Positions 1-64,000 of a stretch of 64,000 nucleotides of DNA are shown here, one piece after another (the stretch's first letter is position 1; every line of letters starts with the position of its first letter). This DNA comes from Octopus sinensis. Taxonomy: Eukaryota. Both the position numbers and the translations under genes were made by a program. Below the pieces are notes generated by a model. The model worked only from the letters and a program-made list of their open reading frames with translations, was not told the origin of the DNA and did no database searches. The stretch lies in assembly GCF_006345805.1 (NCBI RefSeq), contig NC_043019.1:28085360-28149359 (forward strand), in the 5' to 3' direction.

Positions 1-204
1 TGTGGTACTGAAGAAGCAGCAAAAACTCCTAAAATATGGATATACACTCCTCACTTATTTTTCTATCTTCCATTGCATTGTTTACATAGACATATTTGTA
101 TACAAAATGTTGTAACTTTGAGTACTGGCCCTAAATTCTACTAAAAATCTGTAGAGAATACACTTAAAAATGACAACTTTTAAAAAAACATAATAAATTA
201 TTAC

Positions 205-345
205 CTTGTAACCAACCCTAACTTTAGATGGAAAATTAAATTGGCCCAAAATGGGAAATTTTTTCTTCAGTTTGGAGTAGAACACATAAAATTGCCGATA
301 ACGTCTATACACATTCCATTCTTCATCTTGAATTCTGATGTAGAC
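205..345 (-). CDS. SNX29: SNX29 exon 20 (VYIRIQDEEWNVYRRY...FPSKVRVGYK), PX domain
   Basis: 141 nt, phase 0 to 0; PX motif VYRRY. Confidence 0.95.
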
Positions 346-3300
346 CTAAAAGAAAAAGGAAGTCATTTATCTACACATGTTGTAAATTAATTATTAAAAT
401 CAATACCTAAATCAGAGATGTACATCCAGTGTGTATACAAACACAGGTACAAAGTTTGCAAAATAGAAATTTAGTCAACTTATTCATTGAAATCAAATTG
501 ATTTCTTTTGGCAGTAAATTGGTAAATGCTTGTAAGGATATATTTGTTTGTTCATTTGTTTTATACACTCTTTAAAGTGGTTGGCATTAGGAAGGCCATC
601 AAGCCATAGAAACCATGCCAAAGCAGCTCTGCAGCTCACCAGGTCCTGTCAAACCATCTAACCCATGGCAGCATAGAAAACAGACATTAAACGAGCATGA
701 TGACGATGATGATTTTCCCTGTTAGATCAATACATGTTATTGTGGCATCATTTTGCAGCTGGATGCCTTTCCTGTTGCTTGACAGGGAAAGTCAGCAAAC
801 ATCATTTGTAGTTCACTAATTTTTCATATGAAGCACAAAATATAAACATTCGCACACACACGCACAAATACATATATCTTTATATATAAAAGAAAGGTTG
901 TGTGTCTGTCTCCTACGATTTAGATTCCTAACTACTCCCACATTTTGCGGTGCAGTTTAACCAAAACCGGGTATCTTATAGTCGTGATTCATATCGAGCC
1001 CTTCTGGGTATTAGCGCGCGTCTACGATGAGTCTACGATTTAAAAAAAAATTTACCATAATTTTTTTCCATTTTAATGCATTTTTTCGCTATTATATATG
1101 GGAAGTAACTCTCTCAAAATGTCTACGATGAGTCAACGATTTAAATAAAATTTACCATAATTTTTTTTCCATTTTTAATGCATTTTTTTGCTATAACTCT
1201 CTAAAAATGCTTATATAGTTATTTCCCTTACAAACCCGAGCAACACTGGGCGATACTGCTAGTGTGTATATATATACATATATAAACATATACTCTGTAA
1301 AGTAGTTGGTGTTAAGAAGGGCATCCAGCTGTAAAAATTGTGCCAAAGCAGACTGACTCGCAAACTCCTGTGAAACCATCCAACCCATCCCAGCATGGAA
1401 GAAGGATGTTAAATGATCATGATGATGATGATATCTCTGTGTGTGTGTAGTGATTGATGCAGGCACAGCTGTATGATTAATAAGTGTGCTTCCCAATCAA
1501 ATGGTCCCAGGTTCAGTCCCACTCCATGGCACCTTCGACAAATGTTTTCTACTCTACCTGGGGGCCAACTAAAACCTTGTGATTGGAGTTGGTAGACAGA
1601 GACAGAGTCTGATTATGTGTTTGCAATCATTTTACCCAAGTTTTCATGGCTGGGTTGTTGTTTATTTTGTTGTCCTCATTGGAAAAGCCAAAGGAAACAA
1701 ATGAAAGTGTGGTACTTTGACGAGAAAGAAACTTTATTTACCTGGTATACATGATAAGTATCTGATGATAAGCCACGTAAAAATGCAGATGGAATCCAAA
1801 CATGTACAAGGTTTCTGGGTGTGATGGTTAGACTGTATAATAAAAAGCCAAAGAAATCTTCATAAAACATTACTCAGAGTTTCACGTTACCATTGTAGAC
1901 AGGAGTGATCATACTCATAAAACATTATGTATATGCATGCATATCTATTCATATCTATCTGTCTATCTATCTATCTATCTCTATCTGTCTGTCTATCTAT
2001 CTATCTATCTATATCCGTCTGTCTGTCTATCTATCTATATCTGTCTGTCTGTCTATCTATCTATATCCGTCTGTCTATCTATCTATATCCGTCTGTCTGT
2101 CTATCTATCTATATCCGTCTGTCTGTCTATCTATCTATATCCGTCTGTCTGTCTATCTATATCAGTATGTCTGTCTGTCTATCTATATCCGTCTGTCTGT
2201 CTGCCTGTCTATCTATATCTGTCTGTCTGTCTGTCTATCTATATCAGTATGTCTGTCTGTCTATCTATATCCGTCTGTCTGTCTGCCTGTCTATATCTCT
2301 GTCTGTCTGTCTGTCTATCTATATCCGTCAGTCTGTCTGTCTATCTATCTATATCCGTCAGTCTGTCTGTCTGTCTATCTATATCCTTCCACTTATTTCT
2401 TATTTTTATTTTTCTAAAATTTTCGTTGCATCTTGCAACCTTTTCAATAGTAAAAAAAAAATACATACAAAGAAAACAACTTACTTGTCTACATCTAAGG
2501 AGACACAATCGCTATAAGAAGGCCCTTCATCCGGTAACTGTAAGAGACAGGAACAAAGAAGACAACAATGTCAAAGGGATTATATATTAAATATATCAGA
2601 CATAATAAATCAGTTTGAGAGAAGCGTTGTTACAGGCCAACTGATGGGACAACTAAACATAAATAGATGTGTGTTAATTAGTCGGTATTAGGAAGGGCAG
2701 GGCATACAACTATAGAAACCACATCGAAACAGACGTAGAACCTTGCAGAACCACCTGGCTTGTTTGTTTTTGTTAAACTGTCCAACCCATGACATATTTA
2801 CAAAGTAAGAAAACAGCACAGCTCCCATGACTTCAGGAAACATTTTTTCACGCTGAGAGTTACTGAAGCATGGAACAAACTGCCGGCATCAGTTGTTAGT
2901 TGTCGGAGCACTGCATCCTTCAAAACTTCCATGCTTCCTGAGATTCGCCAACACTACACTTGATTTTCTCCCCTCCATACACACACAAGCATGTATCTGA
3001 CTCATACACTGTTCACTTTCCAGACATTTCTACATTACTGCATGTACTTTATATGCACTTTCTGACAAGTTGTGGTGCACCTGAGCACTGTATACAATAA
3101 TTTCATTATTATTATTATTATAGTATTGGGAAAAGGATGTTAAATGATGAAGATGATGATGGCGTGTGTGTGTGTGTGTGTGTGTGTGTATACATACATG
3201 GACAATGCACACACAGTGAAGGGGCATGGCTTAGTGGTTAGGGTACTCTGCTTCCAATTGTAAGGTCATGAGTTTAGTTCCAGTCAGCACGTTGTATCCT

Positions 3301-6300
3301 TGAGCAAGACACTTCATTTCATGTTGCTCCAGTCCACTAAGCTGGCAAAAATAAGTTGTACCGTATTTCAGAGGGCCAGCCTTATCACATTCCATTTAAT
3401 GCTGAATTTCCCTGATAACTGCATTAAGGTTACACGTGTGTGTGTGTATGTAGAGTGCTCAGCGCCATATGCACGTTAATTTCATGAGCAGGCTGTTCCA
3501 TTGATTGGATCATCTGGAACCCTCCTTGTCATAACCAATGGAGTGCCAGTAGATGCACCCCCCCCACATATTTCTGTCTAAGAGTTTATCCACCAGTAGT
3601 ACAAGATGTACACTTTTGTATTACTGCAAGTTGATGAGCTGAGATGCTGTCTCAAACTGGACACCTATCACAATAGCAGCCAAGTAGCCTGAAGATTTTT
3701 TATACTGCCATAAGCGAGAGTCGGTGACAGGTGGCACAATTTGAATTCAGAATGCAGAGAGCTTGATAAAATGTCACAAGGTATCTTGTCTAAACCCACC
3801 TGTGGCGATTACTTTATTTATTGACCCTGTAACCACACAATATTTCAACATATATAATGAGAAAGTCAGGTGGGTTGAGCCCCATTTTTCTCCAAGATAT
3901 ATAAACCCATGAGAGAATTTGAAAATGACACATGCATGTCCATGTAAATTTATTGATGAGGAAAGAGCAAACGGTACAGACCGGTCCATGTAGGCTAATC
4001 AGTTCCTGCCGTAGCTGTTTGATGAGGGCATCTTTCAACTGGATAGTTCGATGTAAAGCTTCATTGAACTCTATCAGCTCACCATGCATTTCAGCTACCT
4101 GTGAAAGAGAGAAAGATAAATAGAGAGAGAGAATAAATAATGAATATGAACATTTAAAACAAAAACAACAACAACAACAATACTTTCTATTCTTTCTACT
4201 ATAGGTACAGTGGAGAGTAGCAGACTCGCGGTTGTAGGATCGCAGTTTCGATTCCCAGACCAGGCATTGTGAGCGTTTATTGAGCGAAAACACCTAAAGC
4301 TCCATGAGATTCTGGCAGTGGGTGATGGTGACCCCCGCTGCACTCTTTCATCACAACATCCTCTCGCTCTTTCTTCCTGTTTCTGTTGTACCTGTATTCC
4401 AAAGGGTCAGCTTTGTCACACTCTGTATTACACTAAATCTCCCCAATATCTATGTTAAGGGTACACGTGTCTGCGGAGTGCTCAGCTTTTTGCACATTAA
4501 TTTCATGAACAGGCTGTTCGGTTGATCGGATCATCTGGAACCCTTGTCATCATAACTGACCGAGTGCCACCACTATAGGCACAAGGTTGAAATTTGAGGG
4601 GAGGGAACAAGTCGATAACATCAACCTCAGTGTTTGACTGGTACTATTTTATCAACCCCAATAGGATGAAAGGCAAAGTCTACCTCAGTGGTATTTGAAC
4701 CCAGCAGCATTTCTCCTGATTCTTTGCATTCTAGGCATTTTCTCCAGCATAATAATGATTCTGCCAGCTCATTGCCTTATCAAGTAAAGTAAAGACACCC
4801 TTCAATCATGACTGACCGTGAGATTGCACCTAGAAAGTTCTCCTTTAAGGCACAAGTCTGGACAAGGTTGTTTATGGAAGACCAGCAATCACCCATGCAA
4901 ACCAGCCTCCCCTCTCCATGCCATAGAGTAAAGAGTAAATACCCGCTTTGGTCATGAATGGCCATAGGATTGCACCTAGAAAGTTGTTTATGGAAGACCA
5001 GCAGTTGCCTATGCATACCAGCCTCCCCCCCTCTACACCACTGATGTTATCCAAGGGAAAGACAAAAGCTGATATAGCTTAGCACCAATGATGTCGCAAC
5101 TCATTTCTACAGCTGAATGAACTGGAGCAATGTGAAATAAAGTGTCTTGCTCCAAGAACACAACACACAGCCCAGTCAGGTAATTGAACTCACTATCTCA
5201 TGATTGTGAGACTGATGCTCTAACCACTGAGCCATGTACCTTCATCACTGCCTTATCAACAATAATAGTTAGCCTAAATGTAGGTACAAGGGACTAGAAA
5301 TTGGCTGGTAAGAGGTTAATTGATTGAACTGTGTCCAGCACTTGACTGGTCCTTTGTTTTATCAACTCCCTTAAAAGGATGACAGATAAAGTTGACCTTA
5401 GCAAGAACTCAGGATGTAAAGAGTTGGAACAAATACCCACAACTTACTTGAATCAATTTCTTCTCATATTCTGAAGCTTCATGACTGTAATCTATGCTTG
5501 ACTTTGGTGGTGGAATAACTGGCTGTAACTCGTCTAAGTGAATGCCGAGGGATCCTACAAAAATGTTACAAGATATACACACACACATATATATATATGT
5601 AAGCAAATTACAAGTCATTTGTATACATACATGAAGACTGCACAAGGCTTCGAAACAGTCAGTGAAGCTTTGTGCAGTCTTCTGCCAAGTCAGCTCCTGT
5701 CAAACCATCTAATCCATGCCAGCGTGGAAGATGGATGTTAAGTGATGAATGATGATAATGATGATATACATACACATACACACACACACAAAGGATCTGT
5801 CTGTCGTCTCTATTTCACAAAGGTAAACCATATAGGGTATTTAACTCTTTAGCATTCAAATTACTCTGTCAGACATAATGCTTATTTATTCGTTTTGTTT
5901 TAAATTAATCTTGCATTATCTCATAGCTTTTGATATTCTGATGATGTGACATTGTAGGGTAGGTGTGAGAGGCCAGATCTGGCCAGTATGAACATAAAAC
6001 AGGTAGGCTATTTCAGCTGGATATAGCCGGTTTAGATGCTAAAGGATAAACAGAATCTACTTGCCACAGGGAGAGAGAAACTTTTTTTTTTCCTTAAATG
6101 TTGATGTAGCAAAGAGTAGGGAGTGAAGTTACAGGTATGGTAATGGTGGTGATGGTGAGGCAATCCGATGACCAGAAAGGGGATTTATTAGAAGGTCAAT
6201 GGAAAGACCAATGATGAAGCAAAAAGAAGTGAATGTAACGATTTAAAGATAGTAATGCAAGTGCCAACCTTCTGCTTTGGTACCTTCCTTCCTCAGCAAC

Positions 6301-9224
6301 TGAACTGCATTGACATATTTCTTTAGCTGGTGTCTCAGCAGTTCGTTCTCTCTGAAAACAGATTCATAGCCCAATATTTATAAACGTAATAAAGGCAAAG
6401 AGGCTATTAATATAAATGATGGAGCTTTTTGCAATCAACATAAATTCAAATACAGGGAGGGACCTATCCAGGTGTGTCCCATAAGACATTATGCTTAATG
6501 TGACTTACTTCTGAAGTGACTGTATTTTACTGTTGTCCTTCTCCTGTATAACAGCCATCTTTTTCTCTAGGTCACTGACTTCAGCTCGAACAGACAGACA
6601 AGTCTCCTTTTCTTGTGAAAGCAGCTGTTGTAATGATCTGTAATTATACATAAAACAAACATATTAACCCCTTTGCCTGTTCTGTGTATCATATATGGTA
6701 CACAATACATAATGCATTTTCTTATTTATTTACTGCCCACAGGGGGCTATACACAGAAGGGACAAACAAGGACAGACAAACGGATTAAGTCGATTATATC
6801 GACCCCAGTGTGTAGCTGGTACTTATTTAATCGACCCTGCCTATTTTCATAGTAACAAGCCAAACATGAGAACTCTTTTGTCTGCAAGAGAGCATGTGTT
6901 GACAAAGATATTCTACATGAAAGCATGTGTGTTAATGCTGTATCCTGTTGCTTGTACCCAGGTCAAGAGATGTGTTAAAAGTAACAGTGAAATAGGTCTT
7001 AAATCATGCAGCCCCCAATTTTTCTTTTTTTGCTTTCACATAATTGTATGAATTCTCAAGAGTAGAATACAGAATTCAAAAAAATAAAAAAGTTATGAGG
7101 GGTTACATGTCATGCGTAAAGCAGAAGTTGACTTATTTACAGTTTCATATTAAAACACATTATGCACAAAATGACAGCTTCCAAATCCTGTTTTCTGATT
7201 GGGTAAAAATTATCAAACTTTAAACCTCTATAACTTTAAAGAAAAAATCTTCTGGAAAGAGTGAAATATCTCCTGGAAAACTATGTTAATACATGAAATT
7301 TTAAAATATTCAATAAACTTTGAAATGTTCACAGCTGTAGCCAAACAGAAGAGACCCTTTGACAAAATGTGCATAAAGAGGATGTTTGTCTTGCACATCA
7401 TCTGGGGCATAAACTGACAATCAGCAACACTATTAAGACTCAAAGAGAAGACAGAACTAAATTTAAATTTAGAAACCTGTTTTGTTCTTCCACATGGTCT
7501 TTGCGAACCATCATTGTCACTATGGCTTTCTTTAGTTCACCTACAAGCAGAAAGAAATGAAATGAGAAAATAAATGCATAACTAAACAAGAGAAATAAAG
7601 GATTATTAAATAAGGACATAAGCACAAGGTCTCACATTCATTGGAGGTTAGCAGTGAGGGAAATGAGATTGTGTGAAATTCGTACGGATTTTCTTGATTT
7701 ATATGAAAGGCATTACTGATGTATTAAGTTAGGATAATGTAAGACTGTTGGTGGGAATTGAAACAGTGGCCATGGGCATAACTCTTACCATACAGAAAAT
7801 CAGTGATACTTGTTTTCACAGTCTATCTCTCCTGACATCAATATATAGACAGTGATAAATATAAATGTGTGATAGTAACAGGTTTATTTTTACATAATAC
7901 TGGATGACATATATATATATATATATGCATACATATATATATATATATACTGGCATCAACCATGTTCGGATGGTACTTTATATGTACCACCAGCACAAGA
8001 GCCAGTCACGGGGTACTGGCATTGGCCATGTTCAGTTGGTGCTTTTTACATATGACTAATCATAATGTGAAATACATTTGCATCTTATTACGAAATGTTT
8101 ATATATATATAGATATACTAGTTTGGTGAAGAGGTCATTTTCTAGTTTTACTTTGCCTGTTTACATGTGTTTAAAACTTTGCTTGAGGATGGTGGATTTA
8201 TGCAATGAATGCATCAATACAATAATCCTTTCTATTATAAGCATGTTATGAATCATAATATCCTATCATTAATTCCTTTCTACAATAGTAAATAATAGAT
8301 AAAAATATTTTATTTTGAATTGAGTACGAAAATGTGGCATAGTGTTGAATAACGCTCATAGATGGATACTGTCTTTATTTAATATAAAAGATTGCATCTT
8401 AGTCGTTGGACAGCAGTGATTAATGGATTAAATGGCGAGCAGAAATAAAGTTTGAATAAAAGCTTTCATTGAACTGGTTTATTACAAGGCACAAGGCCTG
8501 GATTTTGTGGGGAGGGGGGACAGTCGATTACATCAACCCCAATACTCAATTGGTACTTAATTTATCAACCCCAAAGGGATGAAAGGCAAAGTTGACCTCG
8601 GTGGAATTTGAACTCAGAATCTAAGACAGATGAAATACCCATAAGCATTTTGCTCAGTGTGCTAACGATTCTACCAGCTCACTGCCTTATTGCATCAATA
8701 AAAATAATAAAATGCTACTGAAACAGCTGTAGGAAATTTTAAACCCCACTTGTGTTTGAGACTGTGTGACCGTGATGCCTTTGCTTAATATAAGTTAAGT
8801 GAAAATAACCCTCCATTTTCAACTATTCTCTATCTGTCAGTCCCTTTTATTTACAATAAAACCAACCTTCAGTGATGAAGGTTGATTGGGTGGGATAGGA
8901 TAAAGTGAAACAACAACAGCACAGATAAGAAAGGGGTGTCTTGAACTTACTAGTAGTCATTTCATTGTGCGTGTCTTGCTGTACATTACCACCATCACCT
9001 TCAGTCCTGTAACTTTGACTATAGAAAAAAATAAAGGCATAAATTAAAATAAATAAATAAATAGATAAATAATAACAACAAAAAAACAACAACAACAATT
9101 CTTTCTACTATAAGCACAAGGCCTGAAATTTGCGGGGAGGGGGCCAGTTAATTAGATCGACCCCCCCAGTACGCAACTGGTACATAATTTATCGAGCCGA
9201 AAGGATGAATTTGAATTCACTGCT

Positions 9225-9278
<54 letters not shown>

Positions 9279-10327
9279 GGCTACAGCAAATATTCTGCTC
9301 AATACCACAGATTTGCTTGTCAGTTGTTTGACCGTAACCAGTTGAGCATGTCCCTTAGTGGCTGACGATATGTGCATCTCTGATCACGAGCAGAAGTAGT
9401 GGGGGAGCATCATAGCCATGTGTTGAGAGGGATTCTTTGGGGTTTGAATAATTCACCTCTGGAGACATGGGTGGGTGTTTCAACATCCTTAAACAACCCT
9501 TATTCAGGGACCGTTTGAGCGGGATGGGCTACTCAACCTGAAGAAAATTCTAACTGGGCCCCACCTGCAAGATCATGTGCAGTTTATCTTGATATGAGAT
9601 CACCATGCCGCGCACATATGGTTGTGATGCATGTGCCTGCTGTGCCCTTATCAGACGGGTAGTCATGATGGGTATATTGGGCTTTGTATATTTTACCCCA
9701 GTGTCACTTTGATGGCATGAACTGCTCTCTCACTCAATAATAATAATAATAATAATAGGCACAAGGCCTGAAACTTTGTGGGAGGGGGCTAGATGATTAC
9801 ATCAATCCCAGTGCTCAACTTTTACTTATTTTATCAACCCCGAAAGGATGAAAGACAAAGTCACCTTTGGTAGAATTTGAACTCACAGCATAAAGCTGAG
9901 CATAATGCCACAAAACATTTTCTTCTGGCATGCTAATGATTCTACCAGTTTACCACTTTAATACAGATATTAATAATAACAGCCCTTCTGCTATAGGCAC
10001 AAGACCTAAAATTTTGGGGGAGGGGTGATTTGATCACATTGGTCCCAGTGCTCAACTGGTATTCATCTTATTGACCCCAAAAGGATCAAAGGTAAAGTCA
10101 ATCTTGGTGGAATAATGATAATAATAATGGTTTCGAATTTTGGTACAAAACCAACAATTTCAGGGGCAGGGGTAAATCAATTACATCAACACCAGCACTT
10201 AAATGGAAGTTGCTTTATTGACCCTGCAAGGATGAATGGTAAAGTTAACCTTGGTGGAATTTGAACTCAGAACATGAAGATGGATGAAATGTTGCTAAGC
10301 ATTTCGCCCAATGTACAAAGATAATAG

Positions 10328-10360
<33 letters not shown>

Positions 10361-11090
10361 CTAATAATAATAATGATAATTTCTACTATAGGTACAAGAT
10401 CTGAAATTTCAGGGGAGGGGGTAAGTTGATCACACTGACCCCAGTACTTGACTGGTACTTAATTTATCGACCCTGAAAGGATAAAAGGCTAAGTCAACCT
10501 TGGCAGAATTTGAACACAGAATGTAAGGTTGGATGAAATGCTGCTAAGCATTTGGCTTGGTGTGCTAACGATTCTGCCAATTGTCACCTCAATAACAATG
10601 ATAATAATAATAATGATTTCAAATTTTGGCACAAGACCAGCAATTTCGGGGAGGAGGACAAGTTGATTGCATTGACCCCAGTACTCAACCGGTACTTATT
10701 TTATCGAGCCCAAAAGGATGAAAGGCAAAGCTGACCTCAGCAGAATTTGAACTCAGAACACAAAGACGGATGAAATGCCACTAAGCATTTTGCCCGGCAT
10801 GCTAACCTTAATAATCTGATAATAATAATAATATAATAATATAATAATATGTTTTATACTAACCAGCTGTTGTTGATATTGCTACTGCTGCTGCTGCTAC
10901 CACTGCTACAACCACTGCTGCTGCTGTTGTTGTTGTTGCTCTTCTGAGCCTGAGCTAATGCAAAGGCTGCTGATTCCACATCAGAATTAGAATAAATTTT
11001 GTAATCACTTGTATTGCCTGAGGACAGAAAATGGATACAGACAAAAAACATTCAGTATATACTGCATAGGATTGGGTTGGTTGGGAGAGG

Positions 11091-11136
<46 letters not shown>

Positions 11137-12803
11137 CAGAAAGAGAGAGAGAGACAGACAGACAGGCTGGAAGATAGAGAGATAGATGGACAGAGAGAGT
11201 AATGTAAACTCACAAAGTTGTCTTTAATTATTTGATGCTTGTATTACCTATAGCAATGGATTGTACTCAGAGCTGGATTAAGATTTTGTAGGGCCTGCTC
11301 TACAAAACATAAATTCACACACAAACACACACACACACAAATATATATGTATGTATGCATGTGTGTATGTATGTATACAACAAGCTTGTTCACTTTCTAC
11401 AGACCAAATCCACTCACAAGGCTTTCGTTAGCCCAGGGCTATAGTAGAGAACACTTGTGCCAGATGCAACACAATGGGACTGAATCCAAAGGAACTATGT
11501 GGCTGAGAAGCAAACAGCTTACCACACAGCCATGCTTGCATCTATAGAAAACCACACGTAATCCAGCACTGACTGTACTTACAGTTAATGAGACTGAGAT
11601 AATAAGTATTAAATGACTTTGATACTGTGGACTCTGGTCACTGGCCATTTTCAAGCCCCAGACATGTCTTGAGGGACCAAACCTACGATATGATCAAAAA
11701 CACCCCAGCTGTGACTCTATCAGGAGTTTTTTTCAAGCATGGTGTACGTCCTGTTTAAGTTTTGTTTGAGGAAGATAGAGCAGCTATTTCAAGTAGGTGA
11801 CTGACCACATATTGGTATCATTTAGGTTGGTAGTCTAGTAGGGTAATTAATCAACTGGGTGTGACTGCCATACTGCCATGGTTGCTAGACTGGGATATAC
11901 AAGTTGTGAATAATGTTACACATGCACACATATGTGATAGGCTGCTTTCAGTTTCTGTCTACAAAATCTACGCACAAGGCTTTTTGGTGGTCTGAGGCTA
12001 TAGTAGAAGACACTTTTCCAGGGTGGCATGCAGTGGGACAGAGCCTGAAACCTTGTGGTTGGGAAGCAAACTTCTTACCACACAGCCATACCTGTGCCAA
12101 ACTTTTAGGTATTGTTGTTAATACTCACATTATTCTTTTTTCTTTTAGTAGTTACCTTCTCAAGCCATAGTGACTCACAAGGGCCACTTTCCCAGTTTTA
12201 TGGCAAAAAAAAAGAAACATTTGAGCGAGGTCATTGCCAAAAAAAAAATTCGAGCAAGGTCATTGCCAGTGCCATTGGACTGGCTCCTGTGCAGGTGGCA
12301 CGTAAAAAACACCATTTGAGCATGGCCGTTGCCAATACCGCCTGACTGGCCCCCGTGCCGGTGGCACATAAAAGCACCCACTACACTCTCGGAGTGGTTG
12401 GCATTAGGAAGGGCATCCAGCTGTAGAAACTCTGCCAGATCAGATTGGAGCCTGGTGCAGCCATCTGGCTTGCCAGTCCTTAGTCAAATCGTCCAACCCA
12501 TGCTAGCATGGAAAGTGAACGTTAAATGAGGATGATGATATATTCCCCACCTGGATGAGATGTTGGGACATTGTATGGTTACTCATTTTTGCCAGCTGAG
12601 TGGACAGGAGCAATGTGAAATGAAGTGTTTTGCTCAAGAACACAATGCATTGCCTGGTCCAGGAATCGAAACTACAATCTTACAATCATGAGTCCAACCC
12701 CCTAACCACTAAGCCATGTGCCTCCACTGTTAATACTCACTGGCTCAGTTCCATCAAACTATAAGTACAATCCACTGTTTCGTAAGTGTCTTGACCTTAT
12801 GTT

Positions 12804-12849
<46 letters not shown>

Positions 12850-13085
12850 TAGAAGAGAGAGTGTATGTGTGTGTGTACCTCTTCATCATCACCATTTAAA
12901 ATCCATTTTCAATGCTGGCATGGGTTTGACAGTTTGACCAGAGCTGGTAAACTGGAGAACTGCATCAGAATCTAATTGCCTGTTTTTGCTTGGCTTCTAT
13001 GGCTGGATGCTCTCCCTAATGCCAACCACTTTGCAGAGTGAACTGGTTGCTTATCATGCGGCACAAGCACAGGTGCTTTTTGCAT

Positions 13086-13132
<47 letters not shown>

Positions 13133-14001
13133 TTTATGGAGTAATTTTCCATTTCCTTGACAATAGGAATCCTGTATCTTACCCCCGCCAACTTACCTTG
13201 CTGACTAGATTCTTTTTTATTTGTTTGTGCACCAACTCCACTCAGAGTAACTGGAATCAACAGATCTTTACAGTAACTAAAAATAATAATTTATAAGAAT
13301 ATTGTTAAATGACAAAGATTAATTATGGCAAAATGCATCTAGTCAAAAGGAATGTTTTATCATCATAATTATTATTATTGTTACTAGCTGGCCCCGTGCT
13401 GTAAAAAAATGACGGCTAATTGTAGTATTTTATATATAAATATGGATGGCAAATCGAATTAATACACTTGTCAATGTTATCTAGTAGTTAGTTGTCTTTT
13501 GAGATGTGACATCGATCATCATTTGTTACTGAAAGAATGCTAGTTCACACATACAAACGGTCACATACTTCCCTTGTACACACGCACACATATACACATA
13601 TATACTCACACAGAGTTGAAATGCTGATTTTTCTTTTCAGTGTTGAATGTTCACCATTCAACTTCCATTGCACACACACACACACACACACGCATATACC
13701 CGTACAAAGATGAAACATTCCCACTACCAGTTTACCATCACCCCTTCTTTTCTCATTCATATTATGTGACAGAGAAAAACACAAGAGTATTATTATAGTA
13801 GAAGATGAAGGTGAAGGCAAGCTGGCAGAATCGTTAGTATCTTGTCCATCTTTACGTTTGGAGTTCAAATTCTGTTGAGGCTGACTTTGCCTTTCATCCT
13901 TTTGGGGTCGATAAGTATAAGTAACAGTCACAAACTGAGATCAATGTAATTGACTTTCCTTCTCTTCAAAAACTGCTGGCCCTATGCCAAAATCATCATC
14001 A

Positions 14002-14038
<37 letters not shown>

Positions 14039-17000
14039 GGGAGTGAGCTGGTAGAATGGTTAGCTCAGTGGAAAAATGCTTAGTGGCATTTCTTTCAACT
14101 CATTACTTTCTGAGTTCAAATCCCTCTGAAGTTATCGTTCGCTTTCATTTCTTTGGGGGAGTCAACAAAATTATATACAAGTCAAGTACTGGGATTGATC
14201 CAGTCACCAACTCACTCCTTCCCTAAATTCCAGGTCTTGTGCCTATCATCGAAAGGATTATCATCATCATCAATTTATCACTTTGAGGATTATATTATTC
14301 CTGTTAGTCCAGCATTGTCAGGATTACCTCCAATCAACATTTTATCAACTCAGGATCAGATTAACCATAGAGTATTAAGGGAAAAGAGGTACCACAGAGG
14401 GTTTTCTGGGGTTAGATTTACCATGTTACAAGTTTTAGAATATAACAGGGTTTTTTTTTCTCTAAAAAAGTGATGAAAATTTGCATCTTTCCCATGTTGT
14501 CCTGTTAACCCTTTCGTTACTGTATTTATTTTGAGATGTTCTGTGTTTCTTTCAATTATTTTAAATATAACAAAGAGTTTATTAAAATAACTTAGTTATC
14601 ATTAAGCTAGTGTTAGGAAGGTAAATTGTGATTAAGGCTTGGTAGAATATTTTAATTTAGAGTTTATGAAAACAAGACATTTTACCACAGAGCCAGAGCC
14701 GGTTTTGGCCGGGTTAGTAACAAAAGGGTTAAATAATTCTGTCAGTCTACTTTTATTTAAAAGGCTTCAGTCAATTCAAGGCTTTGGTGAATGACACTTG
14801 TCCAAGATGCCACATAGTGTAGCTTATGAATTGGGGTACCCAGGACTGAACCTGGGAGCTCCTAGTTGCAAAGTGAACTTGCTAACCATTCGGCCATGTT
14901 GTGTTCTTATGTATACAGATATGGACAGATATAAACACAGATATACAGTTATATACACACAGACATAGATATGGATAAACAGATATAGACACACACAGAA
15001 ACGAACAGGCACATATCTAAATGCTCTTACGCACATAATCAGTCACACAAAATCACTGATGCACAGACACATGCTAATTTACCTCATAGATATACATAGA
15101 AATTAAACACAAACACATATAGACACTAATATATATATAGACAGACACACCACACATTTAAGAGGAATGAAAAAGAGATAAGAGAATGATGTAACTTACT
15201 TGCCGTCCAGCTCTAAAGAACTCCCAGATCCTTGACTGAGTCTTCTGTGAATCGATGAAAGTGGGGCAGAGAAGTTATCATCCATCACCATATCATCCGA
15301 TAGAAAAGACGACTGTGAGTCCGTTGCCTTTAAGAGAGGCTTCCTGCCAAATTTGAACTCAAGACCAGTCTCATCGCTATGATAAGGTGAAGCCGTTTTT
15401 GATTTCTCCTTTGATGAATTGTCTTTGCTCTGACTATTGTTGTTGTTGAGTCTCCCCGAAGACTTTGGGCTTGATTTGTCCTCTGCGGAGCCATCAAGGC
15501 CAGAGGCTGAGCCCAAGTTTGTAATAGTTGAGTCTGACTGTCCGTAGCCATTCATCTGTAGCCTATCTCTGGTTGTTAAGTAGCTGGGAGAGTCTAAACT
15601 GGATCTGGTGGGGAGGTCAAAGGAGTCGTTCTGTATAGAACAAGGGGACGAACTGATGGAGCTGATTTGATCATCATCATCACTGAACGTCACTATATTA
15701 GGCAGTTTCTTCTTTTTCTTTCGGTCTCGCTTCCTTTCTGGAATTGCAATTAGATGAAGATGAAAACTATGTTGATGATGGTAACAATGATAATGATGGC
15801 AATCATATTGAGAATACTATTAAAGTTGCTACTATTTCTAATGATAATGGTGACGGTGATAATAAAATAATAATGAAATTATTGTATACAGTGCTCAGGT
15901 GCACCACAACATGTCAGAAAGTGCATATAAAGCATATGCAGTAATGTAGAAATGTCTGGAAAGTGAACAATGTATGAGTCAGATACATGCCTGTGTGTGT
16001 ATGGAGGGGAGAAAATCAAGTGTAGTGTTGGCGAATCTCAGGAAGCATGGAAGTTTTGAAGGATGCAGTGCTCCGACAACTAACAACTGATGCCGGCAGT
16101 TTGTTCCATGCTTCAGCAACTCTCAGCATGAAAAAATGTTTCCTGAAGTCATGGGAGCTGTGCTGTTTTCTTACTTTGTAAATATGTCCACGGGTGTTAG
16201 ATGGGTGGAGTTCAAAAAGGTGCTCAGAGTTATTGTTTGTACGATGGTTGATAATTTTATGGTGTCTGCCAGTCAGCTGCCAGACGTCGGAGTTTCAACG
16301 TGTCCATGCCCAGGGAAGTAAGGCGTTCAGGATATGGCAAATGCCTGATGGAGGGTATTCTTTTGGTTGCACGTCGCTGAACAGCTTCCAGACGATTGAT
16401 ATCCTAGGCAAGATAGGGGTTCCAGACCGTGATGCAAATTCCAGGTGAGGTCTTACCATAGCTATATAAAGCTGCAGATAGATAGCCGGAGAGCGGCTCA
16501 CAAAGGATTTGGTGAGTGATGCCAAGACACCCTCAGCCTTCTGATGATGATAATGATTACATTCACTGAAGCTAATGTTGTTTTGTTGAGTACCCAGGTG
16601 AACCCTCATCAAATAGACCAATGATTAAAGGCTTCCCATCTGTGACCATACCATCTGTCCCTTTCAGACATAATACATTTACAATATTATTCAGTGTCTT
16701 TCCCTTTCTTAAGAGAGTGTGATAGGAGGGGGTGCTACTATTTCTAGCATGTAGAGGCTTCCTCATTGGTTTGCTATTACTAATACAGTTATCTGACATA
16801 GCAATGATAAAAATTCTTCTCTCAGACAGAATATTTTCAGTTTACAAAATACCGACAAAATTGTTGGTTCAGCTTCACATGGCCTAATGGATAAGGTGTC
16901 TAACTTCAAATCAGAAAATTGCAAGTTCAAGTCTCGTTGTAGTCATAGATAATATTAGGGTGACCACATAAACTAATGTATAAGGTGTCTGACTCTGAAA

Positions 17001-20000
17001 CAAAGGTTGCAAGTTCAAGTCTCATTGTAGTCACAGATAATCTTAAGGTGACTGCATGGCCTAATGGATAAGACATTTGACTTCAAATCAGAAGATTGTG
17101 AGTTCAAGTCTTGTTATGGTCATGTGTTTACAATTTTACCACTGCTTTTGGTTACAATTTCTGCAGAGAAAAGTTCACTTCCTGCACTTTACTCAAAATA
17201 GTAACCATCATCATCATCAACGTTTTAACGTCCACTTTCCCATGCTTGAATGGGTTAGACAGAATTTATTGAAGCAGATTTTCTATGGTCAGAAGCCCTT
17301 AATGTAGTCAACCCTCACCTGTTTCCAAGTAAGGTAATATTTCCTCATAAAACAGAATATTTTCACAGAATATAGTGATACTCATAAGTATTATGTGATG
17401 CCAAGACAAGGAGACAATAACACACACACACACATATATAATGGGCTTCTTTCAGTTTTCTTCTACCAAATACACTCACAAGGCTATAGTGGAAGACACC
17501 TGCCCAAAGTGCCATGCAGTGGGACTGAACTTAGAACCATGTGGTTAGGAAGTAAATTTCTTACCACACTTATACTTAATGATCTTGATAGTTGATTAGC
17601 TTAGTGTATTTGATTGATCATTTGATCACACACATACACACACTATGTTATTCTGAAAATATATGTCACAAACATTCTTCCAAGTTTTCTTGCATAATTC
17701 AAGAAAATACCAGTAATACACAAGGGAATAATGGTTCAGTAAATAAATTGCTACTCATCCCCTTGTACTAAAAACAAATAGGAAAAAAAGAAAAGGCATG
17801 GAAATATGATAGCAAGACATGGTACTGGGTCAATCAAAAGACAAGAATATAAAACTTACCGCTAATGGTTGGTTTATTGGTTGATATGATTGGTTTGATG
17901 TCTGCTTTATTTTCAGGCTTTACCTTTTCCCCAGTGATTGCTTGTGGTATCCCCGAACTGAGTGGGGAATTTATTTCAGGATTGTCAATTATCAAGGCAA
18001 ACAATATTGAACCAAGCCCTGCAAGCCATGAAAATATTTTTATTATATTTCCAAAGTCTTTAACTCTGTTGTTGACATCATAAGAATTTCTAAAGTTTCA
18101 AAAGAACATGAAATAATTCTCTTTGGGAAGACTGCATCTCAACACACACACACCCTGGCTCTTCATTCGTTACAAGGATGAGTATTCCAGGTGATCCGAT
18201 CAATGGAACAACTTGCTCTTGAAATTAATGGGCAAGTGGCTGAGCACTCCACAGGCATGCATACCTATTTCTTTACTACCCACAAGGGGCTAAACACAGA
18301 GAGGACAAACAAGGACAGACAAACAGATTAAGCCGATTATATTGATCCCCAGCGCGTAACTGGTACTTATTTAATCGACCCCAAAAGGATGAAAGGCAAA
18401 GTCGACCTCGGCGGAATTTGAACTCAGAACATAACGGCAGACAAAATACTGCTAAGCATTTCACCCGGCGTGCTAACATTTCTGCCAGCTCATCGCCTTT
18501 AGGCATGCATACCCTTAACATAGTTCACAGGGAGGTTCAGTGTGACACATTGAATGTGACAAAATGGGCCCTTTGAATTACAGGTACGACTCCTTTTTGC
18601 CAGCTGAGTGGACTGGAGTAACATGAAATAAAGTGTCTTGCACACATAAAGCTATAAATAATGCCTTGTAAATCTCTTTTGGATAGCACCTGCCTTGTTT
18701 ACAGGTGGTATGGGTTCATATCCCACAGGCAGCCTTCAGCTTTTGCAATCCCAAAGGGTTTTTCAACTCAATATTTATAATTTTATCTCTGTGTTTAACT
18801 GGGTCTAAGATTATCAAATGTTTCCTTCTGCTCTTTGTTTGGTTTCTTCTTCAGCAATGTCACAATTGCAAATGTTCCCTTCCAGTTTACTGCCAGATAC
18901 AATAGGCATCTACCAAGACAAGAGTGAATAAATTCAGTAAGAAACAATAAAGCTGGTTGGGGAGATTAACCATTCCCAGAACTTCTTTCTCTTCGTACAG
19001 TTGCTCAAAGTATCCGCTATTTTAGCAGAGCTTTACCTTTTCTATTGACAGTTGCAGAACAGTGTGTCTGTCACAACTTGAGAAAAGTTCAGCACAGCCT
19101 GGAATCTACCACTTGGAACCAGATAACACACATTCACCTTGGTCAGTCTCAAAACTTAGAATTCATTCCACCTTGGTGGAATTTGAACTCAGAATGTAAA
19201 GTCAGATGAAATGCCTCTCAGCATTTCGTCCGGTGTGCTAACAATTCTGCCAGCTTATGCCTTAATAATAATCCATTCTGTTATAGGCAGAAGGCCTGAA
19301 ACTCATGGGGAGGGGATTAGTTGATTATATTGACCCCAGTGCTCAGCTGGTACTCATTTTATCGATCTTGAAAGTATGAAAGGCAAAGTTGATCTTGGCA
19401 GAATTTGAGCTCAGAATGTAGCGTCAGGTGTGTTAATGATTCTGCCAGCTCACGGCCTTAATAATAATAATAATTATCATGATAGCTCACCTGCTGCCAT
19501 ATTGGGTAGCATACTGCTTCGTTCTTGATCTCTAAGAAACGACCAATCTTCATAATATTGACTGAAAGATAAAAAGGAACACATTATCTCTAGATTGTGT
19601 ATGAGGTCTGTCTAAAAAAAAGAATGGGACTTCTTAAAAACAAATGTTCTTGCTTTATTTACAATTTAACCAATCTGGTCTCCATCAAAATAAATTTCCC
19701 CTGCCCACCCGCTCTCCTCTTCAACTAGTATTCCTTGTTTTTGCCAGTTTTGGAATGCATCCTGGAATACATTTTCAGGAGCAATGCACAGTTCTTGCAG
19801 TAAATTTGCTTCAATCAGAATTTTCTTCAAACATCTGGAATTGGTGACCTTTCAGTGTGGATTTCGATTTTGGAAACAAAATAAAAAGTCCACATTTGAG
19901 AGGACACAACTCTGATATTATAGGCATGTCATTAGAATGTTGCAGGAATGACTCACAAGATGGAATCTTCAAGTCAAACAGCAGGAGACCTATGTGTAGA

Positions 20001-23000
20001 CAGTTGGTTACGGTTGGGAATCTAGCCAGAAAGTCTAATGACAGTTTCTTCTGGAAGACTCAACTCCTAATTACCTTCTTAGAAATAGTAGGTGGAGAAG
20101 GTGGATGGAAATAAAAGTCAGCAGAATTCCAAATCCAGAGAGTAGGACAACTGAGGCATGAGAACCATCTTGTACTTTTTTCCAAAAGTTCACAGAGAAG
20201 AGGAGATGCCTGAGTAGTTGTGTTACGCTGCAGCATGGTCTCTTCTTTTACAGGATATCCAAGTAAAATTCTTTACAGACCCTCTGACCATATAAAACAA
20301 ATATATCATGAAATATCACCCTTCCAGTAAAAATTAAAAAAGGTGATCAACATTACTTTCACATTTGAACAAATCTAACATGCCCTCTCTTTTGTTATAG
20401 AGACCCAACCCAATTGTTATAGAGACCCGACCCAATCGATAACTACCTTTTTATTTCCCTATCTTAGCTGTACACTGACATTATTTCACCTTTTGTGACA
20501 TTTTACAGAAAGTTTATGCTAGCATTTGAATGAATGATCAAACAGTCAAACAACTCTTAATGGACTATGGAAATGTCTTACTCAAGGATATAATGAGCTG
20601 CCTTGTCTAGGATTCAAACCCATAACCTGACAATCGTGAGCCCAATACGTTAACGACCATGCCACATGCCTTCATATAAACTGAACAAAATACACTAACA
20701 AAATCAAAGCACTCAAAGTAAGAAATGAAAAGAATGAAATGAAATCAAACAGTGTAAGGCTGTTAAGTTGTTACCTTAAAATGTCATCTTTCTCAATAAT
20801 CATGTGCATATAACGCTCCAGGCTGCGTTCATTGAGGGAAGCACGTAACCAGGCACGACCTCGGCCCATATCTGTGTTGATACTCTTCAGCAGCAGGAAA
20901 CGCTGCACCTCGTGTTTGGTCAGATGTTCTTTGATGTTCTGCCAGAAGGCTGCCAAGACAAATACAGAACAGTGTCAGCAGAGAGGTGTGTGGATGGGTA
21001 GGGAGGTATTATTGCAAGACAGTAAATTCGTTAGAGCTGAAATGGGCCAAATGTGGCCTGTACAACTTTCTGAATGGTATAACTAATCTTTTACTTGTTT
21101 CACTCATTAGACTGTAGTCATGCTGGGGCACTACTTTGAAGAATTTTAGTTGAACAAATCAACCACAGTACCTATTTTTTTTAGAGCCTAATACTCGTTC
21201 TATTGGTCTCTTTTTGCTGAACAGCTAAGTTACGGGTATGTAAACAAACCAACACCAGTTGTCAAGTGGTGGGGTGGGGACAAACATACACAAAGACACA
21301 CACACACACATATGTATATACATATACGACAGGCTTCTTTCAGTTTCCATCCACCAAATCCACTCAAAAGTCTTTGGTTGGCTTGAAGCTTGTCAAAGGT
21401 GTCACACAGTGGGAATGAACCCGGAATCATGTAGTAAGGAAGCAAACTTCTTACCACACAGCCACACCTGAAAAATAACCTTGAATTTTGTTTCTATTAG
21501 TGTGGCCTGCTTGATGATAAGTCATGTCTCATGTGGCCCACCTGATGGTGAGTTACATCTTGAGCAGTCAATTTCTCGAAAAAGGTTACCCATACTGGTG
21601 TTAGAGCATCAGAGAAAAATGCTCTGCAGCATTGTTCCAGCTCTTTACGTATCATCATCATCATCATCTTTTAACGTCTGTTATTCCATACTGGCATGGG
21701 TTGGACGGTTTGAATGAGGTCTGGAGAGCCAGCGACTGCACCAGGCTCCAATCTGATGTGACAAAGTTTTAACAGCTGAATGCCCTTCCTAATGCCAACC
21801 ACTCTCAGAGTGCAGTAAGTGCCACTCAGGCAGGCCTAGCATTGATCACATTTGGATGGTGTTTTTCATGTGCCACCGACACACTGAGTACAAATTCAGT
21901 CGGTGGGTACTGGAATTGGCCACATTTGGATGGTGCTTTTTATGTGCCACCAGCACACTGAGTACAAATTCTGTTGAGCTCAACGTTATCTTATATCACA
22001 CTGGGATCAATAAAATAAAACACCAATCAAGTTCTGTATTGACTAAGACCCCCACCTTATACCCTCAAATTTGTTGGTCTTGTGCCTAAATTAGAAGCCT
22101 CTGCTAATACTCATCATCATCATTTAACATGTTTTCTATGCTAGATGATGATAATTACTTGTGTATTCAAATTTATACTCATCATCATATAATACTTGTT
22201 TCTTTACTGCCCACAAGGGGCTACACACAGAGGGGACAAACAAGGACAGACAAATGGATTAAGTTGATTATATCGACCCCAGTGCATAACTGGTACATAT
22301 TTAATCAACTCCGAAAGGATGAAAGGCAAAGTCAACCTTGGCGGAATTTGAACTCAGAACGTAGCGACAGATGAAATACTGCTAAGCATTTCGCCCGGCG
22401 TGCTAACGTTTCTGCCAGCTCGCCGCCTTCATCATATAATACTATCATTATTAATTTATAATTGTCACTATTGCCACCACCACCACCACCATATCAGCAA
22501 CAATAACGAGCACCCATATGGTTCCTTGACTTGCAAGAAAAAGCAGCCAACTCTCACCAAATTACATCCTATTATCAACGTTAGCTGTCATCAAACGTTG
22601 GAAAACCTTTGATGACAGCTAATGTTGGGGTTACACAAGAATAGCAACAGTGACAACAATATTAAATTGTGCAAAAGTGTAATGAAAATCTAAATAAAAG
22701 TTTAGCAGATGCTTACCTGGATAGGGTTCCATGTCCACAAACCTTGTCACCTTGCGTAAACCTGTGATTTCTGACACCTGCCTGGAGTAGAATGGTAGAA
22801 GTGAGAGAGAGAGAAAGAGAGAGAGAGAGAGGGGGGAGAGAAAAAGAGGGAGAGGGAGTGAAGGAGAGAGGAAGGAGGAAGAGAGAGAGAAGGAGAGAGA
22901 GAATGAGAAAGAGAGAGAATGAGAAAGAGAGAGAGACACACACACAAAGGAGAAAGAGAGAAGAGAGAGTGAGAGAGAAAAAGAAAGAGAGGGAGAAAAA

Positions 23001-26000
23001 AGAGAAAGAGAGAGTAAAAGAGAGAGGAGAGAGAGGGGGGATATGTTTTTTCCAGCTGGGTGACCTTACAACTGTTCACCATTCATTTGTGACTGATGTA
23101 AGGAGTGGAACCTCAGTCAGAGATACTTTTCAGAGTGGAACTTCACATTGGCCCGAGTGGTTGGGTTTAAGGTTTAACCTATGTGACAAACAGCTTAGCA
23201 TGCTACCTTCATAGCCATTGTACCACTGAGTGAAAATGCAAAAATATTATCGTGAAATTTATCACTAAAACCCACTCACGAGAAAAAAAAAAAAAAACTC
23301 AAAATACAAACAAACAAAAAAACCAACTGAGTTGCCCAAAACATAAAAGGAAAACTTACTTGAGGGCAGAAAAAGCTTTATTGCTGTAACGCAAGCCATA
23401 CTGCAACACCGCCTCCCAGGCTGCACACAGACATGATACACTGCAGATGAAAAAATTAAATGAGAGAGTAATTTAAGAGGAAATGAACAAAGTTTTACGG
23501 ACATGTACTTGCATAGCAAGTGATTTGATCTGAGATCGTGTGCTGAAACAAAAACAATTGCAACGTGGAAGGTGTTTGTAAACCATTTAAGAAACACACA
23601 AAAGCCGTTCGATTCACTTCAACATTTAAGTTTAATTTGAACAAAGTTGTTTGGTTGAAACAGTTTGGCATTTCTCAGTAACAATGTCTTCTTCATGATC
23701 ACAGAGGGACAAAGAGAAAAAGAGAAAGAGAGATAGAAAGTGTGGGAGAGGAAGGAGGAAAGAAGAGAGAATAAAGATGGGAGGAAGGAATAGAGAGAGA
23801 TGTTTTTCCAGCTGGGTGACCTTACAACTGGTCACCATTCATTTGTGACTGATGTAAGGAGTGGAACCTCAGTCAGAGATACAGAGTGGAACTTCACATT
23901 GATTGATTGATTGATTCTAGTTTCAGCTCATGAGCTGTGGCCATGCTGGGGCACCGCCATTTAGGCCGCCATTGGCCTTCAAATCACAATAAAAAGGAAA
24001 AAAAAGTTTTGTTATTTCTTTTCTCCGCCCAAGAGCCTCAATTATAAAACCTTAGTATGGCATGAACCCAAAGGGGATAGAGATAATCGGTAAAATATCC
24101 TCTTAGAAATGTATGGATGCATTCAATTGGACATGAGGCAGTGAGAACAGCAATGTCATTGGTAGTGTGTGAGTGTAGGGATGCCTAACCTGGATACATC
24201 AGCTGAAAGAGTAAGAAAAAAACGGTGGTTTCTCACGTCATGCGGACTCATAAGGGTTGGTGATGGTGAAAGAGGTTGTGCAGTGGACAAGACAAGAAAG
24301 GATTAATCCAGACATTTTCCTCTTTGATCAAGAGTAGAGAGGATTAACCCTTTCATTACCAGCCTGGCCAAAACCGGCTCTGTAGTATAAACGTCTTGTT
24401 TTCATTAGTTTTTCATTAAAATTTACCACCAAACCTTAGTCACAATTTATGTCCCTAACATTAGCTTAATGACAGCTAAGTTATTTTACTAAATTCTTTG
24501 TTATATTTAAAATAATTGAAAGAAATTTTGAGCATCTCAAAATAAATACAGTAACGAAAGGGTTAATAACATGTTGGGGAAAAGGCAGCGAGCTAGCAGG
24601 GTCATTTGCATCATCATCATCATCATTTAGCGTCCGTTCTCCATGCTAGCATGGGTTGGACGGTTCAACTGGGGTCTGTGAAGCTGGAAGGCTTCATCAG
24701 GCCCAGTCAGATCTGGCAGTGTTTCTACAGCTGGATGCCCTTCCTAACGGCAACCACTCCGTGAAGGTAGTGGGTGCTTTTTACGTGCCACCCGCACAGG
24801 TGCCAGACAGAGCTGGTAAACGGCCACGAACGGATGGTGCGTTTACGTGTCACCGGCACGGGGGCTAGGCGAGGCTGGCAACGGACACGAACGGATGGTG
24901 CTTTTACATGCCACCAACACGGGGGCCAGACAGAGCTGGCAAACGGCCACGAAACGGATGGTGCTTTTACGTGTCACCGGCACGGGGGCCAGGTGAGGCT
25001 GGCAACGGACACGAATGGATGGTGCATGCTGGGTAAAATATTTAGCTGCATTTCTTCTGGTTTTAAGTTCTGAATTCAGATTCCACCCAGGTTGACTTTA
25101 CTTTTCATCCTTTCAGGGTCAATAAAATAAGCACCAGTTGCACACTGGGGTTGATGTAATCAACTCACCCTGCCTCTAACAAAATTTCAAGCCTTGTGCC
25201 TAAAGTGTAAGGAGTTATTATCATCCTGGGACACTTATTACCTTAAGTTTAAACAAAGATGAAAGAACATTGATTGAAAATTTGAGTGAGAGTATAAGCA
25301 TGAGAAGGAGAGAGAGAGAGAGAGAGTGAGAGAGAGAAAGAGAGATGTACATCTCTCTGGGTGGAGTGGTCTTTTATCTTAACTATTTCAGTTATTAGAC
25401 TGTGGCCATGTTGGGGCACTGTCTTGAATAAGTTTTAGTTGAATGAATCAACCCTACTACTTATTTTTTTTCTTTAAGCCTAGAACTTATTAAATCAGTC
25501 TCTTGGTGAACCACTCAGTTACAGGGACATAAACAAACCAACACAGGTTAAGTGAAGGAAGGAGACAAACACAGGCACGCACACACACATGACGGGGTTT
25601 TTTCAGTTTCCGTCTACCAAATCCACTCACAAAGCTTTGGTAGGGCCCAAAGCTATAGTAAAAGACTCTTACCCAAGGTGCCACACAGTGGGACTGAACC
25701 CGGAACCATGTGGTTGGTAAGCAAACTACTTATCACACAGCCACCATCTTTAAAGCTCTTACTTTATTTTAGAGAATTAGGTGACAGGTTTTCAACCCCC
25801 GCCCCTATCCCCAACCACTGCACACACATAAAAAATACATCTGTCCTATGGCACTCTTTTGCTTTGTTGTCATCCTTTATTATAAAATAGATTCACACAA
25901 TACACACAGTCACACAGCCAAAGAAACTTCAGGCTAACTTTATCAGAGCTGTATGTTGTCTATAGGAATCATACAGGTAATATATAATAACAACATGACC

Positions 26001-26972
26001 TACTACATCTGTTGATCTCTCACTATCACATGTCTGTCTATCTTTATCTCACACATACACACATTCGATAGTCTATACATCATTACATAGTGCCATGTAC
26101 CACCCACCGACTCACACGCATTAACACTAACACATAACACATATATACATGCTTGTGTTTTTTGGCACATACACAAACACACACACACATACTCAGGTAA
26201 AAACTGACACACTCAACCCATATATAACACATTTCCTTCCATTGTCTTATAATCTATATCAATATGATTCATGCCAGAAACTGACACAATACGCATACAC
26301 ATCTACACATTCACACACACACACACACACACACAAACAATGCCTAGTAATCTTTATAGATATGATTCACCCCACCCCCCACACACACACCTCCCTTTGG
26401 CTGCATTGAACACTTCAATACTACCAACAATTGATACGTTAGAAACCCATCCTCAAATACACTCTGCAACATGGTATCATGTAGGCATTAATATTTACCA
26501 GGCATAGCAGTGTGGCAAAAATTTTGCTTCTAACCACATGGTTCTAGGTTCAGTCTCACTGTGTGGCACATTAGGCAAGTTTCTTCTGCTATAATTGCTG
26601 GCCAACCAAAGCCCTGTGAATGGTGTTGGTAGAATGGAAACTGAGAAAAAAAAAAGTTGTTTGTTCTATGCAAAACCTATTCAGTGTTAGGTGAATCGAA
26701 TCCTGTGAAAATGAAGCATCCTGAAAATACTGCTACTTGGGACTCCAAGCTGCAAACGATTCTGCCAGCTTACTGTCTTAAGTCACAAATACTATATTCA
26801 TACCGCCACCACCAAATTTAAGACCAAAAGTTTAAAAAAGTAAGTTGAAACTGTAGGAGTCAACTAAGTGGACTTACCGGCTGTCCCCATCTGTGGCCAG
26901 TTCCCGCCGTCCACCAAATCGAACTTGACACTAGTGTTTGGAAATAGAAGAGAAAATTTGTTTTAATTTTCA

Positions 26973-27025
<53 letters not shown>

Positions 27026-27476
27026 ATATAATAATTACTTGAGGGAATATTATTCCTAACTTACAGGGAAAAATTCAATTTAGAAATACTAAATCAAATT
27101 TCACAAAATATAATATATATAAAAATTAGAAAAAAAACACCTTTTATCAATTCAAAATGAACAATTAAATTACACCATCTAGAAAATTACATATAATAGA
27201 AATATTAAAAATAAAATAACAATAATATACCGATGATTAAGTAAATTGCAAAATAATAATAATAAAAACATATATATATATACACATACACACATATACA
27301 TGTTTGTATACACACACTCACACAAATGGTTTTAATTCTTTTTTCTTAAGACTAAAACAATGCAAGTTATAAGAAATAATACAAGTCAATTGTTTGTACT
27401 TTTATCTTGTGTTTTGATATTCCAGGGTTAGGACCTATTTTTCATGAAATCTTTGGAGATAAGATGTCACATGATA

Positions 27477-27550
<74 letters not shown>

Positions 27551-30500
27551 TGTACATACATATTTACAATATATCAGTAATGTATGCCAGAATTACACAT
27601 CCACAGCTAGACACAGACACATAGATACATACCAACAGATAGCTAGAGAGAGAATAATGTAATAGAATTTAGATGGACATTAACAGTTAAAACAGAATGA
27701 AGTGGTTCTTGTTTAGTACCAAGATAATCTTAATGAAACAGACTTATGATGACAGGTAGTCCAGCCATGACAATTCCACTCTTTTTTTTTTATATTTTTC
27801 AGATAGTTTATCTAGTAGCACATTATACAGAGTGTCCTTCCTTTTTTAAATCTTTGCTTGTCTAAAACATTTTCATGCATTTCTCCTAAACATCAACGCT
27901 TGTTTTCAGACTTTTAGTTAAACCTTGTTTCATACACTCTGAATAATGTAAAGCTTTCCTTTCATAAGTCCCAAGTTACACTAGTGTTTGGAAAAAAACT
28001 TGGAAATGTGTATCATATACAATGCATGGACACCAGGGAAATATGTCCTGCATGCCACATGCAATAACACAGGACAGGTAAAGGGTTAAGATGGTCAGGT
28101 GTGGTTCTAGATGAGTGGTCAGCGTTTCTTGCTGGCTGAGTGACCATATAAAAGTTGCCTTGTTTATTTTCCAGTCAGTCCTAAATGAACAGATGTGTGA
28201 TCAAAAGAATTTCAGTTATGACCAGATCATCCTGGGGTTATTCGGAATATGTTCATTTTGCAGCCACATGGTTCTGAGTGTAATTGCACTGCTCATCACT
28301 GAGGGTGGATGTCTTCTACAACAGCCTCAAGTTGACCACTACTTTGTAAATATTTGAAATAATGCATCAGTGAGGAAGCCTGTTGTATATATATTTATTT
28401 ATATTATATATATATATATATAAATAAATGAAAGAATGGAGTTGAACGAAGATGTTAACAAAATTCCTAGTGTTTTCTGACGTGAATTTGCTACCCAGGT
28501 TTCGGTTAAACGAATTTTCCATGCTGACGATAAACATAGGATAATTCATTCACCTACTTAAATATATATATATATATATATATATGAGTGGGGTATGGGG
28601 TAGCAACTTTGATGGGGAAACAAGTTGCACTCTTAGGGGTGGTTCATCCTCTTTGCTCTCCACTTGGCACCAAACGCCCCCCCCCCTGTGGTCCCAAATA
28701 GCTGTTATGTGCAACAGTTGCCATAACCCAGTAAACCGCTTCAACTGGCAGATCAAACTAAATGTAAGTCGCTAACAGGTATGTAAGTCTTGGTGAGCTA
28801 GGGCTTGCTTATTTATGCATGTGAAGACTGTATCTGGCAGACTCTGTAGAAGAAACCATTATTGCTTCAGGGGAGGGGAAGGTGGCTACAACAACACATA
28901 GTGGAGCATTGGGAGCATGATGAGGCAAGTAAGACATCTTGGTTACTGACAGCATCTGTTTCTGTTTCCACTCGTCTTGACTCAGTCTAGTCACTGGATC
29001 AAAGATGGTCACAGAGTGAGGTTGATGATACACAACTCTTTTTCACTTTAAATGAAGTCACCGCGCAAGTCATCACCAGTATGCAGGCTTGTGGCTTAGT
29101 GGTTAGGGTGCTGGATACATGATCATAAGATTGTGGTTTCAAGTCCTGGACCAAGCAATGCTTTGTGTTTTGGGACAAAACATTTCATTTCATATTGCTC
29201 CAGTCCACTCCACTCAGAAGACAAAAATGTGTATTCCTGTGACGGACCAGCATCCCATCCAGCAGGAAATATATATGCCACAGACACCAGGACACCAGCC
29301 CTATGAGTCTATATGACTTGGGAAGAAGAAGAAGCTTTCACCAGGATGAGTAGATGGTCCTTGTCATTCTATTTCGACACACAAAATAAAGTGTGCATGT
29401 GTATATCTTTCACTCTATATCAAGCAAGAAAACAAGTCAACCAGTGCATTCAAATAGTAATTTATTCCACTTGAGTGCACACACATAATGTTGTCTTTCT
29501 TACCATCAGAAATACAATGAACCAGTGATTAATCCATTATAAGTTTACAATGTATGACACAGACTACAGAATAACAGAATACAACATAAAATAATATAAA
29601 AAATAAGCAAGAATGCAGAGTGTCTTTCAATGCCTTGAACATCATGAAATAAAGGTGTGAGGAAGCAATGAGACATCTCATCATCACACAAATAGATATA
29701 TACACTTATATTTGAAAGGTTACATATATACACTAATATTATATATACATGCTAATACTATAAAGGTTTGTAGCAGTAATATTTAGCAATTAGATCACTA
29801 TATCCAATGTCACCATTTGCTAAAATATTACCGACACTATAAAAAAAATATCTGACCAATCAAAATTTTGCATAGAATCAGCTCCAACAATTTCATTTTT
29901 GGCATGCTTCTTTCTGAATGAAACCAACACTAAATATTCAGTGCAGCTAAACCCAATGACAACAGAGTACAGACAGCATCTGACACACAAGTGCTGGACC
30001 AACACAAAAGCAATGAACAGATGACGAGAGACATCAGAAGACAGTAGCACTACCAGTGGCTAACCACAATGGAGAAGCAGCGATAACAACACTTAAGGAC
30101 CAGCTAACATTTAGACTGCTGTTACAATCACACCAATTCAAGAACAATAATCTTCAAACTCTCTCAGTGTTTTGTCATTTGTAGTAGCAACATCTTTTGT
30201 TTACAATAAAAATAAATATTATTTCCATCAAAAATCTAAAACAGATATCAGTATGTTCTTTATTGCAACAAGTTAGAAGATATTACCTGTTTAACAGCGT
30301 CAAGTAATCGTGTGAGGAGACTCTGTCTTTCAGCAAGATGAGCGTCATAATCTGTAAATAGACAATAACAATATGTGCAGGTTAATTAGTATAAAGTTGT
30401 ACAGGTGTGCACGTGCATGTGTGCGTGATTAGCCATCTTCTCCTAGTTTTATGATTTACATGTATGTACTGTCCTTAACATTAAACATACATTACTGAGC

Positions 30501-33500
30501 CAACAAAAGAGCAATTATTTTGGATATCTTATTGGTTAAATCCAAATATAAATATTCCTTATAACTTGAGGGTTAATGTTTAACTGTGGTTTTCATGGTG
30601 CTAAGTAAATGAAATTGATAAATAAAGGTAAATACTCCTTCCCCTCCAGCTAGGATGTTGGTACACCACTTGTTTAGCCAAACACACTGTTCTTCTGCAA
30701 CATCTTCTACTGTTTTCACAAATATTTCTGCCATTGTATGACATATGCACTCAATACCGGAAAATTTCCACTTAGTATAACTCCCCTTAAGTACCTCTAC
30801 ATCTCCCTCCCCACTGCTCCTACATCTTGCACATCATTCCCCTACATTCTGACCATAGCCTTGTGAATGGATTTGGTAAATGGAAGGTGAAAGAACCCCA
30901 CCGTGTGTGTGTGTGTGTCCGTCCTTGCCTAGAGACCATATGATGGTTGTAAATGAGCATCACTGTCATACAAGTGGCGTTGTTCATTTCCAATCTTCCA
31001 CGTAAAACATGTCTAGAAAATATTGTCTTGCTTCAAAACAGGTGAGGGGTGGTGGCCATTAGCTAATCTTTGGAATCACAAAACAGTAAGGATTTCTGGA
31101 GCAGCAGTTCTCAACCATAGCTCACAGGGCTGCATGTGGCCCTCAACCATCCTTCATGTGCCCCCCACCCACCCCCGATGGTCTTATCTTCCCTCTATAA
31201 ATCTAATAAATTTTTCTTTAATTGACTTGTGTTTCCTTTTTTTGGTGTGCCCCTCCCCCTAGAAAAATCCAGATTTGGATCTGGCCCAGATGTTAAAAAG
31301 GTTGAGAATCACTGTTTTACAGCTTCATCGTGTTGGAAATGTTTGAGGAAGACATATGACATTTCCTGCAGTATTGAGGATCTAGCTACTAGAGGCAGTA
31401 TTACATTTGATCAACGCACAACATCATCTGCTATGGAATACAGCATCTTCATTGTTTTACATCCACTTTTCCATGCTTGCTTAGGTCAAATGGAGATTAT
31501 TTTCTCCAGATGGATGCCCTACCTGCTGCTAATTTTCACCTGTTTCCAAAGAAGGTAATATTTCCTCTGTTGTTGCAGAATATTGGAAATGAATTAAATT
31601 GTTTCTATTACAGTAGATACACATTTTCAACAATCTTGTGATGTCAAGACAAGGAAAGAGAGAGAGAGAGAGAGAAAGAAATAATAAGTAGAAAAGAAGT
31701 ATACAAGTCAATGCTTTACATGACATACACACATTACAGCAAAATGCCAAAATAATTACATAACACTTGTCAAAACATAGTGCAATCTTGCACTTCACCT
31801 CATCAGTGTCTACTATGTATGTATGTATGGATGGATAGACTTCTTTCTGGTGCCTACTACCAATTCCATTTACAAGGCTTTGGTTGCCTTGAGACTATAG
31901 TAGAAGACACTTGATCAAGGGGACACACAGCAGAACTAAACCAGGAACTAATATATACAAATGAAGCAACCAATTGAAAACCTCCATCATCCTCCATCAA
32001 ATGTCATAATCTCCATGTTTATATAACTTGCATAAATTGCTCCACAATTTCAGCTTATCTGAGTAGTGCTCACACGTAACGATGTGAACCTAATTGTTTA
32101 TCAAAACAAGTGAAGTGTTTGGAGTGAAACATCATCTACACACATAGATAAGATTAATTGCAAACAAGAACATAAACAAACTTTACGTTTAATAATTATC
32201 TTTACCTTTATTCATTATCATCAACATCATCATTATTTATAATGACATTAATTTAATTAATATGTTTATTCATTTGATCATATCTGTCGTAAAGATAAGA
32301 TGAATTGAATAATTGCCTTTTTTTCAGAGTCAGATAACTTTAACACAGCAGAAAGTGGATTGGAGGAAGTGTGGGTGACAAGTGCTAAGCTAATAATGTT
32401 TGACCAGATTTTCTCTAATCCTCCCATGTTCCAAGTTCAAATCCTGTCAGAGCCAACTTTCCAAACAAGTATATGGTCTCTTCTCCCTTTACATCTACAA
32501 ATTCGCGGCTTTGGGCCAATGTAATAAATCATAATAATAATAATAATAATAAAATGCCCTGATGCAGTACCAAGCAGTGGCTCTCATGGCTTCTGATCTT
32601 AACTGATTGTAAGTGTTATCACGTACATTGTTTTGTCTTGGTATAAAAGATGGGCTACAGCAAATATTCTGCTCAATACCACAGATTTGCTTGTCAGCTG
32701 TTTGACCGTAACCAGTTGAGTATGTCCCTTAGTGGCTGACGATATGTGCATCTCTGATCACGAGCAGAAGTAGTGGGGGAGCATCATAGCCATGTGTTGA
32801 GGGGGATTCTTTGGAGTTTGAATAATTCACCTCTAGAAACATGGGTGTTTCATTCAACATCCTTAAACAACCCTTATTCAGGGACCTTTTGAGTGGGATG
32901 GGTTACCCAACCAGAAGAAAATTCTAATTGGGCCCCACCTGCATGGTCATGTGCTGTTTATCTTGATATGAGATCACCATGTCGCGCACATATGGTTGTG
33001 ATGCATGTGCCTAGTGTACCCTTATCAGACGGGTAGTCATGATGGGTATACTGGGCTTCGTATGTTTTACCCCAGTGTCACTTTGATGGCATGCACAGCT
33101 CTCTCACTCAATAATAATAACAACAACAACAACAACTATGATGATGATGATGATGATGGACTCTCCCATCAAAGATGATGTTATGTGTGTTCAGCTTTTT
33201 GCCGAATGACCTGCACGAATGATTTGTTTATTGTGATCAAATGTATGTACTGTACATTAATTCACTCCCTCCGTCAAATCAACATTACTTGAACAGGTGC
33301 ACGGTGTACCTTGCATCAGATGCTGAAGTGATCATAAAGCAATATGAGATGTTTTTGCTCAAGAATACAAAGCACCAGTCAGAGTAGGAATTGAAACCAT
33401 GATCCCATGATCATGAGTGCAACACCCTAACCACTAGGCTGTGCACCCTCACCTTTAATAATATACTACTACTGGAACAAGGCCTGAAATTTTGGGGAAG

Positions 33501-34222
33501 GGGCTGGTTGATTACAATGGTTCCAGTGTTCAACTGGTACTTACTATACCAGTGCCAATAGGATGAAAGGCAAAGTTGACTTTAGTGGAGATTGAACTCA
33601 GAGCATAAAGACAGACAATTAGCTGCAGAGCATTTTGTTTGGTTTGCTAACAATTCTGCCAGCTCAATGCCTTAATAATAATAATAATAACAATAATAAT
33701 AAAAAAAAAAAAAAGATGGTATAGGCATACACCAGAAAAGGTCACAGAAAACGAGAAAGCAACCACACTCTGGGATATGCCGATACACACAGATAGAGAA
33801 ATTAAGGCCAACAGACCAGATATAGTTGTCAGAGATCATGAAGAAAAAAAATGCTTTCTAATTGATGTATCAATACCGGCAGATGACAACGTATCTCTAA
33901 AAGAAATGGAGAAACTTTCAAAATACAAAGACCTGGAAATAGAAGTAACCAGAATGTGGAATCTAAAAACAGAAACAATTCCTATCATAGTAGGTGCATT
34001 AGGCATGATTAAAAAATATTCAGACAAATACATAACAAAAACACCAGGACTTACAAACACATATAACATACAGAAAATTGCACTAGGCACTGCACACATC
34101 CTACGCAGAACACTTTCCATACAATAACCATCAGAGCATCACAACAAATCACAGCACATACCCAAGGCACACAGAGCTGCGCTCGGTAGTGAAGTGAAAG
34201 CACGCTATAAAAAATAAAACTA

Positions 34223-34256
<34 letters not shown>

Positions 34257-34466
34257 GTTTCAAATTTTGCCACAAGGGCAGCCATTTAGGGGGAGGGGAT
34301 GAGTCAATTATATCGACCCCAGTGTTTCACTGGTACTTAATTTATCGACCACGAAAGGATGAAAGAGAAAGTTGACTTTGGTGGAAGTTGAACTCGGAAC
34401 ATAGCGACAGGCTAAATACTGTTAAGCATTTCGTCCAACACGCTAACAATTCTGCCAGCACAATAA

Positions 34467-34506
<40 letters not shown>

Positions 34507-37500
34507 GATAATAATTACTGTTGCTATTATCGTACTTGTTTATTCATTTATCTTATCTTGAGCAGGATATAATTATTAGCGTCACAGATCGGAACAATGG
34601 AATATTTTAAACAGAAAATGGGATCAGAAGAAAGCAGGGAGAAATGCAGGAGAATAGAAGGTTGTGTTGTTCATGTTGAAGGCATAAGTGGCAGAAATCA
34701 AGTGATGTTGCATCAGAGATTGTACTCCTATTACACTGAGCATTTCCTTTTTATTTTAGACTTCCCTTCATTGTCGAGTGCTTGTAGTAAAGTTGAAACA
34801 GAATTGAAACCATGAAGCAGTGCATTGTTATGAACATCCTTTTCTACTCTAGGCACAAGGCCCGAAATCTTTGGGGGAGGAGGCCAGTCAATTAGACTGC
34901 CCCCAGTACACAATTAGTGCTTAATTTATTGACCCCGAAAGAATGAAAGGTGAAGTTGAACTTGGCAGAATTTGAACTCAGAATGTAAAGACAAACGAAA
35001 TACTGCTAAGCATTTCGCCCAGCATGCTAACATTTCTGCCAGCTTGCTGCCTTACATTGTTATGAATATCACCACCTGTTTGTATTTATGGCCGCAGCTG
35101 CCACACGAAGGTAAAAAGAAAAATAATAAAAAAAAACCCAGCATCCAGTCAGTTAATGATGATGAGTGTCCCATGTGACACAATCAATGGAACAGCCTGC
35201 TCTTGAAATTAGCATGCAAGTGGCTGAACCCTTCACAAACATGTGTACCCTTAACATAGTTCTCAAAGAGATTCAGCATCGCAAAGAATGTGACAAGGTG
35301 GTCTCTTTGACTTACAGGCACAACTCATTTTTGCTAGCTGAGTGGACTGGAGTTGTGTGAAATAAAGTGTCTTGCTCAAGAGCACAATGCACCACAAGGA
35401 ATCGAACTCACAATCTTACAGTTGTGAGTCGATCTTGGAGGGTCTAACATCTTTCAAACTGGTAGCCACCCCACCCCGTAAAGTGGATACCACTGCATAG
35501 TACTAAAAGTCATCCCCTCTCCATCAAGAGTAAGACCTAATAATAAAAGTTTAGAGTTCAAGAGCCCACAGATTTTCAATATCTCGCCAAAAGAATCTTT
35601 GAGATCGACAAGATATAGATGCATGTTTGTTAAAAAAATCCCTAACAAATTTTTACCAGAGAAGCTACATGACCCCTCATCTTGGGAAGAAACAAAAATT
35701 AGGACAGCTTTGTCCCACTTCCTGGTTCACTTATAACCAAAGAGAGAAGGCTGTGGAAGTGAAGTGAAATAAACTAGCTATCAATCACACAAAGATAAGT
35801 ATCTTCGTACATAGTTTGTAACAGCTCTCAGAGTCGAGGAGTAGAGTGGGGAAAAAGTCATTTGTCTGTACTTCGTAACCACCAAATCACTGAACGTGGT
35901 AACCTGTCAGAGGGCTTCTCTGAGTCAATGAATGACAGGAATAATGGTTTTACAAGTAAAAGTAAAATATGCACGCAGGAGATGTTTCGTTGTCTTTAAA
36001 AGACATGCACAACATAGACGGAAGTGGTCACTGTGTCAAAATGTAGAAACAGACCAAAACTAACATCTCCACATACATACACTAAAGAAAAAAAATATAA
36101 ACAACAGTGATATTGGTTTCAACTTTTGGCACAAGGCTAGTAATTTCAGGGGAGGGGCTAAGTCAATTATATTCACCCCTAGTGCTTAACTGGTATTTAT
36201 TTTATCGCCCCGGAAAAGACGAAAGGCAGAGTCGACCCCGCGGCGTAAAAGCGAACGAATTATTGATAGGCATTTCTCCCAGCGTTGGGAACGATTCTGC
36301 CAGCTCAGTCACCTTATAAACATCCATGATGTTAAAGAGGTAAAATCGCTGAACGAAATGCTTAGTGGCATTTCGCCTATCTTTACGTTGCGAGTTCAAA
36401 TTTCACCGAGGTCGATTTTTGCCTTTCATCCTTCCAGGGTCGATGAAATAAATACCAGACGAACACTGATGTCGATGTCATCGGCTTAACCTTTCCCTCG
36501 GAATTGCTGGCCTTGTGCCAAAATTTGAAATCAATATAAAAACGGTAAAATTTTTATTGTACTCCTAAATATATAATTAGATAAAGAGAAATGCTGAAAT
36601 TTTCCCAATTTTCTTTGTTATTGCATCAATGTTACACCGATATTTTTAAAATATCAGACAGATGAAAAAGTCAACATAGGTTCGATTCCAGTATGCAAAC
36701 ACAATGTTACTTAAGTGTTAAATTGTGAAATTATAAAAGTTCAAATTATCGAGAGAGAGAGAGGGGGGGAGAAAACGTGCTTATTATGTTGTTGAGGATT
36801 TAACCCCAAGTCGTTCACGATCCACTGACCCAGTAGACATGATCAAAAACGATCACACCGTGTCTTCTCTAGACATACGAGAACTGTCCAATATGCCCTT
36901 TTATTTTTAAGTGTGTAATAGGCTATAATTTGAAGGAGGGCTGGCTGCTATTTTTAGTAAGCCTAATGGTTGGTATAGTCATGTTTACGCTCCGCTAGCG
37001 TGTGTATTATTATAAACTGTGAAAATGCGCCATTTAATCGTGCACGCTTATTTTATGTATGTGTCGCAATGTAATGAATGCATATAAGATGGAAATACGC
37101 ATCTGACGTAGCTCAAACATCTGCTTATAAAGCTCAATTTACGTTGGCTAACGTGGCTAGATTTGTTCATCTTATCTAAAGTTGGCAATATTTCGTCTCT
37201 AGTAGACCTTTCCGTCGATTTCCGTAAAAAAAATTTATTTTTTTTACATATGGGCTTGCGGGAACTTTTGAAGTAATGAGAGCGAAAGAGACTAAGAGAA
37301 AGCGATTGTATGACGAGGGAAGTTCTTTTGAAGTTACCGTGCATGGCAAGCATTGATGGACATGTGTGTGTGTGTTTGATGGGGTGTGGGAGACAGACAG
37401 TATGTTGTGTAAGTGAAGTGCTTCTGTTAGTGTGTGTGAAGAGACAGAGTAATGTGTGAAAGAAAGAGATAACTGAAATTTTTTACTCGGTGTATGTGTA

Positions 37501-40500
37501 TATGTATGTATATTACTTCAAAAGTTCCCGCAAGCCCATATGTAAAAAAAAAAAAATTTTTTTTTACGGAAATCGACGGAAAGGTCTACTAGAGACGAAA
37601 GATCGCCTTAAACGGCAATCTTTCGTCTCGATTTCGACTCGGCCAAGGCGCGAACAGTCCGAGGAAAACTCAGAGCAGATTGTCAACTTTTAACTAAAAA
37701 AACACACACACACATTACGTAATTGAATAAACGCATGTCCTGAATCCAGGCTTGCTCGCGAATGGTTAATGTGCGCGCGCGTGCGAGCATAATTCTTTTA
37801 GCCACAGGTCAGCCCTTATTTTGTGCATCCATGATAAAAGCGGTCCCAATAGCGACCATTCCATCTCATTTTTAAATATTACACATCTAGGGTTACCTTA
37901 TGCAATATTTCCTTCCTTTAAAAAATATTAAAAAAAACTACAAAGATGCGATTTGAGAAGCCTCGTCGTTGGTGCGTGAAAGGCGTTCCACTCATGACCA
38001 TACAATCATATATTTAGATATTACATATCTAAGACTACATTATGCGATATAGCGATATATCCTTCCATATTTTTTTTACATTGGTAAGATACGATTTGAT
38101 GGCGATTTGGCTGCTATTTCTTATAGACCGAGCGACCAAGTAGTTGTTGGTGTGATGGACCGTATGAGTTTATGTGACATTTATTACAGTTACATTACAC
38201 CAGTTAATGACATTTAATTACATGAGAGCAACAGCATGTGCGCATGCATGGGGGGGGGGTCTCTGTGTGTGTGTGTACGTATGTATGAATGGACGTATGG
38301 AAGTACGAATGTATGAACGTATGTATGAGCGTACGTACGTATACTTGAACGTACGTACGTACATATGTGTGTGTGTACATATGTATGAATGGACGTATGG
38401 AGGTACGAATGTATGAACGTATGTATGAGCGTACGTACGTATACTTGAACGTACGTACGTACATATGTGTGTGTGTACATATGTATGAATGGACGTATGG
38501 AGGTACGAATGTATGAACGTATGTATGAGCGTACGTACGTATACTTGAACGTACGTACGTACATATGTGTGTGTGTACATATGTATGAATGGACGTATGG
38601 AGGTACGAATGTATGAACGTATGTATGAGCGTACGTACGTATACTTGAACGTACGTACGTACATATGTGTGTGTATGTGGGTGAATGGATGTATGTGTGT
38701 GTGTGTGTGTACATATGTATGAATGGACGTATGGAGGTACGAATGTATGAACGTATGTATGAGCGTACGTACGTACGCATACTTGAACGTACGTACGTAC
38801 ATATGTGTGTGTGTGTATGTGGGTGAATAGATGTATGTGTGTGTGTGTACGTATGTATGAATGGAGGTATGAACGTACGTACGTACATGTGTGTGTGTGT
38901 GTGTGTGTGGGGGGGGTGAATGGATGTACGTGTGTGTGTGTGTGTGTACGTATGTATGAATGGACGTATGGAAGTACGAATGTATGAACGTATGTATGAG
39001 CGTACGTACGTATACTTGAACGTACGTACGTACATATGTGTGTGTGTACATATGTATGAATGGACGTATGGAGGTACGAATGTATGAACGTATGTATGAG
39101 CGTACGTACGTATACTTGAACGTACGTACGTACATATGTGTGTGTGTACATATGTATGAATGGACGTATGGAGGTACGAATGTATGAACGTATGTATGAG
39201 CGTACGTACGTATACTTGAACGTACGTACGTACATATGTGTGTGTGTACATATGTATGAATGGACGTATGGAGGTACGAATGTATGAACGTATGTATGAG
39301 CGTACGTACGTATACTTGAACGTACGTACGTACATATGTGTGTGTGTGTGTATGTGGGTGAATGGATGTACGTGTGTGTGTGTGTGTACATATGTATGAA
39401 TGGACGTATGGAGGTACGAATGTATGAACGTATGTATGAGCGTACGTACGTACGCATACTTGAACGTACGTACGTACATATGTGTGTGTGTGTATGTGGG
39501 TGAATAGATGTATGTGTGTGTGTGTGTACGTATGTATGAATGGAGGTATGAACGTACGTACGTACATGTGTGTGTGTGTGTGTGGGGGGGGGTGAATGGA
39601 TGTACGTGTGTGTGTGTGTGTGTACGTATGTATGAATGGACGTATGGAGGTACGAATCTATGAACGTACGTACGTATATTTGAGCGTACGTACGTACATA
39701 TATATGTGTGTGTGAATGGATGTATGTGTGTGTGTGTGTAATTTCAGGCATATGTGTTTAGTATTTGTATATATTATAAATGGGAGGAAAGAGAAAGAGA
39801 GAGTGAGAGAGGAATGAACGAAAGTAAGAAGAGTGGGAGAAGAAAAGGGACAGAACGGGAAAGGAGAGAAAGGAGAAAGAGAGAGAGAGAGAGAGAGGGA
39901 GGGAGAAGAGGGTGTATGTGCGTGTGTAATGTCGTCATAGTTTATTTCTGAACAGACTGTTGTTGTCGTTATTGTTATGGTGTCATTTAGCACCGACTGA
40001 CCCGTGGAGATTCAATCATTCTCAAGACAAACGAAGTGAAATTTGAGGAAGATCTGACTGCTGTTTCGTGGAAGTTAACGGACTAGCCATTTAGATATGC
40101 TGTGATCCAATGTCTCCCCCCTCACCTCTCCTACCCAAATCCACCGGATCCTTCGTATCAACGCCATTAGTCCGAGTTTACAAAGAAAGGTTATAATAAG
40201 TTCGATCAAAGCGAGAGACCACGTCAAAGGACTTTCGGAAACAACCCACAATTAATACCAAACTTTGGCATTCTTTCGCTTTTAAGTAGAACAAATGTCA
40301 AGCTAGTGCCAGCTGATTTCCGAACACATGACGTCATTCTGGGCAGTTTACGGGATTTTATTTATTTATTTATCTTTTATATATATTTCCCCGTTCGGCA
40401 ACGTCTTTCATCTGCTGGAGATTGCCGAACACACACACAAATCCTTTTTATATGTACGCGTGTGTGTGTGTACGCATTAGTATATATAATATAATATATG

Positions 40501-43500
40501 ATATAATATGATGTGTATGTGTGTGTATGTGCGTGTGTTATATCATCCTTTAACGACCACTTTCTACGCTGGCAAAAGTTGGACAGGCTATCATGGTCCA
40601 CATTATTTCTCATAAGAAAGCACAGCTCCTAAAGTCTGGTGCTCATACACGTCATTTGGTCCAGTTCCTATGGCTAGAAGCCCTGCTTGTTGCCAACCAC
40701 TTTACAGAGTATACTGGGTGCATTTCCTTATGGCACCAACAACTGAGAGTTTGAATAGACTTTTCCACAATGTGACTGGATTAAAGAGACCTCATATCCT
40801 CATATTTTCACTGCTTGATCACCAATCACTTTACAGTGTGCACTGTGTCCATTTTCATAGCACTGGCATGAGGGAGGTAGCCAAGTTCACCGTCACCTGT
40901 AAAGGGAGCACAGTAGGTTCTGTCTGAATGGAAAGACGGCGAGCTGGCAGAAACATGAGGAAGTGCATTGTGACCAGCAGTGTATAACAACATCTGGTAG
41001 TTTGGTAGATACAGTGATAGGCATGGCTGTGTGGTAAGAAGCTTGCTTCCCAACCATATGGTTCCAGGTTCAGTCCCCATGACACCTTGGGCAAGTGTCT
41101 TCTACTATAGCCTCAGGCTGACCAAAGCCTAGTGAGTGGATTGGGTAGATGGAAACTGAAAGAAGCCGGGCGAAATGCTTAGCGGTATTTTGTCTGCCGC
41201 TACGTTCTGAGTTCAAATTCCGCTGAGGTCGACTTTGCCTTTCATCATTTCGTGGTCGATTAAATAAGTACCAGTTATGCACTGGGGTCAATATAATAAA
41301 CTTAATCCGTTTGTCTGTCCTTGTTTGTCCTCCCAGTGTTTATCCCCTTGTGGGTAGTAAAGAAATAGGTTCTGTCTGAACAGGAGCTGGGATGTCTTTT
41401 ACACAGTCAATGTTGAGAATGTTAAGGAACTAAAGGTGTGCAGACCAAGGAGGGAACAATAACAACAGAAAGACCAGAAATGGGTAGTTAAGAGGGGATA
41501 GTTTAAGGGTATAATGGTAGTGAGAGTACTTAAAACACTGAAGTATATTTGTTCAGCTGACCAAGGAAGAGCATGGGGAGAGAGAGAGCAATGACATCAA
41601 AAGGACCAGAATGGATGGAGGTTGGAAAGAGTAAGACTATGAGGGGGGAGAAGGCAGGGATATTTGGAAGGGGGTTGATAAAAGTGATCGGTCATAGTAG
41701 AGGAGGAAAAAGTTATGAGTGAGGTGAAAGACAAGTGTAGGTATTGGATGGCAACAGATGTGGCCAGAGGAGAGAGAGTGCTGGCTAAATGGATAGAATG
41801 ACTTAATTATCATTAAAATATTAATTCTAATACTTTATGTTGTTGCATTGAACTTGTTTTGCAATAATTATCAACATGTAGTAATTTACAATTGTATTTT
41901 TGCTAATGGTTATGATTGTGGCGGAAGAGTAAAATAATAGGGAGGGAATTGCAGCTGGAGACATTGAATGTATACGAGGGGGGGAAGCAAAAGATATTCT
42001 AACACCGATGAGCTGTAGTGTGAGGTTTTGCAAAGTATTTTGATGAAACTGATGAAATGGCAAATTTCTGTTGCAGATTTTGCAAGAAGTATATATTTTC
42101 ATAATACAAAAGGAAGAAAGAACAAGAAAAGAAGAGAAAGAATAGAAAACAATGTGCTAAGTGCTGATATTAAATTATAGAAGGTCTCACACACACACAC
42201 ACACATAAATATACATATACACATGCACTTACACATGATATATAAGTTGTTTTCTTCAGTTACCAACAAAACAGATTGCTGTTTGTTTTGGATTAAAAGG
42301 CATTTATACAAAAGAATGAAACTAGCATAATATTTAATATATATTATATGAATGATAATATACATATCATGTGAATGATAATATTTCAATATATTTAGTT
42401 TTACATAGACATATGCACTTTTGTATAGAAATTATATTCAAAAGTGGATTTTAGACAAAAAAGAAACTTGTTGTGCATGTGTGCGTGTACATGTGTGTGT
42501 GAGTGTGTGTGTGTATATTGTTTTATTCTTTTACTTGTCTCAGTGATTTGACCATGGCCATGCTGGAACACTGTCTTGAAAAGTTTTAGTCAAACAAGTC
42601 AACCTAGGACTTATTTCTTTAAAGCCTAGCACTTGTTCTATCAGTCACTTTTTCATCAAACCGCTAAGTTACAGGGATGTAAACACACCAACACTGGTTG
42701 TCAAGTAGTGATGGGGCGGTAGGGCAAACATAGACAGTAAGACGTACAAACATAGGCATATATGTATATATATATATGATGGCTTCTTTCAGTTTCCATT
42801 TACCCAATCCACTCACTAGGCTTTGGTCAGCCTGAGGCTATAGTAGAAGACACTTGCCCAAGGTGTCATGGGGACTGAACCTGGAACCATATGGTTGGGA
42901 AGCAAGCTTCTTACCACACAGCCATGCCTATCACTGTATCTACCAAACTACCAGATGTTGTTATACACTGCTGGTCACAATGCACTTCCTCACATTGTTG
43001 TAGCTTTCAAAAGATGCCACCCCGCTCTGTCTAGGTGGGGTGGCATCAAGTACCACTGAACAGAGTGCCAGTCAGCCTCAGGGTTATCCATCTGCAGCTG
43101 AGTGGCCTGGAGCAATGTGAAATAAAGTGTTTTGCTAAAGAACACAATACACTGCTAGTCTAAGAATGAAAATCATGGTTTTATGATTGTGGTTGCAACA
43201 CCATAACCAATGGGCCATCGTACCTCCACACACACAGATGTGTGTGTATGTATATGTATGTATATATATATATATATATAAAACGGGCTTCTTTCAGTTT
43301 CCGTCTAACGAATCCACTCACAAGGCTTTGGTCGGCCAGAGGCTATAGTAGAAGACAATGCCCAAGGTGTCATGCAATGGGACTGAACCCGGAACCATGT
43401 GGTTGGTAAGCAAGCTACTTACCACATAGCCACTCCTGTGCCTATCATTATATGTTTGAGACATCAAGACAATCATTATCTACAATCTCAAGAATGTTTT

Positions 43501-46500
43501 TTTTTTCTGCAAAATCTTGTTCAAAGATATGCATTTTAAAGAAAGTTATGGATAAAGCAAGTGGTGACGAGAATGATGTGAAACCAGCACCCTCACCCAC
43601 TCACCTCAAAATTTAAGGTTTTCAATGTAGTTTCAATGTAATTTTCATAAACTACATCCTTGAAAATGTCTCACAGCAATATTTCATTTAAAAATTTGCA
43701 GAAATATATAAACAAACAAACTTGAGGTGTGGTGATACCAAACTGTAGTTATGCTAAAATTTCAATGATGTTAAAAAAAATACCATCACATTTTGGAATT
43801 ATTGCATTATATGTCTGTTAAATTCTTTAACTGTTTTGCTGCTATAGTTCTCTTGAAATACACTGTGAGGGCATGTGTTTCAATGATTAGGGTATTTGGC
43901 ACATGATTGTAAAGTGATGAGTTCGATTCCTGGTGGAGTTTTGTCTCCTTGAACAAGACACTTCATTTCACATTGCTCCAGCTCACTCAGCTGGCAAAAG
44001 TCAGCCATAATTGTAATTCAAAGAAGGCGGTGAGCTGGCAGAAACGCTAGCACGCCGGGCGAAATGCGTAGCCATATTTCGTCTGCTGTTAAGTTCTGGG
44101 TTCAAATTCCGCTGAGGTCGACTTTGCCTTTCATCCTTTCGGGGTCGATAAATTAAGTACCAGTTACGCACTGGGGTCGATATAATCAACTTAATCCATT
44201 TGTCTGTCCTTGTTTGTCCCCTTGTGGGTAGTAAAGATATATAATTGTAATTCAAAGGGCCAGCCTTGTCACATTCTGTGTCATGCTGAATCTCCCTGAA
44301 AACTACATTAAGGGTACACATGCCAATGAGGTGCTCAGCCACGTGCATGTTAATTTGATGAGCAGGCTGTTCCATTGATTGGATCAACTGGAACATTTGA
44401 GATAATTGACAGGTGTCAGTTGAGAGACACAGTCTTTGTTTCAATTTTGAAAACAAGTGGAGACTTGCTATGGGACAAGTGGACAGCAGGAGGAATCGTC
44501 AGAGGAAGAACTCCCATCAAGCAACTGTTTTGGCCCATTAAGTCTTGACACTTTAACACTTTAATATTGAAACCAGCTAAACCTGGCCCAAATATTAAAC
44601 CTGTTTTATGTTCAAACTGACCAGATTCAGCCTTTTATACCTACTCACAATATCATTCTAAAAATAAACTATCACATCATCAAAATCTCGAAGGTACAAG
44701 ATTATATATGATTAATTTAAAACAATGTGAATAAACTATCATTACATTTGACAGAGCAAACTGAAGGCTAAAGAGTTAAGGGGGCTGAGTTCCCCCTAAG
44801 TTATGACTTCTAGGGTGTCCTCCTGTTATCGAAATTCTGCCTATAGTGGAGTTTGAACTCAGAACATTTGAGTTACCTTATTTCCTTGAAGTATAATATA
44901 TATTGCTCGGCCATGAAGACCACTGCAAGAACTTGCACTGTGAATCTATTTCAAATTGGGTTTTCCCTCCTACTAAATAATGAAGAAATTAGTAACATAA
45001 CTTCGTAATTATTAAGCTGGTATTTGATAACATTAGACAAAATGTTTGTATAATAGAACCAAGGGCAGTCACAAGCAGGGCTAAGTAAGAAATTCATCAA
45101 GGGTTTCTCCTACTGTTTTGAAACATCTCTCCATCTTTAAAGAGAGAGTCTGGAAGATGATGACAGGAATATTTCCACAAGATGTCAAGACAGACCAGGA
45201 ACTCATCAATTCCCATTAATAAGGGGAAATGACAACATGAGCCAGCCATGGATCCCCTACCTGGTAGCTTGACTTACTACAAATAGCAACCAAATTTCAC
45301 TCAAATCACATCCTACAATCTTGAAAGATGCAATGCACAATGTAATCCTAGGTTACAAGTATGCAGAGAAAGGACCGGATGATTCCAGTCGGAATGCCTT
45401 TGATTATAGGTCTGTCCAATCAGGGTTGACCTGGGGCTACATAACAATGTGGCAGATGATGCAATAAATTTGAAGCTTGAAATTTTAGAGGTGAGTCTGA
45501 TGATACGAAGCCAGGTATTTTTAGGTGAGGGTCAAACATGCTTAAACTCATTCCTATTGAAGGAAAGACTAAACTAAGAAAACTATTGGTGCTTTGGACA
45601 AAATGCCTTGCAGTATTGAGTCACAGCCTGTTCTAAGTTCAAATCTCACTGAGATAAATTTAGCTATTCATGCTGTGCTTGAGGAGACCTATTGAGTCAA
45701 GTACATCAACATCAAAATAAAAATCAGATGGATATTGTAGTTGTGATACCCATGCTGGTGGCACGTTGGGCCTCACAAAGGCAATGACGAAAGACCGAGA
45801 CCTCTGAGATATGATGCGACTGCGAAGACCCAACAAATGAAGTGAGTTCATGGCTCGCAGGACGGCCTGCTGTGCTAACCTTGGATCGTAGGGCGACCTG
45901 CTGTGCTTGAGGAGACCTGTTGAGTCAAGTACGTCAACATCAAAATAAAAATCAAATGGAAATTGTAGTTGTGATACCTGTGCCGGTGGCACATAAAAAG
46001 CACCATCTGAACGTGGCCTATGCCAGTGCCGCCTTGACTGGCGTCTGTGCAGGTGACACGTAAAAAGCACCAACTGATAGTGACAGTTTGCCAGCCTCTT
46101 CTGGCCCCTGTGCCGGTGGTACATAAAAAGCACCCACTACCTTCAGAGAGTGGTTGGCATATGGAAGGGCATCCAGCTGTAGAAACACTGCCAGATCAGA
46201 CTGGAGCTTGGTGCAGCCTCCTGGCTTCCAAGACCCCAGTCGAACCGTCCAACCCATGCTAGTATGGAAAACGGACGTTAAATGATGATGATGATCCTTC
46301 CAATAATTTCTGGAATTTCAGGTTTTGTGCCTGCTTCAGAAATGATAGGTACTGGTAATTACAACCATAGACATACGTATTGCCAACGACTAGGTCTTTA
46401 GAATCGTTTGTGCCAACATTCCATTCTAAAATGTCTGTTGATTATCTTCCCCACACATTTTCTGAACCACTTCCAAATTGCTTTAATGTCTGTAAGTTTA

Positions 46501-49454
46501 CGAAATCATATTCTTCCATCTACCAATACAGACGCCCTGGATATTTTTCAATTGCATCCTGAATTCTTAAATTCTTTGTCCACCCAGCTGATACCCTAGT
46601 GACAGTGAAAACACACACACACACAGAACTCTGCTGAGTACGTCAACAGATTTATGTCGAGCATAAGAAAACTAAACTAATTTGGTAATGGAAGAATTTC
46701 AATTTTTTTTTTTATTTAAAAATGGTTAACAAATATAATTCAGCATGTTGACGTCTGTTATCAAGTTACTGAGTTCAAATCGAGACGTAATTACAGTGGG
46801 TGTGTCACCAATTACAACTTTTATCGCTACAGTGGGAGGGGCGGCGCTGATCAAAATAGTCGTTGTTGCTGCTGTTTAACCCATGGTCGGGCCTGAATCA
46901 AGCGGAACTAAGCTGAAATGTATCCCTGCTTTTATAGTATTTACTAGGACTAAATTCGTTGACATTCCTCCTTTCAGACGGGAGGATGTGTTTTGGCTGC
47001 TATTTCTAGCAGGTCGAACACTCGTTGTCTTTATGCTGTGTTCTATAATCTGTATATACAGACACAAATGATATATTATATAAACTCATACAAACATATG
47101 CACATACTTATACACACGCACATACGTAGATACATACATACGCGTGCTCGTATGTTATATTTTCCATGTTTTTCTTGTGTTATTACCTCATCTTGGAGGG
47201 AAGGAGGCGGATACTTCGTCCGAAGCAGTTCCAATCTCAAATACTTGTATTACCGTGTGTGTGTGTGTGTGTGTGTTCCAAGCAGTGTAATCCACACTGA
47301 AATGACAAAAGTAGGAAATCGAAATCGCAACTTTTTTGCTTCCGATCCTTGACTTGATTATAGCTAAAGCTCAATGCTCCATCATTTACAAAGTTGACTT
47401 CGAAAGGATTCTGAGTTCGAATTCTACCGAAGTCAATATTACCCTTTCATTCTTCTCGGGGCGAAAGAATAGAAACACACCAGTCAACAACGGAGATCGA
47501 TGACATCAACAAATCACCTTCCCTCAAAAATTGCTGCTCTTGGGCCTAAACTCGAAACAATTATTATTATTAACTGTTATGGATGTAAAAAAATCATTCC
47601 ATGTAAGAGATGTCAGCCGACCCAACCAGACTTTAGTGTTTTCATCGCAATTGTTAATTGGATTCTTGCTAATTTCTATAAATAACAGCAAAACTTTTTA
47701 AGGATATTAATTCAATCTCCTTCCTTTTTTACAATAGTCATAAAATAGAATTTTTAAAAACTCGTGAAATCAGCTGAAATCATCATCATCATGTGATTGT
47801 GACGATCGGAATATTTCGTCTATGAACATCACTTATTCTTATAGCTCTATCCTCATCGAACATTATTATTATTACTGGATTAAGGCGGCCAGCTTAGCAG
47901 AATCGCTGGCACCCAGGGCAAAATACTTCGTCCGTCTTAATGTTCTGATCTCAAATTCCGTCGAGGTCGACTTTGCTTGTAATCTTTTCGGGGTCGATAA
48001 AATAAGTACTCTTTGAACACTGAGGTCGACTTATCCTACCCACCGAAATTGCAGGCCTTGTGCCAAAAATTTGAAATTATTGTTATTATTATTATTATCA
48101 TTATTGGACAATTTGGTGGGGGGAGGCACTGGACAGTGTTTTGTCCCATTATGTTCCAAGTACGAACACCACCAAGTTGGAGGATGCAACTTGTTTGTCA
48201 AACTCCAAGATTATTGTTGCTAACAAATTCTAGTTCCAGCCTCGAGAGACAAAAATAAACAAATAAATAAAGTCAAAAGTATTTATGCCATGACCATCCC
48301 TCCCGCTTTATATAAAAAAAAATACATCAACTAGCACCACATTATCCAGGTGTCCTTTTCCTTGTGACTTCTGGGATATTTGACTGCTATTTCTCGCTGG
48401 TCGAGCGGCCCTGTAAATGCCTTTTGTCGGTTCGTTTCTTCTAGATTTAATGAAATAAATACTCCTCAGAGAATGGGGTCGATTTAAATCTCTATACTTT
48501 TCTCACCCTTAAATGAATGTGTGATCTTGTGTTCATGTTAGAAACCAACGTCCTTACGATCTGAGTTCAAATTCAGCTGAGGGTAACTTTGCCTTTCTTC
48601 CTTTCGGGGGTCGATAAAATAAGTACCAGTCGAGTACTTGAATCGATTAGCCTCCTCCCCGAAAATTTCAGGCCTTGGGCCTCATAGTAGAAAGGATTAT
48701 TATGATTAGCAAGCACTGATGTCATATGTTGGAGATTAGCCATTGCACGGATCCCTCATTATGACTAGTTCTTCTATGGTGACCACCTCACATCAACACC
48801 TGTGGCACGGAAGGGGTGAGCAACAAAGTTAACTAAGGCGAAATTCGAACCCAAAATAGTACGGTAATAATACTAGGGTACCTAGTAACCATAATCATTC
48901 CTACCATTTATGAGCGGCAGTCGAAGAAATCATCATCATCATCTATTAACATGTTTTTCGGGCAAACATGCTCTGCCGTATTTCGATACCGTCCTTTTAT
49001 GTTCAGGGTTCGAATAGCACCGAGGTTAGTTGTGGTTTCTTTCTTCCCGGGATCGATAACACAAAGCACCAAACAAGAAGTGGGATTGATTCCTATTCCT
49101 AGAAAACATCCTAAATATGAAAGGAAGCCGACTTTGTTTTTCCAATCCTCTGTCTGGGTGGTCGACGAAATAAAGAACCTATTAAGTACTAAACGAAAGG
49201 GGTTTTTGAACGGATTTATAAGTAACATGTTTGGCATGGGGCCCTCGACTAAAAAGTCTCCGTCCTTTATATTCCTAGAGTTTCTTGTTTTCCTTTGTGT
49301 TTTACTAATTGTTCCACCATCTCTCCATCGTGTGTGGGGTGGAGTGCTGAAGAAAAAAAAATCTGTTGCCGAAACAACAACAAAGGAGAGAAATAAAAGC
49401 GAACGAAAACAAATGATGATAATAAAATGGAAATTGCAGCGACTTACCTGTCAT
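205..49454 (-). CDS. SNX29: Sorting nexin-29 (RUN + coiled-coil + PX), 20 coding exons in window, 3' end beyond window start
   Basis: All 20 exons have GT-AG boundaries and matching phases; total 2301 nt = 767 codons without a stop. Diagnostic peptides: LLTRLLDAVKQCQVRFGGRRELATDGDSR, GRGRAWLRASLNERSLERY, YEKKLIQVAEMHGELIEFNE, VYIRIQDEEWNVYRRY, all matching recalled vertebrate SNX29. Confidence 0.93.
877..1262 (+). mobile_element. Non-autonomous Helitron-like element
   Basis: Inserted between A and T; 5' TC, 3' subterminal hairpin (cccgagcaacactggg) then CTAG; internal 101-bp tandem duplication. Confidence 0.7.
1742..1832 (-). CDS. SNX29: SNX29 exon 19 (NLTITPRNLVHVWIPSAFLRGLSSDTYHVYQ), PX start
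   Basis: 91 nt, phase 2 to 0. Confidence 0.93.
1925..2385. repeat. Compound (TATC)/(TGTC) microsatellite
   Basis: Direct reading; explains the three overlapping low-complexity ORFs. Confidence 0.95.
2485..2537 (-). CDS. SNX29: SNX29 exon 18 (LPDEGPSYSDCVSLDVD)
   Basis: 53 nt, phase 0 to 2, long polypyrimidine tract. Confidence 0.88.
2810..3120 (+). mobile_element. CR1-type LINE 3' fragment
   Basis: Encodes ...FFTLRVTEAWNKLPASVV..., same 3' UTR as the 15.9-16.6 kb copy, ends in (ATT)n. Confidence 0.8.
3982..4098 (-). CDS. SNX29: SNX29 exon 17 (VAEMHGELIEFNEALH...LHGP)
   Basis: 117 nt, phase 0 to 0, donor gtctgt. Confidence 0.94.
4785..5240 (-). mobile_element. tRNA-headed SINE with internal duplication
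   Basis: Minus-strand head TGGCTCAGTGGTTAGAGC...GAGTTCAATTACC (A/B boxes); ~100-bp internal repeat. Confidence 0.65.
5448..5554 (-). CDS. SNX29: SNX29 exon 16 (GSLGIHLDELQPVIPPPKSSIDYSHEASEYEKKLIQ)
   Basis: 107 nt, phase 1 to 0. Confidence 0.92.
6269..6351 (-). CDS. SNX29: SNX29 exon 15 (KENELLRHQLKKYVNAVQLLRKEGTKAE)
   Basis: 83 nt, phase 2 to 1; an in-frame alternative donor would start the exon at 6284. Confidence 0.9.
6509..6637 (-). CDS. SNX29: SNX29 exon 14 (RSLQQLLSQEKE...KIQSLQ), coiled coil
   Basis: 129 nt, phase 2 to 2. Confidence 0.9.
7477..7540 (-). CDS. SNX29: SNX29 exon 13 (SELKKAIVTMMVRKDHVEEQN)
   Basis: 64 nt, phase 1 to 2; weak gtttct donor, but the peptide matches SELRQA..AMMNRKDELEEEN. 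Confidence 0.88.
8951..9018 (-). CDS. SNX29: SNX29 exon 12 (CQSYRTEGDGGNVQQDTHNEMTT)
   Basis: 68 nt, phase 2 to 1, gtaagt donor. Confidence 0.85.
9278..9735. mobile_element. Non-coding interspersed element in (TAA)n, truncated copy
   Basis: 458 bp homologous to 32652-33109; flanked by (TAA)n. Confidence 0.85.
10864..11017 (-). CDS. SNX29: SNX29 exon 11 (GNTSDYKIYSNSDVESAAFALAQAQK + poly-Asn/Ser)
   Basis: 154 nt, phase 1 to 2, strong polypyrimidine acceptor, gttagt donor. Confidence 0.8.
13197..13276 (-). CDS. SNX29: SNX29 exon 10 (NYCKDLLIPVTLSGVGAQTNKKESSQQ)
   Basis: 80 nt, phase 2 to 1, ttttag acceptor, CAAG/gtaagt donor; LLIPVT..GVG resembles recalled human ILFPVSGVG. Confidence 0.85.
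14509..14728. mobile_element. TTAA-flanked MITE (piggyBac-like)
   Basis: TTAA-CCCTTTCGTTAC...GTAACAAAAGGG-TTAA; second copy inverted at 24348-24562. Confidence 0.75.
15200..15737 (-). CDS. SNX29: SNX29 exon 9 (ERKRDRKKKKLPNIVTFSDDDD...LELDG), Ser-rich linker
   Basis: 538 nt open frame, phase 1 to 2; basic then acidic stretch as in vertebrate SNX29. Confidence 0.92.
15870..16570 (-). mobile_element. 5'-truncated CR1-type LINE (RT C-terminus + 3' UTR), frameshifted
   Basis: LYIAMVRPHLEFAS / PVWNPYLAKDINRLEAVQRRATKRIP / YPERLTSLGMDTLKLRR are CR1-clade motifs. Confidence 0.85.
16873..17122 (+). pseudogene. Three tandem tRNA-Arg(UCG)-derived pseudogenes (16873-16945, 16962-17033, 17050-17122)
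   Basis: Copies read like GACC.CGTGGCCTAATGGATAAGGCGTCTGACTTCG.ATCAGAAGATT..GGTTCGAGTC with many G>A and C>T changes; D and acceptor stems broken; 16-bp spacers are homologous. Confidence 0.8.
17860..18018 (-). CDS. SNX29: SNX29 exon 8 (GLGSILFALIIDNPEINSP...KPTIS)
   Basis: 159 nt, phase 1 to 1, gtaagt donor. Confidence 0.92.
18266..18500 (-). mobile_element. Full-length tRNA-derived SINE with 13-bp TSD, nested in another SINE
   Basis: TSD AGGCATGCATACC at 18253-65 and 18501-13; A/B-box-like head (TGGCAGAAA..., GAGTTCAAATTCC). Confidence 0.9.
18730..19140 (-). mobile_element. Degenerate Tx1/L1-like RT fragment
   Basis: Minus strand AIVTLLKKKPNKEQKETFDNLRP then, after a frameshift, LNTEIKL; resembles the RT motif xxYRPIxLLNxxxKIL. 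Confidence 0.5.
19491..19561 (-). CDS. SNX29: SNX29 exon 7 (SQYYEDWSFLRDQERSSMLPNMAA)
   Basis: 71 nt, phase 2 to 1, gtgagc donor. Confidence 0.94.
19602..20286 (-). mobile_element. Internally deleted mariner remnant
   Basis: Peptides PQLSYSLDLEFC (YSPDLAPCD-like), LFPKSKSTLKGHQFQ, ELCIAPENVFQDAFQNWQK and GEIYFDGD; decayed TIRs (ta)tgaggtctgtctaaaa and ttctttacagaccctc. Confidence 0.75.
20775..20949 (-). CDS. SNX29: SNX29 exon 6 (AFWQNIKEHLTKHEVQRF...GRGRAWLRASLNE...DDIL), RUN domain
   Basis: 175 nt, phase 1 to 2; RUN-domain signature GRGRAWLR. Confidence 0.95.
22197..22428 (-). mobile_element. Full-length tRNA-derived SINE with 15-bp TSD
   Basis: TSD TCATCATATAATACT at 22182-96 and 22429-43. 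Confidence 0.9.
22717..22781 (-). CDS. SNX29: SNX29 exon 5 (KQVSEITGLRKVTRFVDMEPYP)
   Basis: 65 nt, phase 2 to 1, gtaagc donor. Confidence 0.85.
23360..23440 (-). CDS. SNX29: SNX29 exon 4 (RVSCLCAAWEAVLQYGLRYSNKAFSAL), RUN domain
   Basis: 81 nt, phase 2 to 2, tgcag acceptor, gtaagt donor. Confidence 0.92.
24348..24562. mobile_element. TTAA-flanked MITE, second copy in opposite orientation
   Basis: TTAA-CCCTTTCATTAC...GTAACGAAAGGG-TTAA. A related family with TTAA(C/T)CTTTAGCAT-like ends occurs near 5.85, 44.6, 51.55, 53.7 and 57.05 kb. Confidence 0.75.
24620..25025 (-). mobile_element. Interspersed SINE-like repeat ending in (GAT)n, with internal tandem sub-repeats
   Basis: Homologous to 12190-12540, 21660-21960 and 45670-46295; ends ...CGTTAAA(TGA)n; RTE-type tail is an inference. 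Confidence 0.7.
26878..26930 (-). CDS. SNX29: SNX29 exon 3 (CQVRFGGRRELATDGDS)
   Basis: 53 nt, phase 0 to 2, gtaagt donor. Confidence 0.93.
30287..30351 (-). CDS. SNX29: SNX29 exon 2 (DYDAHLAERQSLLTRLLDAVKQ)
   Basis: 65 nt, tacag acceptor, gtaata donor, phase 1 to 0. Confidence 0.92.
32553..33109. mobile_element. Non-coding interspersed element in (TAA)n, longer copy (~557 bp)
   Basis: Same right end (ctctctcactc-aataat) as the 9.3-kb copy, about 100 bp longer at left. Confidence 0.85.
33715..34225 (+). mobile_element. 5'-truncated R4/Dong-like non-LTR retrotransposon (restriction-like endonuclease domain) in a (TAA)n tract
   Basis: Open frame WYRHTPEKVTENEKATTLWDMPIHTDREIKANRPDIVV...FLIDVSIP...KLSKYKDL...IPIIVGALG; PD-(D/E)xK RLE pattern; flanked by (TAA)n on both sides. 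Confidence 0.85.
37184..37629. repeat. Foldback structure: ~90-bp inverted repeats plus terminal 16-bp hairpin
   Basis: 37191-37277 is the reverse complement of 37512-37600 apart from A/T-run lengths; 37592-607 pairs with 37614-629. Confidence 0.85.
38265..39740. repeat. ACGT-rich minisatellite, 100-bp unit with ~677-bp higher-order duplication
   Basis: AGGTACGAAT recurs at 38401, 38501 and 38601; variant units recur 676-678 bp apart. Confidence 0.92.
40929..41365 (+). mobile_element. tRNA-derived SINE with 15-bp TSD, interrupted by a 212-bp templated insert
   Basis: TSD TAGGTTCTGTCTGAA at 40914-28 and 41366-80. Confidence 0.9.
44024..44240 (+). mobile_element. Full-length tRNA-derived SINE with 17-bp TSD, nested in another SINE
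   Basis: TSD ATAATTGTAATTCAAAG at 44007-23 and 44241-57. Confidence 0.9.
49448..49454 (-). CDS. SNX29: SNX29 coding exon 1 (ATG ACA G)
   Basis: ATGACAG followed by GTAAGT donor; phase 1 matches exon 2; lies next to the shared promoter. Confidence 0.7.
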
Positions 49455-49717
49455 TTCTGGTGTCAAGAGAAATAAGGTGATATATATGTGTACATGTATA
49501 CATATATAATATAGGGGTTAGGTAGATGTGGTTGGTTATAGTTTTGTAAATATGTATGTATTTGTGAATGTATACATATGCGTGTGTATATGTATATATT
49601 TGTATATGCGTGTGTATATATATATGTATATATATATATATGTCTGTGTGTATATATAAGTATGTATATAAATGCTATATATGTATGTGAATGTGTTTGT
49701 ATATATGCATATAAAGA

Positions 49718-49764
<47 letters not shown>

Positions 49765-49877
49765 GCACGTAAGTATGTATACGAATGCTGTGTGTGTGTC
49801 TGTGTGTGTAAATCCACAGCAGCCGATCAAACAAGTCTCGCCATCAACCTCTTCCCGTTGTGACTGCAATAAACAAA

Positions 49878-49947
49878 TCATGTGATCTGTGACGTCACTT
49901 CCGGAACTGTGGCCTTTTCCCGGTACTACCTTGTTAGGGTATACACG
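49878..49947 (+). promoter_or_regulatory. Bidirectional SNX29/RPL10 core promoter, TCT/5'TOP initiator and non-coding RPL10 exon 1
   Basis: TCATGTGA (49878-85), TGACGTCACTTCCGG (49890-904), CCTTTTCC TCT-type initiator at ~49913-20, donor CG/gtgagt at 49947/8. Confidence 0.8.
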
Positions 49948-50157
49948 GTGAGTTTTTACCTCTTGTCTTCATCTTTTGTAATCTTGTTGCTTTTCCCATT
50001 CAATCCGTCTACATTTACTTCTAGATTTATTCGTGAATGTTTAGTCTGTAATATTTAAAATGTCTTTAACGGAAAAAAAAATCCTTGACTCGTTTCTTTT
50101 AGAGCAATCGGATAGCACTGTGTCTCACGTTCCATTTCCTTCATTTCAGCTGCGAAA

Positions 50158-55403
<5,246 letters not shown>

Positions 55404-55425
55404 TTTTATAAACTACATAACTGGA

Positions 55426-55431
55426 AATAAA
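55426..55431 (+). terminator. RPL10 polyadenylation signal AATAAA
   Basis: AATAAA about 23 nt after the stop codon, consistent with the short 3' UTR of ribosomal protein genes. Confidence 0.75.
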
Positions 55432-56052
55432 AAGCAAAAAAATCTTACCACCTTTCTCTTCATTTTATTTTCTTCATCCCTTAGGCACAAAAAAGCCTGA
55501 AATTTATAGGATGTCTGTTGGAATGTTGTCAGAATTTAACGTTTTGATTACAGTGAATATCCCCCTCAAGTTTACAATTAACTAAGAGATAATGGTAATT
55601 TATTCATTGACCCTGTCGGACCTGGACTCCCAAGCAAAAAGATGTTCTGGTAATACTTGTGTTTGTGAAAACTGCATCAGTGTTTATATTGCTCCTGTGC
55701 TGATCTTTCGCAAAGGTGTTGAAAACAAAACAAAGCCAAATCACTTGGATTAATTATTCAGACATTGTAGTGATTGGTGAGTGACATAAGTTATGACGCT
55801 TGCATTGCAGCTTTGATGTACTGGGTTTCATCCCATTGTGGTATCTTAGCTAAATGTCATTTTTTATAACTTCACATCAACACATACCTCATGGTAGGGA
55901 AATTTGAAAGAAGCCTGTCGGTCGGTATGGCTTTGTGACACTATATTCTACCTGGGAATTATGTTATGGGTACATGCCTGTGGAATGCTGAGCCACAGCC
56001 TTCATCACATTTCTGGTAGTTTTTTTTTATTCAAGTGCTAAAACCTGGAATT

Positions 56053-56319
56053 CTACAATGACCAACTACATAGCATCTTGTTTGTTAGGACAATGGTAGC
56101 TGTCCTCACCAATTCCACATTTAGGGAGTGAAGGATATTGGTGCTGTGATGCTGGTTCAGATTATTAATGTGTTTGCAAAGAGGGCATTGGATTTCATGA
56201 ACTGCAGCAATGATTTTTGACATTTTGATGGTGTGTTCAAGATGTCTCTTGTTGACAAAAAGTTTGTGCTGAGTTACGTTTGGACTTCTCCAGCCCCATG
56301 GAATATTCATAGTGCCCAC
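56053..56319 (-). mobile_element. Possible decayed Tc1/mariner-superfamily transposase C-terminal fragment
   Basis: NIPWG..PNVTQH..KIIAAVHEI loosely resembles DYxxWG.LE.KVN..PH...LK..I; weak. Confidence 0.3.
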
Positions 56320-59300
56320 AAACTCAGAATATAAAGAGTCTCATGCTTATAATGTTCTCAAGATGTTACTGGTTTTGTGCTGCTGGTACAACATTGGTTT
56401 ATTTAGCCTTCCTGATTTTCAATCATCTCAAAAGACAAAAAGAAAGAGCTTGGCAATTTTCAAGTAACAAACATCTGAATGCTTAGCCACACATTATTCT
56501 CACTGACAGTGCAAAAGTTGCTCTTGCATTAATAGTACTACAATCACCAAGCCCAAAGCTGTTAATTCGTTATTCTAATTGAAAAGTTTGTGAACCAATA
56601 GATGCTTAGTATTTCCCTATTTACCAACTGGCTGGTGCCTTATCCATCAATTTCGAGAGTATATTTCTATGTATGCCACCCACTTGAAACACAATAGGAT
56701 GTTGCATTACTCTTCACATCCCATTGACCCATGTGCTCAAGGAAATGGAAAATTTCATAATGGGACCTCAAACCCTGTCACCAACAGGTTTAACCCTTTA
56801 GCTTTCATCATCATCGTTTAACTGCTTTTGTTGCCGGCATGGGTTGGACTGTTTGACGGAGTTGTCTGTGTGCCACCGACGTAGGTGCATTGACACAGCA
56901 CTGGCATGGGTGCTTTTTAAGTGACAGCAACACCTGAAAGGACAAGCCTGTACTTGTGGAAGACAGTGATTTTACTTAGCTTGATGTGTCTTCTCAAGTA
57001 CAGCAAATCGCCATTTCTTCAGTGAGGCCCAGATTAGTCAAATATACTTATTTATTCACATTGTTTTGAAGTCATACATTATCTCGAGGATACAATGATA
57101 TGATTATTTTTAGAGTAACATTCTAGGGTAGGTGTGAGAGGCCAGCTTGAACATAAAGCAGGAAGAATATTAAAGCCATTTAAACACTGAAGGGTTAAAT
57201 GGACATTGCTCTTCAACTCCAACTCCCCTTCATTCAGTAATGCTTTCCTTGTCCTGGTTTCTTCTCATTTTTCCCTCCACACTTGCCTGTTCCTTGTTTC
57301 ATTTCTCTCCTCCCTGTCTAACCTATTCTTAGTCTCCTACTTCCTCTTCATATCTTGCAGTCAGTTTCTGAATCATAAACGAAGTAACACTTTTTTTTAT
57401 TTTCCTTCCATCGACTTAATGAAGAAGGGCTCTGTCCAAATTATGAGATATTCCAACCACCACAGCAATTCCACTTACTCTTTCCCTCAGTGTTAGTACC
57501 ACATAAAATGCACCCAGTACATTCTGTAAGGTGACTGGTATTAGGAAGGGCATCCAGCTGTAGAAGCCATGCTAAAACAGACGATGGAACATTGCATGGC
57601 TCCTAGCCTTGCCAGCAATTGTCAAACTATCCAACCCAATCCAGTATGGAAAGCAGTCATTAAATGACGATTAGGATGTTTGTGTAGTGATTGAAGGGGG
57701 TCTATTTAAAGATCACAGCCTATCAAAGTGAAGCATACCATGCTCAACGGTTAAACAGTGTGGTGCAAATCATCAGATAAACAATCTGTTCCATTCGTGA
57801 AGCAAAATTCACTGGTGTTTGGTAATCTGAAAAAGAGTATTCGAAATTGAATGGAACTTTCAATGTGGCATAATAGAATAACAAAAAGACAGACGAATGA
57901 ATTAAATGGTGTTGCTACAATGCTTCATGAGGATATTTTATGACATAAAATTGTGAGGCAGCGAGCTTGCATTTTATCCATCTTTATATTCTGAGTTTGA
58001 ATTCCACAGTGGCTGTGTTGTAAGTAGCTTGCTTACCAACCACATGGTTCTGGGTTCACTCCCACTGCGTGGCACCTTGGGCAAGTGACTTCTACTATAG
58101 CCTCGGACTGACCAAGTCTTGTGAGTGGATTTGGTAAACAGAAACTGAAAGAGGCCCGTCGTATATATATATGTGTTTGTCCCCCTAACATCGCTTGACA
58201 ACCGATGCTAGTGTGTTTACATCCCCGTAACTTAGCAGTTTGGCAAAAGAGACCAATAGAATAAGTACTAGGCTTATGAAGAACAAGTCCTGGGGTTGTT
58301 TTGCTCGACTGAAGACAGTGCTCCAGCATGGCCACAGTCAAAATGACTGAAACAAGTAAAAGAGTGGTTAACTTTGCCTTTCGTTCTTTCGGAGTTGATA
58401 AATTAAATTCCAGTGAAACACTGGGGTCAATGTAATCAACTGGTCCCCTCTCCAAAAATTTCAGGCCTTCTGCCTATGATAGAAAGGATTATGACATAAA
58501 ATCGTACATTCATTTATGTAAAACATGCAATGTCCATAAACTTAAGCAATACATTGCTATATAATAACCCCAAATTATGTGGCAACCATTTGAGGATCAG
58601 TATTCAAAATGTTGTTAGACTAGCAAGTTCAGTATATCATCATGTAGACCAGGTCTTTTTCTTTTATTCGTTCCAGTCATTTAACTGCGGCCATGCTGGA
58701 GCTCTGCCTTTAGTCGAACAAATCGACCCCAGGACTTATTCTATCGGTCTCTTTTGCTGAACTGCTAAGTTACAGGGGACATAAACAGACCAGCATCAGT
58801 TGTCAAGCGATGTTGGGGGGACAGACACATATATATATATACGACGGGCTTCTTTCAGTTTCCATCTACCAAATCCACTCACAAGGCTTTGGTCAGCCCA
58901 AGGCTATAGTAGAAGACACTTACCCATGGTGCCATGCAGTGGGACTGAACCCGGAACCATGTGGTTGGTAAGCAAGCTACTTACCACACAGACAAGATCT
59001 CTTTATGAAAATTTATAATCAATAAAATAGGTTATACTTCTACAATACAGAAAATATTAAAATATTAAAAGCCGTCCAAGATCCCAAACAAAGTTATACC
59101 AGGGCAAAAAACTCAAATCATCATCATCATTTAACATTCTCCATACTGTCATGGGTTGGACCAAGAGGGCAGCAATATGAAACTCACTAATTCATTTTAG
59201 AAACCAACCACATAAGATTGGCCATTGAAAATATGTGGGAAATAGCAGTGCCCCAGTATGGGCACAATCTTTGGGCTGGAACACATAAATCAGTAATGGA

Positions 59301-60052
59301 ATATTCTTTTACTTGTTTCAGTCATTTGACTGTGGCCATGCTGGAGCACTGCCTTTAGTCGAGCAAATCAACCCAAGGACTTATTCTTTGTAAGCCTAGT
59401 ATTTATTCTATCGGTCTCTTTTGCCGAACTGCTAAGTTAAGGGGATGTAAACATACCAGCATCGGTTGTCAAGTGATGGTAGGGGAACAAACAAACAAAC
59501 ACACATATATATACAACGGGCTTCTTTCAGTTTCCGTCTACCTAATCCACTCACAAGGCTTTGGTCAGCCCAAGGCTATAGTAGAAGACACTTGCCCATG
59601 GTGCCACACAGTGGGACTGAACCAGGAACCATCTCTTATTTGTTCCTGTCATTGGACTGTGGCCATGCTGGGGCACTATCCTGAAAGGATTTAGGTGAAC
59701 AGATCAACCTCAGCACATTTTTGTCTTTTAAGCCGAATGCCTATTCTTTTGTTGAACTGCTGAGTTACTGAGACATAAAGAAGCCAACACAAAGACGCAC
59801 ACATATACATATATATAAAGAAGGGCTTCTTTCAGTTTCTATCTATCAAATTCAGTCATAAGGCTTTAGTTGAACCAGAGCCAACCCAAACATTTGTCCA
59901 ACATGCCATGCATGGGGCCTTTATGAAGTGGTTAGAGTTCTAGAACTGGTGCATTGAAATAAGAGGATCCTATTTTGAAGAAGATTAGAATTTTGTACTT
60001 TTTTAAAATGAAGAAATGTTTCTCCTGAAACTTCTAGAATGCACTTTGTATG

Positions 60053-60108
<56 letters not shown>

Positions 60109-60200
60109 AAAGTTAATCCAAACATGAAGGCACAAAAAACACAACAACGCGAGGACGTGGAACAAATATAGTATTATTGGACGCTCAGGAAAGAAGGAGG

Positions 60201-60235
60201 GTTTAACGTTTCGAGCGGAGCTCTTCGTCGGAAAC
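60201..60235 (-). ncRNA. Minimal type I hammerhead ribozyme-like motif, copy 1
   Basis: Minus strand GUUU-CCGACGA-A-GAGC(UCC)GCUC-GAAA-CGUU/AAAC: helix I GUUU/AAAC, helix II 4 bp, palindromic ACGU helix III; U4C and a GUU triplet are deviations from consensus. Confidence 0.6.
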
Positions 60236-61022
60236 ATAGGAGAAGGAAAAATCCAGAGAAGGGATATCAGGGACATGCTGCCTATGTAGGCAGTGCCTAA
60301 CTTGAATAAAATAGATTGATAGCAGCATTTTCCTTTAATGGCAAAATATGCACTTAATTCAGTATTTTTTTTTTGTAGATAAGGTAGGCATAATTCGCTT
60401 CTGCTTTCCAATCTCAGTATTTAAACTATGTATAGTACTGCTGTAGTACACATGATGCATACACTCCTACAACACCGGTTTCTTTATGTGCTATAAAGGC
60501 AGAAGTAATCTGCCTTCAACTCAGTCGCACGCCTGTGTTTCGTTTATTTTTTGTTTCACTACATAAAAGTCACCAACTGTTCAGTCAGGGTTCAGTCCTT
60601 CTTTCTTTCATATACTCGCTCTTTCCCCTCTTATTATTACTCCCACTGCCACATCAACACTACTATTAATAAAATCATCAACCCTCCTTAAATTTCTTTG
60701 TCTCTCTTTCTCTCCCTCTCTTTTTCTTTTTCTCTCCGTCTGTCTTTGCCACCAGCCTCAGCATATCTATGCCTACTATTACTCTCACCCCAGCATGAAC
60801 AATAGAAGTGTCAATGAATAGAGAAGGGGGCGAAGTGTGACACACTGACACACAGAAATTAGCTTTCACATTTATTATATTAGATACATATATATATATA
60901 TATTATATATATATATGTGTGTGTGTGTGTAAAGTTAATCCAAACATGAAGGCACAAAAAACACAACAACGCGAGGACGTGGAACAAATATAGTATTATT
61001 GGACGCTCAGGAAAGAAGGAGG

Positions 61023-61057
61023 GTTTAACGTTTCGAGCGGAGCTCTTCGTCGGAAAC
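61023..61057 (-). ncRNA. Minimal type I hammerhead ribozyme-like motif, copy 2
   Basis: Identical to copy 1, offset 822 bp. Confidence 0.6.
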
Positions 61058-61712
61058 ATAGGAGAAGGAAAAATCCTGAGAAGGGATATCAGGGACATGC
61101 TGCCTATGTAGGCAGTGCCTAACTTGAATAAAATAGATTGATAGCAGCATTTTCCTTTAATGGCAAAATATGCACTTAATTCAGTATTTTTTTTTTGTAG
61201 ATAAGGTAGGCATAATTCGCTTCTGCTTTCCAATCTCAGTATTTAAACTATGTATAGTACTGCTGTAGTACACATGATGCATACACTCCTACACACCGGT
61301 TTCTTTATGTGCTATAAAGGCAGAAGTAATCTGCCTTCAACTCAGTTGCACGCCTGTGTTTCGTTTATTTTTTGTTTCACTACATAAAAGTCACCAACTG
61401 TTCAGTCAGGGTTCAGTCCTTCTTTCTTTCATATACTCGCTCTTTCCCCTCTTATTATTACTCCCACTGCCACATCAACACTACTATTAATAAAATCATC
61501 AACCCTCCTTAAATTTCTTTGTTTGTCTCTCTTTCTCTCCCTCTCTTTTTCTTTTTCTCTCCGTCTGTCTTTGCCACCAGCCTCAGCATATCTATGCCTA
61601 CTATTACTCTCACCCCAGCATGAACAATAGAAGTGTCAATGAATAGAGAAGGGGGCGAAGTGTGACACACTGACACACAGAAATTAGCTTTCACATTTAT
61701 TATATTAGATAC

Positions 61713-61745
<33 letters not shown>

Positions 61746-61853
61746 ATGTGTGTGTGTGTGTAAAGTTAATCCAAACATGAAGGCACAAAAAACACAACAA
61801 CGCGAGGACGTGGAACAAATATAGTATTATTGGACGCTCAGGAAAGAAGGAGG

Positions 61854-61888
61854 GTTTAACGTTTCGAGCGGAGCTCTTCGTCGGAAAC
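61854..61888 (-). ncRNA. Minimal type I hammerhead ribozyme-like motif, copy 3
   Basis: Identical to copy 1, offset 831 bp from copy 2. Confidence 0.6.
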
Positions 61889-62537
61889 ATAGGAGAAGGA
61901 AAAATCCTGAGAAGGGATATCAGGGACATGCTGCCTATGTAGGCAGTGCCTAACTTGAATAAAATAGATTGATAGCAGCATTTTCCTTTAATGGCAAAAT
62001 ATGCACTTAATTCAGTATTTTTTTTTTGTAGATAAGGTAGGCATAATTCGCTTCTGCTTTCCAATCTCAGTATTTAAACTATGTATAGTACTGCTGTAGT
62101 ACACATGATGCATACACTCCTACAACACCGGTTTCTTTATGTGCTATAAAGGCAGAAGTAAATCTGCCTTCAACTCAGTTGCACGCCTGTGTTTCGTTTA
62201 TTTTTTGTTTCACTACATAAAAGTCACCAACTGTTCAGTCAGGGTTCAGTCCTTCTTTCTTTCATATACTCGCTCTTTCCCCTCTTATTATTACTCCCAC
62301 TGCCACATCAACACTACTATTAATAAAATCATCAACCCTCCTTAAATTTCTTTGTCTCTCTTTCTCTCCCTCTCTTTTTCTTTTTCTCTCCGTCTGTCTT
62401 TGCCACCAGCCTCAGCATATCTATGCCTACTATTACTCTCACCCCAGCATGAACAATAGAAGTGTCAATGAATAGAGAAGGGGGCGAAGTGTGACACACT
62501 GACACACAGAAATTAGCTTTCACATTTATTATATTAG

Positions 62538-62579
<42 letters not shown>

Positions 62580-63083
62580 CATAAAGCAACTTCCATTTCC
62601 CAATATATTCCTGCAGCCATGCTTTCTCCTCTCTACTATACTCCATCCTTAACTCTTCTTTATCTACTATTACTCTCAATATCCAAACAACCCCACCCCT
62701 GAGCCACTCCTGTATCTCCCACCACTAATTATTACAGTCACCTCTATCCCATCTAACCATCTCTCAGTACATTCTTATGAAGCTTTCCCCTTTGTCCTCT
62801 CCTGCCCACCCACCCAGTCTAATCTTCGGTATGACTTCCCTTATATTCTCCTCCCACGTGTGGTCCCAGGAATTTTTCAAAGAGAGGAGACAAGGACAGA
62901 AGGGAATACAATTCCAGGAGAAAATGGCGTAATAACATTATTAAGAAGGGTACACTTCTTTTCTTGAGTGGGGACACATGCTTCTCAGGTCCCCACTTGG
63001 GTCCACCCCCGCCTCCCATTGTACCTTGATGGTATGTCCTGACACATATCTGCCACCATCTTTCCCACTTTCTCTATGTTTCT

Positions 63084-63322
63084 TATTTCTTTATTGCCCA
63101 CAGGGGGCTAAACATAGAGGGGACAAACAAGAACAGACAAACGGATTAAGTCGATTACATCGACCCCAGTGCGTAACTGGTACTTATTTAATCGACCCCG
63201 AAAAGATGAAAGGCAAAGTCGACCTCAGCAGAATTTGAACTCAGAACGTAACGGCAGACGAAATACCGCAAAGCATTTCGCCCGGCGTGCTAACGTTTCT
63301 GTCAGCTCACCGCCTTTTTCTC
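63084..63322 (-). mobile_element. Full-length tRNA-derived SINE with 12-bp TSD
   Basis: TSD CTCTATGTTTCT at 63072-83 and 63323-34. Confidence 0.9.
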
Positions 63323-63854
63323 CTCTATGTTTCTGTCTCTCTCTAAGTCTCCTCCCTTCTCTTCTATCTGGGATATCCTTGTACCTTTTATACAGCAAGA
63401 CACCTATTTCTGTCCCTCTGTTTCTCTTTTAACCTCTCAGTAACTGGAACAAACCCACCTCCTTCAATATTAATCTCCTAGTCTAGGGGACTTTGTCTTG
63501 GAAGTTACTTGGTGACGCCGCCAGTGATAGTGCAAGGGGGGGGGGCATCCAGTTTGCTCTGTAAATTGGCTGATGTTTGCATGGACATCTAGTCGTAGAA
63601 ACCATGCCGATTCAGACAACGGGGTCTGGCATAGTCCTCTGGCTTGCCAGCTCTTGTCAGACCGTCCAACCCATGCCAGCATGGAAAGACGCCTTTAAAT
63701 ACACACGCACGCGCGCACACACATACACACAATTAATATTAATACATATATATAGCATATGCATATACACGTTTGTTATACATCATATGTGTTATATTAT
63801 AATTTTAAATAATGGCTAATTCTTAAATAAATAAATAATATTTTACGACATTTA

Positions 63855-63913
63855 CCGGAAATCGGAAGTCGTGAAACAAGTCATAATGTTTATGGAAACT
63901 CAAGATGGTTAGT
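63855..63913 (+). promoter_or_regulatory. Probable promoter and first exon of a downstream gene
   Basis: Two ETS-like sites (CCGGAA 63855, CGGAAGT 63863), ATG TTT ATG GAA ACT CAA GAT G then a gttagt donor at 63908, followed by pyrimidine-rich intron-like sequence. Confidence 0.45.
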
Positions 63914-64000
63914 ACCAAAATCTCTTCTCCATGTCTTATATTTCTCCCTCTCTCTCTTTTCTATTTTTCTTCACTACTAGATGATGTCATTCCTGTTTGT

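What the first reader, a model, noticed from the sequence alone, without database searches (positions are those of the whole stretch)
40914..42992. 212-bp inverted templated insertion inside a SINE, copied from 1.6 kb away
Seen: 40956-41167 is the reverse complement of 42781-42992 at 211/212 identity, including about 65 bp of non-SINE flank, so it is not merely two family members. It replaces the 8-nt GTTAGCAC of an otherwise intact SINE head, uses a GCC microhomology at the right junction, and the whole composite sits within one 15-bp TSD. Read in SINE orientation the insert is sense to the SNX29 pre-mRNA. Inference: either double template switching by the reverse transcriptase onto the nascent host pre-mRNA during insertion, or later microhomology-mediated (Pol theta/MMBIR-type) repair. 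The pair forms a near-perfect 212-bp dsRNA in SNX29 intron 1, a likely ADAR substrate in a lineage known for heavy A-to-I editing.
Basis: partly seen in the sequence, partly recalled or inferred. Interest (0 to 1): 0.7.

Follow-up and report, generated by a model that had tools for sequence, protein, structure and literature searches.

The report
Inverted repair copy inside an octopus SINE
In Octopus sinensis, a break in an old SINE within intron 1 of SNX29 was patched with a 212-base inverted copy of DNA from 1.6 kb away; this is a known kind of repair scar, dated here because O. vulgaris still has the unbroken SINE.

Summary
Window 40956-41167 is the reverse complement of 42781-42992 at 211/212. 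It includes about 63 nt of non-SINE flank. It replaces GTTAGCAC in a SINE head, shares GCC at the right junction, and lies inside one 15-bp target-site duplication.

The window is Octopus sinensis chromosome CM016881.1. The locus lies in intron 1 of the SNX29 orthologue, which is on the minus strand.

The orthologous O. vulgaris locus has the same SINE at the same site with the same duplication. That SINE is intact and has no insert. Template switching by a reverse transcriptase during SINE insertion is therefore refuted. A later DNA-level templated insertion in the O. sinensis lineage is supported.

At the single mismatch, the insert keeps the base found in O. vulgaris and O. bimaculoides. 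The donor changed afterwards, which argues against an assembly artefact.

The arms are predicted to form a 211-bp RNA duplex; ADAR editing is untested.

This is a large, well-polarised example of a known mutation class, of modest interest. A second inverted local copy (338 nt, donor 12.7 kb away) sits in the head of another SINE in the same gene. This coincidence deserves a genome-wide test.

The parts
40914..40928 (.). Left copy of the 15-bp target-site duplication TAGGTTCTGTCTGAA of the host SINE
   Evidence: Exact match to 41366-41380. The same duplication flanks the O. vulgaris orthologue.
40929..40954 (+). Head of the host SINE (family A), ending ...GAGCTGGCAGAAAC
   Evidence: Alignment to four other full copies and to the O. 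vulgaris orthologue.
40955..40955 (+). Odd junction base A. Both the SINE and the donor predict G. It may be a 1-nt microhomology later mutated at a CpG, or a misincorporation where copying ended.
   Evidence: O. vulgaris SINE reads GAAACG; the donor complement reads ...AATG|TGAGG.
40956..41018 (+). Insert part 1: inverted copy of single-copy intron sequence upstream of the donor SINE (donor 42930-42992)
   Evidence: It matches only the donor in the window. The donor flank is orthologous in O. vulgaris and O. bimaculoides.
41019..41167 (+). Insert part 2: inverted copy of the body of a family-B SINE (donor 42781-42929). The last 3 nt, GCC (41165-41167), are shared with the host SINE. The single mismatch is at 41148.
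41168..41365 (+). Remainder of the host SINE (family A), resuming at GGGCGAAATGC
41366..41380 (.). Right copy of the target-site duplication
41168..42780 (.). The 1613 nt between the arms. This is the loop of the predicted RNA hairpin and of the proposed snap-back intermediate.
42758..42780 (.). (TA)n-rich simple repeat that abuts the end of the donor where copying is inferred to have started
   Evidence: Sequence read; alignment.
42781..42992 (-). Donor tract: family-B SINE body (42781-42929, minus strand) plus 63 nt of its upstream flank. Base 42800 changed C to T after the copy was made.
   Evidence: O. vulgaris, O. bimaculoides and the insert all carry C at this position.
30352..49447 (-). 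Intron 1 of the SNX29 orthologue. Exon 1 CDS ATGACAG lies at 49454-49448 with donor GT at 49447-49446. The acceptor AG is at 30353-30352, and exon 2 is 30351-30287.
   Evidence: The called gene (RUN+PX, 859 aa) ends at 49454. Sequence. Exon order from tblastn. SNX29 identity.

Best explanation
This is a DNA-level templated insertion, made when a germline break or stalled replication fork in the head of an already resident SINE was repaired in the O. sinensis lineage. The inferred steps follow. The break fell in or next to GTTAGCAC. On the right-hand end, the 3'-ending strand (minus strand, ...CGCCCGGC-3') paired through GGC/GCC with the same strand 1.6 kb further along, next to a (TA)n run. 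This could be a snap-back on resected single-stranded DNA, or a switch to the nascent or sister strand. A polymerase copied 212 nt (42784 to 42992). The extended end came off, perhaps after a terminal misincorporation recorded as 40955 A. It was then joined to the left end with 0-1 nt of homology. Eight nucleotides of the SINE were lost. The product is an inverted duplicate whose arms lie in one intron. Shown: the copy, its orientation, the junctions, the 8-nt loss, and that the insert is secondary to the SINE. Inferred: which end primed, the snap-back geometry, and the enzymes involved.
For: O. vulgaris has the same SINE, the same site and the same duplication, with an intact ...GAAACGTTAGCACGCC... 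and no insert. The insert therefore came after the SINE. The donor is present in all three Octopus species. At the single mismatch, the insert, O. vulgaris and O. bimaculoides all have C, and only the O. sinensis donor has T. This means real evolutionary time, or allelic variation, separates copy and donor. There is one difference in 212 nt. If the copy predated the species split, 3.7-6.8 differences would be expected (P = 0.009-0.12). The junctions show 3 nt of microhomology at one end, 0-1 nt at the other, an 8-nt deletion and no duplication around the insert. This is the asymmetric pattern described for foldback insertions, with synthesis at one end and end-joining capture at the other (PMC11724301). 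Reverse-complement orientation is the stated signature of snap-back synthesis (PMC5068794). There are no N gaps in the 64-kb window.
Against: 212 nt copied from 1.6 kb away is far outside the usual polymerase-theta insert, which is under 25 bp and about 85% primed within 10 bp (PMC5068794). It is also above the yeast foldback range of 2 to about 150 bp (PMC11724301). A snap-back would need more than 2 kb of resection. Only one assembly per species was available and no reads. A DNA template cannot be told apart from a nascent-RNA template with these data. The left junction has no secure microhomology.
Confidence: 0.72

Rival explanations
1. RNA-templated break repair. The same break was patched by reverse transcription of nascent SNX29 intron-1 RNA, as in a class 2 templated-sequence insertion, primed by the same GGC/GCC pairing.
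For: The donor lies in intron 1 of a minus-strand gene, and the insert is in the orientation that the right-hand 3' end would produce on sense RNA. Class 2 insertions have exactly these junction features: microdeletion, microhomology and no duplication (PMC5110952). The single mismatch reads donor A to insert G in pre-mRNA sense, which is the direction an A-to-I edited template would give.
Against: An inverted orientation is expected half the time with a DNA template as well. Nothing marks the insert as RNA-derived; it has no splice junction and no tail. The G at the mismatch is the ancestral base in two outgroups, so a later donor mutation explains it with one fewer event. Before the insert existed, the donor had no close inverted partner to make it an editing substrate.
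Confidence: 0.15
2. Assembly or sequencing artefact in the O. sinensis PacBio assembly, from a chimeric or foldback read.
For: Only one O. sinensis assembly was available. Junction-spanning ORF look-ups found no independent contig. That assembly has more gaps and duplicated BUSCOs than the O. vulgaris one (PMC10700109).
Against: The insert differs from the donor at one base, and there it carries the ancestral state rather than the assembled donor's state. The junctions are clean, with an 8-nt loss and microhomology inside a continuous 64-kb gap-free stretch. Missed-adapter chimeras produce read-end foldbacks, not a 212-bp internal insertion.
Confidence: 0.05
3. Double template switching by the reverse transcriptase during the original SINE insertion.
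For: The composite lies within a single target-site duplication, and the insert is sense to the host pre-mRNA.
Against: O. vulgaris has the orthologous SINE with the identical duplication and no insert. The host SINE has 7-8 lineage-specific changes per species and 10 shared changes against the consensus, whereas insert and donor differ by one.
Confidence: 0.01
4. The composite is ancestral, and O. vulgaris lost the insert through gene conversion from another SINE copy or through lineage sorting of an old polymorphism.
For: Ectopic conversion between SINE copies is known in principle. O. vulgaris has two unusual bases just right of the junction, GCCAGTCG against GCCGGGCG.
Against: It needs two events instead of one, plus exact restoration of GTTAGCAC. 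Those two O. vulgaris bases are not consensus-like, so they do not look like a converted tract. Insert-donor divergence is lower than expected for a copy older than the split.
Confidence: 0.03

Closest known systems
Snap-back templated insertions of alternative end joining (SD-MMEJ / polymerase-theta-mediated end joining; PMC2943611, PMC5068794)
   Same: Reverse-complement copy of flanking DNA in cis, microhomology priming, a small deletion, no duplication, and possibly an error at the point where synthesis stopped.
   Different: Typical inserts are under 25 bp and primed within about 10 bp of the break. Here 212 nt were copied from 1.6 kb away. Enzyme dependence is unknown.
Foldback inverted insertions at breaks in yeast (Pol delta synthesis at one end, NHEJ/alt-EJ capture at the other; PMC11724301)
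   Same: Asymmetric junctions (3 nt against 0-1 nt), inverted local copy, hybrid synthesis-plus-joining logic.
   Different: The yeast events span 2 to about 150 bp with loops of tens of nucleotides. Here the loop would be 1613 nt. That paper also reports that extensive resection suppresses the yeast events.
Replication template-switch mutations, four-point model (PMC5453318), which create RNA hairpins (PMC8794818)
   Same: One event replaces a few bases with a reverse-complement copy of nearby sequence and so creates a perfect stem in the transcript.
   Different: Described events are short-range and short, of tens of bases. This one is an order of magnitude larger in both length and distance.
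FoSTeS/MMBIR templated insertions (PMC8421209)
   Same: Microhomology-primed polymerase switch to a nearby template. Insert sizes of hundreds of bases and kilobase distances are ordinary for this class.
   Different: These are usually seen in complex rearrangements or cancer genomes. Here it is a simple two-junction germline event with only 0-1 nt of homology at one junction.
Class 2 templated sequence insertion polymorphisms (PMC5110952)
   Same: Patch at a break with microdeletion and microhomology, and no duplication or poly(A).
   Different: Those patches come from distant, RNA-derived donors. Here the donor is 1.6 kb away in cis, and RNA origin is unproven.
Inverted SINE pairs as ADAR substrates (PMC526178, PMC5625713)
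   Same: Two oppositely oriented copies in one intron, predicted to form long dsRNA.
   Different: The arms did not arise by two retrotranspositions. They are 99.5% identical and include non-SINE sequence. Editing was not measured.

Membership tests
Snap-back / foldback templated insertion at a DNA break | Insert is a near-exact copy of nearby sequence on the same chromosome | tested here: met
   211/212 identity; donor 1613 nt away.
Snap-back / foldback templated insertion at a DNA break | Reverse-complement orientation relative to the template | tested here: met
   Criterion as stated in PMC5068794 (S7 Fig legend).
Snap-back / foldback templated insertion at a DNA break | Microhomology at the priming junction, a small deletion at the break, and no duplication around the insert | tested here: met
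   GCC shared at 41165-41167. GTTAGCAC is lost relative to the O. vulgaris allele. No repeat flanks the insert.
Snap-back / foldback templated insertion at a DNA break | A pre-insertion allele exists, so the insert is secondary to the surrounding sequence | tested here: met
   The O. vulgaris orthologue is intact.
Polymerase-theta-mediated end joining in the strict sense | Short insert (mostly under 25 bp) templated within about 10 bp of the break | tested here: not met
   212 nt copied from 1.6 kb away. Ranges from PMC5068794.
Polymerase-theta-mediated end joining in the strict sense | Dependence on POLQ | not testable with these tools
   Requires genetics.
FoSTeS/MMBIR or four-point template switch | Microhomology at both switch points | tested here: inconclusive
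   3 nt at one junction. At the other there is 0 nt as read, or 1 nt if 40955 was originally G.
FoSTeS/MMBIR or four-point template switch | Template nearby in cis, with return to the original template a few bases on | tested here: met
   Donor 1.6 kb away; return skips 8 nt.
Chimeric retrocopy made by reverse-transcriptase template switching during insertion | The chimera arises together with the insertion, so every carrier of the SINE carries the insert | tested here: not met
   O. vulgaris has the SINE without the insert.
Class 2 templated sequence insertion (RNA patch) | End-joining junctions without duplication or poly(A) | tested here: met
Class 2 templated sequence insertion (RNA patch) | Proof that the template was RNA (splice junction, editing, transcript ends) | tested here: inconclusive
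   The donor is intronic and on the transcribed strand. The one A/G difference is better explained by a later donor mutation.
Mobile composite SINE subfamily | The same composite at many unrelated loci | tested here: not met
   In the window, the 63-nt flank occurs only in the two arms. Of about 20 family-A-type heads in the window, only this one is interrupted, and none is interrupted in the O. vulgaris or O. bimaculoides loci. A genome-wide search was not possible.
ADAR substrate (intramolecular inverted-repeat dsRNA) | Both arms in one transcript, forming a long duplex | tested here: met
   Both arms lie in SNX29 intron 1. The minimum-free-energy fold has 211 in-register pairs, and the duplex energy is -438 kcal/mol. 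This is a prediction only.
ADAR substrate (intramolecular inverted-repeat dsRNA) | Clustered A-to-G mismatches in RNA reads | not testable with these tools
   No RNA-seq access.

The most novel reading that the evidence does not exclude
Local inverted template-switch copying may be a recurrent process in octopus genomes that preferentially strikes SINE heads (the Pol III promoter region or short palindromes). It could be a real source of the unusually many near-perfect local inverted repeats, and hence long intronic dsRNAs, reported for Octopus. The window holds only two inverted pairs of at least 96% identity. In each pair one arm is a 212-338-nt inverted local copy that replaces about 8 nt roughly 25-30 nt into a SINE, in two different SINE families within the same gene.
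Probability: 0.12. Interest if true: 0.7.

Novelty: new member of a known kind. Interest (0 to 1): 0.35.

Why it matters
This is a naturally occurring, phylogenetically polarised example of a long inverted templated insertion. The pre-event allele survives in the sister species, so both junctions, the 8-nt loss and the microhomology can be read without guesswork. In a single step it created a 212-bp near-perfect RNA stem in an intron. That illustrates, at larger scale, the idea that template switching creates hairpins de novo. Octopus genomes are reported to be exceptionally rich in near-perfect local inverted repeats and in hyper-editing (PMC5625713). If events like this are common, they would explain part of that richness without any need for pairs of young SINE insertions. 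As a single locus it is a tidy case study, not a discovery.

Tried and rejected
1. I looked for independent contigs carrying the junctions by exact look-up of the two junction-spanning ORFs. Nothing was on record, so the assembly could not be cross-checked.
2. O. bimaculoides was tried as an outgroup for the host SINE. The orthologous stretch contains an N gap and different repeat content between window positions of about 40.7 and 42.78 kb. It is informative only for the donor.
3. ARAGORN and Rfam were run on 40.0-44.5 kb and 40.8-43.5 kb to classify the SINE heads. There were no tRNA calls and only sub-threshold microsatellite-like miRNA hits.
4. A homology search with the Ser-rich exon (15196-15693) returned no octopus protein. 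Gene identity was established instead from domain calls, tblastn and a multi-exon query.
5. A nested retrotransposition of the family-B SINE was rejected. The insert carries 63 nt of 5' flank, lacks the simple-repeat tail and has a deletion instead of a duplication.
6. Local Osin-Ovul divergence as a sign of error-prone fill-in was considered. The region 40.6-45 kb is more diverged (about 3%) than 45.5-52 kb (0-1.4%). However, divergence is very uneven across the whole 16 kb (0-6.6% per 500 bp), so no conclusion was drawn.
7. Dating the event from the single mismatch is too imprecise. It shows only that the data fit a post-split origin better.
8. The O. vulgaris orthologue of the second inverted pair could not be fetched with the available anchors.

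Full report
**The observation.**
Window 40956-41167 is the reverse complement of 42781-42992 over 212 nt. There is one mismatch, 41148 G against donor 42800 T (A on the reverse complement). The match stops sharply at both ends. This is far more than two members of one repeat family would show. The other family-B SINE copies in the window are 73-89% identical to the insert and begin at about insert position 64-69. The first 63 nt or so of the insert (40956-41018) match nothing in the window except the donor flank 42930-42992. A self-comparison of the whole window finds only two inverted pairs of at least 96% identity and 60 bp, and this is one of them.

**Anatomy of the recipient.**
The insert sits in a family-A SINE on the plus strand (40929-41365). 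The SINE is bounded by a perfect 15-bp target-site duplication, TAGGTTCTGTCTGAA, at 40914-40928 and 41366-41380. Four other full copies in the window give the local consensus ...GGCAGAAAC GTTAGCAC GCC GGGCGAAATGC.... The composite reads GGCAGAAAC-A-[TGAGG...GAAGCC]-GGGCGAAATGC.
- Eight nucleotides (GTTAGCAC) are missing.
- GCC at 41165-41167 could come from either the SINE or the donor end. The donor continues ...GAAGCC|ATCATATA.
- Base 40955 is A. Both the SINE and the donor predict G there (the donor complement reads ...AATG|TGAGG).
- That A is therefore either a 1-nt microhomology later hit by a CpG transition, or a misincorporation where copying stopped.

**Where the window comes from.**
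An RPL10 gene lies on the plus strand at about 51.4-55.4 kb. Its protein led to three chromosome-scale Octopus loci. Locus L003 is O. sinensis GCA_006345805.1, chromosome CM016881.1. It is 100% identical to window 40158-64000, so the window is O. sinensis. L002 is the O. vulgaris orthologue and L001 the O. bimaculoides orthologue. In all three, a RUN+PX gene on the minus strand abuts RPL10 head to head.

**The gene and the intron.**
The gene is the SNX29 orthologue.
- A PX exon lies at 82-312 on the minus strand.
- Exons are collinear with human SNX29, recalled from memory, from residues 10-23 at 30328-30287 down to the PX domain at 345-103.
- A multi-exon query hits only sorting nexin 29 proteins, with E-values down to 1e-106.
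- The CDS starts with ATGACAG at 49454-49448, followed by GTAAGT.
- The next coding exon, 30351-30287, follows an AG acceptor in the matching phase.

The finding therefore lies in intron 1, about 19.1 kb long. The pre-mRNA is minus-strand sense, and the insert read in SINE orientation is sense to it.

**The decisive comparison.**
In O. vulgaris the orthologous site carries the same family-A SINE in the same target-site duplication. It reads ...GGCAGAAACGTTAGCACGCCAGTCGAAATGC..., which is intact, with the 8 nt present and no 212-bp insert. The SINE therefore inserted before the two species separated, about 2.5 Mya according to PMC10700109, and the insert arose later. This refutes template switching by the reverse transcriptase during SINE insertion and supports a later repair event.

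Three further observations support that order of events.
- The donor SINE and its flank are present in all three species.
- At the single mismatch, the insert, O. vulgaris and O. bimaculoides all carry C on the plus strand; only the O. sinensis donor carries T. The insert preserves the ancestral base, and the donor changed, or was polymorphic, afterwards.
- One difference in 212 nt is fewer than the 3.7-6.8 expected if the copy predated the split (P = 0.009-0.12).

The host SINE itself has 7 O. sinensis-only and 8 O. vulgaris-only changes against the in-window consensus, plus 10 shared ones.

**Mechanism.**
The product has the hallmarks of a templated insertion made during break or fork repair. 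It is a reverse-complement copy of nearby sequence in cis. One junction has 3 nt of microhomology and the other 0-1 nt. There is a small deletion and no duplication around the insert.

Reading the bottom strand gives the simplest path.
1. The 3' end of the right-hand break end (...CGCCCGGC-3', minus strand) pairs through GGC with GCC on the same strand at 42783-42781, next to a (TA)n run.
2. It is extended from 42784 to 42992.
3. It dissociates and is joined to the left end.

Because primer and template lie on the same strand, this could be an intramolecular snap-back on resected DNA with a 1613-nt loop. It could equally be a switch to the nascent or sister strand at a fork. The sequence cannot tell these apart, nor exclude capture of a displaced fragment.

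The published descriptions fit qualitatively.
- Snap-back synthesis gives reverse-complement inserts (PMC5068794).
- Yeast foldback insertions use synthesis at one end and end-joining capture at the other (PMC11724301).
- Template switching creates perfect hairpin stems (PMC5453318, PMC8794818).

Quantitatively the event is large. Polymerase-theta inserts are mostly under 25 bp and primed within about 10 bp (PMC5068794). Yeast foldbacks reach about 150 bp (PMC11724301). I therefore file it under microhomology-primed template switching in general, not under polymerase-theta joining specifically.

**Rivals.**
- *RNA-templated patch.* A patch copied from nascent intron RNA (class 2 templated sequence insertion, PMC5110952) has the same geometry, because the gene is on the minus strand. 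The single mismatch is A to G in sense orientation, as an edited template would give. But G is the ancestral base, so a later donor mutation is simpler. Nothing else marks an RNA origin.
- *Assembly artefact.* This is unlikely, given the ancestral base in the insert, the clean junctions and a gap-free 64-kb context. It could not be excluded with reads, and the junction ORF look-ups found nothing.
- *Ancestral composite later restored in O. vulgaris.* This needs an extra, exact event.
- *Mobile composite subfamily.* No evidence in the sequence available. Among about 20 family-A-type heads in the window, only this one is interrupted, and none is interrupted in the other two loci.

**Consequence.**
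Folding 2151 nt of minus-strand RNA gives 211 in-register pairs between the arms. The minimum free energy is -782 kcal/mol, against -437 with the insert removed, and the duplex alone is -438 kcal/mol. The one mismatch is an A opposite C. Both arms lie in one intron, so a long near-perfect dsRNA is expected in the pre-mRNA. That ADAR edits it is plausible by analogy with inverted SINE pairs (PMC526178, PMC5625713), but it was not tested.

**A second case, seen in passing.**
The only other high-identity inverted pair in the window is 15859-16188 against 2791-3121: 331 nt, 97.6% identical, 12.7 kb apart, in the same gene.
- Aligning the low-coordinate copy to family-C SINEs shows that it, too, sits inside a SINE head.
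- That locus reads ...TTTAACATCCTTTTCC | 338 nt | ATGGGTTGGAC..., where the consensus has ATGCTAGC, the centre of the 12-nt palindrome CATGCTAGCATG.
- One junction shares 1 nt, and the other has a 7-nt filler.
- Of about 8 family-C heads in the window, only this one is interrupted.
- SINE families A, B and C cover 12.6% of the window. Two of two such events landing roughly 25-30 nt into a SINE is therefore unexpected under random placement. This is a post hoc observation on two cases, and I could not fetch the orthologues.
- Octopus is reported to be exceptionally rich in near-perfect inverted matches within 2 kb (PMC5625713), so a genome-wide survey is worthwhile.

**Verdict.**
The event is a large, cleanly polarised member of a known mutation class. 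It is of modest interest on its own, with a low-probability but testable extension to a recurrent process.

Noticed in passing
window 2791-3128 and 15859-16188: A second inverted local copy in SNX29. 331 nt at 97.6% identity, plus a 7-nt filler (CAATACT), replace ATGCTAGC in the head of a family-C SINE on the minus strand. The replaced bases are the centre of the palindrome CATGCTAGCATG. The donor is 12.7 kb away and borders an AT-rich simple repeat. The architecture matches the finding.
   Followed up: partly
window 40955: The junction base is A, although both the SINE (O. vulgaris, consensus) and the donor predict G. It is either a CpG transition after the event or a terminal misincorporation that ended copying.
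   Followed up: partly
window 42758-42780: The donor tract starts 2-3 nt from a (TA)n run, which is exactly the end of the family-B SINE body. AT-rich repeats next to the start of copying occur in both inverted copies.
   Followed up: no
L002 1186-1398 (between window 41964 and 41965) and L002 3264-3623 (at window 43810/43811): O. vulgaris-specific insertions: a 213-bp element with terminal inverted repeats TTAACCCTTTAG.../...CTAAAGGGTTAA, and a 360-bp family-C SINE. Both belong to multi-copy families, so transposons have been active since the split.
   Followed up: partly
window 37185-37631: A 447-bp segment with roughly 95-bp terminal inverted repeats (37184-37277 / 37512-37607, 94.8%) is absent from the O. 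bimaculoides orthologue, where only 4 nt separate the flanks. It looks like a MITE-type insertion.
   Followed up: no
window 60050-62575: Three tandem copies of a unit of about 830 bp at 98.4-99.3% identity. Each carries a 117-119-aa ORF (MESRSELCLPYLQKK...) on the minus strand.
   Followed up: no
window 49448-51514: SNX29 (minus strand, ATG at 49454) and RPL10 (plus strand; called gene starts at 50158, first recognised coding exon at 51458-51514) lie head to head about 700 bp apart. The arrangement is shared by O. sinensis, O. vulgaris and O. bimaculoides.
   Followed up: partly
window 40578-57000 against L002: O. sinensis / O. vulgaris substitution divergence is very uneven. It is 0% in 46.0-47.0 kb and 49.5-50.0 kb, about 3-4% in 40.5-45 kb, and 4.7-6.6% in an RPL10 intron (53.0-54.0 kb).
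   Followed up: no
window 9276-9755 and 32650-33129: A two-copy direct pair, 480 bp at 93.5% identity and 22.9 kb apart, in SNX29 introns. Its nature is unknown.
   Followed up: no
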